A stretch of DNA of 64,000 nucleotides. Source: Dehalococcoidia bacterium (GTDB lineage Bacteria > Chloroflexota > Dehalococcoidia > UBA2979). This document shows positions 1-64,000 of the stretch, one piece after another; positions within the stretch are counted from its first letter, which is position 1; each line of letters opens with the position of its first letter. The stretch is taken from assembly GCA_964291495.2 (NCBI GenBank), contig OZ219871.1, forward strand, positions 416,001-480,000, given 5' to 3'. The notes beneath the pieces were generated by a model. The model worked only from the letters and a program-made list of their open reading frames with translations, was not told where the DNA came from and searched no databases. The position numbers and the translations under genes are program-made.

Positions 1-1
1 C

Positions 2-199
2 AGCGATTTGCTTGGCTCCGGCCTACGGTCTTGCGAGACGACGCTCGAACTCCCGAAGCCCGGCAACGCTGGGCTGCTGCCCCCGCCACCACAGCCCGCC
101 GGCGCCCTCCCGCAACTCGCACTCCTCGCGCTGCTGGTCGCAGCCTGCGCCGGCGTCCGCCGCGCCGTCCGAGGCGCCGCCGGCGCTCCGCCGCCGTAG
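2..199 (+). CDS. 3' end of a surface protein (partial), with an LPxTG-like sorting signal; possibly an LRR protein
   Basis: The frame is open from the window edge: SDLLGSGLRSC (resembles the LRR C-caps SDAAELGLPIC and SDLDHLGLPYC of 50055-53135), then LPKPGNAG, a Pro spacer, hydrophobic LALLALLVAACAGV and basic RRAVR, ending at TAG 197-199. Confidence 0.55.
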   Translation, partial: SDLLGSGLRSCETTLELPKPGNAGLLPPPPQPAGALPQLALLALLVAACAGVRRAVRGAAGAPPP

Positions 200-292
200 T
201 CAGCCCCGCGCACCGCTGCTAGCCTCCGCCACGCGCGAGGCGGCCCCGCGAGCGGCCGCCCTCGCCAGCTCGCGACGCGAAGGAGGCGCATC

Positions 293-1228
293 ATCACCAT
301 CGCAACCGAAACCACCACCCCCGACGAGCTGCAGGCGATCTTCGACGCGGTCTCCAACTGGGGCCGCTGGGGCCCCGAGGACGAGCGAGGCGCGCTCAAC
401 CTGATCACCGCCGAGAAGCGCGCCGCCGCGACCTCCCTCGTGCAGGAGGGCGTCACCGTCAGCTGCGCGCTGGAGCTCGCGAAGCACCCGCACGCCGACA
501 ACCCGACGCCCGTGCGGCACACGATGCTCGTCGCCGGCGACATCACCCGGCCTCAGAACCTGCAAGGGTCGAGCGACTACTTCTCGATCGCGCCGCACGG
601 CGTCGCGAACACGCACCTCGACGCGCTGTGCCACATCTTTCGCGACGGCAAGATGTACAACGGCTTCGACCAGGCCGAGGTCACCAGCGTGGGCGCGCGG
701 CGCAACAGCATCATGGCCGGCCGGGACGGCGTCGTCAGCCGCGGCGTGCTGCTCGACATCCCCGCCCTGCACGGCGTGCCCTACCTCGAACTCGGCACGC
801 GCATCACCGTCGAGGACCTCGAGGCCGCCGAGGCGCGCCAGGGCGTGACCGTCTCCGAGGGCGACATCCTGCTGATCTGCATCGGACGCGACGCCCGCCG
901 CGAGGAGCACGGCTACTGGACGTCCGGCATCGACGGCATCGCCGGGCTCTCGGTGACGTGCGCGCCCTGGATTCGCGACCGCGGCGTCGCCGTCGTCGGC
1001 TGCGACGGGATCACGGACGCGATGCCGCACCAGATCGAGGGCTGGGACACGCCGATGCACCAGGTGCTGATCGTCTCGATGGGCATCCACCTGATCGACA
1101 ACATGCAGCTCGGCCGCCTCGCCGCGGCCTGCGAGGAGCGGGGCCGCTGGGAGTTCCTGCTCACCCTCGCCCCGTTACGCCTCGACCAAGGCACCGCCTC
1201 CCCCGTCAACCCGATCGCGATGTTCTAG
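293..1228 (+). CDS. Cyclase/kynurenine formamidase-family metal-dependent hydrolase
   Basis: Motifs NWGRWG..DERGALNLIT, HGxxxTHLDALCH, SRGVLLDIP and GTASPVNPIA. The conserved N-terminus lies upstream of the track start (440). The start is placed at ATC 293, after AGGAGG 281-286, and is uncertain. Confidence 0.85.
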   Translation: MTIATETTTPDELQAIFDAVSNWGRWGPEDERGALNLITAEKRAAATSLVQEGVTVSCALELAKHPHADNPTPVRHTMLVAGDITRPQNLQGSSDYFSIAPHGVANTHLDALCHIFRDGKMYNGFDQAEVTSVGARRNSIMAGRDGVVSRGVLLDIPALHGVPYLELGTRITVEDLEAAEARQGVTVSEGDILLICIGRDARREEHGYWTSGIDGIAGLSVTCAPWIRDRGVAVVGCDGITDAMPHQIEGWDTPMHQVLIVSMGIHLIDNMQLGRLAAACEERGRWEFLLTLAPLRLDQGTASPVNPIAMF

Positions 1229-1264
1229 CCGTAGCTGGAGCGTTTCCGCTCCCTCTCCCCTGGA

Positions 1265-1476
1265 GAGACCTTCGCGTAACCCCCTTCGGGGCAGCGAGCG
1301 CATCCCCTCCGATCCCCTCTCCCCGAGGGAGAGGGTTAGGGTGAGGGAGGATCCGCCCGCTGAGTTTCGTTGCGCCATCGGGGCTTTCGAAGGGGCGCGG
1401 GAGTCCTCCCCTTACCCCCGCCCTCTCCCCAGGGAGAGGGGGCCGGATCAGGCTTGTGGGAGTTCGCAGAGGCCTC
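1265..1476. mobile_element. MITE-like non-autonomous element (copy 1) with internal REP hairpins
   Basis: Imperfect terminal IRs GAGACCTTCGCGTAACCCC ... GGGAGTTCGCAGAGGCCTC. Two internal CCCTCTCCC-GGGAGAGGG hairpins. Colinear homolog at 25545-25760. Confidence 0.65.
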
Positions 1477-1511
1477 GCGGGGAGAGGGGACCGGAGGGTA
1501 CCCTCCCGCCC

Positions 1512-2726
1512 CTACCCCCGCGGCAGGCCGAGGCCGCGCGTGGCGATGATGTTGCGCTGGATCTCGGAGGTGCCCGCGCCGATCGTGTGCGGGATCGTCG
1601 TCAGGTAGCGCTGCGTGAAGTCGGCGCGCGCCGGCGAGCGCTCGTCCTCCGGATCCCAGAGGTTCGAGTAGAGCCCGAACGCGCGCATGCCCGTGCGCGA
1701 GATCGCCTGCAGCGTCTCGCTGATACGCAGCTTGCCCATCGAGGCCTCGTAGTTCGGGATCAGCCCCACGGCCTGCATCGAGATCACGCGCAGCGAGAAG
1801 TTCTCGCAGACCGCCGTGTCGATCGCGCGGTCGGCGATCTCGGCGCGGACGGTCGGCAGGCCGCGCACCGAGCCCGGCGCGCGGGGCTCTTGCACCTCGC
1901 CGAGCAGCTGGTTGAACTGGCGGCGCACGTTCGTCGCCTGGCGCACGCCGGAGCGCTCGAAGTCGAGCAGCGTCATGGCGACGTACCAGCCGCGGTTGAC
2001 GTCGCCCACGACGTTGGTGGCGGGGACGCGCACGTCCTCGAAGAAGACCTCGTTGAAGCCGTGCTCCCAGGCCATGTTGACGAGCGGGCGGACGCTGACG
2101 CCCTCGGCGGTCATGTCGTCGATCAGCAGGAAGCTGATCCCGCGGTGCTTGGGCGCGTCCGGGTCCGTGCGCACCATCGCGAAGATCGCGTCCGCGTGGT
2201 GGCCGTTCGTGGTCCAGATCTTCTGCCCGTTCACCACGTACTCGTCGCCGTCGAGGACGGCGCGCGTCTGCACCGAGGCGAGGTCGGAGCCCGCGCCCGG
2301 CTCCGAGTAGCCCTGGCACCAGACCATCTCGCCGCCGAGGATGCGCGGCAGGTAGGCGCTCTTCTGCGCGTCGCTGCCATGCACGACGAGCGTGGGCGTC
2401 AGCATCTCGACGGAGTGCGAGCTGCCGACGACTGGCGCGCTGACGCGCGCCATCTCCTGGTTGTAGATGAACTGCTCCCACTTGGAGAGGCCGCCCCCGC
2501 CGTACTCGGTAGGAATGTGCGGGGCGACCCAGCCGCGCTCGCCGAGGGCCAGCGCCCACTCGCGGGCGGCCTCGCGGCGCTCCGGCTCAGGCGCCTTGCG
2601 GTCGGCGACCCACTCGTCGGGCGCGCCGGGCGGGCGATCGCGGTAGTGCCTCGGAAGGCGCGCTTCGATGAAGCCGCGCACCTCGCTCCGGAACGCGGCC
2701 TGCTCGGGGCTGTCTTGCCACTCCAT
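1512..2726 (-). CDS. Acyl-CoA dehydrogenase family protein
   Basis: WCQGYSEPGAGSDLAS, NGQKIWTT, FNEVFFEDVRVP, TIGAGTSEIQRNIIA. Confidence 0.95.
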   Translation of the reverse strand: MEWQDSPEQAAFRSEVRGFIEARLPRHYRDRPPGAPDEWVADRKAPEPERREAAREWALALGERGWVAPHIPTEYGGGGLSKWEQFIYNQEMARVSAPVVGSSHSVEMLTPTLVVHGSDAQKSAYLPRILGGEMVWCQGYSEPGAGSDLASVQTRAVLDGDEYVVNGQKIWTTNGHHADAIFAMVRTDPDAPKHRGISFLLIDDMTAEGVSVRPLVNMAWEHGFNEVFFEDVRVPATNVVGDVNRGWYVAMTLLDFERSGVRQATNVRRQFNQLLGEVQEPRAPGSVRGLPTVRAEIADRAIDTAVCENFSLRVISMQAVGLIPNYEASMGKLRISETLQAISRTGMRAFGLYSNLWDPEDERSPARADFTQRYLTTIPHTIGAGTSEIQRNIIATRGLGLPRG

Positions 2727-2782
2727 GGACGTCCTCCTGCGCGGCTAGGGTAGCCGAAACGCGCGAGGGCCGACGCGCCCCT

Positions 2783-3649
2783 TCAGGCGTGAGGCTCGGG
2801 AGTCGCGACCGGCTCCCAGGCGTAGCCCGTCTCGACCCGCCGGACCCGCCCGAGCGTAGGGATGCCGAAGTGGCCGCCCGTCACGAGGGCGTCCCGCGCG
2901 ATCGCCAGCTCGGCGACCTTGCGGCGCGACCGCTCGGCCTCGGCGGGGTCGTGCTCGAGGAAGGTGCGCCACTCCGGCCGCACGACGTGGGCCGGGTGGT
3001 AGGCGACGTCGCCCGTGATCAGCAGGCGCTCGCCACCCGAGGAGAGGAGCAGCGAGCAGTGGCCGGGCGTGTGGCCGGGCGTCGGCACCATCGTCAGCGA
3101 GGGCGAGACTGTCGCCTCACCGTCGACGGGCTCGATGCGATCGGCCTCGTGCGCGGGCAGCACACAGCGCCGCACGAACTCGAGGCGCTGCGGGTCCGCC
3201 TCGGGGCCGAGCCAGTGGTCGAGCTCGGTCCGCGAGACATAGACCGTGGCGTTGGGGAAGGTGAGCGCGTTGTCGCGGTCCTCGTCGATCAGCCAGCCGA
3301 CGTGGTCCGGGTGCAAGTGCGTCTGCACGACGGCGTCGATTTCCTCGAGGGCGACGCCCAGCTCGGCGATGCGCTCGAGCAGCTCGCCGCAGCCCGGTGT
3401 GCCGAGCGTGCGCCCGAAGACGCCGTAGCCGGCGTCGACGAGCGTGGTGCGGCCGTCGCCGCGGATCAGGAAGCTGCCGAGGTTGAACGGGACCGGGTCG
3501 CTCGGGCTCGTGATCCCGACCTCGCGCATCCACTCGGCCGGGTCGGTGCCCGGGAGGTGCCGCTGGAAGTCTGTGACGTCGGGCGCGCTGTCGCTGATCG
3601 CGGCGACCTCGAGCGAGCCGATGCGAACGGTCTCGCTGAGCCTCGACAT
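2783..3649 (-). CDS. MBL-fold metallo-hydrolase (lactonase/YtnP-like)
   Basis: THLHPDHVG, TPGHTPGH, LITGD, GGHF. Start set at MSRLSE (3649). Confidence 0.9.
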   Translation of the reverse strand: MSRLSETVRIGSLEVAAISDSAPDVTDFQRHLPGTDPAEWMREVGITSPSDPVPFNLGSFLIRGDGRTTLVDAGYGVFGRTLGTPGCGELLERIAELGVALEEIDAVVQTHLHPDHVGWLIDEDRDNALTFPNATVYVSRTELDHWLGPEADPQRLEFVRRCVLPAHEADRIEPVDGEATVSPSLTMVPTPGHTPGHCSLLLSSGGERLLITGDVAYHPAHVVRPEWRTFLEHDPAEAERSRRKVAELAIARDALVTGGHFGIPTLGRVRRVETGYAWEPVATPEPHA

Positions 3650-3660
3650 GGGCGGGCGCG

Positions 3661-4491
3661 CTACCCCAGCTCGGCGGCGATGCGCTCGCCCGCCTCGAAG
3701 TCGTCGAGGATCTGCTGGTAGTAGGCCTCGACGGTGGGACGGGTGTGCGGGTGGCTGAAGATGTAGAGCCGGTTCTCGCGCACTGCGGCGAGCACGCGCC
3801 TCGCGACGTCGTCCACGGTCATCGGGTTGGGTTCGCGGGGTACGGGCCGCGGCTGCTCCGGGTAGGGGCCGCCGAAGCGCTCCTGCCGGTTGCGGCCGGA
3901 GTCGCGCATGTTCGTGAGCATCCCGCCCGGGCACCAGCAGGAGACGACGATGCCCTCGGGAGCCAGCTCGTCGTGGAGCACGGCGCTTACGCCGACGAGG
4001 CCGTGCTTGATCGAGGTGTAGATGCCGTTCACGTTCGGCCGCGCCACGAGGCCGGAGACCGAGGCGGTGTTGATGATGTGCCCCGGCCCCTCCTGCTCGC
4101 GCATGCGCGGCACGAAGGCGTAGATGCCGTACATCGGCCCCATCAGGTCGACCGAGGTGAGCCAGTCCCAGTCCTCGTCGGGGGCCTCGGCGATCGGGTT
4201 GCGCTTGCTGACGCCGGCGTTGTTGAAGAGCAGGTTGACCTCGCCGAACTCCTCATAGGCGCGGGCCGCGAGGGCCTCGACGGCGGCGCGGTCGCTCACG
4301 TCGGTCTGCACGGCGATCGAGGCCGCCCCCGCCTCGCGCACCTCGGCAGCCACTTCCCCCGCTGGCCCGGCCTCGATATCGGCGATGACGACGCCACGCG
4401 CCCCCTGGCGCGCGCACTCGAGGGCAATGGCGCGGCCGACGCCGCTGCCCCCGCCGGTGATCACGGCGACGCTGCTAGCGATGTCGGTCAT
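3661..4491 (-). CDS. SDR family NAD(P)-dependent oxidoreductase
   Basis: TGGGSGVG, NNAGV, NTAS, YTSIK (YxxxK). The ATG at 4491 overlaps the upstream stop (ATGA). Confidence 0.93.
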   Translation of the reverse strand: MTDIASSVAVITGGGSGVGRAIALECARQGARGVVIADIEAGPAGEVAAEVREAGAASIAVQTDVSDRAAVEALAARAYEEFGEVNLLFNNAGVSKRNPIAEAPDEDWDWLTSVDLMGPMYGIYAFVPRMREQEGPGHIINTASVSGLVARPNVNGIYTSIKHGLVGVSAVLHDELAPEGIVVSCWCPGGMLTNMRDSGRNRQERFGGPYPEQPRPVPREPNPMTVDDVARRVLAAVRENRLYIFSHPHTRPTVEAYYQQILDDFEAGERIAAELG

Positions 4492-5858
4492 CCTGCGATC
4501 CCTTCCGCCACCGCCCCGGCGGCGATCTCCCGTCCGTCCCACTGATACTTACCCAAGTCGACGCGGCCGTCGTCGCTGACAAGCACGCCCTCCTCGCGGA
4601 GACGCTCGCCCTGATCGCCTCGCGAGTCCGGAGCGCTCAGCTGTCCCTCCGCGTTGATCACGCGGTGCCACGGCACGTCGGTGTCGTCGGGAAGGGCGAG
4701 CATGGCGCCTCCGACCGCCTGTGCCGCATCCGGCGATTCCAGGGCGTCGGCGATCCGCGCGTAGGTCACGACCTGGCCCTTAGGCACTCTCCGGACGTAC
4801 GCCCACACCCGCTCCCAGAAGTTCCCGCTCGGCGACGCGGGATTCCAGTGCTCCAGCGCAGTCTTGACGAACCGCACGAGCCCGGCTCGCCGCTCGCCCC
4901 ACTCCTCCGCGTTGTTGATCCAGAGGGCGTAATCCCTACCATTGTCTTCCGCGCGCCATCTGCACTGGACTGCCTCGGTCCTGAGCGAGTCGAGCGCGTC
5001 CGGGCTGTAGTACGACTCCGGGTACCACCTGACCACCAACCCCGCCTTCTCTTCGACCCAGAGGTGACAGAAGCGACGACGGCCGTTGCCCGCGCGCAAG
5101 CTATAGCTGATTCCCCAGGATCCGTGATTCTGCGCGGAGTCGGGGAGGGATGTCCGTAGCGCCTTGTCAACGTCCTCGAAGAGTTCGGCCAATCCTCGCT
5201 CGACCAGTCTCTCCTGGAGCTCAAGGCGGCGCTCGGCGGCGCTCCGGTAGGTCCGCCGCCCGGTGCGCGCGACCGCGTCCCGTTCGACTTCCACCTGACG
5301 GGCGAGCAATGTCTCGCCGCTGTGCTCGAAGCCGTGGAAGGTGAGCACCGAAATGTCGATGCCGCCCTTTGAGAGGAACCTCGCCATCCGTTCCGCTCGC
5401 TCGTCGGCACCGAGCCCCACAAGCGTGAGTCGCGGCGGCAGGAGGTCGTCGAGTTCGTTTTCGGCGAATCGATCCTGGTACCACTGCTCGAAGCCATCGA
5501 TCTTCTCGATGCCCTCGCTCCCGGAGTGCTCGGTGATGAACTCTGCCAGCTCCTTTGGCGTCATCTCGTCCAGCGCCGAGGCGTAGTCGATGCACTGCGT
5601 CACGGCTTCGCGGGTCAGCTTCTCCCGCTTCAACTCGAACACGACCAGCCGCCCGCCCTGATCGACGCCGAGCAGGTCCAGCGGGCCGCCTTCTGTTGGC
5701 GTCTGTCGCCCGACAAGATGAAGCCCGTTCTCCAGCATCTCGGGGCGGCTGACCAAGGTCGCTTCGAGAATGTCCTCGAGCTTCACGCCCGTCACGCTCT
5801 CAACGGCCTCGACTTCGTTGCCGTCGCGCAGGGCCCAGATCTTGAGTTCATCCGTCAT
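4488..5858 (-). CDS. NucS/EndoMS-like (DUF91) PD-(D/E)XK endonuclease fused to a C-terminal alkyltransferase-like (ATL/MGMT-fold) domain
   Basis: N-terminus: LEDILE..GRQ..GPLDLLGVD..LVVFELK..AVTQCIDY. C-terminus: FWERVWAYVRRVPKGQVVTYARIA..AVGGAM..VPWHRVINAEG..LREEGV. Confidence 0.85.
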   Translation of the reverse strand: MTDELKIWALRDGNEVEAVESVTGVKLEDILEATLVSRPEMLENGLHLVGRQTPTEGGPLDLLGVDQGGRLVVFELKREKLTREAVTQCIDYASALDEMTPKELAEFITEHSGSEGIEKIDGFEQWYQDRFAENELDDLLPPRLTLVGLGADERAERMARFLSKGGIDISVLTFHGFEHSGETLLARQVEVERDAVARTGRRTYRSAAERRLELQERLVERGLAELFEDVDKALRTSLPDSAQNHGSWGISYSLRAGNGRRRFCHLWVEEKAGLVVRWYPESYYSPDALDSLRTEAVQCRWRAEDNGRDYALWINNAEEWGERRAGLVRFVKTALEHWNPASPSGNFWERVWAYVRRVPKGQVVTYARIADALESPDAAQAVGGAMLALPDDTDVPWHRVINAEGQLSAPDSRGDQGERLREEGVLVSDDGRVDLGKYQWDGREIAAGAVAEGIAG

Positions 5859-5870
5859 CTCTTCGCCCCA

Positions 5871-6866
5871 TCACTTGCCGGACAGCGCCAGACGCTCAAC
5901 CTCGGCGACGAACTCGTCGACGCCGATCGAGCCGGGCTCGATGCCGTTGCGGACGCAGTGGTTGGCTGCCTGCTGGAGGGCGCGGTTCCACGGCGTGGGG
6001 ACGCCGTGGAGCGCGCCGATCAATACGATCTCGCCGTTGACGTAGTCCGTCTCCACGCTGCGGTTGCCCCGTTGCACTCCCTGCCAGACAGAGCTGGTGA
6101 ACTCGCCGTGGCCGGGGATCTCGCCCCACTCGAAGCCGGGCGCACGCCCGGCCGCCGCCGACTCCTCGCGTGAGGCGTAGTCGATGCCTGCGGCGTCGAA
6201 GACCGCCTCCGTCTCCGCCTCGAGGCGCGCGCGCAGCGCGGCGGTGTCCGCGCCGGGGCCGAAGACGGCGGGGAAGGCGGCTCCGAGGTTGCGGATCAGC
6301 TTGTGGTACTTCCAGCGCATCACCTGCGCCTCGACCTCGCCGCGGAAGCCGGCGGCTGTCAGGTCGGCGGCGATGGAGCGCACGAGGTTGTCGGCGCCCT
6401 CGGGGTAGCGGCCCATGACCAGCGTGCCGCCGCCGCTCTTGTCGTAGCTGAGCACCAGGCCGGGCTCGACGAAGGAGGTGGCGACGAGCACCTCGACGGC
6501 GTAGACGCGCTCGAAGCGGCGCAGCGCCATGCGCTCGTTCTCGATGCCGTTCTGGGTGCAGACCACGGGCAGGTCGGCCCCGCCGGCCAGGCGCAGCTCG
6601 TCGAGGGCGTCCGTGCAGTCCTGCGATCGCATCGTGAGGAAGACGACGTCGTCCTCCCAGAAGTCGACCTCATGCGGGCTGGCGACGGCGGGGATGCGCA
6701 GCTCGAGCGTGTCGGCGGGCGTCTTGACCGTGAGCCCGCGCTTGCGGATGGCGTCGAGGTGCGGGCCGCGCGCGATCAGGACCACCTCGCGACCGCTGGC
6801 GAAGAGCCGCGCGCCGATGGTGCAGCCGATGCCGCCGGCGCCGTAGATCACGTAGCGGTTGGGCAT
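5871..6866 (-). CDS. Ketopantoate reductase (PanE/ApbA) family oxidoreductase
   Basis: IYGAGGIG, ARGPHL, QNG, WKYHKL, SSVWQ..ETDYVNGEIV. SD GGAGG before ATG 6866. Confidence 0.88.
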   Translation of the reverse strand: MPNRYVIYGAGGIGCTIGARLFASGREVVLIARGPHLDAIRKRGLTVKTPADTLELRIPAVASPHEVDFWEDDVVFLTMRSQDCTDALDELRLAGGADLPVVCTQNGIENERMALRRFERVYAVEVLVATSFVEPGLVLSYDKSGGGTLVMGRYPEGADNLVRSIAADLTAAGFRGEVEAQVMRWKYHKLIRNLGAAFPAVFGPGADTAALRARLEAETEAVFDAAGIDYASREESAAAGRAPGFEWGEIPGHGEFTSSVWQGVQRGNRSVETDYVNGEIVLIGALHGVPTPWNRALQQAANHCVRNGIEPGSIGVDEFVAEVERLALSGK

Positions 6867-7009
6867 GCGTCCTCCCTCGGGCATTGGTAGGCGACGGCGC
6901 GGCGCTTGTCCAGCCTGCGCAGCGCGCGCCGGGGCGCGGATCGCGTCGCCACGACGCGCCGCGTGCTGTAGAGTGCGGCGCGGCAAACACACAGGGAAGG
7001 ACGGCACTC

Positions 7010-8254
7010 TTGACTAAAGGCTCAGGCTTGCTTCGAGGCAAGTACGCAGTCGTCGGCGTTGGCGAGACCGAGTACTCGCGCAACTCCGGGCGCACCACGC
7101 GGCAGATGGGCGTGGAGGCGGTGAAGAAGGCGATCGACGACTCCGGCCTCGACTACAACAGCACCAGTTGGGGCACGACCTGCTACCAGGTCGGCGACGC
7201 AGCCGGCTCGGAGATTGTCTTCTCCGACCTCGGCGTGCGGTTGGACTACCAGGTGGACACCTGGGGCGGCGGGTCGTCCTCGGAGACGCTGATCGGGCTT
7301 GCGATCGGTGCGCTCGAGGCCGGGCTCTGTGACGCGATGGTCGTCTACCGGACGATGAACGGCTTCACGGAGATGCGCATCGGCGGCACGCCCGTGGGCG
7401 CGCCGGCGGGGCCGCCCCCGTTCATGACGCGCCACGGCGACCACACGATGCACAGCCGCATCTACGGCATCGCCAGCGCGCTGCAGAACTTCGGGCTGAG
7501 CTTCGTGCGCCACATGTACGAGTACGGCACCACGCCCGAGCAGCTCGCGCACGTCAAGGTGGCGCACAGCAAGGGCGCCTCCAACAACCCGAAGGCGTAC
7601 TACAAGCAGCGCCTCACCGTCGACGACGTGCTCAACTCCCGCTACATCGTCGAGCCGTTCCACCTGCTCGACTGCTGCGTGGAGACGGACAACGCGACGG
7701 CGATCGTGATCACCAACACGGAGCGGGCGCGCGACCTGCCGAGGCCGAACGTCGCGATCCTCGGAACGGGCGGGCGCACCCACAAGTGGGCGCCCGATTA
7801 CCACTGGGGCCACGGGCCGATCAACCAGGTGGGCGGCATCTACACGAAGGACGTGGTCTTCCCCAACGCCGGCATCGGGCCGGAGGACGTGGACATCACC
7901 GGCTCCTACGACGCCTTCACCTTCACGACGCTGCTGCAGCTGGAGGCCTACGGCTTCTGCCCGATCGGCGAAGGCGGCAACTACGTCTCCGACGGCACCA
8001 TCGAGCTCGGCGGCAAGCGGCCCAACAACCCCTCCGGCGGCCACCTCTGCGAGGGCTACACGCACGGGATGAACATGGTCATCGAGAACGTGCGCCAGCT
8101 CCGCGGCGAGGTCGACGACTACTGCGAGGGCGATCACAGCTACGACTACAGCGAGGGCGCCTGCCGCCAGGTGCGCGATCCGGAGATCACGATGAACCTC
8201 GGCTGGGCCCAGCCGCCGACCGGTTCGTCGCTGGTCATGACGAACCAGGTCTAG
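7010..8254 (+). CDS. Thiolase-fold lipid-transfer-protein/Ltp2-like aldolase
   Basis: AVVGVGET, PFHLLDCCVETD, SYDAFT, NPSGGHLCEGYTHG. No thiolase catalytic Cys. TTG start 7010 after GGAAGG. Confidence 0.88.
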   Translation: MTKGSGLLRGKYAVVGVGETEYSRNSGRTTRQMGVEAVKKAIDDSGLDYNSTSWGTTCYQVGDAAGSEIVFSDLGVRLDYQVDTWGGGSSSETLIGLAIGALEAGLCDAMVVYRTMNGFTEMRIGGTPVGAPAGPPPFMTRHGDHTMHSRIYGIASALQNFGLSFVRHMYEYGTTPEQLAHVKVAHSKGASNNPKAYYKQRLTVDDVLNSRYIVEPFHLLDCCVETDNATAIVITNTERARDLPRPNVAILGTGGRTHKWAPDYHWGHGPINQVGGIYTKDVVFPNAGIGPEDVDITGSYDAFTFTTLLQLEAYGFCPIGEGGNYVSDGTIELGGKRPNNPSGGHLCEGYTHGMNMVIENVRQLRGEVDDYCEGDHSYDYSEGACRQVRDPEITMNLGWAQPPTGSSLVMTNQV

Positions 8255-8284
8255 GCGACCGGCCAGCGAAGAGGAGCAATATCA

Positions 8285-8794
8285 ATGGCTGAATACCTCG
8301 GGGCCGGCGTCTTCGTCCCGGAGAACGACCCGCAGCATCGCGAGTACCTCACGGAGGCCGCCAAGGGCTACCTCCCGCTGCAGCAGTGCGACGACTGCGG
8401 CGCCAGGATCTACCCCGTGCGCACGATGTGCCCGGAGTGTCGCGGCAGCGACATGACCTGGGTTCCGGCATCGGGCAAGGGCACGATCTACTCCTACTAC
8501 ATCGTCCCGCACCCGATTAATCCTGCGTTCAAGGACTTCGTCCCCTACCCGGTCATCCTCGTCGAGCTCGACGAGGATCGCGGGGCGCTGGGCGAGCATC
8601 GCGCGCTGCGGATTGTCGGCAACCTGCTGGGCGAGGACGGCAACCCCGCGCCTCGCGAGGATGTCGCGATCGGCAAGCGCGTCGAGGTCACGATCATCGA
8701 CCTCGGCGACGGGTGGGGGCTGCCGCAGTGGAAGCTCTCCGGCGAGCCGGACGAGCACGAGGCGTGGCAGATCCCGCACAGCTACCCGCCCTAG
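8285..8794 (+). CDS. DUF35 Zn-ribbon/OB-fold protein (thiolase partner)
   Basis: LQQCDDCG..CPECRG, SGKGTIYSY, PYPVILVELDE. Confidence 0.92.
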   Translation: MAEYLGAGVFVPENDPQHREYLTEAAKGYLPLQQCDDCGARIYPVRTMCPECRGSDMTWVPASGKGTIYSYYIVPHPINPAFKDFVPYPVILVELDEDRGALGEHRALRIVGNLLGEDGNPAPREDVAIGKRVEVTIIDLGDGWGLPQWKLSGEPDEHEAWQIPHSYPP

Positions 8795-8829
8795 GAAAAC
8801 CGAGCGCCGGCGGCGCGTCAGGAACACCT

Positions 8830-8857
8830 CGAGGGGGCGGCACGAGCCGCCCCCTCG
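8830..8857 (+). terminator. Hairpin, probable terminator
   Basis: Perfect IR CGAGGGGGCGGC-ACGA-GCCGCCCCCTCG after the DUF35 stop. Confidence 0.55.
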
Positions 8858-8924
8858 CTGTATCCTCCTCGTTGCGCCCGACTCCCCCCACAACGCCCGG
8901 CGCGATGAGGGATGGGATGATCCG

Positions 8925-9632
8925 GTGACGGCTGCGGACCGCCATCCCTCGCGCTCCCTCTTCGCCGGACCGTTACGCATCGCGCATCGTGGCGGCAACA
9001 CACTCCGGCGACTGGCCGACGCACAGCGCTGGGGCGTCGACGTGGTGGAACTCGATCTCTGGCTGCACCGCGGGCGGCTCGACGTCCGGCATGCGGGGGC
9101 GGCGGGAGTGCTCCCGCTGCTGCGCGAGGGCTGGAGGCTGCGGCCTGGGCGGCCGGGCCGCCTGCAACTCGCCGGCGTGCTCAACGCCGCCGGGCCACGC
9201 ACGCGCCTGATGCTGGATCTCAAGGGCCGGAACCCCCGCCTGCCCGGCTCCGCGATCGAGGTCATGGCGCAGCTCCGCCCCGGCGAGCCCTACATCGTGA
9301 GCGCGCGGCACTGGGAGTTGCTCACTCCCTTCCGCGCGCTCCCGCACGTACTGACCGTCTACTCCTGCGGATCCGCCGACGAGCTGATGGCAGCGCTCGA
9401 CCTCGCGCGAGGGGGCGGGCTGCCGGCGGTGGGAGCGCACCGCCGCAACCTCGACGCGAAGCGGGTGGCGGACCTGCGCGAGCAGGTGCCGGAGCTCTTC
9501 GCCTGGGCCGTGGACAGCGGCCGGCACGCCCGCGAGCTCGTCGAGTGGGGCGTGACGGGCATCGTCAGCGACGACTTCCACGTGTTGCACGGCCTGAGCC
9601 AGCTGCGGCGGGAGGAGGCTGTGGTCGGGTAG
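8925..9632 (+). CDS. Glycerophosphodiester phosphodiesterase family protein
   Basis: IAHRGG, VVELDL, LMLDLKG, FAWAVD, GVTGIVSD. Start uncertain. Confidence 0.82.
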   Translation: MTAADRHPSRSLFAGPLRIAHRGGNTLRRLADAQRWGVDVVELDLWLHRGRLDVRHAGAAGVLPLLREGWRLRPGRPGRLQLAGVLNAAGPRTRLMLDLKGRNPRLPGSAIEVMAQLRPGEPYIVSARHWELLTPFRALPHVLTVYSCGSADELMAALDLARGGGLPAVGAHRRNLDAKRVADLREQVPELFAWAVDSGRHARELVEWGVTGIVSDDFHVLHGLSQLRREEAVVG

Positions 9633-9683
9633 AGTGCGGGCCGCAGGGCGTCACCGGCGCCGGCACGCACGGGAGGACACACC

Positions 9684-10499
9684 ATGACGACCACCGCGAA
9701 TCCCCAAATCCTCACCGCCCACTACGATGACAAGACCGTCGCATCGCTGCTGTTCGACTTCTTCGCCGTCGACGGCGACGCCGGCCTCGAGGGCTACCTG
9801 GATGATCGGGCGCGGCCGCTGCTGGACGAGGGCACGGCGGCGGCGGCGAACATCTTCGAGCTGCGCGAGCAGGAGGTGCCGGCCACACCGCTCGCGCGCG
9901 GCATCAACCAGGGCCTGACCGAGGCGTACGAGGACCGGCTCTGGCTCCACCTCGATCGCGAGGCGCCGAGCGACGCCGTCCCCGACCGGGCGCGTCCGGC
10001 CGCCGTCTACGGCGCCGCCTACCAGCTCGCCGGTAACGACTTCGGCGCGCTGGCCGCCATGCCGGAGGCCGCGGGACGCTCCGTGATCAGCACCGGCGCC
10101 TACAGCAAGATCATCGACTTTGGCCGACCCGACCCGACGAGCGACGACGCCTTCGAGGGCGCGATGATCGTCTTCACGCACCCGACGGACCTCGGCTATG
10201 TCGAGTCCTTCAACGACTGGTACACGACGAACCACATGATCGATGTCGCCAAGTCGCCGCCGTTCCGCAGCGCGACGCGCTACCTCCTCGAACGCCGCAT
10301 CGAGGGGACGCCGCTGCCCTACCTCTGCATCTACGAGGTGGAGGCGCCGTGGAGCGAGCGGATGCACATCGACATGATGCAGCAGGTGGGCATCGACCCG
10401 TGGCCGCAGCGTGAGTCGCAGCCAGTCACCGAGGGCGGGCAGGGCGTGCTGATGATCGATTTCTGGGGCTACTTCCAGCGCGCCTGGCACGCCTCGTAG
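9684..10499 (+). CDS. Hypothetical protein with an EthD/DUF4286-like domain
   Basis: FNDWYTTNHMIDV..SATRY..YLCIYEV. SD GGAGG. Confidence 0.65.
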   Translation: MTTTANPQILTAHYDDKTVASLLFDFFAVDGDAGLEGYLDDRARPLLDEGTAAAANIFELREQEVPATPLARGINQGLTEAYEDRLWLHLDREAPSDAVPDRARPAAVYGAAYQLAGNDFGALAAMPEAAGRSVISTGAYSKIIDFGRPDPTSDDAFEGAMIVFTHPTDLGYVESFNDWYTTNHMIDVAKSPPFRSATRYLLERRIEGTPLPYLCIYEVEAPWSERMHIDMMQQVGIDPWPQRESQPVTEGGQGVLMIDFWGYFQRAWHAS

Positions 10500-10520
10500 G
10501 CGATTCGCCGCGTCGCGCCG

Positions 10521-10548
10521 TTGACGCGAGGCGACGAGGGCGGACAAT
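10521..10548 (+). promoter_or_regulatory. Sigma70-like promoter giving a probably leaderless clpS mRNA
   Basis: TTGACG-16 nt-GACAAT, ending 6 nt before GTG 10555. Confidence 0.45.
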
Positions 10549-10554
10549 GGGCGC

Positions 10555-10893
10555 GTGACCGCCTCCGAGACGACGACGCGCACCGCGCCGGCGGAAACCG
10601 CGACGCCGGATACCGGGCAGCAGCTCGCGCCCCGCTACCACCTGGTGCTGCTCGACGACGACTACCACACGTACGCCTACGTCATCGAGATGCTGGGCCG
10701 CATCTTCGGCTACGGGAAGGAGAAGGCGTTCGCCCTCGCCCGCATTGTCGACACGCAGGGGCGGGTGATCGTTGAGACGGCCGGGCACGAGCAGGTGACG
10801 CGCAACCAGGAGAAGATCCACGGCTACGGCGCGGACCCGCGCATCGCCACCTCGCAGGGCTCGATGTCGGCGCTGGTCGAGGAGGCTCCGTGA
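10555..10893 (+). CDS. clpS: ATP-dependent Clp protease adaptor ClpS
   Basis: YHLVLLDDDYHTYAYVIEML..IF..AFALA..VDTQGRVIV. Confidence 0.88.
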   Translation: MTASETTTRTAPAETATPDTGQQLAPRYHLVLLDDDYHTYAYVIEMLGRIFGYGKEKAFALARIVDTQGRVIVETAGHEQVTRNQEKIHGYGADPRIATSQGSMSALVEEAP

Positions 10894-12461
10894 CGCTCGG
10901 GGCGCCCGGCGTGATCGCGCCCGGGACGGTCGTGCGCGCACCCGTCGAGGGGCCGCTCAACATCGCCCGCGCGTGCCTCGAGGCGCGCGCCCGCGACCCG
11001 GCCTTCGCCGACGAGCCGGCGTTCAGCTTCCTCTACGGCGACCGCACGGAGCGCTGGACCTACGCCGAGGCATGGGCGCGCGTGGAGCGCATCGGGCGCG
11101 GGTTGCTGGCGCGCGGCCTGCAGCCGGGCGACCGCGTGCTGGTGCGCACGCCGCACTCGCCGGACTACGCCTTCGCCTTCTTCGGCGCGAACGCCGCCGG
11201 GCTGGCCCCAATCCCCGCTTCGCCGCAGCTGACGCCCGCCGAGGCCGCGTTCCTCTGCGCCGACGCCGAGCCGCGCGCAGCCGTCACCTCAGCCGACCTG
11301 CCGCTGCCCGGCTTCGACGGCCTTCAGATCGACGCCGCCGACCTCGACACGCTCGACGGCGACGCCGCGCTGCCGCAGACCCAGGCCGAGGATCCGGCGT
11401 TCCTGATCTACACCTCGGGGACGCAGGCCAGCCCGAAGGGCGTGCTGCACGCGCAGCGCACCCTCTACGGGCGCGCGCTGATGTGGGGTGCCTGGGAAGG
11501 CTTCGAGGCCGGCGACGTCGCGCTGCACGCCGGGACGCTGAACTGGTCGTACACGCTCGGCGTCGGGCTGATGGACGTCTGGGCGGTCGGCGGGCACGCG
11601 ATGCTCTACGGCGGCCCGCCGGACCCGGCGATCTGGTCTCGGCTGATCGCCGAGCACGGCGTCAACGTCTTCACCGCCGTCCCCACCGTGTACCGCCAGC
11701 TGCTCAAGTACGGGGCGCCCGAGGACACCGACCTCTCGTCGCTTCGTCACTGCCTCTGCGCCGCCGAGCCGCTGCTACCCGCGCTCGCCGACGAGTGGGC
11801 CGCGAAGGTGGGGACGGAGATGTTCGAGGCGCTCGGCATGACCGAGGTCAGCACCTACATCTCCTCGGGTCCGGCGACGCCCGTGCGGCCCGGCTCGCCC
11901 GGACGGCCCCAGCCCGGCCGCCGCGTCGTGATCCTGCCCGAGGACGGCGCTGCGCCGGGCGCGGACCAGCCGCTGCCGCCGGGTGAGGTGGGGCTGCTCG
12001 CCGTCCACCGAACGGACCCGGGCCTGATGCTCGGCTACTGGCGACGGCCGGACGAGGAGGCCTCGGTCTACCGTGGCGAGTGGTTCGCGGGCGGCGACCT
12101 CGCGGCGATGGACGAGGACGGCTACATCTGGTTCCACGGCCGCGCCGACGACGTCATCAAGTCGTTTGGCTTCCGCCTCTCCCCGGTCGAGATCGAGGCG
12201 GCGATCGAGTCCTGCCCCGGCGTCTCCGAGGTCGCCGTCGTCGGCGTGCCGATCGACCCGACGAAGACGCTCGTCACGGCCTGCGTGGTGCCGCAGGACG
12301 GCGTGCGCCTCGAGGAAGACGCGCTGCGGGCGCACGCCGAGGACAGGCTCGCCGGCTACAAGCAGCCGCACGAGTACCGGCTCGTCGACGAGCTTCCGCG
12401 TACGCGCAACGGCAAGGTGCAACGCAAGGTGCTGCTCGCAAGCCTGCGCGGGGACGTGTAG
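10890..12461 (+). CDS. Acyl-CoA synthetase / AMP-binding ligase
   Basis: YTSGTQASPKG, GMTE, GDLA, GRADDVIK, LPRTRNGK. Confidence 0.93.
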   Translation: MTLGAPGVIAPGTVVRAPVEGPLNIARACLEARARDPAFADEPAFSFLYGDRTERWTYAEAWARVERIGRGLLARGLQPGDRVLVRTPHSPDYAFAFFGANAAGLAPIPASPQLTPAEAAFLCADAEPRAAVTSADLPLPGFDGLQIDAADLDTLDGDAALPQTQAEDPAFLIYTSGTQASPKGVLHAQRTLYGRALMWGAWEGFEAGDVALHAGTLNWSYTLGVGLMDVWAVGGHAMLYGGPPDPAIWSRLIAEHGVNVFTAVPTVYRQLLKYGAPEDTDLSSLRHCLCAAEPLLPALADEWAAKVGTEMFEALGMTEVSTYISSGPATPVRPGSPGRPQPGRRVVILPEDGAAPGADQPLPPGEVGLLAVHRTDPGLMLGYWRRPDEEASVYRGEWFAGGDLAAMDEDGYIWFHGRADDVIKSFGFRLSPVEIEAAIESCPGVSEVAVVGVPIDPTKTLVTACVVPQDGVRLEEDALRAHAEDRLAGYKQPHEYRLVDELPRTRNGKVQRKVLLASLRGDV

Positions 12462-12482
12462 CCGCTCCGACCGCGGCAGCAC

Positions 12483-13544
12483 CTACAGCGCCGCGGGCGA
12501 CTCGGCGAAGACGGCAGGCGTGCGGCGCAGCTGCAGCGCGACGCGGTCGAGGCGCGCGAACTCCTCCCCCGGCCCCACGCGGACGCGCAGTTCCTCGCCG
12601 CCGGCAAGGCGCACGTGCAGCATCTGGTCGTGGCCGTAGAACTCGTGGCCGCAGACCTCGGCGGGGGCTCCCTGCTCGCGCAGCAGCACGTCCTCGGGGC
12701 GGATCACGACGGCGCAGCGGCTCGCCCCGGGCGGCGCGGGCAGGTCGCCGAACGGGGTGCGCACGAGGCCGGCGGCGGCGGGCAGCCGCAGCACCATCGC
12801 ATCACCGATGCTCTCCGCGACACGCAGCGTGCCCGGCTCCAGGTAGATCTGCTGCGGCGTGCCGTGCTGCTCGACGCGCCCGTCCCAGAGGAAGGCGACG
12901 CGGTCGGCGATCGAAAGCGCCTCCTCCTGGTCGTGCGTGACCAGGATCGTCGTCGTGCCCGCGCGGCGCAGGATCTCGCGCAACTCGCCGCGCACCCGCG
13001 CGCGCAGCGAGGGATCGAGGTTGGAGAACGGTTCGTCGAGCAGCAGCAGCCGTGGCCGCGGCGCGAGCGCCCTCGCGAGTGCGGTGCGCTGCTGCTCGCC
13101 GCCGGACAGTTCGTGCACGGCGCGCCTGCCGAGGCCGCCGAGGCCGGTCAGCTCGAGCACCTCGCGCACGCGCGCCGCGCGGTCCGCGCCGCGCGGGAGG
13201 CCGTAGGCGACGTTGTCTTCGACGGAGAGGTGCGGGAAGAGCGCGTAGTCCTGGAATACCATGCCCACGCCGCGGCGCTCCGGAGCCACGAACGCGCCCT
13301 CGCCGGCCACGCGCTCGCCGAACAGCTCGATCGCGCCCTCGTCGGGGTGCTCGAAACCGGCGATCAGGCGCAGCGCGGTCGTCTTGCCGGAACCGCTCGC
13401 GCCGAGGATGACGCACAGCTCGCCGGCGGCGACGTCGAGGTCCAGCCCATCGAGCGCCCGCACGCCATCGAAGTTGCGCACGAGGCCGCGCGCGCGCAGT
13501 GCGGGCGCATCGTGAGTCGCGGCACCGGATACGTGCTCAGGCAT
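12483..13544 (-). CDS. Fe3+ ABC transporter ATP-binding protein (FbpC-like)
   Basis: GASGSGKT, LSGGEQQR, LLLDEPFSNLD. Adjacent to an FbpB-like permease. Confidence 0.9.
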   Translation of the reverse strand: MPEHVSGAATHDAPALRARGLVRNFDGVRALDGLDLDVAAGELCVILGASGSGKTTALRLIAGFEHPDEGAIELFGERVAGEGAFVAPERRGVGMVFQDYALFPHLSVEDNVAYGLPRGADRAARVREVLELTGLGGLGRRAVHELSGGEQQRTALARALAPRPRLLLLDEPFSNLDPSLRARVRGELREILRRAGTTTILVTHDQEEALSIADRVAFLWDGRVEQHGTPQQIYLEPGTLRVAESIGDAMVLRLPAAAGLVRTPFGDLPAPPGASRCAVVIRPEDVLLREQGAPAEVCGHEFYGHDQMLHVRLAGGEELRVRVGPGEEFARLDRVALQLRRTPAVFAESPAAL

Positions 13545-15174
13545 CGCGCCTCCAGAGCGTGAGCAACGCGAGTGGGAGGGCGGAGAGCAGGACCAGCAGC
13601 AGCGCGGGCAGCGCGGCACGTGCGAAGAACGCCTCGCTCGAGGCGGCCCACACCTGTGCCGCGAGCGGCTCGAAGCCGATCGGGCTGAGGATCAGGGTCG
13701 CGGGCAGCTCCTTCATCGTGGTCAGGAAGACGAGCGCCATGCCGACGGCGATGCCTCGGCTGGCAAGCGGGAGCGTGATCGAGCCCAGCACCTGCCAGGG
13801 GCGCCGCCCCAGTCCGCTCGCCGCTTCCTCCATCGAGGGGCTGATCTGCAGCAGCGAGGCGCGTGTCGCTCCGAGTGCCTGCGGCAGGAAGAGCAGCGCA
13901 TAGCCCGCCACGAGCAGCCCCAGCGACTGGTAGAGCCAGCCGCCGAACAGCCCTCCGGCGAACGACTCGCCGTGCAGCGCGGCGAAGACGAGCGCCAGAG
14001 CCACCACCAGCCCGGGCAGCGCGAAGCCGCTGTGGCTCAGCAACTCGATCGGCTGCGTCAGCGCGAAGCGGCGATGCCGCGCCGAGAGCACGGCGACGGG
14101 GATCGCGGCCGCCGCCGCGACCAGCGCGGCGAGACCGGAGGCGGTCAGCGAGTCCAGCACCGCGGCGCCCACGCCGTGCAGCGCCTCCCCGGCCGCCAGC
14201 CCGCGCACCAGCCAGAAGCCGAGCAGCGCGAGCGGCAGGGCGAGCGCCAGCGCGAGCAGCCCCGTGACGAAGCCGAACGCCGGCCAGCGCCAGCGGCCGA
14301 GCGGCGCCACCGAGGCGGGACGCGAGCCGGCTCGCGTGCCGTGGTAGCGGCGCTCGCCGCGCGCCCACAGCTCGATGGCGATCAGCGTGAAGGCGATGCC
14401 GATCAGCACGAGCGCGAGGGCCGAGGCCCCTGAGAAGTCGAACCCGGACTCGTAGCGCACGAACAGCGCCCGCGTCAGCGTGTCATAGCGCAACAGCGCA
14501 ACCGCGCCGAAGTCAGAGATCGCATAGAGAGCGACGAGCAGCCCGCCCGCCGCCAGCGCCGGCCGCAACTGCGGCAGGACCACCCGGCGGAACGTGGTCC
14601 AGCGCCCGGAGCCGAGGCCGCGCGATGTCTCCTCGAGGCGCGGGTCCAGGCCGAGCAGCGCGGGACGCAGCGTCAGCAGCAGGTAGGGGTAGGTGAACAG
14701 CGCGAGCACGAGGGTCGCGCCGGGGAAGCCATAGATCGAGGGCAGGCGCTGCACGCCGAGCGGCTCGAGGGCGTCCTGCACCAGCCCCGTCGGTCCGAAG
14801 GCGGAGACCGCCAGCATCGCGGCGATGTAGGAGGGCACGGCGAGCGGCAGCGCGGCGAGAATTCCCAGCGTGCGCCTGGCGGGCAGGTCCGTGCGCGTCG
14901 TCAGCCAGGCGAGCGGCAGCGCGATCGCGGCGGCAAGCGCCGTCGTGCTCGCGGCGAGTGCGGCCGTGCGCAGCGCCAGGCCGAGCGTCGAGCTCGCCGC
15001 GACGGCCTCCCACGCGGCCTCGGGCGACTGTCCCGCCCGGACCAGCAGATAGACGGGCGGGATCGCACAGAGGGCGCCGACCAGCAGGGCGGGCAGCAGG
15101 ATCACCGGCGGCGGCCAGCCGTGGCCGATCAGCGGCGCACGGCGAGCCGGCAGTGCGATCAGCCGCGCTGTCAT
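13537..15174 (-). CDS. Fe3+ ABC transporter permease (FbpB-like)
   Basis: Duplicated permease halves, PLAVPSYIAA, SDFGAV, TMKELPATLIL. Start set at MTARL (15174). Confidence 0.9.
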   Translation of the reverse strand: MTARLIALPARRAPLIGHGWPPPVILLPALLVGALCAIPPVYLLVRAGQSPEAAWEAVAASSTLGLALRTAALAASTTALAAAIALPLAWLTTRTDLPARRTLGILAALPLAVPSYIAAMLAVSAFGPTGLVQDALEPLGVQRLPSIYGFPGATLVLALFTYPYLLLTLRPALLGLDPRLEETSRGLGSGRWTTFRRVVLPQLRPALAAGGLLVALYAISDFGAVALLRYDTLTRALFVRYESGFDFSGASALALVLIGIAFTLIAIELWARGERRYHGTRAGSRPASVAPLGRWRWPAFGFVTGLLALALALPLALLGFWLVRGLAAGEALHGVGAAVLDSLTASGLAALVAAAAAIPVAVLSARHRRFALTQPIELLSHSGFALPGLVVALALVFAALHGESFAGGLFGGWLYQSLGLLVAGYALLFLPQALGATRASLLQISPSMEEAASGLGRRPWQVLGSITLPLASRGIAVGMALVFLTTMKELPATLILSPIGFEPLAAQVWAASSEAFFARAALPALLLVLLSALPLALLTLWRRDA

Positions 15175-15256
15175 CGCCACCCCCGCGTCTGCCTGCAGCG
15201 CACCGGACGCGCTGTCGAGCCTGCCCGAAGAGCATCGTACGGGCGACGGCTCGATA

Positions 15257-15288
15257 TTCGCCACACCTAACGTCGTGAAATCGTACCA
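15257..15288 (-). promoter_or_regulatory. Extended -10 promoter and putative DtxR/IdeR-like iron box
   Basis: On the minus strand, TGGTACGAT is followed by TTAGGTGTGGCGAA, upstream of the iron permease. Confidence 0.35.
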
Positions 15289-15485
15289 GCATTGCTGGCA
15301 ACGCGCGCGCCACACAGGCGGGTAGCGCGCCCGGACTGACGGACCGGCAACGCCGCGGCTATCCGCCGCCGCCAGTCCATCATGGGCAGCGAGGACAGTG
15401 TCCCCCTCGCCAGGCGTGACGCCCGGCCGCGCAGGCCGTACGCTCGGGTCCACGGCGACTGCCGGTGGAGATGGAGGCGCCTTCG

Positions 15486-15599
15486 ATGAACCTGCTCGAG
15501 GATCCCGGCCGCTTCCACTGGAAGTGGATCGCCATCGCCGTGGGGCTGCTGGTCCTCTACGCGATCGAGCGCACGATCCGCACCGGCGGGCTCTTCTAG
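15486..15599 (+). CDS. 37-aa small membrane protein (not in the ORF track)
   Basis: GGAGG 15473-15477, then ATG..TAG encoding MNLLEDPGRFHWKWIAIAVGLLVLYAIERTIRTGGLF. G/C-ending codons and one hydrophobic helix. Confidence 0.6.
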   Translation: MNLLEDPGRFHWKWIAIAVGLLVLYAIERTIRTGGLF

Positions 15600-15643
15600 C
15601 GGCCGCTCTCGAACCGGGCCGATCGAGGCGGAGGGCCGTACCG

Positions 15644-16756
15644 ATGCCGTCTGCCGAATCCCACTCGCCGGTCGAACGCTGGCTGCTCGCGAATGCGCCA
15701 CCCGAGCCGCTCGACTCGGCCCGGGGGCTGTACGAGCGCATGCCTCGCCAGCGCGACGGCCAGCTCCCGTTCGTCGACGTTCCCTACGACCCCCGCCGCG
15801 AGCAGCACTGGGCCGACGCCGCGCGCATCGCCGACTACGTTGCGCACCTCCCGCACGCTCCGTCCGCGCACGCGGGCCGCGCCCCGCGCGTGCTCGACAT
15901 CGGACCCGGCGACGGCTGGCCGTCGCTGCCGATGGCGGCGGCGCGCCCGGACGCCGAGGTGCTGGGCGTCGATCCGTCGCCGCGGCGGGTGCGCACATGC
16001 AGGGCGAACGCGGCGCGGCTCGCACTGGCGAACGCGCGCTTTGCAACCGCGGACGCAGCCGCGCTGCCCCTCGCCGACGGCTCGGTCGACCTCGTGACCG
16101 CGGCGGCATCGCTCGAGGAGGCCGCGGCTCCCGAGGCGGTCTTCGCCGAGCTGCACCGCGTGCTGCGGCCCGGCGGGGCTTTGCGCGCTTCCTACCAGCA
16201 CTGGCGGCTCCCCGCCCCGGAGATCGAGAGCGTGCTGCTCTGGGAGGGCGTCGACGCCGCCTCGCGCCCGATCCGCCTCTACAGCTATGTGCGGCGGCTG
16301 CAGGATCCGCCGCTGGAGCGTCGCTACACCCTCGAGCTCCCCGCCGGGGGCGAGGCGGCGCGGCTGCACCAGCAGGCCCTCGAGGCCGCCGCGCTCGGTC
16401 GCCGCGCCTACGGCGAGACGCTGCTGGCCGGCGCCCCCGCGCTCGGCATCGAGTTGCTCGGACGGCTCGCGCCCCACGCGCGGCACAGCACGGTCGTGGA
16501 GCTGCGGCGCTGGACGACCGCGTGGCTGCGCGAGGCGTTGCTGCGGGCAGGCTTCGACGAGGTGCGTGCGACGGCACATCCGGGCGAGTTGGCGCGCCAC
16601 CTCGGGCGCGCGCTGATCGCGGCCTCGCCGGCTGCCGCCGCCGGGCAGCGCGACGCCCTCGAGGCGCTCGCACGCGGCTTCGGCGACTGGACGGCGCGGA
16701 TCGGCGAGGCCGGCGGGACGCTGCCGGGCGACGGGATGATCGCGGCGGTCGCGTGA
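15644..16756 (+). CDS. Class I SAM-dependent methyltransferase
   Basis: VLDIGPGDG, GVDPS, LPLADGSVDLV, RVLRPGG. Confidence 0.85.
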   Translation: MPSAESHSPVERWLLANAPPEPLDSARGLYERMPRQRDGQLPFVDVPYDPRREQHWADAARIADYVAHLPHAPSAHAGRAPRVLDIGPGDGWPSLPMAAARPDAEVLGVDPSPRRVRTCRANAARLALANARFATADAAALPLADGSVDLVTAAASLEEAAAPEAVFAELHRVLRPGGALRASYQHWRLPAPEIESVLLWEGVDAASRPIRLYSYVRRLQDPPLERRYTLELPAGGEAARLHQQALEAAALGRRAYGETLLAGAPALGIELLGRLAPHARHSTVVELRRWTTAWLREALLRAGFDEVRATAHPGELARHLGRALIAASPAAAAGQRDALEALARGFGDWTARIGEAGGTLPGDGMIAAVA

Positions 16757-16763
16757 GGCGCTC

Positions 16764-17657
16764 TTAGCGCGAGCCCCGGAGGCGCGGGTCGAGCACGTCG
16801 CGGATGACGTCGCCGAGCAGGTTGAAGGCGAGCACCGTGATGGCGATGGCGGTGCCGGCGGAGATCGCCATCCAGGGCTGCTCCTCCATGAAGATGCGCC
16901 CGTCGCGCAGACTGATGCCCCATGAGACGTCGGGCAGTTGGGTGGCGAGCCCGAGGAAGCTGAGCGCGCCCTCGATCAGGATCGCGGCGCCAAAGCCCGC
17001 TGAAATCAGGATCAGGATGACTGGCATCACGTTGGGCAAGACGTGGCGGACCAGGCGTCGGAGCGGGGAGGCGCCGACCACCTCGGCGGCCTCGATGTAG
17101 ACGTTCTCCTTGACGGAGAACACCGCACTTCTCACCACGCGCGAGTTGCTGGCGGAGACGAACACCGCGATCGCGATGACGGCGTTGGTGGTGCTGGGTC
17201 CAATCACGGCGATGATCGCGATCGTCATCATGAGCGCGGGGATCGCCTGGATGGCGTCGACGAAGCGCTGGATGACGAGGTCGGCCGTACCGCCGGCAAA
17301 GCCGCTCACCAATCCGACGATCGAGCCGACGAGGGTGCCGAAGGTGACGGTCAGGAAGCCGGCGTAGATCGAAATGCGCGCTCCCCGGATCAGCCGCGAG
17401 AGCGTGTCGCGGCCGAGGTTGTCCGTGCCAAGCCAGTGGGAACTGCTCGGGCCCTGGTACGTGTCAACCGAGAACTGGGTGAAGCCATATGGGGATATCC
17501 ACGGACCGAGGACCGCGACGAGGACGAGCCCGATGATCACGGCCAGCGAGGCTGCTCCGACCGGCGTCCTGACGATGTTCCACATCGTGTGGACGATCGG
17601 GTTGCGGGCAGGAGTAGCAAACTGCTGAAGCTCCGTGCGGGTTGTGCTCGCGGCCAC
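16764..17657 (-). CDS. Peptide/nickel ABC permease (DppC-like)
   Basis: HWLGTDNLGRD, YIEAAEVVGA, LSFLGL. Confidence 0.93.
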   Translation of the reverse strand: MAASTTRTELQQFATPARNPIVHTMWNIVRTPVGAASLAVIIGLVLVAVLGPWISPYGFTQFSVDTYQGPSSSHWLGTDNLGRDTLSRLIRGARISIYAGFLTVTFGTLVGSIVGLVSGFAGGTADLVIQRFVDAIQAIPALMMTIAIIAVIGPSTTNAVIAIAVFVSASNSRVVRSAVFSVKENVYIEAAEVVGASPLRRLVRHVLPNVMPVILILISAGFGAAILIEGALSFLGLATQLPDVSWGISLRDGRIFMEEQPWMAISAGTAIAITVLAFNLLGDVIRDVLDPRLRGSR

Positions 17658-17671
17658 CGTTGCCCCCTGCC

Positions 17672-18751
17672 CTAGCTGTAACGGATCCGCGGGTCGATCA
17701 GCGCGTACGAGAGGTCGACCAGCAGGTTCATGAGGATGAAGGTGATCGAGGTGAGCACCACAACGCCCTGCACCACCGGGTAGTCACGGACCTCGACGGC
17801 GTTCAGGAGCAGCGAGCCGAGTCCGGGAAGCGAGAACACGACCTCGATCAGCACGATCCCACCGAGCAGGAAGCTCAACTGTGTGCCCATGATCGTGACC
17901 ACCGGGATGAGCGCGTTCCGCAGCGAGTGCTTGAGGATGACGGGTCGCTCCTCGAGACCCTTCGCGCGAGCGGTGCGCACGTAGTCCTGGCGGAGCACCT
18001 CGAGCATGGCGGATCGCGTCATGCGCGCGCTGATTGCCGAGAGCCGGTACCCGACGATGAGCGCGGGGATGGTGTACGCCTGCAAGTTGGTCCACGTGTC
18101 GGACCAGAAGGAGAAGTAACCAAATGGAGGTGTCCACCCAACGAAGACCGAAAGGATGTAGAGCAATACCGTCGCGGTGAAGAAGTCCGGCACGGAGAGA
18201 CCCAGGACCGAGAACAGGCGCGATACGTAGTCAAGCCAGCTGTCCTGCTTGACCGCCGCGATGATGCCGAGCGGCAGGGCGACCGAGATCGCCACGACCA
18301 TCGCCATCATCGCGAGTTGAACCGAGACGCGCGCTCGCTTGCCGATCTGTTCGAGGATGTCGCGCCGGCTGTCGAGGGATTGTCCGAAGTCGGCGCGGAT
18401 CAGACCTCCGCCGTCGCACTCGCCCAGCAGCGGCTTCTCGCCCAGGAAGCCGAGGGTCAGGATCGATCCGTCCTTGGGAACCGCGCTGTTCGGATCCTGT
18501 ACGGCAGGGGTCACGGCCCAGTTCAGCAGGTCGCCCACCACCCAGCACTGGTACTGGTGCGGCCAGGTGCGCGTGATGCCGAGGTTGTAGGCCATCAGGT
18601 CGAGTTCTTCTTCGGTGTAGCTGCCGCCCTCTTCGAGGTTGGCCATGAGGACGCTGCCTGGCTGCAGGCGGATCAGTAGCGACACCAGGATTGAGATGAT
18701 GATGATGGTGGGAACGGCAGCAATCAGGCGGCGGATGACGTACCTGTACAT
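17672..18751 (-). CDS. Peptide/nickel ABC permease (DppB-like)
   Basis: MYRYVIRRL, DYVRTARAKGL, VFSLPGLG, DPRIRYS. Confidence 0.93.
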   Translation of the reverse strand: MYRYVIRRLIAAVPTIIIISILVSLLIRLQPGSVLMANLEEGGSYTEEELDLMAYNLGITRTWPHQYQCWVVGDLLNWAVTPAVQDPNSAVPKDGSILTLGFLGEKPLLGECDGGGLIRADFGQSLDSRRDILEQIGKRARVSVQLAMMAMVVAISVALPLGIIAAVKQDSWLDYVSRLFSVLGLSVPDFFTATVLLYILSVFVGWTPPFGYFSFWSDTWTNLQAYTIPALIVGYRLSAISARMTRSAMLEVLRQDYVRTARAKGLEERPVILKHSLRNALIPVVTIMGTQLSFLLGGIVLIEVVFSLPGLGSLLLNAVEVRDYPVVQGVVVLTSITFILMNLLVDLSYALIDPRIRYS

Positions 18752-18950
18752 GCTGCCCCGTCTCGCTGCACTCGATGCTGCCCCCGCCCAAGGGAGCCCC
18801 GCTCGGCCGGGTGGCCGCCGCGGCAATCATAGTACGCCGTGGCCCGGATCGGGGGATTTGCCGGGATCGGGGCCGCGGTGGCCTGCCTCGGTTCCGGATT
18901 CCCGCCCCGCGGGCCGAATCTCGTGAAGGCGGTTCTGCCCCCGAACGAGA

Positions 18951-18977
18951 GGGGAGCCGGCCAATGGCCGGCTCCCC
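18951..18977 (-). terminator. Hairpin after binding-protein copy 1
   Basis: GGGGAGCCGGCCA-A-TGGCCGGCTCCCC. Confidence 0.6.
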
Positions 18978-19001
18978 GTGTGTACGGCTTCCCTGCTGCC
19001 G

Positions 19002-20855
19002 TTACTTGTCCAGCCACACGTCCGTGAACGAGTCGCCGAAGCGGTAGAAGTAGTGGTAGCTGATGTACGGCCCGTTGAACCGCACGAAGCGCAGCCACGG
19101 CGGGTACGACGTGAGCGAGAACGTGTGAATCGTCTCGAGCCGGTACGCCTCTGCCACCAACTTGTCGAAGATCTTGCGCTGCGTGTCCGAGCGGCTCTCC
19201 GGATCGAGGTCGATCCGCTGCTCGTCTGCCCACGCGTCGATCTCCGGGTCGTTGATGTACCAGCGGTTGTCCGGCGACTGCGAGTGGACCTGCTCCCAGT
19301 AGAAGCCGTCCGCCGCACCGGTGCTGGACGGGGTCGCCCAGCCGTCGGCCACCTCGGGGTACTCGCCCGGGACCCACTGGCTGTTGAACTCCGTGTAGTC
19401 CACCGAGTTGAAGTTCACCGTGATGCCCAGCTCGCGGAACTGCTCCTGCATCAGCTCGGCGTCGCCGGTGCTGAGGTAGCGGTCCGTGGTGAGCACGGTG
19501 AACTCGAGGTTCTCCTGGCCGGCGGCCTGCAGCAGGCTCTGCGCCTCGCCCGGGTTGTACGTGAACCACGGCGCCAGGATCCCGTTCTCGAACGACGGGG
19601 TCTCGTCGTACACGAACGGCCACGCCGCCGTCGGCAGACAGGTGCCGACGCCGTCGTAGATGATCTGGATCGCCAGGTCGCGGTTGAAGCCCAGGTGCAG
19701 CGCCTGCCGCACGCGCGGGTCGGAGAACCGCGGGTCCGTCAGGTTCATGCCCCAGGAACCACTGTTCAGCACCACCGGGTCCGCCAGGACGATGTAGTCC
19801 GGGTTCGTCTCCAGCAGCTCTGCCGCGTGCCTCGGCGTCGACGGCCAGCTGTAGCAGTAGTCCAGGTCGCCGGTGCGGTAGGCCGCGATGCGCGCTGCCG
19901 AGTCGCGCATGATCCGGAACTCCAGGCCGTCCAGCCACGGCTCGCGGCCGTGCATGTTCTTCTCCCAGTAGTCCGGGTTCTTCTCGAGGATGACGTGGCT
20001 GCCCTCCTCGATCTCCGTGATGATCAGCGGGCCCGTGCCGATCGCCTGCGTCGCGATCAGATCCTGATCCACCAGCTCGCGCGGGTAGATGCTCATGAAG
20101 TGCGTCCCGAACGGAATCAGGAAGTCCGGGCTCGGCGCCGAGAGCGTGAACTGGAAGGTGTTCGCGTCCGGCGTGGCCATGTCCGTGACCAGCCCGAACG
20201 CACCCGTGTTGACGCCCGTCGTCGACTGCCGCTCTGCCCACTGCAGCACGTCGGTGGACGAGAAGTCACGCCCGTTCAGCGGCACGACGTTCTGGAACTT
20301 GACGCCGCTGGCCAGGTTGAAGGTCACCTGCGTGCCGTCCGGGGACCACTCCCAGGACTGCGCCAGCTCGGGCTCCAGCTCGACGCTCAGCTTGCTGCCC
20401 GTGTCCGGCCCGTGCTTGAAGCCGAGCAGGCTGTTGTAGGTGCAGTCCGGCGTGGTGGTGCTGCCGCCCGCCTTCTGCAGCGCGGTGTCCATCGCGCCGA
20501 GGTCCCAGGAGACGCCGATCTTGATGACGCCGCCTTCCTTCGGGTCCCCGGCCGGCTCCGGGTAGTTGTATGGGTAGAGCGAGCCATCGGCCATCGCCCG
20601 CCCGACGTAGTCGTCCTCGACCACCTGCTCCGTCGCGGCTGCCTCCGGCGTCGCCGTCGGCGCCGCGGTCGGCGCAACGGTCGGCGCAGGCGTCGGGGCC
20701 GGCGTGGCTGCCGGCTCTTCCTCGTCGTCGTCACCGCAGCCGATCAGCGCGGCCGCGGCCAGGCCCGCTCCGCCGATGACGCCGCCTCTCAGGACGGTGC
20801 GGCGACTCAAGCGCGTGTTGAGTCCCTCGAACCAGTTTCGGCTGTCTTCTGCCAT
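19002..20855 (-). CDS. Family 5 ABC solute-binding protein, Tat lipoprotein (copy 1)
   Basis: SRRTVLRGG..AAALIGC, PTA-rich linker, PELAQSWE, IGTGP, DPRVRQAL. Confidence 0.93.
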   Translation of the reverse strand: MAEDSRNWFEGLNTRLSRRTVLRGGVIGGAGLAAAALIGCGDDDEEEPAATPAPTPAPTVAPTAAPTATPEAAATEQVVEDDYVGRAMADGSLYPYNYPEPAGDPKEGGVIKIGVSWDLGAMDTALQKAGGSTTTPDCTYNSLLGFKHGPDTGSKLSVELEPELAQSWEWSPDGTQVTFNLASGVKFQNVVPLNGRDFSSTDVLQWAERQSTTGVNTGAFGLVTDMATPDANTFQFTLSAPSPDFLIPFGTHFMSIYPRELVDQDLIATQAIGTGPLIITEIEEGSHVILEKNPDYWEKNMHGREPWLDGLEFRIMRDSAARIAAYRTGDLDYCYSWPSTPRHAAELLETNPDYIVLADPVVLNSGSWGMNLTDPRFSDPRVRQALHLGFNRDLAIQIIYDGVGTCLPTAAWPFVYDETPSFENGILAPWFTYNPGEAQSLLQAAGQENLEFTVLTTDRYLSTGDAELMQEQFRELGITVNFNSVDYTEFNSQWVPGEYPEVADGWATPSSTGAADGFYWEQVHSQSPDNRWYINDPEIDAWADEQRIDLDPESRSDTQRKIFDKLVAEAYRLETIHTFSLTSYPPWLRFVRFNGPYISYHYFYRFGDSFTDVWLDK

Positions 20856-21050
20856 GCCCCTCCCCCTTCGCGTGCGGTACTCCGCGTGGGACGCTGACGC
20901 TGAGGACGCTCCGTTTCCACGGCTCGCCCCGCTGCACAACTATCGTGATGCTAGCACATCGCGACAGCGGGATGCGCGGGGTCACGCCGGATCCGGCGAC
21001 TGCGCGAACCGCATCCGGCCCTGTTGAGGCCGCCGCGGGCCCAACAAGAA

Positions 21051-21076
21051 GGGAGCCGGCCGATTGGCCGGCTCCC
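21051..21076 (-). terminator. Intrinsic terminator after binding-protein copy 2
   Basis: GGGAGCCGGCC-GATT-GGCCGGCTCCC, followed on the minus strand by TTCTTGTT. Confidence 0.65.
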
Positions 21077-21101
21077 CGTGTGTACGGCTTCCTTGTTGCC
21101 G

Positions 21102-22952
21102 TTACTTGTCGAGCCAGGTGTCCATGAAGGAGTCGCCCCAGCGGTAGAACCAGTGGTAGCTGATGTACGGCCCGTTGTACCGCACGAAGCGCAGCCATGG
21201 CGGGTACGACGACAGCGAGAACGTGTGAATCGTCTCGAGCCGGTACGCCTCCGCCACCAACTTGTCGAAGATCTTGCGCTGCGTGTCCGCGCGGCTCTCC
21301 GGATCGAGGTCGATCCGCTGCGCGTCCGCCCACGCGTCGATCTCCGGGTCGTTGATGTACCAGCGGTTGTCCGGCGACTCCGAGTGGACCTGCTCCCAGT
21401 AGAAGCCGTCCGCGGCGCCCGTGCTGGACGGGGTCGCCCAGCCGTCGGCCACCTCGGGGTACTCGCCCGGAACCCACTGGCTGTTGAACTCCGTGTAGTC
21501 CACCGAGTTGAAGTTCACCGTGATGCCGATTTCACGGAACTGCTCCTGCATCAGCTCGGCGTCGCCGGTGCTGAGGTAGCGGTCCGTGGTGAGCACGGTG
21601 AACTCGAGGTTCTCCTGGCCGGCGGCCTGCAGCAGGCTCTGCGCCTCGCCCGGGTTGTACGTGAACCACGGCGCCAGGATCCCGTTCTCGAACGACGGGG
21701 TCTCGTCGTAGACGAACGGCCACGCCGCCGTCGGCAGACAGGTGCCGACGCCGTCGTAGATGATCTGGATCGCCAGGTCGCGGTTGAAGCCCAGGTGCAG
21801 CGCCTGCCGCACGCGCGGGTCGGAGAACCGCGGGTCCGTGAGGTTCATGCCCCACGAACCACTGTTCAGCACCACCGGGTCGGAGAGCACCACGTAGTCC
21901 GGGTTCGTCTCCAGCAACTCCGCCGCGTGCCTCGGCGTCGACGGCCAGCTGTAGCAGTAGTCAAGGTCGCCGGTGCGGTAGGCAGCGATACGCGCCGCCG
22001 AGTCACGCATGATCCGGAACTCCAGGCCGTCCAGCCACGGCTCGCGGCCGTGCAGGTTCTTCTCCCAGTAGTCCGGGTTCGTCTCGAGGATGACGTGGCT
22101 GCCTTCCTCGATCTCCGTGATGATCAGCGACCCGGTACCGATTGCCTGCGTCGCCAGCAGATCCTGATCCACCAGCTCGCGCGGGTAGATGCTCATGAAG
22201 TGCGTGCCGAACGGAATCAGGAAGTCCGGGCTCGGCGACGAAAGCGTGAACTGGAAGGTGTTCGCGTCCGGCGTGGCCATGTCCGTGACCAGCCCGAACG
22301 CGCCCTTGTTGACGCCAGTCGTCGACTGCCGCTCTGCCCACTGCAGCACGTCGGTGGACGAGAAGTCACGCCCGTTCAGCGGCACGACGTTCTGGAACTT
22401 GACGCCGCTGGCCAGGTTGAACGTGACCTGCGTGCCGTCCGGCGACCACTCCCAGGACTGCGCCAGCTCGGGCTCCAGCTCGACGCTCAGCTTGCTGCCC
22501 GTGTCCGGCCCGTGCTTGAAGCCGATCAGGCTGTTGTAGGTGCAGTCCGGCACCGTGGTGCTGCCGCCCGCCTTCTGCAGGGCGGTGTCCATCGCGCCGA
22601 GGTCCCAGGAGACGCCGATCTTGATGACGCCGCCTGCCTTCGGGTCCCCGGGCGGCTCCGGGTAGTTGTACGGGTAGAGCGAGCCGTCGGCCGCCGCCCG
22701 CGCGACGTAGTCGTCCTCGACCGCCTGCTCCGTCGCGGCTGCCTCCGGCGTCGCCGTCGGCGCCGCGGTCGGCGCAACGGTCGGCGCAGGCGTCGGGGCT
22801 GGCGTGGCGGCCGGCTCTTCGTCGTCGTCGCCGCAGCCGATCAGCGCGGCCGCGGCAAGGCCCGCTCCGCCGATCACTCCGCCTCTCAGGACGGTACGGC
22901 GACTCAAGCGTGTGTTGAGTCCGTCGAACCAGTTTCGGCTGTCTTCTGCCAT
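21102..22952 (-). CDS. Family 5 ABC solute-binding protein, Tat lipoprotein (copy 2)
   Basis: Near-identical paralog of 19002-20855. Confidence 0.93.
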   Translation of the reverse strand: MAEDSRNWFDGLNTRLSRRTVLRGGVIGGAGLAAAALIGCGDDDEEPAATPAPTPAPTVAPTAAPTATPEAAATEQAVEDDYVARAAADGSLYPYNYPEPPGDPKAGGVIKIGVSWDLGAMDTALQKAGGSTTVPDCTYNSLIGFKHGPDTGSKLSVELEPELAQSWEWSPDGTQVTFNLASGVKFQNVVPLNGRDFSSTDVLQWAERQSTTGVNKGAFGLVTDMATPDANTFQFTLSSPSPDFLIPFGTHFMSIYPRELVDQDLLATQAIGTGSLIITEIEEGSHVILETNPDYWEKNLHGREPWLDGLEFRIMRDSAARIAAYRTGDLDYCYSWPSTPRHAAELLETNPDYVVLSDPVVLNSGSWGMNLTDPRFSDPRVRQALHLGFNRDLAIQIIYDGVGTCLPTAAWPFVYDETPSFENGILAPWFTYNPGEAQSLLQAAGQENLEFTVLTTDRYLSTGDAELMQEQFREIGITVNFNSVDYTEFNSQWVPGEYPEVADGWATPSSTGAADGFYWEQVHSESPDNRWYINDPEIDAWADAQRIDLDPESRADTQRKIFDKLVAEAYRLETIHTFSLSSYPPWLRFVRYNGPYISYHWFYRWGDSFMDTWLDK

Positions 22953-23104
22953 GCCCACTCCCCTTCTCGTGCAGCTCCCGCGCTTGCACCCTTAACGGTA
23001 CGAGCGACCGGCCAAACCGGTTCACTCGCACTTCGAGAGCGCGGATGCTAGCACATCGCGCCCTCACGTTGGGCGTTCTTTTTCCTTATGTGCCATAGTG
23101 TTTG

Positions 23105-23794
23105 TTATGCCTGCGGCCCGGCATTCGCGAGGCCCAGCACGCGCTCCAGCCACTGCGAAAGGTCACGCGCGCTGTGCGCTCCCACCTCGTGCGCCATCGG
23201 ATATTCGCGGTAGTCGGGCTCCAGTCCGAGTCCCGCGAGGCGGTCGCGGGAGGTGCGGCCCTTGTCGACGCTCACGCTCGCGTCCGACGCTCCGTGCTGG
23301 ATCAGCAGCGGCAGCGCGCGCACTGCTTCGCCGGGCGTCTCGCCCTCCGCGAAGACGTCGTCGGGCAGGCTCGTGCTCAGCGCCGCGAGGCCGACGAAGC
23401 GCTCCGGCTCGCGGAAGCCGAGGCGGTAGGCCATCCCGCCGCCCTGGCTGAAGCCGAGCAGCGCGACGCGATCGCGGTCGACGGGGTAGGCCTCGAGGGC
23501 GAAGTCGACGAACTCGCTGACCATCGCGGTGGCGCCCTCGACGACTTCGGGGGAGCCGCGGCCCTCGGGGCCGCTGAAGGCGTGCCAGTTGAAGCCGTAG
23601 AAGCCGGGCTGGATCGGCAACGGCGCCTGCGGGCAGATCATCAGCAGCCGCCCGCCGGCGAGATAAGGGCTGAGGCCGAGCAGGTCCTGCGCGTTCGCCC
23701 CGTAGCCGTGCAGCGCGATCAGCGTCGGCAGCGCCCCTCCGCCGTCTGAGTCATCAAGCGTTCCCGGGTGCGCGACGGCGTGAATGAGTGTCAT
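23105..23794 (-). CDS. Phospholipase/carboxylesterase (alpha/beta hydrolase)
   Basis: LHGYG, GFSQGG, QHGASD, MAHEV. SD GGAGG. Confidence 0.9.
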   Translation of the reverse strand: MTLIHAVAHPGTLDDSDGGGALPTLIALHGYGANAQDLLGLSPYLAGGRLLMICPQAPLPIQPGFYGFNWHAFSGPEGRGSPEVVEGATAMVSEFVDFALEAYPVDRDRVALLGFSQGGGMAYRLGFREPERFVGLAALSTSLPDDVFAEGETPGEAVRALPLLIQHGASDASVSVDKGRTSRDRLAGLGLEPDYREYPMAHEVGAHSARDLSQWLERVLGLANAGPQA

Positions 23795-23918
23795 GGGGCC
23801 TCCCGCGACGCCCTCGGGGGCGCTCGCTCGCGCAGTATAGGCGGGCGGCACGCCGGCCCCCGACGATGGGTTCGCACCCGCTGCTATCATCGCGGCGCAG
23901 CGGGGGCGGAGGAGCGGC

Positions 23919-24356
23919 GTGGCCTACCACGTGTACTTCGAGGACGTCGAGGTTGGGGACAGCGTCCCGGACTGGTCGCGCACGACGGACTTCATGCACT
24001 GGAACCGCTACGCGGCGGTGAACGACGAGTTCGTCTACATCCACATGGACGACGACGCGGGACGGCGCGGCGCCAACGAGCAGGGCGCCTTCGGCATGGG
24101 CAACCTGCGCTTCGCCTACCTGATCAACATGCTGCGCGACTGGGCCGGCGACGAGGTGGAGGTGCGCGAGCTGGGCGTGCAGTTCCGCGCCATCAACCAG
24201 AAGAACGACACCCTGACCTGCACCGCCACGATCAGCGAGAAGACCATCGAGGACGGCGAGCACCTCGTGCGCCTGGAGATCAACGTGCTCAACCAGGACG
24301 GCCGGGGCACCACGCCCGGCCACGCCGTCGTCGTGCTGCCCTCGCGCGAGGGCTAG
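23919..24356 (+). CDS. MaoC/hot-dog fold dehydratase-like protein
   Basis: YFEDVEVGD, YAAVNDEFVYIHMD, GMGNL. Confidence 0.8.
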   Translation: MAYHVYFEDVEVGDSVPDWSRTTDFMHWNRYAAVNDEFVYIHMDDDAGRRGANEQGAFGMGNLRFAYLINMLRDWAGDEVEVRELGVQFRAINQKNDTLTCTATISEKTIEDGEHLVRLEINVLNQDGRGTTPGHAVVVLPSREG

Positions 24357-24377
24357 CGAGCCGCCCCGGCGAGCACC

Positions 24378-25532
24378 ATGATCGCAGCCGAGTTCATCAC
24401 CGAGTCCCCGGAGCAGATCGGCATCGACCCCGCAGGGTTGCAGAGGCTGCGCGACTACGTGCGCAGCGAGGTGGCCTCCGGCCTTCCCAGCGCGCAGCTG
24501 GCGGTCGGCCGGCGCGGCCGGATCGCCGCGGTCGCCTGCTACGGCGAGGTGACGCGGGGCGGCCGCTCGGGCCCCGCCGAGGCGGACACGCTCTACTGCA
24601 TCTACTCGTCGACCAAAGGCATCGTCGGCGCCGCTGCATGGGCGCTGATCGAGGACGGACTGCTGGACATCGAGGAGCGCGTCTCGGCAATCGTCCCCCA
24701 GTTCCTGAGCAACGGCACCGAGCAGGTCACCGTCCGCCAGGTGCTCACGCACACCGCGGGCTTCCCCTACGCGCCGATGCATCCCGACCTCTGGGAGGAC
24801 CGCGCCAGGCGGCAGGAGCGGATGGACTACTGGCGCCTCACCTGGGAGCCAGACAGCCGCTTCGAGTACCACGCGACCTCGGCCCACTGGACGCTCGCCG
24901 AGATCATCAGCCAGCGCACGGGCGAGGACTTCCGGGACTACGTGCGCCAGCGATTGCTCTCGCCGATGGGCCTGCCCGACCTCTGGGTCGGCCTGCCGGA
25001 CGAGCAGCACCACCGCGCCGCCGACGTCGTCTACACCGAGCCACCGGTGGAGCCGGAGGGCGGCTGGACCGAGACCAACCCGGACACCGTGTTGCACTTC
25101 AACCTGCCCTCGCAGCGGCGATCGGGCTGCCCCGGGGCGGCCGGCTTCGGCGGCGCCGGCGAGCTCGCCCTCTTCTACCAGCGGCTGGTCAGCCCGGCCG
25201 AGTCCGGCGACCACGCGCCGCTCGAGGCCGAGACCATCGAGTACGCCACGCGCGTGCTGACGGACGATCGCCATCGCACGCCCGAGGGGCTGCCGGTCAA
25301 CCGCGCGCTGGCGGTCGTGGTAGCGGGCGATCGCCCCGCCGACCGCGGGTTCGCACCGACAGCCTCGGCACGCGCCTTCGGACACGGCGGCGCGGGCGGC
25401 CAGATCGCCTGGGGCGATCCGGAGAGCGGCTTCTCGCTCGGCTTCGTGACGAACGGCTTCGTCCCACCGGAAGCTCAGGAGGCGCGCAGCCGCGAGATCA
25501 ACCGCCTCGCCGGTGAGTGCATGCTCGACTGA
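24378..25532 (+). CDS. Beta-lactamase-family serine hydrolase
   Basis: YSSTK (SxxK), LTHTAG, FEYH, FGHGGAGG. Confidence 0.9.
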   Translation: MIAAEFITESPEQIGIDPAGLQRLRDYVRSEVASGLPSAQLAVGRRGRIAAVACYGEVTRGGRSGPAEADTLYCIYSSTKGIVGAAAWALIEDGLLDIEERVSAIVPQFLSNGTEQVTVRQVLTHTAGFPYAPMHPDLWEDRARRQERMDYWRLTWEPDSRFEYHATSAHWTLAEIISQRTGEDFRDYVRQRLLSPMGLPDLWVGLPDEQHHRAADVVYTEPPVEPEGGWTETNPDTVLHFNLPSQRRSGCPGAAGFGGAGELALFYQRLVSPAESGDHAPLEAETIEYATRVLTDDRHRTPEGLPVNRALAVVVAGDRPADRGFAPTASARAFGHGGAGGQIAWGDPESGFSLGFVTNGFVPPEAQEARSREINRLAGECMLD

Positions 25533-25544
25533 ATCTCCCTTACC

Positions 25545-25760
25545 GAGACCGTTGCGGAACCCTCCCGTCAGGACAGCGAGCCCATCCTTCCTGTCCCCTC
25601 TCCCCGAGGGAGAGGGGTAGGGTGAGGGAGGGTCCGCCCTCCGGGATTGCGTTGTGCCATCGGAGCTCTCGCAGGCGCGAGGGAGTCTTCCCCCTCACCC
25701 CCGCCCTCTCCCCAGGGAGAGGGAGCCGGATCGGATTTGTGGGAGTTTCGCAAAGGTCCG
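25545..25760. mobile_element. MITE-like element (copy 2) with internal REP hairpins
   Basis: GAGACCGTTGCGGAACCCTCCC ... GGGAGTTTCGCAAAGGTCC. Colinear with 1265-1476. Confidence 0.65.
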
Positions 25761-25809
25761 GTACCGGGCGAGCGTTTCGCGGACTCGGCCCCCTGACCTC
25801 ACACACCCC

Positions 25810-25832
25810 TACCCCCTGGGTGGGGGTATACT
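25810..25832 (+). promoter_or_regulatory. CsoR-type operator overlapping the -10 box
   Basis: C/G-tract palindrome TACCCCC-TGGGT-GGGGGTA, overlapping TATACT directly upstream of csoR. Confidence 0.75.
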
Positions 25833-25850
25833 CGTAGTGGAGGTGCAGCC

Positions 25851-26117
25851 ATGGACGCCGATACCAAGGCAGACGTACTGAAGCGGCTCGCCTACCTCGA
25901 GGGCCACCTCGCAGGTGTGCGCCGCATGGTCGAGAGCGACACCTACTGCGTCGACGTGCTCAAGCAGACCTACGCCGTGCGGCGCGCCATCGAGAAGGCG
26001 GAGTCGCGCATGCTCTCCGGCCACCTGCACCACTGCGTCGTCGACGGCGTGCGTGGCGGCGACCAGCACCGGGTCATCGAGGAGCTCGTGCAACTCTACG
26101 AGCTCGCGAACAAGTAG
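25851..26117 (+). CDS. csoR: CsoR-family copper-sensing repressor
   Basis: [30 protein letters not shown] (Cys-His-Cys ligand set). Confidence 0.88.
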
Positions 26118-26145
26118 CGCGGCAGGCCCAAAGGGACTTCGAGGC

Positions 26146-28497
26146 GTGACGACCGACCAGCAGGCACTCGGCCCGGAGGCGATGGAGGAGCTGCGGCTCC
26201 CGATCCGCGGGATGCACTGCGCCTCCTGTGTGCGGCGCGTCGAGAGCGCGCTCGCGGCCGTGCCCGGCGTCGCATCGGCGAGCGTGAACCTCGCGACGGA
26301 GTCGGCGACGGTCGCGGCCAGCGGCGCGCCGCTGGCCGCGCTGCGCGAGGCGGTCGACCGCGCGGGCTACGAAATGCGCCTGCCCGGCGACGGCGACGCC
26401 GGCGAGGAGCAAGGCGACCCCCTTGAGGCGGAGCGCCGGGCGGAGCAGGCGGCGCTGCGCAGGCGGGCACTGCTCGCCGGGGCGGTGGCGATCGTGCTCG
26501 TCGCCGCGATGGGCTGGACGCGGCTGCCCGGCCTCGAGGGCGTCGCCGACCGCGTCTGGCATCCGCTGTTCTTCGCCCTCGCGACGCCGGTGCAGCTCTG
26601 GGCGGCGTGGCGCATTCACGCCGCAGCCCTGCGCGCCGCCCGCCACGGCCTCGCGACGATGGACACGCTGATCTCGCTCGGCACCTCGGCGGCCTACGGC
26701 TACTCGCTGCTGGCGACCTTCGCGCCGGGGCTGTTCGAGGGCGCGCGCGGCCTGGAGCCGAACGTCTACTTCGACACGGCGGTGGCGATCGTCGCGCTCG
26801 TGCTCGTCGGGCGGCTGCTGGAGGCGCGCGCCAAGGCGAAGTCGGCGGAGGCGCTGCGTGCCTTGATCGAGCTGCGCCCCCGGCTCGCGCGCATCCTCGA
26901 GGGCGGCGAGGAGTACGAGATCCCGATCGCCGCCGTGCAGCCGGGTGACATCGTCATCGTCCGCCCCGGCGAGCAGCTGCCGGTTGACGGCGAGGTCGTC
27001 GCGGGCGCCTCGGCCGTCGACGAGTCGATGCTCACCGGCGAGTCGCTGCCGGTCGCGAAGCGCGAGGGCGACGCGGTCTACGGCGCGACGCAGAACACGA
27101 CGGGCGCGCTGCGCGTGCGCGCGACCGCCGTCGGCGCGGACTCGGCACTGGCGAGGATCATCGCGCTCGTCGAGCAGGCGCAGGGCTCCAAGGCGCCGAT
27201 CCAGGCGCTGGTCGATCGCGTCGCCGCCGTGTTCGTCCCGGTCGTGATCGCCGTCGCGCTGCTGACGCTCGGGCTGTGGTGGGCGTTCGGCCCGGCGCCC
27301 GCGCTGACCTTCGCGCTTATCAACGCGGTCACGGTCCTGATCGTGGCCTGCCCCTGCGCGCTCGGCCTCGCCACGCCGACGGCGATCATGGTCGGCATCG
27401 GGCGCGGCGCGCGCGCCGGCCTGCTCATCCGCGACGCCTCCGCCCTCGAACTGGCGCGGCGCGTCGACACGGTGCTGCTCGACAAGACGGGCACGCTGAC
27501 CGAGGGGCAGCCCGAGGTCGTCTCGGTCGCCCCGGCGTCCGGCATCGAGCAGGACGAACTGCTGCGCGTGCTGGCGACGGCGGAGCGCGGCTCGGAGCAC
27601 CCGTTGGCCGGCGCAGTCGAACGCGAGGCCGAGCGCCGCGGGCTCCCGCCCGGCCAGCCCGCCGCACTCGAGGCCGCACCGGGCCTCGGCATCCTCGCCA
27701 CCGTCGAGGGCCGCGAGGTCGTCGCGGGCGCGGTCGATCTGCTCACGGCGCACAGTGTGGACACTCGCGCCATCACGGGTGACTTCGAAGCCGCCGCGGC
27801 GCGCGGCGAGACGCCGATCGCCATCGCGATCGACGGTGAGGCGGCGGGCGTGCTCGGCGTCGCCGACCGGCTACGCGCCGACGCCGCCGAGGCGGTCGCG
27901 CGACTGCACGCGCTCGGCCTCGATGTCGCGCTGCTCACCGGCGACCGCATCGAGGCGGGCGAGGCGATCGCGGCGCAGGCGGGCATCGGGCGCGTCGTCG
28001 CGGGCGCGACGCCGGCGGACAAGGCGGAGGCGGTGCGGGCGCTGCAGGGCGAGGGCCGCACCGTGGCGATGGTCGGCGACGGCATCAACGACGCGCCCGC
28101 CCTGGCGCAGGCGGACGTCGGCATCGCGATCGGCGGCGGGGCGGACGCGGCGCTCGGCGCGGCGAGCGTCGCCCTGCTGCGCTCGGACCCGCGAGGCGTC
28201 GCCGACGCGATCGCGCTGAGCCGCTCGACGGTGCGGACGCTGCGCCAGAACCTCGTCTGGGCGTTCGCCTACAACGTGCTGCTGATCCCGGTCGCGGCGG
28301 GCCTCGGCTACCTGCTCTTCGAGAATGCCTCGGTCCCCGCGCTGCTGACGCCGGTGTTCGGCGAGCACGGCTTCCTCAACCCGATCGTCGCCGCCGCCGC
28401 GATGGCCTTCAGCTCGCTCTCAGTGATGGCCAACTCGTTGCTGCCGCGCGGGGCAGCGTGGGCAGGGGTCGCGGCTAGACTTCGCGCAACTCCTTGA
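26146..28497 (+). CDS. copA: Copper-translocating P1B-type ATPase
   Basis: [40 protein letters not shown] and MAFSS motifs. Confidence 0.93.
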
Positions 28498-29542
28498 CCA
28501 GCCACTCCAGCCGCTCCTCGCTGGGCTCGGGCGCCCTCGCGTCGCCGCTGGCGTCGCCGCCGTACACGCTCGCACGATCGCGCCGGCTCGGCATCGCGAT
28601 GTGGATGCGATCGGCGTAGTCGAAGTGCTCTCGCGCGTAGCGCGGGAGGTTGTCGTAGGTGCTGGCGTTCGCCATCTCGAGGGCGACCTCGAAGTTGACG
28701 GCCTCGTACATCTCGTCCCAGCGGCCCTTCAGCGAGAGCTCGTGGAGCTGCATACCGAGCGATTCGAGGCCGTGCGCGCGGAACACGCCGTGGTAGGAGC
28801 GGGTGGAGCCGTAGAAGGAGATCGGCCGGCGCAACGCCTCGATCGCTTGCTCGACCTCGGAGTCCGTCTCGCCGAAGGCGTTGAAGCCGCCGACGGAGAT
28901 GCTGATCTCCTCGGGAGAGCGGTCGGCGCGGTCGGCGCCCTTCTGCACGGCGGGGAGCACGGTCTCGCGCAGGTACTTCTCGGTCATGAAGCCGTGCGGG
29001 AGGAGGCCGTCGGCGCAGTAGCCGGCGGCTTCGGCCATCCTCGGTCCGACGCAGGCGAGGGAGATCTTCGGGTAGGGGTAGTCGATCGGTCCCGGGCTGA
29101 AGGCCGGGGGCAGGAGCGTGTAGTTGTAGTCGTCGCTGTGGAACCGGGGTCGCTCGCCCTCCTGCCAGGAGCGCCAGACGGCGCGCATCATCCCGATGTA
29201 GCCCTCCATGCGCCGGGCGGGCGGCGTCCAGTCGCCCGCGAAGCGGCGCACGTTGTGCCCCTTGACCTGGCTCCCGAGGCCGAGGTTGATGCGGCCCTTG
29301 CTGAACTCCTGGAGGTCCCAGGCGGTCTGCGCCATGACGTACGGGCTGCGCGGGAAGGCGATGGTGACGCTGGTCGCGAGCTCGATGCGCTCGCTGTACT
29401 CGGCGGCGAGCGTCAGCGCGAGGATCGAGTTGTGCTTCAGCTCGCCGGTGGAGATGCCGTCGAAGCCGGCTTCCTCGGCGCGCTGCACCTGCTCCCTGAC
29501 GTCGCCCAGCCAGACCTCGCCGTAGCCTGTGAACACCTTCAC
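28475..29542 (-). CDS. LLM-class, probably F420-dependent oxidoreductase
   Basis: [31 protein letters not shown] start after GGAG. Confidence 0.88.
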
Positions 29543-29665
29543 GTTGGACTCCTCTCGCTCGCGGCCATGCCCGGCCGCCGGTTTCTCCGCACACCTCGAT
29601 GTGGCCGCCGCATTGTCGCGCATGATCGCGACATCCGAGGCCGCTCGCAGCAAGGACGCTACTGC

Positions 29666-30052
29666 TTACCAGAGGCGGCGGACGCCGTACCTGTCGAAGA
29701 CCGAGTCGACGGACACGACCGTCAGGTTGCGGGAGAGTGCCTGCGCGATCAGCATCCGGTCGAAGGGGTCACTGTGGGGACCGGGCAGCGCGCCAGCGCG
29801 GGCCCCGTCGTCCACCGTGACCGGCAACTCCTCGAAGTCCTGGCTGTCGATCGTCCCGACGATGTCGAGCGCCAGCACCTCGGCACTCGGCAACTTGCCG
29901 ATCCGATGCTTGGTGGCGATCTCCCACGCTGACGCCGCGCTGATCAGCACGTCATTCGACTCATCCGCTATTGCACGATGCGCCGCCGCCGAAAGTCGCC
30001 GATTCCCCGCGAACCACCAGAGGAACGCGTGAGTGTCGAGTAGCAGTCGCAA
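29666..30052 (-). CDS. vapC: VapC-family PIN toxin
   Basis: LLLDTHAFLW, SAASAWEIATK, HSDPFDRMLIAQA. Confidence 0.93.
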   Translation of the reverse strand: MRLLLDTHAFLWWFAGNRRLSAAAHRAIADESNDVLISAASAWEIATKHRIGKLPSAEVLALDIVGTIDSQDFEELPVTVDDGARAGALPGPHSDPFDRMLIAQALSRNLTVVSVDSVFDRYGVRRLW

Positions 30053-30055
30053 CAG

Positions 30056-30313
30056 CTATGCCTCGCTCTCCGGCCCCTCGTAGGCTCCCTCCCACGCGGC
30101 CAACTCTTCCTCCGGAAGCGGGTCGAAGAAGCTGTCGTCGATCTCGATGAGGCCCTTCATGGCACCGAATCGCCGCCCTTTGCGTCGCTCGAGCCGGACG
30201 AGCCGGGCCACCGGAGTCCCGTTGCGGGCAATGACCACCTCCTCGCCGTCCTCGACCTGGGCGAGGAGCCGCGAGAGGTGAGTCTTCGCTTCGTGGACGT
30301 TGACCGTTACCAT
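30056..30313 (-). CDS. Phd/YefM-family antitoxin
   Basis: VNVHEAKTHLSRLL..GEEVVIARNGTPVARL. Confidence 0.92.
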   Translation of the reverse strand: MVTVNVHEAKTHLSRLLAQVEDGEEVVIARNGTPVARLVRLERRKGRRFGAMKGLIEIDDSFFDPLPEEELAAWEGAYEGPESEA

Positions 30314-30337
30314 CGTTGAATCCCTGCATGCCAGACG

Positions 30338-30374
30338 CTTGGCTAAGCGTATGACTAACCACACGCCTCGTCAA
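30338..30374 (-). promoter_or_regulatory. Sigma70 promoter of the TA operon with repeated operator half-sites
   Basis: Minus strand TTGACG (30374-30369)-17 nt-TACGCT (30351-30346), with TTAGTCA and TTAGCCA flanking the -10. Confidence 0.65.
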
Positions 30375-30409
30375 GCGAACGGACCGTCGCAGCGAACCGG
30401 GAGGCGACA

Positions 30410-31594
30410 GTGCTGATCCGCAACCTGCGCCTGCTCGACGGGACGGGCGCGCTCCTCGAGGGCGTCGACGTGCGCGTGCACGACGGGCGCTTCGCCGAGA
30501 TCGGCGTCGCCCTCGAGGGCGACGAGCCGGAGCTCGACGCGGGCGGCGGGACGGCGATCCCCGGTCTGATCGACGCGCACACGCACCTCAGCCTCGACGC
30601 CACGCCGCAAGCGCTCGAGCACGGCGCGGAGCGGCCGCACAGCTACCAGGCGATCGACTCGGCGCGGCGCGCCGGGCAGCTGCTCGCCGCCGGCGTCACG
30701 ACGGCGCGCGACGTCGGCGGCGTGGCCCCGGTGATCCTCGGGCTGCGCGACGCGATCGCGGACGGGCTCACGCCCGGGCCGCGCGTCTTCTCGGCGGGCG
30801 CCTGGCTGACCGCGCCCGAGGGCCACGGCTGGCACGTCGGCGCGCTCGCCGAGGGCGAGGACGGGGTCCGGCAGGCCGCCCGCGCGCAGCTCGACGCCGG
30901 GGCGGACCTGCTCAAGCTGATGGTCTCCGGCGGCGTGATCGGCACCGGCCACGGCCCCAACACCGAGCAGTTCAACGAGCGCGAGGTGCGCATCGTCACG
31001 CTGATGGCCCACGCCGAGGGCAAGACCGTCGCCGCCCACGCCCACGGCGCGCCCAGCATCCGCAACGCCGTCGTCGGTGGGGTCGACACGGTCGAGCACG
31101 CCTCGTTCCTCACGGAGGAGCTGATCGAGGAGCTGCTGGAGCGCGGCACGTTCATCGTGCCGACGCTCGCGGTGATCAAGATCGTGATCGAGGCGGCAGG
31201 CGACGCGCTCGGCGCGGAGACGGTCGAGCGCGCGCACGAGGTGGCCGCGGCGCATCGCGAGAACATCAGCGCCGCCTGGCGAGCGGGCGTGCCGCTCGCT
31301 GCGGGCACGGACATGGGCAGCCCCTTTACCGGCCCCGACGCGCTGCACGACGAGATCGCGCAGCTCGCGGACCTCGGCATGACGGCGCACGAGGCGATCC
31401 AGGCCGCCACGCTGCAGGGCGCGCGCGTGCTCGGCCTCGAGGACGACCTCGGCACGGTGCGGCCCGGCCGCCGCGCCGACCTGCTGGTGCTCGACGGCGA
31501 CCCGCTCGCCGACCTCGGCGCGACGCGCCGCATCCGCCACCTGCTGCAGGACGGCGAGCTGCGCATCCGCGACGGCGCGCCGGTCGTGGCGTAG
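30410..31594 (+). CDS. Amidohydrolase family (Xaa-Pro dipeptidase-like)
   Basis: PGLIDAHTH, GVTTARD, AAHAHG, VEH, AGTD, ADLLVLDGDP. Confidence 0.9.
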   Translation: MLIRNLRLLDGTGALLEGVDVRVHDGRFAEIGVALEGDEPELDAGGGTAIPGLIDAHTHLSLDATPQALEHGAERPHSYQAIDSARRAGQLLAAGVTTARDVGGVAPVILGLRDAIADGLTPGPRVFSAGAWLTAPEGHGWHVGALAEGEDGVRQAARAQLDAGADLLKLMVSGGVIGTGHGPNTEQFNEREVRIVTLMAHAEGKTVAAHAHGAPSIRNAVVGGVDTVEHASFLTEELIEELLERGTFIVPTLAVIKIVIEAAGDALGAETVERAHEVAAAHRENISAAWRAGVPLAAGTDMGSPFTGPDALHDEIAQLADLGMTAHEAIQAATLQGARVLGLEDDLGTVRPGRRADLLVLDGDPLADLGATRRIRHLLQDGELRIRDGAPVVA

Positions 31595-31607
31595 AGCGGC
31601 GGCCTCG

Positions 31608-32498
31608 ATGGCTACCGAGGGGCGACCCGCCTGGCTCTCGGACGCGCTGTACCCGTTCGAAAGCCGCTACTTCCAGACGCCGGACGGGCAGCGGCTGCAC
31701 TACGTCGACGAGGGTGCGGGCGCGCCGATCGTCTTCGTGCACGGCAACCCCTCGTGGTCGTTCGAGTTCCGCCAGCTCATCGAGGGCCGGCGCGGCGACT
31801 TCCGCTGCATCGCGCCGGACCACGTCGGCTTCGGCCTCTCGTCGCGCAGCGACCGCCGCGAGGACCATCACCCGGCCGCGCACGCGGAGCGCTTCGCCGC
31901 GCTGCTCGACCACCTCGAGGTGCGGGACGCGACGCTGTTCATGGGGGACTGGGGCGGGCCGATCGGTCTCGAGTTCGCGCGGCGGCATCCGGAGCGGGTC
32001 GCGCGCCTCGTGATCGCGAACAGCTGGTGCTGGCCGGTCTCCGACGACCGGCACTTCCGGATGTTCAGCTTCATGATGCGCAGCCCGCTGGGGCAGTTCC
32101 TCATCAAGCGCTTCAACTTCTTCGTCAACCAGGTAGTCCCGAGGGCCGTCGGCGACAAATCGATCCTCACGCCCGAAGTGATGGCCCACTACCGCAGCGC
32201 CCAGCCGCCGGGGGCGCGCGCGGCGATGGCCGCGCTACCGGGCTACATCATCCGCGCGAGCGACTGGCTGGACTCGATCTGGAGCGAGCGAGCGAAGTTC
32301 GCCGACAAGCCCGCACTGATCCTCTGGGGCCTCAAGGACATCGCGTTCCGCGAGCAGGAGCTCGAGCGCTGGCAGGCGGAGCTGTCCGGCGCGCGGGTGC
32401 TGACCTTCGAGGACTGCGGCCACTTTCTCGCCGAGGAGGCGCCGGAACGGCTCCTGCCGGCGCTTCGCGAGTTCTTGGGAACGCCTCGGCCGAGTTGA
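31608..32498 (+). CDS. Haloalkane dehalogenase-like alpha/beta hydrolase
   Basis: HGNPSW, DWGGPIG (Asp nucleophile followed by Trp), WGLKD, GHFLAEE. Confidence 0.8.
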   Translation: MATEGRPAWLSDALYPFESRYFQTPDGQRLHYVDEGAGAPIVFVHGNPSWSFEFRQLIEGRRGDFRCIAPDHVGFGLSSRSDRREDHHPAAHAERFAALLDHLEVRDATLFMGDWGGPIGLEFARRHPERVARLVIANSWCWPVSDDRHFRMFSFMMRSPLGQFLIKRFNFFVNQVVPRAVGDKSILTPEVMAHYRSAQPPGARAAMAALPGYIIRASDWLDSIWSERAKFADKPALILWGLKDIAFREQELERWQAELSGARVLTFEDCGHFLAEEAPERLLPALREFLGTPRPS

Positions 32499-32527
32499 GA
32501 CAAACTCCCAATAATCCTCGGTGTTCA

Positions 32528-32555
32528 TTGACAAAAGTGCCTCTGCGCCTATCGT
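32528..32555 (+). promoter_or_regulatory. Sigma70-like promoter
   Basis: TTGACA-16 nt-TATCGT upstream of 32589. Confidence 0.5.
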
Positions 32556-32588
32556 GACGGCAAGGCGCTTCCCGGGGATCGGAGGAGA

Positions 32589-33305
32589 GTGATGAGCGAG
32601 TGGTCGGTGAGCAAGATCGCCGGATGGTCGATGATCGTGGCCGCCGTGCTCGTGGTCGTGGCGGCCGCTATCACGCCCGGCTACACCACGGACAGCTTCG
32701 AGGGCCTGAACATGGTCCAGACGCTCGAGGATCGGTCCTCGGACGCCGGCCTGCACAACCTCGCGTCACTGATGAACATGGCTGCGGGGCTCCTCCTCCT
32801 GTTCGGGCTGCTCGCCATCAGCCGGACGGCCAGGGGCGAGAGCGCGAGCGACGCGATGGTGCGGTACGGCGTGGTCGCCCTCACGATCACGATCGCTCTC
32901 CTGCTTGCCGCCGTCGGCGTGAACAAGATGATCGTCCACGTGCTGCAGCACGGAGGCCTCGAGGGGATCGACGCCGAGCGGGCGGACGCGCTCTCGTGGA
33001 GCCTGCAGTCCGTCCGCTACGGAATCACCATCGGCGTCTGGGCGGCCGGCGCGGTCGGCACGCTGCTGCTTGGGCTCGGTCTCTACGACCGGTTCGCGGG
33101 CGGCTACCAGCGGTGGTTCGCGTTGCTCGTGGTCGTGGCCTCGGTCGCCGGGTTGGTGGCTACCGCGATCGCGGAGTTCGCGCACGACATCGCCCAGGAG
33201 CTGGTGCTCATCTACGGGCTGTACCTGCTGATCGTGACGATCTGGTACCTGCTCCTGGGCATCGGCCTCGTTAACGAGGACCCCGATCTGACGGCTTCCG
33301 GCTAG
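32589..33305 (+). CDS. Multi-pass membrane protein of unknown function (DUF4386-like)
   Basis: About six hydrophobic segments. SD GGAGGAG. Confidence 0.7.
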   Translation: MMSEWSVSKIAGWSMIVAAVLVVVAAAITPGYTTDSFEGLNMVQTLEDRSSDAGLHNLASLMNMAAGLLLLFGLLAISRTARGESASDAMVRYGVVALTITIALLLAAVGVNKMIVHVLQHGGLEGIDAERADALSWSLQSVRYGITIGVWAAGAVGTLLLGLGLYDRFAGGYQRWFALLVVVASVAGLVATAIAEFAHDIAQELVLIYGLYLLIVTIWYLLLGIGLVNEDPDLTASG

Positions 33306-33312
33306 CCGCCTG

Positions 33313-33344
33313 AGCGCCGGGCGCCCGACGGGGCGCCCGGCGCT
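33313..33344 (+). terminator. Hairpin, probable terminator
   Basis: AGCGCCGGGCGCCC-GACG-GGGCGCCCGGCGCT. Confidence 0.55.
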
Positions 33345-33438
33345 GCTCGCCACTGCGGATCCTGCTACCCTCGCGCGCGCTCCGGGCGGGTGACATCACG
33401 TCCCGGACGAACGTCGCGAACGATGGGATCGAGGGTGC

Positions 33439-34251
33439 GTGATGGCAGAGGACGGCAAGCCGCTGGCGGGCAAGGTCGCGATCGTCGCCGGGGCGACGCG
33501 CGGCATCGGCCACGACATCGCCCTCTACCTCGCTCGCGCCGGCGCCAGCACAGTCATCGCCGCGCGCAGCAGCGAAGTCACCGACCCGCGCTGGCCCGTC
33601 ACGATCCACGACGTCGTCAGGGAGATCGAGGACGAGGGCGGCACGGGGCTCGCGCTCCGCCTCGACATGCGCGACCGGGAGAGCTGCCAGGCCTGCGTCG
33701 AGGACACGGTTGCGCACTTCGGCCGGCTCGACATCCTCGTCAACAACGCCGCCGTGCAGGCGCGCGGCATGATCGAGACGATGGCGGAGCGGCACATCGA
33801 CCTCATGCTCGAGGTCAACGTGCGCGGGCCGATCCTGCTGATCCGCCACGCGATCCCGCACATGCGGGCGGTTGGCGGCGGACACGTGATCAACATCTCC
33901 TCGCGCGGCGCCGTCAACTTCCCGCCCGGCCCCTATCCGGTCGAGGATCGCCGCCCCACCTCGTACCTCTACGGCCCCACCAAGGCGGCGCTCGACCGGC
34001 TCAACCAGCAGCTCGCGCTGGAGCACCAGAAGGACAACATCTCCTTCAACTGCCTCTCGCCGGACCACCAGGTCACGACGCCCGGCGTCGCGCTGCTGCG
34101 CAACATCGACGACCCTGACGCGCCGCTGCTCGACGTCGAGGTCGCCCATGACCTCGGCAAGTCGGCCGTCTGGATCTGCTCGCAGCCGCCCGGCTCGTAC
34201 ACCGGCAACATCCTCTACGACACCGAGGTCGTCGCGGAGCAGGGGCTGTAG
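33439..34251 (+). CDS. SDR family oxidoreductase
   Basis: AGATRGIG, LVNNA, NISS, YGPTK. Confidence 0.92.
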   Translation: MMAEDGKPLAGKVAIVAGATRGIGHDIALYLARAGASTVIAARSSEVTDPRWPVTIHDVVREIEDEGGTGLALRLDMRDRESCQACVEDTVAHFGRLDILVNNAAVQARGMIETMAERHIDLMLEVNVRGPILLIRHAIPHMRAVGGGHVINISSRGAVNFPPGPYPVEDRRPTSYLYGPTKAALDRLNQQLALEHQKDNISFNCLSPDHQVTTPGVALLRNIDDPDAPLLDVEVAHDLGKSAVWICSQPPGSYTGNILYDTEVVAEQGL

Positions 34252-34260
34252 GGGCGGGAG

Positions 34261-35004
34261 CTACGCCCGCTCGTAGATCGAGACGTGGGAGCGGCTCGCG
34301 GCGTCGAATGGCCCGCCCTGCCAGTCGCTCCAGCGCTCGCGCAGGCGCAGCCCTGCGAGGCGCGCCATCAGGTCCAGCTCCGAGGGCCAGACATAGCGGA
34401 TCTCGATCGGGTACTGCGTGACGGCCTCGCCGTCGATCGAGACGAGGCGAGTCGTAATCCGCTGCTGCGCACGGTCCAGCGTCGACGCATCGAACATCAC
34501 TCGCTCGCCCTCGACGCGGTGCATGCGGAGCGCGTGCCCGGTGTGGTCGTAGCGGCACATGTCCGGCACGAACGCCTCGACGACGAACACGCCGCCGGGG
34601 CTCAGGTGCGCCGCGACGTTGCGCACGCAGCGCAGCTGCGTCTCCTGCGTGAGCAGCGCGAAGAAGGTGTTGAAGACCACGAAGATCAGGTCGAACTCGC
34701 CCTCGACGCCGACATCCGCGAAGTCGCCGATCGTGACAGGGATCGCCTCTCCACCGGGCTTCGCCCGCAGCTCCGCGACCATCGCCTCGGAGGCGTCGAC
34801 GCCGTGCACCTCGACCCCGCGCGCCGCGAGGGGCAGCGCGATCCGTCCGGTGCCAATACCCAGCTCCAACACGCGTCCGCCGCCCGCCAGCCGGGCGAGC
34901 GCCTCGACGGCGTCGGTCGGGTCCATGTGGGTGTGCAGGTCGTCGTAGTCCGCGGCGATGCGCTCGCCGTAGGCGCCGGGAGCGTAGTCGGGATCGCCGG
35001 CCAT
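34261..35004 (-). CDS. Class I SAM-dependent methyltransferase
   Basis: VLELGIGTGR, GVDAS, FNTFF, RYVWPSELDLMA. Confidence 0.9.
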   Translation of the reverse strand: MAGDPDYAPGAYGERIAADYDDLHTHMDPTDAVEALARLAGGGRVLELGIGTGRIALPLAARGVEVHGVDASEAMVAELRAKPGGEAIPVTIGDFADVGVEGEFDLIFVVFNTFFALLTQETQLRCVRNVAAHLSPGGVFVVEAFVPDMCRYDHTGHALRMHRVEGERVMFDASTLDRAQQRITTRLVSIDGEAVTQYPIEIRYVWPSELDLMARLAGLRLRERWSDWQGGPFDAASRSHVSIYERA

Positions 35005-35162
35005 CGATCTACCGTACGGCGCGACTCTTGAAGGGGCGAGGGCGTCCGCCGCTCGGGCCTCGGCGCACGCGGGTCTTGCCCTGAACGGCGCGGTGCGCCA
35101 GCATCGTGGCCGTCGCCGAGTGGATTCGGGCAGGGACCACTCCCCCGGCAGCGGAGGAATGC

Positions 35163-36431
35163 ATGACCTCGAGGCGTGAAGTCTCCGCGCCCAACCCCGC
35201 TGCGGCGGGGGGGCGCGACGAGGCGATGGCCGAGGAGCTCTGGCGGCGCGCTCGTACGTCCGGCATGACTCGCCGCCGCTTCCTGGAACTGATGGCGGCC
35301 GGCGGCGCCGCCGCGGTGCTGGTGGCCTGCATCGACCTCGAAGGCGGCATGGACGAGGAGCCCGACGAGCCCGCGCACTGGTTCAAGGACACCGAGCCGT
35401 TCATCGAGCACGCCGACACGAGCCTCGAGGCGCGCCTTGAACTGATGGACGAGGTGATCACCCCGGCCCGGCTGTTCTTCGTGCGGAACAACTCATCGTC
35501 GAGCCTCGATGTGGACGCAGGGGACTGGCGGCTGTCGATCGAGGGCGACGCCATCGACAGCCCGATCGAGCTGAGCTACGAGGAGATCCGCCGCCTTCCC
35601 TCGCGCACGTTCGTCTCCTACCTCGAGTGCGCGGGCAACCAGCGCGCGATGTTCGAGCGGCTGGAGGGCTGGCTGACGACTGGCTCCCAGTGGACCACCG
35701 GGGGCGTCTCCAACGGCGAGTGGACCGGGGTGTCCCTGCGCGATGTCCTGACGCTGGCGGGGATCCGCGACGATGCCGTCTGCGTGATGCTGGTCGGCCT
35801 CGATAGCGAGGCTCCGGAGGGCGGCTTCCGGCGCGTGATGCCGGTCGAGAAGGCGCTGCACCCGGACACGATCCTCGCCTACGAGCTGAACGGCGAGGCG
35901 CTCCCGAAGGACCACGGCTTCCCGCTGCGCGCCATCGCGCCGGGCTGGGTCGGCGCAACCAACATCAAGTGGCTCGGCCGCATCGTCGTCTCGCGCGAGC
36001 AGCTCTGGACGCGCAACAACACCACCCACTACGTGCTGATCGGCACCCGCTACGAGCCCGAGGGCGAGGCGCGGGGTGAGATCGCCGAGGAGCAGAACAT
36101 CAAGAGCGCCCTCGCGCTGCCCTGGCCCGCCGAGCTGTCGGCCGGCGTCCAGCGCCTGCACGGCTACGCCCACTCGCCCGGCGGCCCGATCGAGCGCGTC
36201 GAGTGGAGCACGGACGGCGGCGCGAACTGGAGCGAGGCGGACGTGCTGGGGCCGCAGGTCGACTACTCGTGGGCGATGTTCGAGTTCGAGTGGGACGCCG
36301 AGCCGGGTGAGCACACGATCATGACCCGCGCGACGGACGCCTCGGGCGAGACGCAGCCCGAGGAAGTGCCGTTCAACGACAAGGGCTACCTCTTCAACCA
36401 GCCCCTCCCGCACCCGATCACGGTGACGTAG
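35163..36431 (+). CDS. Sulfite oxidase-family molybdoenzyme, Tat (lipo)protein
   Basis: TRRRFLE..LVAC, FFVRN, LECAGN, HGFPLR, IKWL, Ig-like C-terminal domain. Confidence 0.9.
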   Translation: MTSRREVSAPNPAAAGGRDEAMAEELWRRARTSGMTRRRFLELMAAGGAAAVLVACIDLEGGMDEEPDEPAHWFKDTEPFIEHADTSLEARLELMDEVITPARLFFVRNNSSSSLDVDAGDWRLSIEGDAIDSPIELSYEEIRRLPSRTFVSYLECAGNQRAMFERLEGWLTTGSQWTTGGVSNGEWTGVSLRDVLTLAGIRDDAVCVMLVGLDSEAPEGGFRRVMPVEKALHPDTILAYELNGEALPKDHGFPLRAIAPGWVGATNIKWLGRIVVSREQLWTRNNTTHYVLIGTRYEPEGEARGEIAEEQNIKSALALPWPAELSAGVQRLHGYAHSPGGPIERVEWSTDGGANWSEADVLGPQVDYSWAMFEFEWDAEPGEHTIMTRATDASGETQPEEVPFNDKGYLFNQPLPHPITVT

Positions 36432-37215
36432 CCGGCTCGCGCTCGCCGTCGTCCTGCGCGATCCCCGCCGCATCGAGGCGTGCGTGCAAGCGTCTCAGTT
36501 CGTCCAGCACCTCGTCGGACGCTGGACCGCGGACCGGGTGCTCTGACTCGAACAAGAAGGCGGCGACGTTCGCGGTGAGCGCTGCAAAGGTGCCGATACC
36601 GACGATCATCAGCATCACGCCCACGCCGCGGCCCACCGCCGTAACGGGGACGGCGTCTCCGTAGCCCACCGTTGTCGCGGTTGCGATCGCCCACCAGAAC
36701 GCCGTATCGAGGCTGTCGATCTCGCCACTGCCAGAGCGCTCGGCGAAGTAGACCGCGATCGCGGAGGCTGTGAGGACGAGGCCCGCGAAGAGCAGCGATC
36801 CCTGCACACCTCGGCGGGCCAGGATCGCGCGCATCGCGTGTGCCGCACGTAGCGCGTACGCGAGCGCCCGCACCGCGCCAAGCACGCGCAGTGCGCCCGC
36901 GGATCGTGCGACGCGCAGCGGCCGCAGGAACGGCAGCACGACGATCAGCACGTCGAACCAGTGCCGCCGGAGGTACGTGAGCTTGCGGGGCGCGAGCCTC
37001 GTTCGAATCAGCAGATCGGCCGCGAAGACGCCCCAGATGAGCCAGTCGAGGGCGAAGATGACCCGCTCCTGGCCGGCGGACAGGTCGAGCACGAACGGCG
37101 AAAGAAAGAGCGGGATCGTGAGCAGCGCGAGGACGAGCAGCGGCACCTCGGTCGCGCGCTCGAATCGAGCGAGCGCTTCCAGTCGCCTCTGTTGATCCGC
37201 GGTCGTGGTGGTCAT
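36418..37215 (-). CDS. Voltage-gated-type potassium channel
   Basis: TTVGYGD selectivity filter, S4-like LRPLRVAR..LRVL, FWWA pore helix. Confidence 0.92.
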   Translation of the reverse strand: MTTTTADQQRRLEALARFERATEVPLLVLALLTIPLFLSPFVLDLSAGQERVIFALDWLIWGVFAADLLIRTRLAPRKLTYLRRHWFDVLIVVLPFLRPLRVARSAGALRVLGAVRALAYALRAAHAMRAILARRGVQGSLLFAGLVLTASAIAVYFAERSGSGEIDSLDTAFWWAIATATTVGYGDAVPVTAVGRGVGVMLMIVGIGTFAALTANVAAFLFESEHPVRGPASDEVLDELRRLHARLDAAGIAQDDGEREPATSP

Positions 37216-37230
37216 GGGGGTCCGCAGCCC

Positions 37231-38187
37231 CTACAGCACGGCCAGTGGGTTGACCGGCGATCCGGTGCCGCCCCAGATGATCAGCGGGGCGCAGACGAAC
37301 TGGAACTCGTGGCGGCCCAGCTCCGCGCAGGCCACGCCGACGGCCTCGAGGTTGGCGTTGTCGAGCAGCGGCAGCCCCATGTAGGGCAGGGCGATCTGGT
37401 GGATCGCGCCGCCGCTGCCCTCGAAGCCCTGCCCCGCCGCCTCCTGCAAGTCCCAGACGAGGATCGACGCGTCGTACTCGTAGAGAAACTCGATCGCCGA
37501 GGCGTGCACGCCGGGCCGGGGCGGCGCGCCCGGAACGGTGATGCTGCCGCCCTCGCTCGGCGCGTCGAGCGCGCCGCTCTGCAGCGCGCGCGACACCGCG
37601 TCCGCGCCGGATCGGATCAGCACCGCGTCGCCCGATCGCGGCTCGACGCCCTGCGCACGCGCGCAGTCCTCGAGCTCCCAGCCGTGCACGGGCTCCTCGT
37701 AGCTGACGTGCTCGACGCCGCGGTAGCGGGGGATGTCGTAGAGCACCCCGCGCGTGACGATGCCGTCGCGCCAGTGCTCCACGGATCCGCTCTTCGCGCC
37801 CGTCACCGTCACCAGCGAGGCGGGCCGGCCGTTGTAGAGCAGCGGCTCCTCGTCGTCGGTGAAGACGTGGCAGTGCGCGTCGACGTGCGTGTTGGTGAGG
37901 CCGTGGTAGTTGATCGCGAAGAAGTCCCAGGCGATGCCTGCGTGCCAGCGCAGGTAGTGCGAGACCGGGAACGGGTTGCGCGGCCCGGGCCGCGTGTCGA
38001 GGGAGTTGGCGAGCGAGACCGCCCTGCCCGCCTGCACGAGGCTCGCCGCGTGTGCGCGCACCTCGGGCGTGATGTGGTTGAGCGTGCCCAGCTGGTCGTC
38101 GTCGCCCCAGCGCCCCCAGTTGCTGTAGCGCTGGCGGTAGGCGAAGAAGTCTTCCTTCGTCGGCGGCGTGCGATCTGCGAGTCCCAT
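37231..38187 (-). CDS. Cyclase-family metal-dependent hydrolase
   Basis: SNWGRWGDDDQLGTLN, HGLTNTHVDAHCH, GTGSPVNPLA. Paralog of 293-1228. Confidence 0.9.
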   Translation of the reverse strand: MGLADRTPPTKEDFFAYRQRYSNWGRWGDDDQLGTLNHITPEVRAHAASLVQAGRAVSLANSLDTRPGPRNPFPVSHYLRWHAGIAWDFFAINYHGLTNTHVDAHCHVFTDDEEPLLYNGRPASLVTVTGAKSGSVEHWRDGIVTRGVLYDIPRYRGVEHVSYEEPVHGWELEDCARAQGVEPRSGDAVLIRSGADAVSRALQSGALDAPSEGGSITVPGAPPRPGVHASAIEFLYEYDASILVWDLQEAAGQGFEGSGGAIHQIALPYMGLPLLDNANLEAVGVACAELGRHEFQFVCAPLIIWGGTGSPVNPLAVL

Positions 38188-38362
38188 GCGGCCCTCCCGC
38201 TGCTCCGCCGGCGCGCCCGTGCGGCCCGCCGGCGCCTCGGCGCGGATCGTAGCAGGCGGCGCGGACGGCTAGAATGACGCCCGCCGCGAGGCGCTTTGAC
38301 GCCGCCACGAGGCGACGCGAGACTTGGTCCGCACCGCGGCGCTGCGGGTGGGGGTGAGGCCG

Positions 38363-38689
38363 GTGAGCGGGCCCGAAGGCGACCGTCCAGAGGACCAGGC
38401 CGACGCGACCCCCGAGGCCGTCGACGCCGACGAGGACGTCCGCTACTTCTTCGACGAGTCGCTGATGGGCAGGCCCTGCACCTGCGAGGGCGGCGCACAG
38501 ATCGAGGGTACCGACTACGCCGGCCGCGTCACCTACCGGGGCGTGGCCACCGGCCGCCGCTTCGAGCAGGGCGACCCGCCCTGGCGCTGGCTGGAACTCG
38601 CCGGACGCAGCATCGACGATCACAGCGGACAGGGCGCGCAGCTCGTCTGGTGCGAGGAGAGCTTCGTCTTCTTCGACGACGAGGAGTAG
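38363..38689 (+). CDS. Acidic hypothetical protein
   Basis: Coding-like codon usage, TAGAAT -10 at ~38270, lies directly before etfB. Start uncertain. Confidence 0.6.
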   Translation: MSGPEGDRPEDQADATPEAVDADEDVRYFFDESLMGRPCTCEGGAQIEGTDYAGRVTYRGVATGRRFEQGDPPWRWLELAGRSIDDHSGQGAQLVWCEESFVFFDDEE

Positions 38690-38732
38690 GCGCGCAGACC
38701 ACATACGCACCGACGCGACCGAAGGAGGCCGC

Positions 38733-39530
38733 ATGCACATCGTGATCTGCGTCAAGCAGGTCGTCGACCCGGACGGCGTCAACAGCTACGCGCTGTGGGG
38801 CCAGCTGGAGGTCGACGAGAGCGGACGGGCGTTCAGCACCCGGCTGCCGCTGATCATCAACGCCTACGACGACCAGGCGATCGAGGCGGCGCTGCGCCTC
38901 CGCGACGCCGACGACGAGGTGACGATCACCGCCATCTCCGTCGGGGGCGAGGACGTCGACCAGGTGCTCAAGCACTGCGTCGCGATGGGCTGCAACGAGA
39001 TCATCCGCATCGACGACCCGGAGGCGGGGGCCGGCAACGCGCTGCGCACCGCGCGTCTGCTCGCCGCGCAGATCGCCGAGCTGGGCGACGTCGACCTCGT
39101 GCTCTGCGGGCGGCAGTCCTCGGACTACGACCAGGGCACGGTGCCGGGCGCGCTGGCGGAGCTGCTCGGCTTCGCCTGCGTCACGCTCGGCTTCGGCGTG
39201 ACCGCCGAGGACGGGCGCCTGCGCGTGCAGCGCGCGACGCCGCTTGGCGAGGAGCTCGTCTCCGTCGCGACGCCCGCCGTGGTGACGATCAGCAACGAGC
39301 TCGGCGTGCCGCGCTACCCCACGAGCCGCGGCATGATCGCCGCCCGTCGCCGCCCGCCGACCGTGCGCGCCGCCGCCGACCTCGATGCCGGCGAGGGCGC
39401 GCACGGCGTCGAGCTGGTCGAGCTGTTCGTACCGGACGTGCAGGGCCACTGCGAGGTGATCGAGGGCGCCACGCCTGCCGAGCAGGCCGCGGCCCTGTTG
39501 GCGAAGCTGGAAGAGGAGGGCGTGCTGTGA
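38733..39530 (+). CDS. etfB: Electron transfer flavoprotein beta subunit
   Basis: [32 protein letters not shown]. Confidence 0.92.
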
Positions 39531-40504
39531 GCGGCGTGCTGGTCGTCATCGCACAACCCGGATCGGACGGACTCAACCAGGCCGAGGGCGAGGCGATCGG
39601 CCTCGGCCGCAGCCTCGCCGACGCCCTCGGCGAGCCACTCGCCTGCACGCTGATCGGACAGGGCCTCGAGGCGGCCGCCGCCGAGGCGGCCGAGCGCGGC
39701 GCGGAGCAAGTGCTCAGCGCCGACGCCGATCACCTCGCCACCTTCTCGGGCGACGCCGTCGTCGCGGCGGCAGCCGAGGCGGTGAGCGCCTCCGGCGCGA
39801 GCAGCTTGGTCGTCGCGCGCGGCCCGAACTCGCTCGAGCTCGCCCCGCGCCTCGGCGCGCGGCTGGGCGGCGGTTGCGTGATGGGCGTGAGCGGGTTCCG
39901 CACCGACGGCGCGAACGTCGAGGCCGTCGCCTCGGTCTTCGGCGGGGCGGCGCGCGCGGTCTACCGCATGAACGCCACGCCGCGCGTCGTCTCGCTCGCG
40001 CCGGGCGTCGCCACGCCGCCCGATCGCGAGGCCGGACGCACGGCGGAGTCGGTCGCCCTCGATGTCGCGCCGCCCGCGGAGGAGCGCGTGACCGTCGAGG
40101 AGCCCGCGGCGCTTACCGGGCCTCGCCTCGAGGACGCAAAAATCGTCGTCTCCGGCGGGCGCGGCCTGCAGCTGGGCGAGAACTTCGGCCTGATCCGCGA
40201 GCTCGCGGAGGCCCTCGGCGGGCTACCGGGCGCCTCCCGCGCGATCGTCGACGACGGCTGGGCGCCGGCCGAGGAGCAGGTCGGCCTGACGGGCAAGATC
40301 GTCAGCCCGGACCTCTACATCGCGGCCGGCATCTCCGGCGCGAGCCAGCACATGGTCGGCTGCTCGACGGCGCGCGTGCTGGTCGGCGTCAACACCGACG
40401 CGGACGCGCCGATCTTCCGCTACGCCCGCTACGGCATCACCGCCGACTGCCTGGAGGTGCTGCCGGAGCTGATCCGCCTCGCCCGCGAGCGGGCGGCGGG
40501 CTAG
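39527..40504 (+). CDS. etfA: Electron transfer flavoprotein alpha subunit
   Basis: [38 protein letters not shown]. Confidence 0.93.
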
Positions 40505-40537
40505 CGGGCACGGTGCACGACCGCGTGCGCTCGCCTC

Positions 40538-41335
40538 GTGGCTAACGAGGGGGCGGAGACGCCGCCGACCGGTGCGACCCGCCGGCGGCGGCCGGCCGCC
40601 GTCTCGATGGCCGGCGAGCCCGGCGCGGAGCTGGGCATCGTCGCCGAGGCGCGGCTCCCCGGCGGCGCCGTCGTCGACATGCACTGCCACAGCTCCGACC
40701 TCTCGCTCGACAGCGGCGTGCGCGCCGAGCAGCTGGTCGCGCAGGCGGCGGCGCGCGGCCTCGACGGCGTCTGCCTCACGGAGCACAACCAGCTCTGGGA
40801 CGCGGACCAGGCGCGCGAGCTCGGCGAGCGCCACGGCGTCGCCGTGCTGCCGGGCATGGAGATCGGCAGCACGCACGGCCACGTGCTCGTCTTCGGCCTC
40901 GACCGCTACCACCCGGAGCTGACCAACATCGAGCGGCTGCGCCAGATCGTGCTTGCCGAGGGCGGCGCGATGGTCTGGGCGCACCCGATGCGCGAGGGCG
41001 ATCACCAGCGCCCGAGCTGGTCCGCGATCCCGGATCTGTTCGAGGCGCTGGAGGTCGTCAACGGCGACCACACGGACCACGTCGACGGCTACTGGGCGAC
41101 GCTCGCCGAGGAGCTCGGCGTCGGCCGCACGGGCGGATCGGACGCGCACAGCCTCCCGGCCGTCGGGCGCGTCGGGACGGGCTTCCCGGAGCCGGTGCCT
41201 GACGTGGAGACGCTGGTGCGGCTGCTGCGGCTGCACCGCCACGCGCCGCTCGACTTCCGCCCGGGCGGCGCGCACGGCCTGCCGCACATGGCCGATCCGC
41301 CCCCGTACACGCCTCGGAGGCCGCCGGGTTCATAG
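40538..41335 (+). CDS. PHP-domain metal-dependent phosphoesterase
   Basis: DMHCHS, LTEHN, GHVL, AHP, GGSDAH. Confidence 0.88.
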
Positions 41336-41362
41336 TCGGGCACACTCTGACGGGACGCGGAA

Positions 41363-41384
41363 GGGGGCGCCTCGCGGCGCCCCC
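41363..41384. terminator. Hairpin between convergent genes
   Basis: GGGGGCGCC-TCGC-GGCGCCCCC. Confidence 0.5.
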
Positions 41385-41410
41385 AACGCAGTCCTGCCGG
41401 AGCCGGCTGA

Positions 41411-42640
41411 TTACTGGTTCGTCATCACCATCGAGGACGCGGTGCCGGGGTTCGCCCAACCGAGGTTGGCGGTGATCTCAGGGTCCTGCACCTGGCGGCA
41501 CGCGCCCTCGCTGTAGTCGAAGGTGTGCTCGCCCTCGCAGTAGTCGTCCACCTGCAAGCGCAGCTGGCGCACGTTCTCGATCACCATGTTCATGCCGTGC
41601 GTGTAGCCCTCGCAGAGGTGGCCGCCCGAGGGGTTGTTCGGCCGCTTGCCGCCGAGGCGGATGGTGCCGTCGGAGACGTAGTTGCCGCCCTCGCCGATCG
41701 GGCAGAAGCCGTAGGCCTCGAGCTGGATCAGCGAGGTGAAGGTGAACGCGTCGTAGGAGCCGGTGATGTCGATGTCCTCGGGGCCGACTCCCGCGTTCGG
41801 CCAGAGGATGCGCGCGTTGTACTCGCCGGCGACCTGCGAGACCGGGTCGTTCTGCCAGGGGTAGCCGGCCTGCCACTTACAGACGCGCCCCGCCAGCCCG
41901 AGGATCTTGACCACCGGCTTCGCCAGGCTCGCCGCCCGCTCCGCCGTCGTCACGATGATCGCGGTCCCGTTGTCCGTCTCCACGCAGCAGTCGAGCAGGT
42001 GGAACGGCTTCACGATGTAGCGGGAGTTGACCACGTCCTCCACGGTCAGCCGCGTCTTGTAGTAGGCCTTCGGGTTGTTCGAGGCGCCCCAGCTGTGGGC
42101 GACCTTGACCTCGGCGAGTTGCTCGTTGGTCGTGCCGTAGTTGTGCATGTGGCGCACGAAGGCGAGGGAGAAGCTCTGCAGCGGCGTGCTAAAGCCGTAG
42201 ATCGCCGTCTGCAGCGTGTCCAGGCCGTTGGCCGTGGTGAAGCGCGGGGCCTGCTGGCCGGTGCCGCCGGTTCGCGTCTCCGTGAAACCGTTCATCGAGC
42301 GGTTGATGATCACCGCGTCGCACATCCCGGCTTCGATCACGCCGACGGCCATGCCGGTCAGCGCCTCGGTCGAGGAGCCGCCGCCCATGCAGTCGAAGAA
42401 GAAGTCAAGACGGATGCCGACCTCGCCGGCGAGGTCCGGGGCGTTGGCGGAGCCGCGGCCCTGGTAGGAGAGCATGCCCCAGCTGATCTCCTTGCGGTCC
42501 TCCCACATTCCCGCGTCCTGCATCGCGTTGCGGATCGCCTCGGCGCCCATCGACCGCGTGGTGCGGCCGGAGTTGCGGGAGTACTCGGTCTCCCCGACAC
42601 CTACGATCGCGTACTTGCCTCTGATCTCCGGACCCGGCAT
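41411..42640 (-). CDS. Thiolase-fold Ltp2-like protein (close paralog of 7010-8254)
   Basis: GKYAIVGVGETEYSRNSGRTTR, FHLLDCCVETD, SYDAFT, CEGYTHG. Confidence 0.88.
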   Translation of the reverse strand: MPGPEIRGKYAIVGVGETEYSRNSGRTTRSMGAEAIRNAMQDAGMWEDRKEISWGMLSYQGRGSANAPDLAGEVGIRLDFFFDCMGGGSSTEALTGMAVGVIEAGMCDAVIINRSMNGFTETRTGGTGQQAPRFTTANGLDTLQTAIYGFSTPLQSFSLAFVRHMHNYGTTNEQLAEVKVAHSWGASNNPKAYYKTRLTVEDVVNSRYIVKPFHLLDCCVETDNGTAIIVTTAERAASLAKPVVKILGLAGRVCKWQAGYPWQNDPVSQVAGEYNARILWPNAGVGPEDIDITGSYDAFTFTSLIQLEAYGFCPIGEGGNYVSDGTIRLGGKRPNNPSGGHLCEGYTHGMNMVIENVRQLRLQVDDYCEGEHTFDYSEGACRQVQDPEITANLGWANPGTASSMVMTNQ

Positions 42641-42857
42641 CGGTAGCTCCCTCCGCGGCGCACGCGAAACCCTGCCCACGGGCGCGCTCCGCTTCATAGC
42701 ATGGCGTTGAAGTCGTCGCAAACCTCGGCCCATGCGAGGCCTCGAGGCGGCTCGCCGAACCCCGACGCACCCTCCGTCGCTGGCGACCCCGCAGTGCCGG
42801 TGGTATCGTCCGGGCGCTCCTCGCCGGACGCTCCGGCGGGGGCTGGCGAAGGGGAAG

Positions 42858-44084
42858 ATGCGCATGCCCCCAGAGGACTTCCGCGACAGCGTGGCGATCG
42901 TCGGGATCGGCTACAGCCGCAGCCCGTCGGCGCCCGGTGGGTTCTCCAAGAACTCCGGCGAAAGCGTCACCACGCTCACCGTCCGCGCGGCCCGCGAGGC
43001 CGCCGCCGACGCCGGCATGGACCCGAAGGACATCGACGCAGGGGTCACCTACCAGACGAGCGACTCGATCGAGCCGCAGGCGGCGCTGCGCGCGCTGGGC
43101 GTGAGGCGCATCCACCAGGACACCAACCTCACGGGCGGCGGCAACTACGCCTCCGCCTCGATCATGATGGGCGCGCAGATCATCTACCACGGCATGGCCG
43201 ACTACTGTCTGGTCTACCGCTCGATGAACGGGCGCTCCGGGTTCCGCATGGGCCAGTCCGGCGCGGGCGCCGGCGGAGGGACCAACCGCGTTGGCGGCCC
43301 CGGCCAGTTCCAGAACATCTACGGCCTCGCCGGTCCGCCCACCACCTACGCGCAGCAGGCGCGGCGCTACATGGACCTCTACAACGTCTCCAGCGCCGAC
43401 CTCGCCGAGTGGTCCGTGAACTCGCGCAGCAACGCGGTCAAGAATCCCCGCGCCACGATGCGCGACCCGATCACGGTCGAGGACCACCAGAACTCGCGCT
43501 ACATCGTGAACCCCTACCACCTGCTGGACTGCTGCCTGGAGACGGACGTGGCCTGCGCCATGATCCTCACCAGCGCCGAGCGGGCGAAGGACATGCGCAA
43601 GACGCCGCTGCTGATCCGCGGCGCGATCGGCGGGCCCAGCCCCTTCGCCGACCTCGCCGACACCGGCTTCAAGTACATGCGCGACAAGCTCTTCGCGGCC
43701 GCCGACATCCAGCTCAGCGACATCGACATCGCGCTGCTCTACGACAACTTCACGGACTGCCCGATGCGCATGGTCGAGGACATCGGCTGGTGCGGGCCGG
43801 GCGAGTGCGCCGACTTCGTGAGGAGCGGCGCGACCGCGCTGGACGGCGAGATCCCGATGCAGACCCAGGGCGGCCTGATCAACGAGGGCTACTGCCACGG
43901 CCTCAACAACGCCCTCGAGGCCGCACAGCAGCTCTGGGGCGAGGCCGAATGCCTCTGTCCCAACTGGTCCGAGGGCGAGCACACGTTCGATCGCGAGATC
44001 TGTCGCCAGACGCGCGACCCGAAGATCGCGCTGCACACCGGCGTGGTCGGCAAGAGCGCGCTCGTGATGATGAAGGCGGACTGA
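42858..44084 (+). CDS. Thiolase-fold Ltp2-like protein
   Basis: AIVGIG, YHLLDCCLETD, LYDNFT, GGLINEGYCHG. Confidence 0.88.
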   Translation: MRMPPEDFRDSVAIVGIGYSRSPSAPGGFSKNSGESVTTLTVRAAREAAADAGMDPKDIDAGVTYQTSDSIEPQAALRALGVRRIHQDTNLTGGGNYASASIMMGAQIIYHGMADYCLVYRSMNGRSGFRMGQSGAGAGGGTNRVGGPGQFQNIYGLAGPPTTYAQQARRYMDLYNVSSADLAEWSVNSRSNAVKNPRATMRDPITVEDHQNSRYIVNPYHLLDCCLETDVACAMILTSAERAKDMRKTPLLIRGAIGGPSPFADLADTGFKYMRDKLFAAADIQLSDIDIALLYDNFTDCPMRMVEDIGWCGPGECADFVRSGATALDGEIPMQTQGGLINEGYCHGLNNALEAAQQLWGEAECLCPNWSEGEHTFDREICRQTRDPKIALHTGVVGKSALVMMKAD

Positions 44085-44086
44085 CG

Positions 44087-44539
44087 ATGGCTGACGAGTA
44101 CCCCTACCTGCTGCCCCAGCCGGACGTACTGACCCAGGGCTACTGGGACGCGCTCCGGGAGCACCGCCTGGTGCTCCAGCGCTGCCGGTCCTGCGAGACC
44201 TTCCAGCACCCGCCGGACCGCACCTGCCGGTTCTGCCCCGACGACGAACTGGACTGGGAGGAGGTGAGCGGCAAGGGCACGCTCTACACCTACGCGATCG
44301 TCACGCAGGGCATCCTCGGCCCCTGGCGCGGCCACGACCCCTACAACGTCATCCAGGTGCTGCCCGACGAGGTGGACCCGGCGAGCGTGAGCGTCCACAA
44401 CAACGCCACCTACAACGTCGTCTACGGCAACGCCGTCGAGGTGGACAACGACGACCTCGAGGTCGGCATGGCGATGGAAGCCGTCTTCGACGACGTGACC
44501 GACGATGTGACGATCCTGCGCTGGAAGCCGGCGAGCTAA
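44087..44539 (+). CDS. DUF35 Zn-ribbon/OB-fold protein
   Basis: LQRCRSC..CRFC, SGKGTLYTY, VGMAMEAVF. Confidence 0.9.
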   Translation: MADEYPYLLPQPDVLTQGYWDALREHRLVLQRCRSCETFQHPPDRTCRFCPDDELDWEEVSGKGTLYTYAIVTQGILGPWRGHDPYNVIQVLPDEVDPASVSVHNNATYNVVYGNAVEVDNDDLEVGMAMEAVFDDVTDDVTILRWKPAS

Positions 44540-44565
44540 CAGCGCCGCATCCGGGAGGCCGAGCC

Positions 44566-44802
44566 GTGGAGCGCCGCTTCCGCAAGGCCCTGTTCGCCCT
44601 CGCCCGCGAGGCGAGCGACGCGCCCGACCTGCGCGAGCGCTTCGACGCATTCATCGCCGAGGTGCGCACGCACCCGGCTCCGGTCCGGCCCTACGCGGAC
44701 GAGGTCCGCGACACGCTGCTCGCGCTGAGCTTCCGCCCGGAGGTCGCCGACGACCTGCACCGCCGCTACCGCGACGCACGCATCGGCTCATCAGCGGCGT
44801 AG
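44566..44802 (+). CDS. Small hypothetical protein
   Basis: GGAGG before GTG, G/C-ending codons, helical amphipathic pattern. Confidence 0.55.
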   Translation: MERRFRKALFALAREASDAPDLRERFDAFIAEVRTHPAPVRPYADEVRDTLLALSFRPEVADDLHRRYRDARIGSSAA

Positions 44803-44851
44803 CGGCGGGCTGTTCCAGCTCGGAGTGGCTGTCCTTTCCATCGCAGTCAGA

Positions 44852-44866
44852 ATATGATTTTCATAT
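44852..44866 (+). promoter_or_regulatory. Palindromic operator overlapping the -10 of the AbrB-VapC operon
   Basis: ATATGA-TTT-TCATAT containing TATGAT; an AT-rich spot in GC-rich DNA. Confidence 0.6.
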
Positions 44867-44891
44867 CGAGCGATTCATACGGAGCAAGCTC

Positions 44892-45110
44892 ATGCGAGTT
44901 TCCGAACGAGGCCAGGTCACGATCCCCAAGAAGCTGCGGGATCGCTACGGCATGCACCACGACGTCGAGGTCGAGATGACGCCCACGGACGGCGGCATCC
45001 TGATCCGCAAGCGGACGAGCGGGGAGCACCCCGTGGATCGCGCCTACGGGATTCTGGCGGTTCCCGGCTGGAGTACCGACGAGTACATGAAGGAAATCCG
45101 CGGCAGGTGA
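44892..45110 (+). CDS. AbrB/MazE-family antitoxin
   Basis: MRVSERGQVTIPKKLRDRYG. Confidence 0.9.
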   Translation: MRVSERGQVTIPKKLRDRYGMHHDVEVEMTPTDGGILIRKRTSGEHPVDRAYGILAVPGWSTDEYMKEIRGR

Positions 45111-45514
45111 TCACCGCCGTCGATACCAACGTCATCCTGGACGTGCTGCTGCTCGACGAGATACACGGACCGCCCTCACGCGAGTGGCTCCGCGACGCCT
45201 TCGACCGTGGCGCGGTCCTCGTGAGCGACATCGCGTACGCGGAGTTGGTCCCGGCCGTGCCTGACCGACCTGCGCTTGACCGCGCGCTGCGGGCGCTCGG
45301 GCTGCAACCCTCACCCGTCGACAACGCAATCGCGTGGGAAGCCGGAGTGCGCTGGGGGCGCTACCGCCGGGCGGGCGGGCCGCGCCAGCGGATCATGACG
45401 GACTTCCTGATCGGCGCTCACGCCCTCGCGACGGCCGATGCGTTCCTCACCCGCAACCAGCGCTTCTACGCCACATACTTCCCGGAGCTGTCGACCCCGG
45501 CCGCCTCGGCCTGA
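45107..45514 (+). CDS. vapC: VapC-family PIN toxin
   Basis: TAVDTNVILD, AYAEL, DFLIGAHA. GTGA overlap with the antitoxin. Confidence 0.9.
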   Translation: MITAVDTNVILDVLLLDEIHGPPSREWLRDAFDRGAVLVSDIAYAELVPAVPDRPALDRALRALGLQPSPVDNAIAWEAGVRWGRYRRAGGPRQRIMTDFLIGAHALATADAFLTRNQRFYATYFPELSTPAASA

Positions 45515-45532
45515 GGTCGGCCCACCCTCGGC

Positions 45533-45883
45533 TCAGCGCTGGAAGAAGGAGATCGCCGCGCCCGACGGGTCGGTCGCGAGAGCGGTGCGGCCGTGGTCGC
45601 CCATGTCTCGAACCTCGCCGGCGCTGCCGCCGCCGGCGCTGACGGCGGCAAGTGCGGCCTCCAGGTCGTCGACCTCGAAGACGGGGACGGGCTGGCCGGT
45701 GGCCGCACCCTGGCCCTCGGCGGCGCTTGCGATGGCGAGTGAGATGTCGCCCGCGGAGAGCTGCACCCAGTTCGCGCCGTCCCGGAACTGCTCCGAGAGC
45801 CCCAGCGTCTCGGTGTAGAAGCGGGCAGCCGCCTCCACGTCCTCGGCGACGATGTAGACCTGCCGGATCCGCTTGACCTCCAC
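45533..45883 (-). CDS. VOC/glyoxalase family protein
   Basis: DVEAAARFYTETLGL, FEVDDL, DPSG. Confidence 0.85.
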   Translation of the reverse strand: MEVKRIRQVYIVAEDVEAAARFYTETLGLSEQFRDGANWVQLSAGDISLAIASAAEGQGAATGQPVPVFEVDDLEAALAAVSAGGGSAGEVRDMGDHGRTALATDPSGAAISFFQR

Positions 45884-46032
45884 GCCGCACCCCTTTCGCG
45901 CGTCGTTGCGTGCGTTCGCGCGCATCGTAGCCGCGCAGCGCCGCCCGTTCGAGCGGTCGCGAGGGCTCGCGCCCACGCGGCGGGCCGCTGGTATGATGCG
46001 CCAGCCGACACGGACCGACGACGGGTGAGAGC

Positions 46033-46818
46033 ATGACAACGAGCACCGAGACGCACACGACGGAGCAGATCGAGGTCGCGGGCCGCCGCGTCCAGTACCT
46101 GCAAGGCGGGAGCGGCGACCCGGTGCTGGTGCTGCACCACTCGATCGGCAACCACGGCTGGCTGCCCGCCCACGAGCAGCTGGCTGCGTCGCGCCAGGTG
46201 CTCGTGCCGGACCTCCCCGGATACGGCCAGTCCGAGCGCCCCGAGTGGGCCCGCGACACCCGTGACATCGCGATCCTGATCTTCCAGATGCTCGACAAGC
46301 TCGGCCACGGCTCGATCCCCGTCGTCGGCCTCGGCTTCGGCGGCTGGATCGCCGCCGAGATGGCGACGATGAACCAGCAGGGCGTCTCCAGCCTCGTGCT
46401 CGTCGGCGCGCCCGGCATCCAGCCGGACGAGGGCGAGATCCTCGACCAGATGCTGATCGACTACGACGAGTACGTGCAGGCCGGCTTCAGCAGCGAGGAG
46501 AGCTTCCACGCCGAGTTCGGCGAGGACCCGGCCCCCGAGGTCCGCGAGCTGTGGGACTTCAGCCGCGAGATGACCGCGCGCCTCACCTGGAAGCCCTACA
46601 TGTTCAACCGCCGCCTGCCACACCTCCTCCGGGAAGTTCAGACCCCGACCCTGCTGGTCTGGGGCGCCGAGGACAGCGTGGTGCCGCTCGCCGTCGCGCA
46701 GGCCTACGAGGCCGCGCTGCCCAACGCCAGCCTCGAGGTCGTCGCGGACTGCGGCCACATGGTGGACATGGAGCAGCCGGACCGGCTGGCGGAGCTCGTC
46801 GCCGCCCACCTCGGCTGA
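46033..46818 (+). CDS. Alpha/beta hydrolase-fold protein lacking the catalytic Ser
   Basis: PDLPGYGQS, GLGFGG at the nucleophile elbow, WGAED, CGHM. Confidence 0.85.
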   Translation: MTTSTETHTTEQIEVAGRRVQYLQGGSGDPVLVLHHSIGNHGWLPAHEQLAASRQVLVPDLPGYGQSERPEWARDTRDIAILIFQMLDKLGHGSIPVVGLGFGGWIAAEMATMNQQGVSSLVLVGAPGIQPDEGEILDQMLIDYDEYVQAGFSSEESFHAEFGEDPAPEVRELWDFSREMTARLTWKPYMFNRRLPHLLREVQTPTLLVWGAEDSVVPLAVAQAYEAALPNASLEVVADCGHMVDMEQPDRLAELVAAHLG

Positions 46819-46978
46819 TCGCAGACGGCGGGATCGCGGCGGCGCACGCTGCGGCCGCCTGAGTCGCGCACAAGGAACTGCGGCGCAGCGCACACGCGTG
46901 CCGACCCGCCGCCACGCGGTGTACGATGGCGACGAGGCGCGCCCCTCGCGCGGCGCGCCCTGAAGGCAGGAGACGGCA

Positions 46979-48292
46979 ATGTTCATCGGTCACTTCACGG
47001 AGCGCCCGTACCAGGACCCGAAGTCCGGAGTCTTCGGCACCACCGCGCGCCCGATTCCCGACCTTGGCATCACCAACGAGGTCTACGACCCGGAGGTCGG
47101 CGCGGAGCTCTACAACCGCTACCTCGATGAGCGCGTCTACGCCGAGGAGATGGGCTTCGACGGCGTGATGCTCAACGAGCACCACTCGACGCCGTTCTGC
47201 ATGGGCTCCGTGATGAACGTCGAGGCCGCGATCCTCGCGCGCATCACGAAGAAGGTGAAGATCGTGCTGCTCGGCAACATCCTGCCGATCTGGGACGACC
47301 CGCTCTTCCTCGCCGAGGAACTGGCCGAGATCGACATGATCTCGCGCGGCCGGCTCGTCACCGGCTGGGTGCGAGGGACGGGGCGCGAGAGCGTCTCGCA
47401 CAACTCGCAGCCGCCGTTTAATTGGGAGCGCTTCCAGGAGGCCCACGACTTCATCGTGAAGGCCTGGACCACGCCCGGCCCGTACCGCTGGGAGGGCGAG
47501 CACTACAACTTCCGCTACGTGAACCCCTGGGCGAAGCCCTACCAGGACCCGCACCCGCCGATCTGGATCCCCGGCGTGATGAGCAAGAACACCGTCGAGT
47601 GGTCCGCCCGGCACCGCTACCCCTACGTCATGCTCGCCACCGACCTCGAGCCCACGAAGCAGTCCTTCGAGTACTACGCCGAGGTCGCCGCCGAGGAGGG
47701 CTACGAGGCCGGCTCGCAGCACCGCGGCTACCTCTTCAAGGTCCACGTCGACGAAACCGAGGAGCTCGCCTACGAGACCGCGCAGAAGTACGTGGAAGGT
47801 CCGCCCAACCCGTTCCTGGAGGGCAACCAGGGTGTCGTCCGCACCTTCCTCCAGAACCTGCCCGGCCTGACCTCACGCACGCACCTGCTGCCCACCTCGA
47901 TCAACCGCGCCGCCGCCGCCGCGCGTGGCCGCGCCGGGCTCGCCGAGAAGGAGAGCACCGAAGCCGACCGCAAGGAGACGCTGCCGGCGGCCGGCTTCCA
48001 GGGCACCTACGACGAGCAGCTGGAGCGCTACACGATCATCACCGGCACGCCGAAGACCGTGATCCCGAAGGTCCGCCACGTCCTCGAGTACCTGCGGCCC
48101 GGCGCGATCTTCTTCTGGGACGGCGACGGCGCGATGAGCCACGAGGACCAGATGCGCAGCCTCAAGCTGTTCGGCGAGGAGGTCCTCCCCGCCGTCCGCG
48201 AGATCGGCGAGGAACTCGACCTGCGCGGCCCCTACGAGGTGGACCCGGCGACCAACGAGCCGGTCGCCGACGAGGCCGCGGCCCCCGCCTGA
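46979..48292 (+). CDS. LLM-class flavin-dependent monooxygenase
   Basis: GFDGVMLNEHH, LAEELAEIDMISRGR, PHPPIWIP, FGEEVLP. Confidence 0.92.
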   Translation: MFIGHFTERPYQDPKSGVFGTTARPIPDLGITNEVYDPEVGAELYNRYLDERVYAEEMGFDGVMLNEHHSTPFCMGSVMNVEAAILARITKKVKIVLLGNILPIWDDPLFLAEELAEIDMISRGRLVTGWVRGTGRESVSHNSQPPFNWERFQEAHDFIVKAWTTPGPYRWEGEHYNFRYVNPWAKPYQDPHPPIWIPGVMSKNTVEWSARHRYPYVMLATDLEPTKQSFEYYAEVAAEEGYEAGSQHRGYLFKVHVDETEELAYETAQKYVEGPPNPFLEGNQGVVRTFLQNLPGLTSRTHLLPTSINRAAAAARGRAGLAEKESTEADRKETLPAAGFQGTYDEQLERYTIITGTPKTVIPKVRHVLEYLRPGAIFFWDGDGAMSHEDQMRSLKLFGEEVLPAVREIGEELDLRGPYEVDPATNEPVADEAAAPA

Positions 48293-48317
48293 TCGCGAGG
48301 CGCAACGCGCGGGCACG

Positions 48318-49961
48318 ATGAGCGAGCCGCCCCCCGCCCGGGCCGACGTCGCCGTCATCGGCGGCGGGCCGGGCGGCAGCAGCGCCGCGGCGCTGCTCGC
48401 CCGCGGCGGCCTCAGCGTCGTCTTGCTGGAGCGCGAGCGTTTCCCCCGCGACCACGTCGGCGAGTCGCTGCTGCCGGCCAGCATCCCGATCCTCGAACGG
48501 CTCGGCGTGCTCCCCGCCATCGAGGAGGCCGGCTTCCTGCCCAAGCACGGCGCGACGATGGTCTGGGGCTCGGACCCGGAGCCCTGGAGCTGGTACTTCC
48601 GCGAGACCAACCGCAGCTACCCCAGCTCCTTCCAGGTCACCCGCCCCGAGTTCGACCAGATCCTGCTCGAACACGCCCGCACGCTCGGCGCCGAGGTGCG
48701 CGAGGGCTGCCGGGCCGTCGACGTGCCCTTTCAGGACGGCCGCGCCAGCGGCGTGCGCTACCGCACGGAGGAGGGCGCCGAGGGCTTCGTCGCCGCCCGC
48801 TGGGTCGTAGACGCCAGCGGCCAGTCGGCGCTGCTCGGTCACGCCCTCGGCCTGCGCGAGTGGGACGACTTCTTCCGTAACCTCGCGATCTACGGCTACT
48901 TCGAGGACGCCGAACGCCTGCCGGAGCCGGATGCCACCAACATCTTCATCGAGTCCTGCGAGCACGGCTGGTCATGGACGATCCCGTTGCACACCGGCCA
49001 GGCCAGCGTCGGCGTGGTCCTCGACAGCGACGCCGGGCAGCGCGCGATCGGCGAGCTGGGCGTCGAGGAGGCGTTCCGCGAGCGCATCGCCTCCGCGCCG
49101 CGCACGGCGGCGCTGCTTGAGCGCGCCACGCTCGTCGACGGGCCGCACGTCGTGCGCGACTGGTCCTACCGCTCGCGCCGGCTGGCGGGGCCGGGCTACG
49201 TCCTCGTCGGCGATGCCGGTTGCTTCGTCGACCCGCTGTTCTCCTCGGGCGTGCATCTGGCGCTGAGCAGCGGCGTGCTGGCCGCCGCCTACATCGCCTC
49301 GGCGCTGCGCGACCCGACGCTCGAGGGCCCGGCGGCCGAGGCCTACGCCGACCTCTACCTCGCGCAGTACAACAACTTCCACCGGCTGGCGATGCTCTTC
49401 TACTCGAGCAATCGCAGCGCCAGTTCCTATTTCTGGGAGGCGCGCCGGATCAGCGACGAGTCCGAGTTCAGCCCGCGCCACGCCTTCATCCGCATGGTCG
49501 CCGGGCAATCGCCGATCGGCTACGAGCGCGCCGTGATCAACCACGGCGACGCCCCGCCCGCCTTCGTCGCAGGCGTGCGCGCCGTCGAGGCGGAGCGCGA
49601 GGCGCGCCGCGCCGCCCTCGACCGCGCCGGTCCGGCGGCGGTCGCCGCCTCGGCGCCGCGCCTCGCCGCGGGCGTGCGCATCGAGCGCAAGCCGGTGATC
49701 GAGGGTGACGAGTTCGCGTGGGGCCACGTGCTGAGCAGCGAGCAGCGCCCGGAGGGCACGCCGCTCAGCCTGCCCGTCGCGCGCATGCTCGCCTCGGCGG
49801 ACGGTCGCGCCTCGATCGCGGAGCTGAGCGAGCGCATCGCCGCCGCCGCCGGCGTCACCGACGAGGCCACGCGCGCCCGCCTCACCGAGCAGCTCGCCGC
49901 CGCCGCCTCCATCCTCTACGTCGACGGCGCGATCGCGGAGCTCGCCGGGCTGGGGGGGTGA
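48318..49961 (+). CDS. Flavin-dependent halogenase with a C-terminal PqqD/RRE-like extension
   Basis: IGGGPGG, FPRDHVGESLLP, catalytic Lys in FLPKHGA, WSWTIP (WxWxIP), GDAGCFVDPLFSSGV. Confidence 0.85.
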   Translation: MSEPPPARADVAVIGGGPGGSSAAALLARGGLSVVLLERERFPRDHVGESLLPASIPILERLGVLPAIEEAGFLPKHGATMVWGSDPEPWSWYFRETNRSYPSSFQVTRPEFDQILLEHARTLGAEVREGCRAVDVPFQDGRASGVRYRTEEGAEGFVAARWVVDASGQSALLGHALGLREWDDFFRNLAIYGYFEDAERLPEPDATNIFIESCEHGWSWTIPLHTGQASVGVVLDSDAGQRAIGELGVEEAFRERIASAPRTAALLERATLVDGPHVVRDWSYRSRRLAGPGYVLVGDAGCFVDPLFSSGVHLALSSGVLAAAYIASALRDPTLEGPAAEAYADLYLAQYNNFHRLAMLFYSSNRSASSYFWEARRISDESEFSPRHAFIRMVAGQSPIGYERAVINHGDAPPAFVAGVRAVEAEREARRAALDRAGPAAVAASAPRLAAGVRIERKPVIEGDEFAWGHVLSSEQRPEGTPLSLPVARMLASADGRASIAELSERIAAAAGVTDEATRARLTEQLAAAASILYVDGAIAELAGLGG

Positions 49962-50054
49962 CTGGCGCGTCAGGAACGGGCGCGCAGCTCGCCGCTGCCT
50001 GCCGAGATTGCATAACTCTATACGTCCATAGGGGCCCGATTATACGCCCACCAT

Positions 50055-53000
50055 ATGGATTGCAGGGATTCGCCAGTGACAGACTCCCCCTTGAGTGGAT
50101 ACCGCGAACGGGCGGGGACGATTGTTCGCGCGATACTGACTGCCGTAGTGGCGCTGCTGCTCGCCCTACCTGGCGTCCCCACGGTCGACGCCCAGGGCGT
50201 GGGCGGCGACGCGGACGCGATCGAGGTGCGCGTCGCCGCGCAGCGCCTGCCTAACGGGAACACGGAGTTCGCGGCGCAGCAGCGCCTGATGGACGGCTCG
50301 TGGGGCGAGCGGCTACTGCCGCGTGCGCGCTTCTTTCGCGCGAGCACGCGGGTTGGGCGCTGGCTGGCGAGCTCGCCGCTCACGGTCAGCGCGCCAGGCG
50401 GGAGTGAGGCGGAGATCCGCGTCGCGGCGCAGCGGCTGGCCGACGGACGCATGGAGTTCGCGGCGCAGCAGCGCGGCGAGGATGGCGAGTGGGGCGAGCG
50501 CCTGCTACCGCGTGCGCGCTTCTTCCCCGCGAGTCCCAGGATCGACCGCTGGCTTGTGAGCACACCGCTGACGGTGACGCCGCCCACGGCCAACTCCCTC
50601 GCCTCCGACCGCGCCGCCCTCGTCGCGCTCTACGAAGCGACGGACGGACCGAACTGGACGAACAGCACGAACTGGCTCAGCGACAGACCGCTCGGCGAGT
50701 GGCACGGGGTTACCGCAGATGATCATGGGCGTGTAACCGGGCTCATGCTGTTCGGCCCCGGCATGCTGAGCGGCCCACTCCCGACCGAGCTGGGCAATCT
50801 CACGAGCCTGCGGGAGCTCAAGCTCTTCGACCACCCCGAGTTGGCCGGGTCAATCCCGCCCCAGCTCGGCAATCTCTTCAATCTCGAAGAGCTGTGGTTG
50901 GGGAATAGCCAGTTGAGCGGACCGATCCCGGCGGAACTGGGCCAACTCAGCAACTTGCGCTGGTTAGTCCTGTCCAGCAATGAGTTGAGCGGGCCGATCC
51001 CGGTTGAGTTGGGACATCTCGCTCGATTGAGGGTGCTCGATCTAGGCGTCAATCAACTGAGTGGGCCGATTCCGGTTGTGCTGGGTAACCTGGAGAGTCT
51101 CGGACGGCTCACGCTCTCGGCCAACGAGTTGAGCGGACCGATCCCGGACGAACTGAGCCGGCTCATGAAGTTGGGATCGCTCGATCTCGCGAGCAACCAG
51201 TTGAGCGGACCGATCCCGCCGGAACTGGGCCGGCTCAGGGGGTTGGGATCGCTCACGCTCTGGGGCAACGAACTGAGCGGGCCGATTCCCGTTGAGTTGG
51301 GTGACATCACCAACCTGCGTAGTCTCGGCCTGGGGTCGAACCAGTTGAGTGGTCCAATACCGGCCTGGGTTGGCAACCAGAAGGATCTGCACACACTGGA
51401 GCTCCAGAACAACCAGTTGAGCGGACCAATCCCGGTTGGGCTTGGCGGGCTCACGAACCTCCGAAGCCTGAGGTTAGAACGCAACGAGCTGAGCGGGCCG
51501 ATCCCACTCTCGTTCGGCAGCCTCACCAACCTCACCTCGTTGCACCTCAGCAGCAATGAACTGAGTGGAACGATTCCGGTTGAGTTGGGCGCTCTCGTCA
51601 ACCTGTCATCGCTGCTGCTCGCATCCAACGAGCTGACCGGACCGATTCCGGCGGAACTCGGCAACCTCTCCAACATGACCGTCCTGTCCCTTGGAGGGAA
51701 TCGGTTGGACGGGGCGATCCCCGCCGAGTTGGGCCTGCTCACGAATCTGATCCGGCTCGACCTCGCCGAGAACCAATTCACGGGATGCCTGCCCAGGGCG
51801 TTGCGGCGTATTCCGCGCAGCGATGCTGCCGAACTGGGTCTGCCGATTTGCAGGGGCCCGAGCGTAGAGGCCGCGATCTCCCATGGAGCCGCGTCGGCGG
51901 CGTTGATCGCGCTCTATGAAGCGACTGACGGGCCGAACTGGTACCTGAGCACAAACTGGTTCAGCGACCGGCCCCTCGGCGAGTGGCATGGCGTCACCAC
52001 CGACGACGAGGGCCGTCTTACGGGCCTGGTCCTCATCGGGAACGAGTTGAGCGGGCCCATACCCTCGGAGCTGGGTGCACTCACGGACCTTGAAACACTG
52101 AACTTCTACGGAAACGAGCTGAGCGGCCCGATCCCGGTCGAGCTGGGCGCACTCCTGAACCTGAGGAAACTGGACCTCGCCCAGAACGACTTGAACGGGC
52201 CGATCCCGGTCGAACTGGGTGCCCTATCAGACCTGGAATGGCTGGACCTGAGAGGTAACGAGTTGAGCGGGCCGATCCCGGTCGAGCTGGGCGCGCTCTC
52301 GAACCTGGAAAGGCTGGATCTCGGCGAGAACGAGTGGAGCGGGCCGATCCCGGCCGAGTTGGGAGCACTCTCCAGGCTTGAGTGGCTGGGCCTCAGATAC
52401 AGCGGGTTGAGCGGGCCGATTCCGGTCGAGCTTGGCGCGCTCACGAACCTGGAAGGGTTGTCCCTTGGCTCGAATCGCCTGACCGGCCCGGTACCCCGGG
52501 AGTTGGCGGCGCTATCGAATCTGAAGCGGCTGCACCTCCACGACAACGAGCTGAGCGGGGCGATCCCGGTCGAACTGGGCGCACTCTCGAACCTGGAGCT
52601 CCTGTGGCTCGCCAACAACGATCTGAGCGGTCCGATCCCGGTCGAACTGGGTGCACTCCCGAACCTGGAAGGGCTGCAACTCCACGACAACCGGTTGAGC
52701 GGGCCGATCCCGGCCGAGTTGGGCGCACTCTCGAACCTGGAGCGGCTGTCGCTCAGCGGGAACGAGTTGAGCGGGCCGATCCCGGCCGAGCTTGGCGCGC
52801 TCACGAACCTGGAATGGCTGCAGCTCGGCTGGAACGAGTTGAGTGGGCCGATCCCCGTCGAGTTGGGCGCGCTCACGAACCTGTCGGGGCTGTGGCTCGA
52901 CAACAACACGCTGAGCGGGCCGATTCCAGTCGAGTTGGGGGCGCTCTCGAAGCTGGAGCTCCTGTGGCTCAACAACAACAAGCTGAGCGGACCGGTCCCA

Positions 53001-53135
53001 CCTGAGTTGGGCAACCTCGACAGGCTGGAAAGGTTGTCCCTCAGCGGCAACCAGTTGACCGGCTGCATCCCCAAGAGCCTGCGAGGCGTGGCGCGGAGCG
53101 ACCTCGACCACCTCGGCCTCCCCTACTGCCAATAG
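50055..53135 (+). CDS. Secreted plant-type leucine-rich-repeat protein with two LRR solenoids
   Basis: Signal peptide ..VDA, two ~57-aa N-terminal repeats, and two blocks each with an N-cap (ALYEATDGPNW..WHGVT), 14 repeats of the LSGPIPxELGxLxxLxxLxLxxNx type and a Cys C-cap. The start may be GTG 50076. Confidence 0.93.
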   Translation: MDCRDSPVTDSPLSGYRERAGTIVRAILTAVVALLLALPGVPTVDAQGVGGDADAIEVRVAAQRLPNGNTEFAAQQRLMDGSWGERLLPRARFFRASTRVGRWLASSPLTVSAPGGSEAEIRVAAQRLADGRMEFAAQQRGEDGEWGERLLPRARFFPASPRIDRWLVSTPLTVTPPTANSLASDRAALVALYEATDGPNWTNSTNWLSDRPLGEWHGVTADDHGRVTGLMLFGPGMLSGPLPTELGNLTSLRELKLFDHPELAGSIPPQLGNLFNLEELWLGNSQLSGPIPAELGQLSNLRWLVLSSNELSGPIPVELGHLARLRVLDLGVNQLSGPIPVVLGNLESLGRLTLSANELSGPIPDELSRLMKLGSLDLASNQLSGPIPPELGRLRGLGSLTLWGNELSGPIPVELGDITNLRSLGLGSNQLSGPIPAWVGNQKDLHTLELQNNQLSGPIPVGLGGLTNLRSLRLERNELSGPIPLSFGSLTNLTSLHLSSNELSGTIPVELGALVNLSSLLLASNELTGPIPAELGNLSNMTVLSLGGNRLDGAIPAELGLLTNLIRLDLAENQFTGCLPRALRRIPRSDAAELGLPICRGPSVEAAISHGAASAALIALYEATDGPNWYLSTNWFSDRPLGEWHGVTTDDEGRLTGLVLIGNELSGPIPSELGALTDLETLNFYGNELSGPIPVELGALLNLRKLDLAQNDLNGPIPVELGALSDLEWLDLRGNELSGPIPVELGALSNLERLDLGENEWSGPIPAELGALSRLEWLGLRYSGLSGPIPVELGALTNLEGLSLGSNRLTGPVPRELAALSNLKRLHLHDNELSGAIPVELGALSNLELLWLANNDLSGPIPVELGALPNLEGLQLHDNRLSGPIPAELGALSNLERLSLSGNELSGPIPAELGALTNLEWLQLGWNELSGPIPVELGALTNLSGLWLDNNTLSGPIPVELGALSKLELLWLNNNKLSGPVPPELGNLDRLERLSLSGNQLTGCIPKSLRGVARSDLDHLGLPYCQ
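50765..53060 (+). repeat. 72-bp coding tandem repeats (LRR units), in two arrays
   Basis: Recurring GAGTTGAGCGGGCCGATCCCGG(T/C)CGAG(C/T)TGGG at 72-nt spacing. Confidence 0.9.
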
Positions 53136-53275
53136 CCGCAGCGGCCCCCAACCCTCGCGCCTATCGCCTGCGCGGGGCGCGGCCTATATTGCGCACGCGG
53201 CGATCGAGGGCCGGGGCGACGCCGCACTCCGTGACCCGCTGCCCCGGTGCCCGCGGCACGAGGGGCGGCCATTCC

Positions 53276-54334
53276 GTGAACCATGAATTCAACGAACTGC
53301 AGGAACTGCTCGGTCAGACCGCGCGCGAGTTCTTCTCACGCGACTTCCCGCTCGACCGCATGCGCGACGGCTACCGCAACGACGACGGCTACGACACCGA
53401 ACTCTGGCCCAACATCGTCGACCTCGGCTGGAACTCCGCTCCCTTCCCCGAGGAGATGGGCGGCACCGGCGGCGGCATCTTCGACACCGTCCTGCTGCTC
53501 GAGGAGATGGGCAAGGGCTACTGTGTCAGCCCCTACCCCCACTCGACCATCGCCGCCGGCCTCGCGCTCGTCGAGGCCGACCCGGACCTCGCCCAGGCGA
53601 TCGCCGACGGCGAGGCCGTCGTCATCCCGGCGCTCACCGCCGCCGACGCCGGCGAGCAGACCGCGGCGCGCGGCGACGGCGACACGGTCACGCTGACCGA
53701 CCGCCGCCTCGTCGTGCCGTGGGCGGACCTGGCGACGCACCTGCTGGTCCCGCTGGCAAGCGGCGACGAGATGGCCGTCGTCGAGACGGGCGCGGACGGC
53801 GTCAGCGCCGATCCGATGCCCGCCTCGGGGGGCGAGCCGCTCTCCGACGTGCGCTTCGAGGGCGCCGCGGGCCGCGTGGTCTCGGCCGCGGGTCTGCAGG
53901 ACCACGTGACGCTGCTCGGCGCGATCGCCAACTCCGTGCTGATGCTCGGGCTCTGCCAGCGCTCGCTCGAACTGGCCTCGGAGTACTCGAAGACGCGCGT
54001 CGCCTTTGGCAAGCCGATCGGCACCTTCCAGGCGATCTCGCATAAGTGCGCCAACATGGTGGTCGACATCGAGACCGGGCGGTACCTCTGCTACAAGGCC
54101 GCCTGGCTGCACTCCACCGGCCAGTCGTACGAGATGGGCGCGCGCTACGCCAAGGCGTTCATGGGCGACGCCACCGCGCGCATCACCCGCGACGCGATCC
54201 AGGTGCACGGCGGCGTCGGCTTCATCGACGACCACTTCGTGCAGTTCCCCTACCGCATCGGCACGGCGGCGGCCTGCACCTACGGCACCGCGCACGAACA
54301 CCGCCGCGCCGTCGCCAGCGCGATCCTCGACTAG
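53276..54334 (+). CDS. Acyl-CoA dehydrogenase, short non-catalytic-type subunit
   Basis: RVAFGKPIGTFQAISHKCA, IQVHGGVGF. Lacks the GGSxE motif. Confidence 0.88.
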   Translation: MNHEFNELQELLGQTAREFFSRDFPLDRMRDGYRNDDGYDTELWPNIVDLGWNSAPFPEEMGGTGGGIFDTVLLLEEMGKGYCVSPYPHSTIAAGLALVEADPDLAQAIADGEAVVIPALTAADAGEQTAARGDGDTVTLTDRRLVVPWADLATHLLVPLASGDEMAVVETGADGVSADPMPASGGEPLSDVRFEGAAGRVVSAAGLQDHVTLLGAIANSVLMLGLCQRSLELASEYSKTRVAFGKPIGTFQAISHKCANMVVDIETGRYLCYKAAWLHSTGQSYEMGARYAKAFMGDATARITRDAIQVHGGVGFIDDHFVQFPYRIGTAAACTYGTAHEHRRAVASAILD

Positions 54335-54374
54335 CCGCAGCGACCGACTCGCAGCGAGAGGACGGAGGATCGCC

Positions 54375-55532
54375 ATGGACTTCGAGTACACCGAGAGCGA
54401 AAAGCAGTTCCGCGCCGAGGTGCGCGAGTTCTTCGAGCGCGTCTGGCCCCCGGAGGTCCAGCGGGCCGGGCGCGCGGGCCGCGAGGAGGGCGAGCGCTTC
54501 CGCCGCGCCGCCGCACAGCGCGGCCTCTTCTCCCTGGGACTCCCCGAGGAGTACGGGGGCCTGCCCGACTTCAGCCAGATGGAGCGCTTCATCGTCAGCG
54601 ACGAGGCGAGCCGCATCGGCGCGCCGCTCCCCGCCTACCTCGTCAGCATCATGGGGCCGCTGATCATGAAGTACGGCACGCCCTGGATGAAGGAGGAGGT
54701 GCTGCCCAAGATCCGAGCGGGCGACGTCGACTTCACGCTCGGCTTCACCGAGCCGGAGACCGGCTCGGACCTCGCCAACCTGACGACGCGCGCCTACCGC
54801 GACGGCGATGAGTACGTGATCAACGGCCAGAAGATGTACGGCAACCCGGGCCCCGACGAGATGATGTACCTCGCGGTGCGCACGGACCCGGACGCGCCGC
54901 TGCGACAGGGCATCTCCGTGCTCTTCGTCGAGTCCAGCCGCGAGGGCTTCACCTCGCTGGAGATGCCGACCCTCGCAGGCAACACCGTCGGCGCCACCTT
55001 CTACGACAACGTGCGCGTTCCCGCCGACCACCTGCTCGGCGAGGAGAACAAGGGCTGGGACTACATCCGCGAGGCGCTCGACCTCGACCGCACCAGCGGC
55101 ATCACCTACGGCCAGATGCCCGAGCGGTTGAGCGAGCTGATCGAGTACGTCAAGGAGTCGTCGCTCGACGGCAAGCCGCTGATCGAGGACCCCTGGGTGC
55201 GCGACCGCATCGCGCGGTTCGTGATCGAGATCGAGGCGGGCGAACTGCTGCAGGGCATGACCGCCTCGAAGATCGCGACGGGCATGAAGCTGCGCATGGA
55301 GTCCTCGGTCGTGAAGATCTTCCTGACCGAGCTGGAGTTGCGCATGGGTGAGTTCGCGATGGAGATCTCCGGGCCGCTCGCCTCGCTCACGGCGGACTCG
55401 CCCGAGGCGCCCTCGGGTGGCTGGTTCCACTACACGCACCGCAACAACCCCGGCATCACCATCGCCGGCGGCAGCAACGAGATTCAGCGCAACATCATCG
55501 CGCTGCAGGGCCTCGGGCTGCCTCGCGACTAG
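54375..55532 (+). CDS. Acyl-CoA dehydrogenase
   Basis: FTEPETGSDLA, NGQKMY, TIAGGSNEIQRNII. Confidence 0.93.
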   Translation: MDFEYTESEKQFRAEVREFFERVWPPEVQRAGRAGREEGERFRRAAAQRGLFSLGLPEEYGGLPDFSQMERFIVSDEASRIGAPLPAYLVSIMGPLIMKYGTPWMKEEVLPKIRAGDVDFTLGFTEPETGSDLANLTTRAYRDGDEYVINGQKMYGNPGPDEMMYLAVRTDPDAPLRQGISVLFVESSREGFTSLEMPTLAGNTVGATFYDNVRVPADHLLGEENKGWDYIREALDLDRTSGITYGQMPERLSELIEYVKESSLDGKPLIEDPWVRDRIARFVIEIEAGELLQGMTASKIATGMKLRMESSVVKIFLTELELRMGEFAMEISGPLASLTADSPEAPSGGWFHYTHRNNPGITIAGGSNEIQRNIIALQGLGLPRD

Positions 55533-55562
55533 CGGCGACCGGACCGCGAAGGGACGCAGCAG

Positions 55563-56738
55563 ATGGACTTCGCCTGGAGCAAGGAGCAGGACGAGTTCCG
55601 CGCGCAGATCCGCGAGTTCCTCGAGGACGCCTGGCCCGAGGAGGTGCGCTCGGCGGACCGCCTCAGCCGCCGCGCCCCCGAGCACGAGGGCGCGATTAAG
55701 CGCTTCAAGGAGATGGTCGCCGAGCGAGGCTGGTACTCGATCGGCTGGCCCGAGGAGTACGGCGGCACGGGCGACCTCACCGCAGTCGAGCGCTTCATCC
55801 TCTCCGACGAGGCTTCGCGCGTCGGCGCTCCGCTCTCGCTCTACAACGTCAACATCATGGGGCCGCTGATCATCAAGTACGGCTCGCCGTGGATGAAATC
55901 GGAGTTGCTCCCCAAGATCCGCGACGGCGAGATCGACTTCACGCTCGGCTTCACCGAGCCGGAGACCGGCTCCGACCTCGCCAACCTCTCGACCGCCGCT
56001 TACCGCGACGGCGACGAGTACGTGATCAACGGCTCGAAGATGTACGGCCGCCCCGGCCCCGGCGACATCATGTACCTCGCCGTGCGGACCGACCCGGACG
56101 CGCCGCTGCGCGACGGCATCTCGCTGCTCTTCGTCGAGCACGGCCGCGAGGGCTTCGAGGTCGCCTCGATGCCGACGCTCGACGGCGGCGAGGTCGGCGC
56201 GACGTTCTACGACGACGTGCGCGTCCCGGCCGACCACCTGCTGGGCGTGGAGAACCGGGGCTGGGACTACGTGCGCGAGGCGCTGGACCTGGACCGCACC
56301 TCGGGCATTCCCTACGGGCACATGCCGCTCATGCGCGACAACCTGATCGCCTTCATCAAGGAGACGAAGGTCGACGGCCGTCCGCTTTCCGAGGATCCGT
56401 GGGTGCGCGACCGGCTCGCGCAGCTGGTGATCGACCAGGAGGCGGGCGACGTGCTGCAGGGCATGACCGCCTCGAAGATCGCCATGGGCATGAAGCTGCG
56501 CAGCGAGTCGTCCGTGTTGAAGATCTTCATGACCGAGCTGGAGCGCCGCATGGGCGAGTTCGGCACGGAGGTCGCCGGTCCGCTCGGCTCGCTGCAGCCG
56601 GCCTCCGGAGAGGCGCCACTCGACGGCCAGATCTGGGCGACGCACAAGTTCAACGTCGCGATCACGATTGCGGGCGGCAGCAGTGAGATTCAGCGCAACA
56701 TCATCGCGCTGCAGGGCCTCGGCCTCCCGCGCGACTAG
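55563..56738 (+). CDS. Acyl-CoA dehydrogenase (tandem paralog)
   Basis: FTEPETGSDLA, TIAGGSSEIQRNII. Confidence 0.93.
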   Translation: MDFAWSKEQDEFRAQIREFLEDAWPEEVRSADRLSRRAPEHEGAIKRFKEMVAERGWYSIGWPEEYGGTGDLTAVERFILSDEASRVGAPLSLYNVNIMGPLIIKYGSPWMKSELLPKIRDGEIDFTLGFTEPETGSDLANLSTAAYRDGDEYVINGSKMYGRPGPGDIMYLAVRTDPDAPLRDGISLLFVEHGREGFEVASMPTLDGGEVGATFYDDVRVPADHLLGVENRGWDYVREALDLDRTSGIPYGHMPLMRDNLIAFIKETKVDGRPLSEDPWVRDRLAQLVIDQEAGDVLQGMTASKIAMGMKLRSESSVLKIFMTELERRMGEFGTEVAGPLGSLQPASGEAPLDGQIWATHKFNVAITIAGGSSEIQRNIIALQGLGLPRD

Positions 56739-57735
56739 CGCGCGCAGGCCGGCGCGCCCGCGGGCCGCGAGGGCGGCCCCGGCTCTCTTCGTCCTCGCGC
56801 TGCTCGCCGTCCTCGTTGCCGCCTGCGGGTCGGGCGAGGGCGAGATCCCTGCATCGGTCGACTTCTCCGCGCGCGCCGTCGGCGAGGCCTTCGACCCGGA
56901 GGCCCAGCCCGTCGTGCTCAACTCGGCACTGGCCGTCGGTCCGAACCGCCTGACGCTCGGCTTCTTCCGCTCCGACACCTCGCTGATCCTCGAGGCGAGC
57001 GGAAGCGTGCGGCTCTACCGCCTCGACGAGTCGCGGCGAGGCGCCTACGTCGCGAGCCACGAGCTGCAGCGCGCCGCGTTCGGCCAGAAGACCGACCACG
57101 AGCACGCAGACGGCTCGACACACGTGCATGAGGACGCGTTCGCCGCCGTCTTCTACGCCAGCGTCGACTTCGACCGCACGGGCGCCTGGGCCGCCTCACT
57201 GGACGTCGAGATCGAGGGCGAGCGCCATCGCGGGCTGCTCGTGCAGCCGTTCAACGTGCTGGAGCGCACGCCCGAGCCGCAGATCGGCGACGCGCTGCCG
57301 GAAAGCCCGCACCTGACGCTGGGCGACGGGGCGGACATCGCCGCCGTCAGCAGCATGACCGAGCCCGTCCCGGCGATGAACGAGCTGACCGTCCCCGAGG
57401 CGGTCGCGAGCGGCAAGCCGGTCCTCGTGGCGATCGCGACGCCCGCGTACTGCCAGACCCGCTTCTGCGGACCGCTGATGGAGTCCGTCGTCGTCCCGCT
57501 CTGGGAGGAGTTCGGCGGCGAGGTGCAGTTCGTGCACGTCGAACCCTACGAGCTGGACGAGGTGCGCAGCAGCGGCCGCCTCGTCCCCGTGCCGCTGCTG
57601 GAGGACTGGCAGCTCCAGACCGAGCCGTGGGTCTTCATCGCCGGCCGCGGCGGCGTCGTCACCGCCAAGTTCGAGGGCGTCGCCTCGCTCGAGGAGGTGC
57701 GCGCCGCCCTCGTCGCCGCGATCGGGGCGCAGTAG
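56668..57735 (+). CDS. Lipoprotein with a His-rich segment and a C-terminal thioredoxin-like domain
   Basis: Lipobox VAAC, DHEHADGSTHVH, ATPAYCQTRFCGP, TEPW. Start codon uncertain. Confidence 0.7.
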   Translation: MRAAAVRFSATSSRCRASASRATSARRPARPRAARAAPALFVLALLAVLVAACGSGEGEIPASVDFSARAVGEAFDPEAQPVVLNSALAVGPNRLTLGFFRSDTSLILEASGSVRLYRLDESRRGAYVASHELQRAAFGQKTDHEHADGSTHVHEDAFAAVFYASVDFDRTGAWAASLDVEIEGERHRGLLVQPFNVLERTPEPQIGDALPESPHLTLGDGADIAAVSSMTEPVPAMNELTVPEAVASGKPVLVAIATPAYCQTRFCGPLMESVVVPLWEEFGGEVQFVHVEPYELDEVRSSGRLVPVPLLEDWQLQTEPWVFIAGRGGVVTAKFEGVASLEEVRAALVAAIGAQ

Positions 57736-57787
57736 CCGCGTCCCTTCCGCTGGCGTCGCCCGTGCGCGCGGTGGCAGACTCGCGGGG

Positions 57788-58549
57788 ATGAACCTTCCCG
57801 GCAGCCTCCCCGACTACACGGCGCTCGAGTTCCCCGAGGCGCCCGCCGATCGCCCCTACGTGGTCGCCAACATGGTCGCGTCCGCCGACGGCACGACGGT
57901 CATCGAGGGCCGCGAACGGGGGCTCGGCTCCGCGGCCGACCGCCAGCTGATGCGCGAGCTGCGCGTCCACGCCGACATCGTGCTCACCGGCGCGGGCACG
58001 CTGCGCGCCAGCGGCCACTCGCCGCGCCTCAACGACGACGCCCTCGAGGCGCTGCGCGTCGCCCGCGGCAAGCCGCGCCTGCCGATCGCCGCCACGCTCT
58101 CGCACTCGGGCGACCTGCCGCTCGACAACCGCTTCTTCACGGGGAGTGACTTCGAGGGCGTGGTCTACCTCTCCGACGGCGCCCCCGCCGAACGCGCCGC
58201 CGCGCTCGCGGCGGCCGGCCGACCGGTCCGGCGGGTCCCCGCGGGCGGCGAGGTTCCCTCGATGCTCGCGCACATGCGCAAGGCGCTCGGCTGCCGCCTG
58301 CTGCTGCTCGAGGGCGGCCCCTCGCTTAATGGCGAGTTCTTCCGCCGCGGCCTCGTCGACGAGCTGTTCCTGACGGTCGGCGCGCTCGTCGCCGGCGGCG
58401 AGGGCGGCCCGACCGCCGTCGAGACGCCCGGTCAGCCCGCGACGCACGAGGGCGTGCGGCGGCTCGAGCTGCTCTCGGCGTTTCGCAACCCGGAGACGAG
58501 CGAGCTGTTCCTGCGCTATCGCGTCCGCCGGCCGGGCGAGCCCGACTAG
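57788..58549 (+). CDS. RibD C-terminal / dihydrofolate reductase-family protein
   Basis: NMVASADG, GAGTLR, LEGGPSLN, LVDELFLT. Confidence 0.88.
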   Translation: MNLPGSLPDYTALEFPEAPADRPYVVANMVASADGTTVIEGRERGLGSAADRQLMRELRVHADIVLTGAGTLRASGHSPRLNDDALEALRVARGKPRLPIAATLSHSGDLPLDNRFFTGSDFEGVVYLSDGAPAERAAALAAAGRPVRRVPAGGEVPSMLAHMRKALGCRLLLLEGGPSLNGEFFRRGLVDELFLTVGALVAGGEGGPTAVETPGQPATHEGVRRLELLSAFRNPETSELFLRYRVRRPGEPD

Positions 58550-59010
58550 CGGAGGGCCGCCTCGCAGGCGTCTACGGCGGCCACGGCATCCTCGACGCGC
58601 TCGATCGGAGCGTGCTCGCCGTCGCCGTCGCGCAGCTCCCAGGTGCCGAGGCCGATCACCGGCCGCTCGGAGATGAGCGCGAAAGCGATCTCGGAGAGCG
58701 TGCCGAACTTGCCGTCGATCGCGATCACGGCCTCGCCGGCGCGTGCGACCAGCACGTTGCGCGCGTAGCCGAGGCCGCTCGGCAGCGGGATGTCGACGTA
58801 CTCGTTCGCATCGCCGAGGTCGTCGCCCGGCAGGATGCCGATCGTCAGCCCGCCGCTCTCCTTCGCGCCGCGGCAGGCCTCGCGCATCACGCCGCCACGG
58901 CCGCCGCAGATCAGCACGTGCCCGCGCGCGCCCAGCTCGCGGCCGACCTCGAACGCCAGCCGCGCCGCCTCGCCCTCCGCCTGCTCGCCCCCGATGACCG
59001 AGATGCGCAT
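58546..59010 (-). CDS. TIGR00725-like Rossmann-fold (LOG/DprA superfamily) protein
   Basis: CGGRGGVM, TIGILPG, ARN, GTLSEIA. Confidence 0.88.
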   Translation of the reverse strand: MRISVIGGEQAEGEAARLAFEVGRELGARGHVLICGGRGGVMREACRGAKESGGLTIGILPGDDLGDANEYVDIPLPSGLGYARNVLVARAGEAVIAIDGKFGTLSEIAFALISERPVIGLGTWELRDGDGEHAPIERVEDAVAAVDACEAALR

Positions 59011-59080
59011 CGCCGCCCCGCCTTCTCCTCGCGATTCTCTCCGGGTGCAGGGTAGCGCGCGCCGCCGATACCATTCCGTC

Positions 59081-59506
59081 ATGGCTGGCTACTCGGGAAC
59101 ACCGCTGCCGAAGAAGCTCGGGATCAAGCCCGGTCAGCGGGTTGCGCTCCTCCGCGCCCCGGAGGGATTCGACGCCACGCTCGGCGAGTTGCCCGAGGGC
59201 GTCGCGGTGCGGCGTTCGGCCCGAGGTCCGCTCGACGTGATCGTCAGCTTCACCGGCAACGAGCGAGAGCTGCGCAGCCGCTTCGCCACACTCGCGCGGG
59301 CGCTCGATCCGGCTGGGGGACTGTGGATCGCCTGGCCGAAGCGCGCCTCGGGCGTCCCAACCGACCTCGACGGCAACATCGTGCGCGAGGTCGGCCTCGC
59401 GCATGGGCTCGTCGACAACAAGGTCTGCGCGATCGACGCGACCTGGTCGGGATTGCGCTTCGTCGTGCGCGTCGAGGACCGACCGCAGACGACGCGACGG
59501 CGCTGA
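59081..59506 (+). CDS. DUF3052-family protein
   Basis: MAGYSGTPLPKKLGIK, WIAWPK, GLVDNKVCAID.TWSGLRFV. Confidence 0.85.
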   Translation: MAGYSGTPLPKKLGIKPGQRVALLRAPEGFDATLGELPEGVAVRRSARGPLDVIVSFTGNERELRSRFATLARALDPAGGLWIAWPKRASGVPTDLDGNIVREVGLAHGLVDNKVCAIDATWSGLRFVVRVEDRPQTTRRR

Positions 59507-59589
59507 CACCTCCTCGGCCCGTCGCTTGTGAGCGGCCGAACTTGCCGCCGGCCCCTGCGACATACACTCGAAGGGAAAGGAGGTGCGTG

Positions 59590-59898
59590 ATGATCATGCG
59601 GATCACGTGGGGCAAGGTGCGACCCGGGATGTGGCCCGAGTACGCCGAGGCCTACCGCCGGACGATGGAGCCGATCAGCAGCGGCATCCAGGGGCTGCGC
59701 GGACGCTGGCTCGCCCACGACCTCGACGAGGAGGACGCGGGCTTCGCGGTCAGCATCTGGGACTCGCAGGAGGACCTCGACGCCTACCGCAACTCGGAGC
59801 TGTTCGAGGAACAGGTCCAGGCCCCGCTCGCCGACTACTTCGTCGACGAGTTCCGCACCTACCACTGCGAGGTCGACGTCGTCGAGGACGTCGGCTAG
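59590..59898 (+). CDS. Antibiotic biosynthesis monooxygenase (ABM)-like protein
   Basis: SD AGGAGG; GKVRPG, SIWDSQEDLDAY. Confidence 0.75.
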   Translation: MIMRITWGKVRPGMWPEYAEAYRRTMEPISSGIQGLRGRWLAHDLDEEDAGFAVSIWDSQEDLDAYRNSELFEEQVQAPLADYFVDEFRTYHCEVDVVEDVG

Positions 59899-59937
59899 GG
59901 CACGCCGCGGCCGCGTTTCGGCCGCCGATGTCACACT

Positions 59938-59966
59938 CGAGGCGCCCCGCCCCCCGGGGCGCCTCG
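59938..59966 (+). terminator. Hairpin
   Basis: CGAGGCGCCCCG-CCCCC-CGGGGCGCCTCG. Confidence 0.45.
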
Positions 59967-59974
59967 TCAGTTCC

Positions 59975-60019
59975 GCCCCAGCACGCCACGGAGCCGTCGG
60001 GGCGCAAGCCGCAGGTCTG
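59975..60019 (-). pseudogene. Single RCC1/BLIP-II-like repeat remnant
   Basis: The minus strand reads QTCGLRPDGSVACWG, with no surrounding gene. Confidence 0.45.
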
Positions 60020-60068
60020 CCGTAGAATCAGTTGCACGCCGGGACGGGACGAGGTCGAGGAAGCAGCG

Positions 60069-60269
60069 ATGGTGAGCATCACCGAAATCCAGGAAGCGAT
60101 TCGGGTCCTTCCCGAGCCCGAGTATGCCCGGTTGCGGAAGTGGATCAGCGATCTGGACTGGGAACGCTGGGACCACCAACTCGAGGCCGACGCCGAGGCC
60201 GGCAGGCTGGACTTCCTGATCGCGGAGGCCCATGAGGCCGGAGAGCGCGACGCCCTCGAAGAGCTATAG
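60069..60269 (+). CDS. Putative antitoxin
   Basis: 66 aa, acidic, WDHQLEADAEAGRLDFL; abuts a RelE-like gene. Confidence 0.75.
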   Translation: MVSITEIQEAIRVLPEPEYARLRKWISDLDWERWDHQLEADAEAGRLDFLIAEAHEAGERDALEEL

Positions 60270-60524
60270 GTGCATCGAGCCACCCCCCGCTTCTGGCGAG
60301 AGTTCAGGCGCCTTCCGGAACCGGTTCAGCGGGTAGCAAGGCGGAACTTCCGCTTGCTCGCGGCGAACCCCTCCTATCCATCGCTTCGCTTCAAGAAGGT
60401 GGGCGCGTTCTGGTCCGCGCGCGTCGGGCGCGACTACAGGGCCCTCGCCGTTGAGGACGGCAACGACTTCACCTGGGTCTGGATCGGCGCCCACGACGAG
60501 TACGACCGCCTGATCGGCGGCTAA
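60270..60524 (+). CDS. RelE/ParE-superfamily toxin
   Basis: FWREFRRLP..NPSYPSLRFKKV..WSARVGRDYRAL..WIGAHDEY. Confidence 0.88.
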   Translation: MHRATPRFWREFRRLPEPVQRVARRNFRLLAANPSYPSLRFKKVGAFWSARVGRDYRALAVEDGNDFTWVWIGAHDEYDRLIGG

Positions 60525-60638
60525 CCACCCCCCTCGCCCCGACCCTCGCCGCTACCAACTGACACGGCGATACTAGGTACGGACGGCCGCTGCCCCGGCG
60601 CGAGCCGGAGGAACGCGCGGCCGCGGCGGGAGGACCCG

Positions 60639-61658
60639 ATGAGCGCCAACGCGCATGCGGCGATCGTCGCCGAGGGCCTCGTCCGCACCTTCCCCGGCGT
60701 CCGCGCCGTCGACGGCATCGACCTCTCCATCGAGCGCGGCCAGGTCTTCGGCTTCCTCGGCGCGAACGGCTCCGGCAAGACCACCACCATCCGCATGCTA
60801 ACGACGCTGCTGCGGCCCACCGAGGGCCGCGCCTTCGTCGGCGGCCTCGACGTGCAGCGCGAGGCCGCCGAGGTGCGGCGCCGCATCGGCGTCGCGCTGC
60901 AGGAGGCCGGCCTCGACGACCTCCAGACGGGGCGCGAGCTGCTGACGCTGCAGGGCCGCCTGCAGGGCATGTCCCGCGCCGCCGTCCGGCCGCGCGTCGA
61001 CGAGCTGCTGGCCATCGTCGAGCTCGAGGACGCCGCCGACCGCAAGATCGGCACCTACTCCGGCGGGATGCAGCGAAGGCTCGACCTCGCCTCGGCGCTC
61101 GTGCACACGCCGAGCATCGTCTTCCTCGACGAGCCGACGAGCGGGCTGGACCCGATCAGCCGCCAGGCGCTCTGGCGTTATGTAGAGCGGCTGAACCGCG
61201 ACGACGGCGTCACCTTCTTCCTCACCACCCAGTACCTGGAGGAGGCCGACCGCCTCGCCGACGAGATCGCGATCATCGACGCAGGCCGCATCGTCGCCTC
61301 CGGCTCGCCCTCGGCGCTCAAGGCGACGATCGGCGCGGACGTGGTCTCGCTGCACATCGAGGACGGCGACGGCGCCGGGCAGGCGGTGGAGCGTGCGAGC
61401 GAGCGGTTCCGCGCGATGCCCGGCCTTGAGGAGCTGCGGAGGACGGAGGACGCGCTGGTGGTCTACATCCGCGAGGGCAGCCAGGCGATCGCGCCGATCG
61501 TGACGATCGCCAACGAAACCGGCCTCTCCGTGCTCGAGGTCACGCTCGCGCAGCCGACGCTGGACGATGTCTTCCTGCGCACGACCGGACGGCGTCTGGA
61601 GGTGGACGCGGACGTGCCGGACCCGGGCACGCGGGACGCCTCGGAGGCGGCGGCGTGA
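60639..61658 (+). CDS. ABC exporter ATP-binding protein (DrrA-like)
   Basis: GANGSGKT, YSGGMQRRL, FLDEPT, TTQYLEEAD. Confidence 0.93.
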   Translation: MSANAHAAIVAEGLVRTFPGVRAVDGIDLSIERGQVFGFLGANGSGKTTTIRMLTTLLRPTEGRAFVGGLDVQREAAEVRRRIGVALQEAGLDDLQTGRELLTLQGRLQGMSRAAVRPRVDELLAIVELEDAADRKIGTYSGGMQRRLDLASALVHTPSIVFLDEPTSGLDPISRQALWRYVERLNRDDGVTFFLTTQYLEEADRLADEIAIIDAGRIVASGSPSALKATIGADVVSLHIEDGDGAGQAVERASERFRAMPGLEELRRTEDALVVYIREGSQAIAPIVTIANETGLSVLEVTLAQPTLDDVFLRTTGRRLEVDADVPDPGTRDASEAAA

Positions 61659-62419
61659 CGGCGCTCGCGATGGCCACGTACCAGCTCTGCTGGCGCGCGG
61701 TGCGGGAGACGCTCCGCCAGCCGGGCGTCGAGGTCAGCAACCTCTTCATCCCGCTGTTCTTCTTCTTCGTCACCGTCGGCGCGATCAGCAACATCGCCGG
61801 CCCGGCCTTCGGCGTCGAGAACTACGAGGGCTTCCAGCTGCCGGTCGCGGTGCTGCAGTGCGTGGCCGGCGCCGCCTCGATCTCCGGCATCGCGATCGTC
61901 AAGGACATCGAGAGCGGCTACTTCGACAAGCTGCTGCTCACGCCCAGCCCGAGGCTGGCGATCGTGCTGGGACGGCTCTTCGCCGACGCGATCCGGGCCG
62001 TCGCGTTCACCGCGGTGATCCTCGTCGTGGTCTCGCTGGTGGGCGCGGGGATGGAAGCGGGGCCGCTCGGCTACCTCGTGATTCTCGCGCTGGCAGGGCT
62101 GTTCGGTGCGGCCTACTCCGGCATCGGCGTGACGATCGCGCTGCGCACGGGCAACGCGCAGGCGGCGCAGGCCGGGTTCCTGGTCTTCTTCCCGCTGCTC
62201 TTCCTCTCGCCGGCCTTCGCGCCGAAGGAGGTCTTCGACCCCTGGATGGAGTTCCTCGCCTCGATCAACCCCGTCACCTACCTGCTCGAGGGCATGAGAA
62301 TGCTGGTGCTCGAGGGCTGGCAGTGGGACAACCTCGCGGGCGCGATCGGCGCCGTGCTCGCCCTCGGCGTGGTCACGATCGCGGCGGCGCTGTGGTCGCT
62401 GCGGGCGCGCACGCGCTAG
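61655..62419 (+). CDS. ABC-2 type permease
   Basis: Six TM segments, GYFDKLLLTP, INPVTY. GTGA overlap. Confidence 0.9.
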   Translation: MTALAMATYQLCWRAVRETLRQPGVEVSNLFIPLFFFFVTVGAISNIAGPAFGVENYEGFQLPVAVLQCVAGAASISGIAIVKDIESGYFDKLLLTPSPRLAIVLGRLFADAIRAVAFTAVILVVVSLVGAGMEAGPLGYLVILALAGLFGAAYSGIGVTIALRTGNAQAAQAGFLVFFPLLFLSPAFAPKEVFDPWMEFLASINPVTYLLEGMRMLVLEGWQWDNLAGAIGAVLALGVVTIAAALWSLRARTR

Positions 62420-62483
62420 CAGCCGAGCCCGGCGCGGCTGCGCGCCGCAGCGTATAGAATCAGCCCGAGGTCAGGAGGACCAC

Positions 62484-63749
62484 ATGGACTGGGACGACTC
62501 TGCCGAGCTCGCGGCCTTCCGCGAACGCATCCGCACCTTCTTCGAGGACAAGCTGCCGGACCGCTACAAGCGAGCGGCTGCGGGCGAGTGGATGCGCCAG
62601 ATGATCCCCGCACCGGACGGCGAGCCGATGTACTTCGACGAGCCGAGCTGGGATCACGACCGGCTCTCCACCGACCCCGAAGCCCGCGCCGCCGCCCAGG
62701 AGTGGGCCGACGCCCTCTCCGCCGAAGGCCTCGTCGCCCCGGCCTGGGCGAAGGAGCACGGGGGCGCGGGACTGACCACGCTCGAGCAGTTCGTCTTCAA
62801 CGAGGAGCGCGAGCGCGCCGGAGCGCCGCGCGTCGGCGGGACCGGCGCGATGTTCCTCGGCTCGCTGCTGATGGTCTACGGCAACGAGGAGCAGCAGGCG
62901 AAGTACATGCCGCCGATCGCGCGCGGCGACATCCAGTGGGCGCAGGGCTACTCCGAGCCCGGCGCCGGCTCCGACCTCGGCTCGCTGCAGCTGCGCGCCC
63001 AGCGCGACGGCGACGAGTACATCCTCAACGGGCAGAAGATCTGGTCCACTCCGCAGACCGCCGACTCGATGTACGCCCTCGTCCGCACCGACCCGGACGC
63101 GCCGAAGCACCGCGGCATCTCCTTCCTCATGGTCGAGGACTTCCACACCGAGGGCATCTCGATGCGGCCGATCGAGAACGCGGTCTTCGACCACAGCTCG
63201 TTCGGCGAGACATTCTTCGACGACGCGCGCGTCCCGGCCGAGAACCGCATCGGCGAGGAGAACCAGGGCTGGTACGTGGCAATGACGCTGATGGACTTCG
63301 ACCGCGCGTCGATCTCCAACACCGCCGAGGACCGCGCGCTGCTGCTGGACCTCAAGGACTTCCTGGAGACACCCGAGGGCGCGGCGAAGTCGCGGCTCGC
63401 GGAGTCGGCGACGATCCGCGCGGAGCTGACGGACCGTGCGATCGAGATCGAGGTCGGCTACAACCTCTCATTGCGCCTCGCCTCGCTACAGGCGAAGGGG
63501 CTGATCCCGAACTACGAGGCCTCGATCGGGCAGGTCTTCTCGAAGGCGCTGAACCAGCGCATGGCGCGCACGGGGACGGTGATCTTCGGGCTCTACTCGA
63601 ACCTCTGGCCGGGGGACGAGCGGGCGCCGATGACGGGTGAGTTCACGCGCTCCTACGTGCGCACGATCCCCTCGACGATCGCAGGCGGCAGCGCCGAGAT
63701 CCAGCGCAACGTGATCGCCACCCGCGGCCTGGGGCTGCCTCGAGGCTAA
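62484..63749 (+). CDS. Acyl-CoA dehydrogenase (paralog of 1512-2726)
   Basis: WAQGYSEPGAGSDL, APKHRGISFL, TIAGGSAEIQRNVIA. Confidence 0.95.
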   Translation: MDWDDSAELAAFRERIRTFFEDKLPDRYKRAAAGEWMRQMIPAPDGEPMYFDEPSWDHDRLSTDPEARAAAQEWADALSAEGLVAPAWAKEHGGAGLTTLEQFVFNEERERAGAPRVGGTGAMFLGSLLMVYGNEEQQAKYMPPIARGDIQWAQGYSEPGAGSDLGSLQLRAQRDGDEYILNGQKIWSTPQTADSMYALVRTDPDAPKHRGISFLMVEDFHTEGISMRPIENAVFDHSSFGETFFDDARVPAENRIGEENQGWYVAMTLMDFDRASISNTAEDRALLLDLKDFLETPEGAAKSRLAESATIRAELTDRAIEIEVGYNLSLRLASLQAKGLIPNYEASIGQVFSKALNQRMARTGTVIFGLYSNLWPGDERAPMTGEFTRSYVRTIPSTIAGGSAEIQRNVIATRGLGLPRG

Positions 63750-63796
63750 CGAGCGGGCGCGGACTGCGCCCCGGCTCCCCTCCGGCCCCTCTCCCT

Positions 63797-63928
63797 TCCG
63801 GCCCCCTCTCTTGGGGGAGAGGGTTGGGGTGAGGGGGCTCGCCGGTGCTCCTGCTCGCCTCGGAAGGTTCGTGCGCCGATCCGGCCCCCTCTCCTGGGGG
63901 AGAGGGTTGGGGTGAAGGGGCTCGCCGG
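63797..63928. repeat. Two direct 49-bp REP-like palindromic units
   Basis: TCCGGCCCCCTCTC(T/C)TGGGGGAGAGGGTTGGGGTGA(G/A)GGGGCTCGCCGG at 63797-63845 and 63880-63928. Same core as the hairpins inside the MITE. Confidence 0.85.
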
Positions 63929-64000
63929 CGGTACTCCCAGGTCGATCCGTTCTTACGCCATCGAAGCCTCTCGCCCGGGCGGCGCGCCGGGGCGCGCTCC

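Follow-up and report, generated by a model that had tools for sequence, protein, structure and literature searches.

A 456-amino-acid protein encoded on the minus strand of the window (the whole 64,000-nt stretch of DNA analysed here, to which all coordinates refer; residues are numbered on the 456-aa ORF) is plausibly a restriction nuclease of the NucS-like PDC-S11/Madara family that works as a single chain, depends on modification (type IV-like) and carries an added, retuned base reader, an explanation to which its sequence gives about an even chance. Under this explanation, the N-terminal PD-(D/E)XK module (D61, E75, K77) would be the cutter, a middle alpha/beta domain probably binds DNA and helps to pick the target, and a C-terminal alkyltransferase-like (ATL) domain, which keeps its helix-turn-helix, Tyr366 and Trp397, would be a second, added reader. 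The ATL domain probably still flips a base from the duplex into its own pocket; its ligand, in place of O6-alkylguanine, would be a modified base of foreign DNA, guanine-like or a purine, whose binding would license or position the nuclease. The analysis establishes the domains, the motifs, the family of the nuclease module, the accessory behaviour of the gene and purifying selection on all three domains; a part in defence, dependence on modification and the allotment of tasks to the two readers are inferred.

The sequence-only reading had placed one ORF with three parts at 4488-5858, and the ORF call, the Pfam matches and an AlphaFold2 model (three separate domains, mean pLDDT 80) all agree with it. 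Its C-terminal span holds for the ATL fold, but the last 13 residues (444-456) lie outside that fold. The ORF starts with ATG, with just four open codons further upstream, and has a GC3 of 0.83, compared with about 0.93-0.97 in most neighbouring genes. The features are as follows:

4488..5858, minus strand: whole ORF, 456 aa, comprising nuclease, middle domain, ATL domain and recycled tail
5274..5858, minus strand: nuclease module, residues 1-195, with a NucS C-terminal-domain-like PD-(D/E)XK fold
5628..5678, minus strand: catalytic D61 (5676-5678) and E75-L-K77 (5628-5636)
5583-5597, minus strand: Q88xxxY92 motif of the nuclease module
5241..5273, minus strand: linker, residues 196-206, low in confidence and weakly conserved
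4839..5240, minus strand: middle alpha/beta domain, residues 207-340, presumed DNA/modification sensor
4539..4826, minus strand: ATL (MGMT-fold) domain, residues 345-440, by Pfam DNA_binding_1 and structural match to 2kim
4710..4727, minus strand: AAQAVG, residues 378-383, with Gln380 at the Arg-finger position (Atl1 R39, human AGT R128)
4659..4673, minus strand: PWHRV, residues 396-400, with Trp397 where the alkyl-acceptor Cys sits
4629..4631, minus strand: P410, aligned to Atl1 R69 (the pocket-lid Arg)
4491..4529, minus strand: tail, residues 444-456, former C-terminus of the upstream ketopantoate-reductase-like gene
4531..5893, minus strand: inserted segment, 1363 bp, absent from three same-genus genomes
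4488..4491, minus strand: ATGA overlap of the ORF stop with the probable true start of the downstream short-chain dehydrogenase gene

The linker has a pLDDT below 50 at residues 196-202 and a mean pairwise identity of 0.35. Purifying selection acts on the nuclease, middle and ATL domains alike, with dN/dS values of 0.11-0.23, 0.31-0.56 and 0.20-0.52, respectively; the middle domain evolves fastest, with a mean identity of 0.44. It is very improbable that the inserted cassette is decaying or carried along neutrally, with a product that currently serves no function, given dN/dS well under 1 in all three domains, invariant catalytic residues and an intact frame in the window and in most relatives, even though the insertion struck the end of a metabolic gene and broken relatives do exist (P0017, whose ATL part reads as frameshifted, and the copy in G066, which is in two pieces with a stop). 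A predicted homodimer of two full-length copies, using the protein's own alignment, scored 0.41 against a mark of 0.42, while one control reached 0.51.

The nuclease assignment, including the intact E..D..ELK and QxxxY motifs proposed earlier, was borne out by both profile and structure comparisons. Pfam NucS_C matches residues 30-97 with 35.2 bits (cut-off 24), P. abyssi NucS (2vld) is matched by PDB sequence search (E 3e-8), and the modelled module superposes on 2vld with a Z of 11.1 and an rmsd of 2.8 over 105 aligned residues. The HMMER alignment pairs D61, E75 and K77 with NucS D160, E174 and K176; among 102 family representatives D61 and K77 are invariant and E75 occurs in at least 90%, and the three residues are kept in 29/29, 29/29 and 28/29 fusions, respectively. 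The module thus shares with NucS/EndoMS the fold of the catalytic C-terminal domain and the D...ExK and QxxxY motifs, whereas the N-terminal, DNA-binding and dimerisation domain of NucS is missing, and the NCBIfam NucS equivalog NF003270, whose cut-off is 216 bits, reaches 54.3 and aligns over model positions 118-202 of 250 only. DACNG and HSDR_N, which match the query at E 0.18 and 0.19, far under their cut-offs, were set aside as chance, as was a DACNG match at E 2.9e-4 in one of the 102 relatives.

A more specific family assignment came from PADLOC, whose PDC-S11 model PDLC04916 matches residues 1-200 (E 7.4e-34) with positions 1-193 of its 358. Another four PDC-S11 models match, the weakest at E 2.7e-7, and none of the PDC-S11 models aligns beyond residue 200. 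Since the profile covers the N-terminal half alone, the sensor differs from that of Madara. Moreover, NucS_C is present in all 102 representatives scanned, with almost no common Pfam domain behind it, and profile comparison with P0123, a relative bearing DUF4268, aligned residues 3-200 only, at 60% identity, and then ended. As judged from these alignments, the nuclease module is conserved and the domain behind it is exchanged between relatives.

The middle domain, which had been left unassigned, is not wholly so, being modelled as an alpha/beta sandwich (pLDDT 78-94) whose best VIA structural matches are the C-terminal DNA-binding domain of T4 MotA (5jlt, Z 9.2), a YdhG-like protein (9t2w, Z 9.0) and YjbR (2fki, Z 7.2). 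No EVE/PUA-like fold occurs among its 50 listed structural matches, and DUF4268 (PF14088) gave no Pfam match in the query at E up to 1. The order of secondary structures resembles that of the DUF4268 member P0123 (model mean pLDDT 62, from 8 sequences), and four PDB chains (1yb3, 2a8e, 2plg and 4h62; Z 5.5-8.3) are common to the top-50 fold lists of the two, an overlap between models that may reflect just a common arrangement. The best ESM Atlas matches to residues 200-345 were hypothetical clusters with scores of 0.81-0.82, too low to count as more than leads. Because the domain occupies the position of the exchangeable sensor in relatives, as of the sensor in Madara and Mdg proteins, it probably binds DNA and contributes to target choice.

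The C-terminal domain is an ATL by both sequence and fold. Pfam DNA_binding_1 (PF01035) matches residues 346-425 with 79.7 bits (cut-off 27, E 1.5e-22), PDB sequence searches find the V. parahaemolyticus ATL (2kif, 4e-16) and S. pombe Atl1 (3gva, 9e-14), and the model superposes on 2kim with a Z of 16.8 and an rmsd of 2.0 over 101 of 102 residues. The nucleophilic Cys of the Ogt/Ada/MGMT motif PCHRV is not present, Trp397 standing in its place, and NCBIfam Ogt equivalogs score far under their cut-offs (one reaches 41.8 bits where 192 are required). With the stand-alone ATLs (S. pombe Atl1, E. coli YbaZ and V. parahaemolyticus ATL) the domain shares its fold, 37-38% identity, PWHRV with Trp for Cys, the flipping Tyr and the helix-turn-helix; unlike them, it is fused to a nuclease, has a Gln finger and lacks the pocket-lid Arg. 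The MGMT fold, the PWHRV motif and the Arg-to-Gln change had all been noticed before, and Pfam, PDB alignments and an alignment of 29 fusions uphold them.

In published work, from which the roles of Atl1 R39, Y25, W56, P50 and R69 are taken here, R39 serves base flipping, Y25 supports it and R69 contacts the damaged base, and the Arg finger is conserved between AGTs and ATLs (PMC10779285). In the HMMER alignment, Q380 lies opposite Atl1 R39 and Y366 opposite Atl1 Y25. The Arg finger is lost across the fused family, with Gln in 28 of the 29 fusions and Pro in the other, and the position aligned to R69 holds Arg in 0/29 (P 10, D 8, N 3, S 3, A 3, T 1, K 1), while Trp397, Arg399 and the flipping Tyr366 are kept in all 29. 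Stand-alone ATLs adjoining homologues, on the other hand, retain both the finger and the pocket Arg. Replacement of the finger by Gln, together with loss of the pocket-lid Arg, suggests that the ligand is probably not a classical O6-alkylguanine lesion.

The fusion is neither an assembly artefact nor a one-off, as both domains occur in 43 of the best 120 homologue clusters; a homologue search with residues 340-445, by a method that needs shared words, returned 10 proteins, each a member of this fusion family. Its ATL part is facultative, having been gained or lost at least 6-8 times in the family's history as the tree shows it: in a core tree of 73 proteins, of which 30 are ATL-less, ATL presence changes at least 8 times, 6 of these changes being forced by well-supported branches. 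At the same chromosomal site, G009 carries a variant from which exactly residues ~341-438 are missing, as a clean in-frame ATL deletion. Such intact-looking natural variants, one of them at the very same locus, would be expected if the ATL domain were a generic, sequence-independent minor-groove binder or a regulatory lid that raises affinity only and leaves target choice to the middle domain, such that proteins with and without it have equal specificity. Loss of the finger and pocket Arg, and the sequence-non-specific binding of the AGT/ATL helix-turn-helix (PMC10779285), point the same way. However, we regard this alternative as quite unlikely: Trp397, Arg399, Tyr366 and Gln380 are invariant or nearly so over 29 diverged fusions, and the dN/dS of the ATL domain fits a conserved pocket better than a mere DNA clamp.

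In loci of the Tepidiformaceae type, the nuclease always lies directly upstream of a canonical stand-alone ATL gene and is itself fused, split by a single stop, broken or equipped with another sensor; in 40% (8/20) of such genomes with the conserved stand-alone ATL, a family nuclease gene occupies this upstream position. Among 113 neighbouring ORFs from 16 loci, acyl-CoA dehydrogenase, AIM24 and thymidylate kinase are among the commonest families; most neighbourhoods are housekeeping, and clear defence genes flank a homologue in 1 of the 16 loci. One homologue, L014, is bordered by two transposases and by a type I restriction-modification operon. A second, divergent fusion of a nuclease with an MGMT-like domain (L040) was seen in a same-genus genome; a 448-aa frame in G008 was discarded as an ordinary Ogt in an over-long frame.

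By comparison with related genomes, the gene behaves as an accessory gene. The site is empty in 3 of the 5 same-genus genomes checked (G001, G004 and G010), where the two flanking genes abut and the flanking proteins are 86-96% identical, and homology to these empty sites ends at 5894 and restarts at 4530 (4526 for G004). Close homologues were found in 4/18 other same-genus genomes; where the gene is present, it is 72-80% identical and its flanks 80-96%. In the empty-site genomes the ketopantoate-reductase-like gene ends in the same peptide as tail 444-456, which is also retained in the ATL-less variant; by these alignments, the insert landed in the end of this upstream metabolic gene. At the other side, tblastn alignments of the short-chain dehydrogenase start at the residue encoded at 4491. 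By eye, no target-site duplication could be seen at the insert junctions, a scan of 1200-8400 found no promoter-like site and terminator-like sites at chance level, and there is no tRNA gene within the window. Searches of plasmid and phage collections gave 31 and 4 partial matches, respectively, each to one or other of the domains, with no fused homologue and none covering 80% of the query.

Two functions had been proposed for the fusion, and of these the family, domain-swapping and insertion evidence favours type IV-like restriction over self-contained alkylation repair. In the latter, our main rival explanation, the ATL domain would flip an O6-alkylguanine-type lesion in the cell's own DNA and the nuclease would nick beside it, so that the fused nuclease would replace the hand-over of stand-alone ATLs to UvrABC. 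Such an enzyme would suit a genuine ATL domain with the flipping Tyr and the Trp retained, mainly housekeeping neighbourhoods, and a nuclease related to NucS, itself a repair nuclease. The nuclease genes directly upstream of stand-alone ATLs, taken as a fusion/neighbour signal, could equally tie the nuclease to alkylation repair. Repair would also parallel published speculation on archaeal ATL-EndoV fusions, which, like AGT-EndoV fusions, are discussed as repair enzymes (PMC10779285).

Nonetheless, we consider repair unlikely. The fused family has replaced the finger and lost the pocket Arg, both of which neighbouring stand-alone ATLs keep; the gene is patchy within the genus and lies on an insertion cassette; genes that are otherwise intact have repeatedly lost the ATL domain; elsewhere, the genome already encodes a canonical Ogt with PCHRV and an Arg finger; and the nuclease family has members with demonstrated anti-phage activity according to the Madara preprint cited below. 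Restriction is favoured over repair because the nuclease module matches PDC-S11, a modification-dependent defence nuclease according to that preprint, the sensor domain is exchanged between relatives, the gene shows presence/absence polymorphism as an insertion cassette, and the ATL domain was repeatedly gained or lost. We also counted for restriction the context of L014, the listing of PF01035 in GmrSD enzymes, the purifying selection, the near-fixation of Gln380 and the canonical Ogt elsewhere; the mostly housekeeping neighbourhoods, with one clear defence flank in 16, the restriction of the PDC-S11 match to the N-terminal half, and the lack of a fused homologue in the plasmid and phage collections were counted against it.

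Type IV restriction enzymes combine a cutter with an exchangeable reader of modified bases, and what the readers known so far (among them SRA, EVE/PUA, winged-helix and DUF4268) bind is mostly modified pyrimidines; to our knowledge, the MGMT/ATL fold is known only from DNA repair. Going beyond the restriction reading, it is possible, if doubtful, that the MGMT/ATL fold was recruited to anti-phage immunity as a base-flipping reader of natural purine hypermodification in phages, with 7-substituted 7-deazaguanine or a 2-amino-purine analogue as speculative ligands. The Gln finger and an acidic pocket loop would then stand in for the two Arg suited to O6-alkylguanine, stand-alone ATL genes beside related nucleases would mark the site of domain capture, and natural alleles of one locus that carry or lack the ATL domain would represent a single restriction enzyme in variants of different specificity. 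If true, an ATL-derived reader adds a purine-directed base-flipping module to the type IV set, and the ATL fold gains a role outside repair; were the repair reading true instead, the protein would be a bacterial one-protein alternative to the hand-over from ATL to excision repair. The family itself supplies a natural experiment in two forms, as closely related alleles that have or lack the ATL domain at one chromosomal site and as fused Gln-finger and neighbouring stand-alone Arg-finger copies side by side.

Among the closest known systems is PDC-S11 of E. coli ECOR34, named Madara, which is described as restricting T4 with glucosyl-hmC while sparing unmodified T4, with an N-terminal NucS-like PD-(D/E)XK domain, a dead D63A mutant and a C-terminal sensor (bioRxiv 10.64898/2026.09.05.749240). 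Both proteins are one polypeptide in which a NucS-like PD-(D/E)XK N-terminus is followed by a linker and a C-terminal sensor, and D61 here would correspond to D63 in Madara from position alone. However, the preprint calls the Madara sensor EVE-like, while the folds nearest to the middle domain here are MotA-CTD and YjbR-like; Madara, as the preprint's accessible part presents it, has no ATL domain; and it adjoins BREX in an AT-rich island, whereas the gene here lies between metabolic genes. MdgA and MdgB are likewise reported as single-gene, modification-dependent nucleases that restrict modified T4 and not T4-GT7; they have an accessory DUF4268 and a catalytic Glu, which in MdgA is E77, the E77A mutant being inactive (bioRxiv 10.1101/2025.02.28.640651). 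The present family has DUF4268-bearing members as well, such as P0123; the query itself has no DUF4268 by Pfam or profile comparison, the comparison with Mdg being one of descriptions.

PF01035 was listed in 2015, alongside DUF4268, as an extra domain of GmrSD type IV enzymes, so that an MGMT-type domain on a modification-dependent restriction enzyme has a precedent, although the GmrSD cutter is DUF262/DUF1524 (ParB-like plus HNH) and not PD-(D/E)XK, and its reported hosts are mainly Streptomyces; in its accessible part, that source gives the domain without Cys/Trp or Arg-finger analysis and without experiments (PMC4619093). AGTendoV of Ferroplasma acidarmanus and the archaeal ATL-EndoV proteins similarly join an AGT/ATL fold to an endonuclease in one chain, but their nuclease is endonuclease V and the AGT of AGTendoV is an active transferase; known ATLs are described as lesion sensors that recruit nucleotide excision repair (PMC10779285). 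Searched against Pfam at E up to 1, the query matches no EndoV family, and a literature search gave no paper combining 'alkyltransferase-like' and 'type IV restriction'. The earlier claim that the architecture is uncharacterised therefore stands for the exact fusion, not for its two-domain core, which was characterised in 2025-2026, and the GmrSD enzymes and the ATL-EndoV and AGT-EndoV fusions are its precedents.

The product of the query ORF falls into a nuclease module (residues 1-195), a middle domain (residues 207-340) and an alkyltransferase-like (ATL) domain (residues 345-440).

4488-5858, minus strand: query ORF, a single 456-aa frame that starts at ATG and could be extended upstream by only four codons

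Both NucS_C (residues 30-97; 35.2 bits against a cut-off of 24) and DNA_binding_1 (residues 346-425; 79.7 bits against a cut-off of 27, E 1.5e-22) scored above their Pfam cut-offs in this protein. Among PDB sequences, the N-terminus matched P. abyssi NucS (2vld; 3e-8), with D61, E75 and K77 aligned to NucS D160, E174 and K176, and Q88 and Y92 to Q187 and Y191, and the C-terminus matched ATL proteins from Vibrio parahaemolyticus (2kif; 4e-16) and S. pombe (Atl1, 3gva; 9e-14). An AlphaFold2 model drawing on 29 homologues (mean pLDDT 80) likewise gave three domains, and in structural comparison residues 27-177 matched 2vld (Z 11.1) and residues 344-444 matched 2kim (Z 16.8). The sequence-only reading had described a NucS-like nuclease, an unassigned middle part and an ATL domain with PWHRV and AQAVG motifs, and these profile, sequence and structure matches show its three-part description to be correct, the PWHRV and AAQAVG motifs included. 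Residues 194-342 matched the C-terminal DNA-binding domain of T4 MotA (5jlt; Z 9.2, rmsd 3.3, 102 aligned), a YdhG-like protein (9t2w; Z 9.0) and YjbR (2fki; Z 7.2), middling scores that show an alpha/beta sandwich arrangement and no more.

PF01035 and PF01939 occurred together in 43 of the best 120 among 1477 homologue clusters, at lengths of 430-455 aa, and relatives were encoded at fifteen loci in species-representative genomes, all but one of them from MAGs named as Chloroflexota or Dehalococcoidia-type, with two copies in one MAG. The fusion is real and recurrent, and the concern raised earlier, that it might be an assembly artefact or a one-off, can be set aside. According to a review (PMC10779285), Atl1 uses R39 and Y25 to flip the base, the alkyl group is contacted by W56 and P50, and R69 touches the flipped base; the query aligns Y366 to Y25, Q380 to R39, W397 to W56 and P410 to R69. 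Across an alignment of 29 of the 43 fusion clusters, W397, R399 and Y366 were invariant, position 380 held Gln in 28/29 and Pro in 1/29, and Arg occupied the R69 position in 0/29, while the pocket loop of the fused ATL domain was acidic or neutral instead of basic.

Mean pairwise identity among these 29 fusions was 0.74 for the nuclease module, 0.44 for the middle domain and 0.57 for the ATL domain, and pairwise dN/dS between the query and five relatives ranged over 0.11-0.23, 0.31-0.56 and 0.20-0.52, respectively. Every domain of the query is under constraint, and the putative readers (middle and ATL) change at two to three times the rate of the cutter, which is how type IV restriction enzymes are laid out. 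Set beside this constraint, a functionless passenger is highly improbable.

We found that query residues 1-200 match the PADLOC model PDLC04916 (PDC-S11; E 7.4e-34), as well as four other PDC-S11 models. In a 2026 preprint, the PDC-S11 protein of E. coli ECOR34, renamed Madara, carries an N-terminal NucS-like PD-(D/E)XK domain, restricts glucosyl-hmC T4 and not cytosine T4, and loses defence through D63A (10.64898/2026.09.05.749240). A further preprint describes MdgA and MdgB as modification-dependent nucleases with DUF4268, the former inactive as E77A and the latter confined to Actinomycetota and Acidobacteriota (10.1101/2025.02.28.640651). An exhaustive HMMER search over 1.84 billion cluster representatives returned 182 matches at E <= 1e-30 and 1545 at E <= 1e-10, most of them about 350 aa long. 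With Pfam we scanned 102 of the 150 matches listed, omitting short, apparently fragmentary ones and P0015, the query's own representative, and found NucS_C in 102/102, DUF4268 in only 1 of 102 and DNA_binding_1 only in the query. When compared with P0123, the DUF4268-bearing representative, the fusion profile aligned over residues 3-200 with 60% identity, after which the alignment ended. The middle domain may or may not be a diverged DUF4268: its order of secondary-structure elements resembles that in the weak P0123 model (mean pLDDT 62), and four PDB chains appeared in both top-50 lists, at Z of only 5.5-8.3.

The same cutter occurs in another architecture in P0130, a 448-aa relative in which the nuclease module is C-terminal and the N-terminal region has weak ParB_N and winged-helix matches. 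Most of the same-genus genomes (G001-G018) encode one to three further paralogues with other C-terminal domains, which share only the ~200-aa nuclease module at 33-42% identity, and five matches were present in one related genome, G032.

The ATL domain is facultative. In close relatives of 77-80% identity, precisely this domain is missing and the residues on either side are kept. A tree was built for 73 proteins (P0001-P0075 minus two shorter than 330 aa) from their residues 1-345; the ATL motif was present in 43/73 and absent from 30/73, a distribution that needs at least eight changes on this tree, six of them forced by well-supported branches. A frameshift or a faulty gene call may account for some apparent losses, and P0017 looks like such a case. 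A same-genus genome encodes a second, distant fusion of the nuclease family with an MGMT-like domain (L040:2277-3629, in G016:C12; 450 aa, 31% identical to the query; DNA_binding_1 E 1.7e-8), which retains the Arg finger and has Ala in place of the Cys; its gene is flanked by peptide ABC permease genes and by a Fic/DOC-family gene. Extra domains of GmrSD type IV enzymes include DUF4268 and DNA_binding_1 (PF01035), according to a 2015 survey (PMC4619093). Cutters that are not related to each other, if modification-dependent, have thus been joined to an MGMT-type domain more than once.

In the window, the query ORF is packed among metabolic genes on the minus strand, and comparison with genomes of the same genus delimits an insert at this site.

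Features at the insertion site
Upstream, 12 nt from the query ORF: ketopantoate-reductase-like gene
Downstream, with an ATGA stop/start overlap with the query ORF: short-chain dehydrogenase gene
Further downstream: metallo-beta-lactamase-fold gene and acyl-CoA dehydrogenase gene
4531-5893: insert of 1363 bp, from DNA alignment with empty sites

A close homologue was present in 4/18 other same-genus genomes, as the fusion at the same site in G002 and G017, as an ATL-less form at the same site in G009, and as the fusion at another site in G008. Five same-genus genomes were examined for the upstream gene: in G001, G004 and G010 it was present and the two flanking genes abut, their proteins being 86-96% identical to those of the window, and in G006 and G013 it had no match at E <= 1e-30. 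The last 13 residues of the query ORF are the C-terminal peptide of the upstream gene in the empty sites, and the cassette therefore landed within the end of that gene. Insertion gave the ketopantoate-reductase-like gene a new C-terminal end (5871-5893), its original last 13 codons and stop now end the inserted ORF (4491-4529), and the downstream dehydrogenase retains its ATGA-coupled start. Because the inserted ORF borrowed this tail and stop, the ATL-less G009 allele also keeps the tail, and it therefore arose by internal deletion of residues ~341-438 after insertion. Genomes that have the gene show 72-80% identity in it, compared with 80-96% in its flanks, and its GC3 in the window is 0.83, compared with about 0.93-0.97 for most neighbours.

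Two other stretches of the window drew attention. A 1026-aa protein (50055-53135, plus strand; GC3 0.83, below its neighbours) consists almost wholly of leucine-rich repeats, unusual and eukaryote-like for a bacterial genome. A stretch of lower GC (16764-22958, minus strand; 64-66%) was rejected as a mobile element, its genes being those of an ordinary peptide ABC transporter, with two permeases and two family-5 solute-binding proteins.

A neighbourhood survey had been proposed earlier as a way to separate defence islands from repair genes. Among 113 ORFs at 16 loci (up to four per side, called with an imperfect GC3-based ORF picker), neighbours were mostly housekeeping, the commonest family being acyl-CoA dehydrogenase (10), followed by AIM24, thymidylate kinase, phosphatase/R3H ATPase and PNPOx (6 each). 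One locus, L014, had an evident defence or mobile setting: there the homologue sits within an island (405-9096 and 12129-20772), flanked by two transposases (Mutator-family and DDE) and, across from them, by the HsdM, KAP-family NTPase, HsdS and HsdR genes of a type I restriction-modification operon. At a few other loci there were serine recombinases, a reverse transcriptase and a Cas1-like match, and searches of plasmid and phage collections did not find the fused homologue.

At loci of the Tepidiformaceae type, the next gene downstream of the nuclease gene encodes an ATL of 110-114 aa, both where the nuclease has an ATL domain of its own and where it has none.

Stand-alone ATL genes beside the nuclease
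L004:11327-11671
L013:11080-11421
L003:5728-6069
L009:5795-6139
L011:11360-11692

In L013 and in G077, a 354-aa core and the ATL are parted only by a stop codon and a few bases. The stand-alone proteins are canonical (AARAVG, PWWRV, Arg at the R69 position) and 46-50% identical to the fused domains, and the captured domain probably came from this resident gene. It was present in 19/30 relatives of one such genome at 76-99% identity, with one more at 51%, and no more than 8 of these genomes have a family nuclease beside it (in intact, split or broken form, or carrying another sensor); the resident gene may mark a variable insertion site. Nothing argues more strongly than this adjacency for a functional tie between the nuclease family and ATLs, and thus for self-contained alkylation repair, a role that we nonetheless consider unlikely. 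No stand-alone ATL gene was found in the window's own genome (93.7% complete), which encodes a canonical Ogt with PCHRV and the Arg finger.

We give about an even chance to a role in defence in which the ATL domain is a specificity module. The nuclease module, whose catalytic residues are present, would be the cutter. The middle domain, which occupies the position of the sensor in relatives, would bind DNA and add specificity, as suggested by where it stands, by a fold like that of DNA-binding domains and by its rapid evolution. With its helix-turn-helix, Tyr366, Trp397 and Arg399 conserved, the ATL domain would still dock in the minor groove and flip a base; alongside these features, a non-specific DNA-binding add-on seems distinctly unlikely. 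The Gln finger and the acidic or neutral loop point to a changed ligand, which we speculate could be a 7-substituted deazaguanine or another 2-amino-purine, in line with the sequence-only reading. If the ATL fold does serve immunity, that would be new, and the natural alleles with and without the domain offer an easy test of it.

Lacking the N-terminal domain of that enzyme, the query is not a NucS, and since it departs from two defining residues, at the R39 and R69 positions, it does not count functionally as an ATL family member. Its link to Madara runs through the PADLOC profile, with residue equivalences to Madara and MdgA taken from position only, and it is best filed as a modification-dependent nuclease of the Madara/PDC-S11 type, with a different sensor and an additional, re-tuned reader derived from an ATL.
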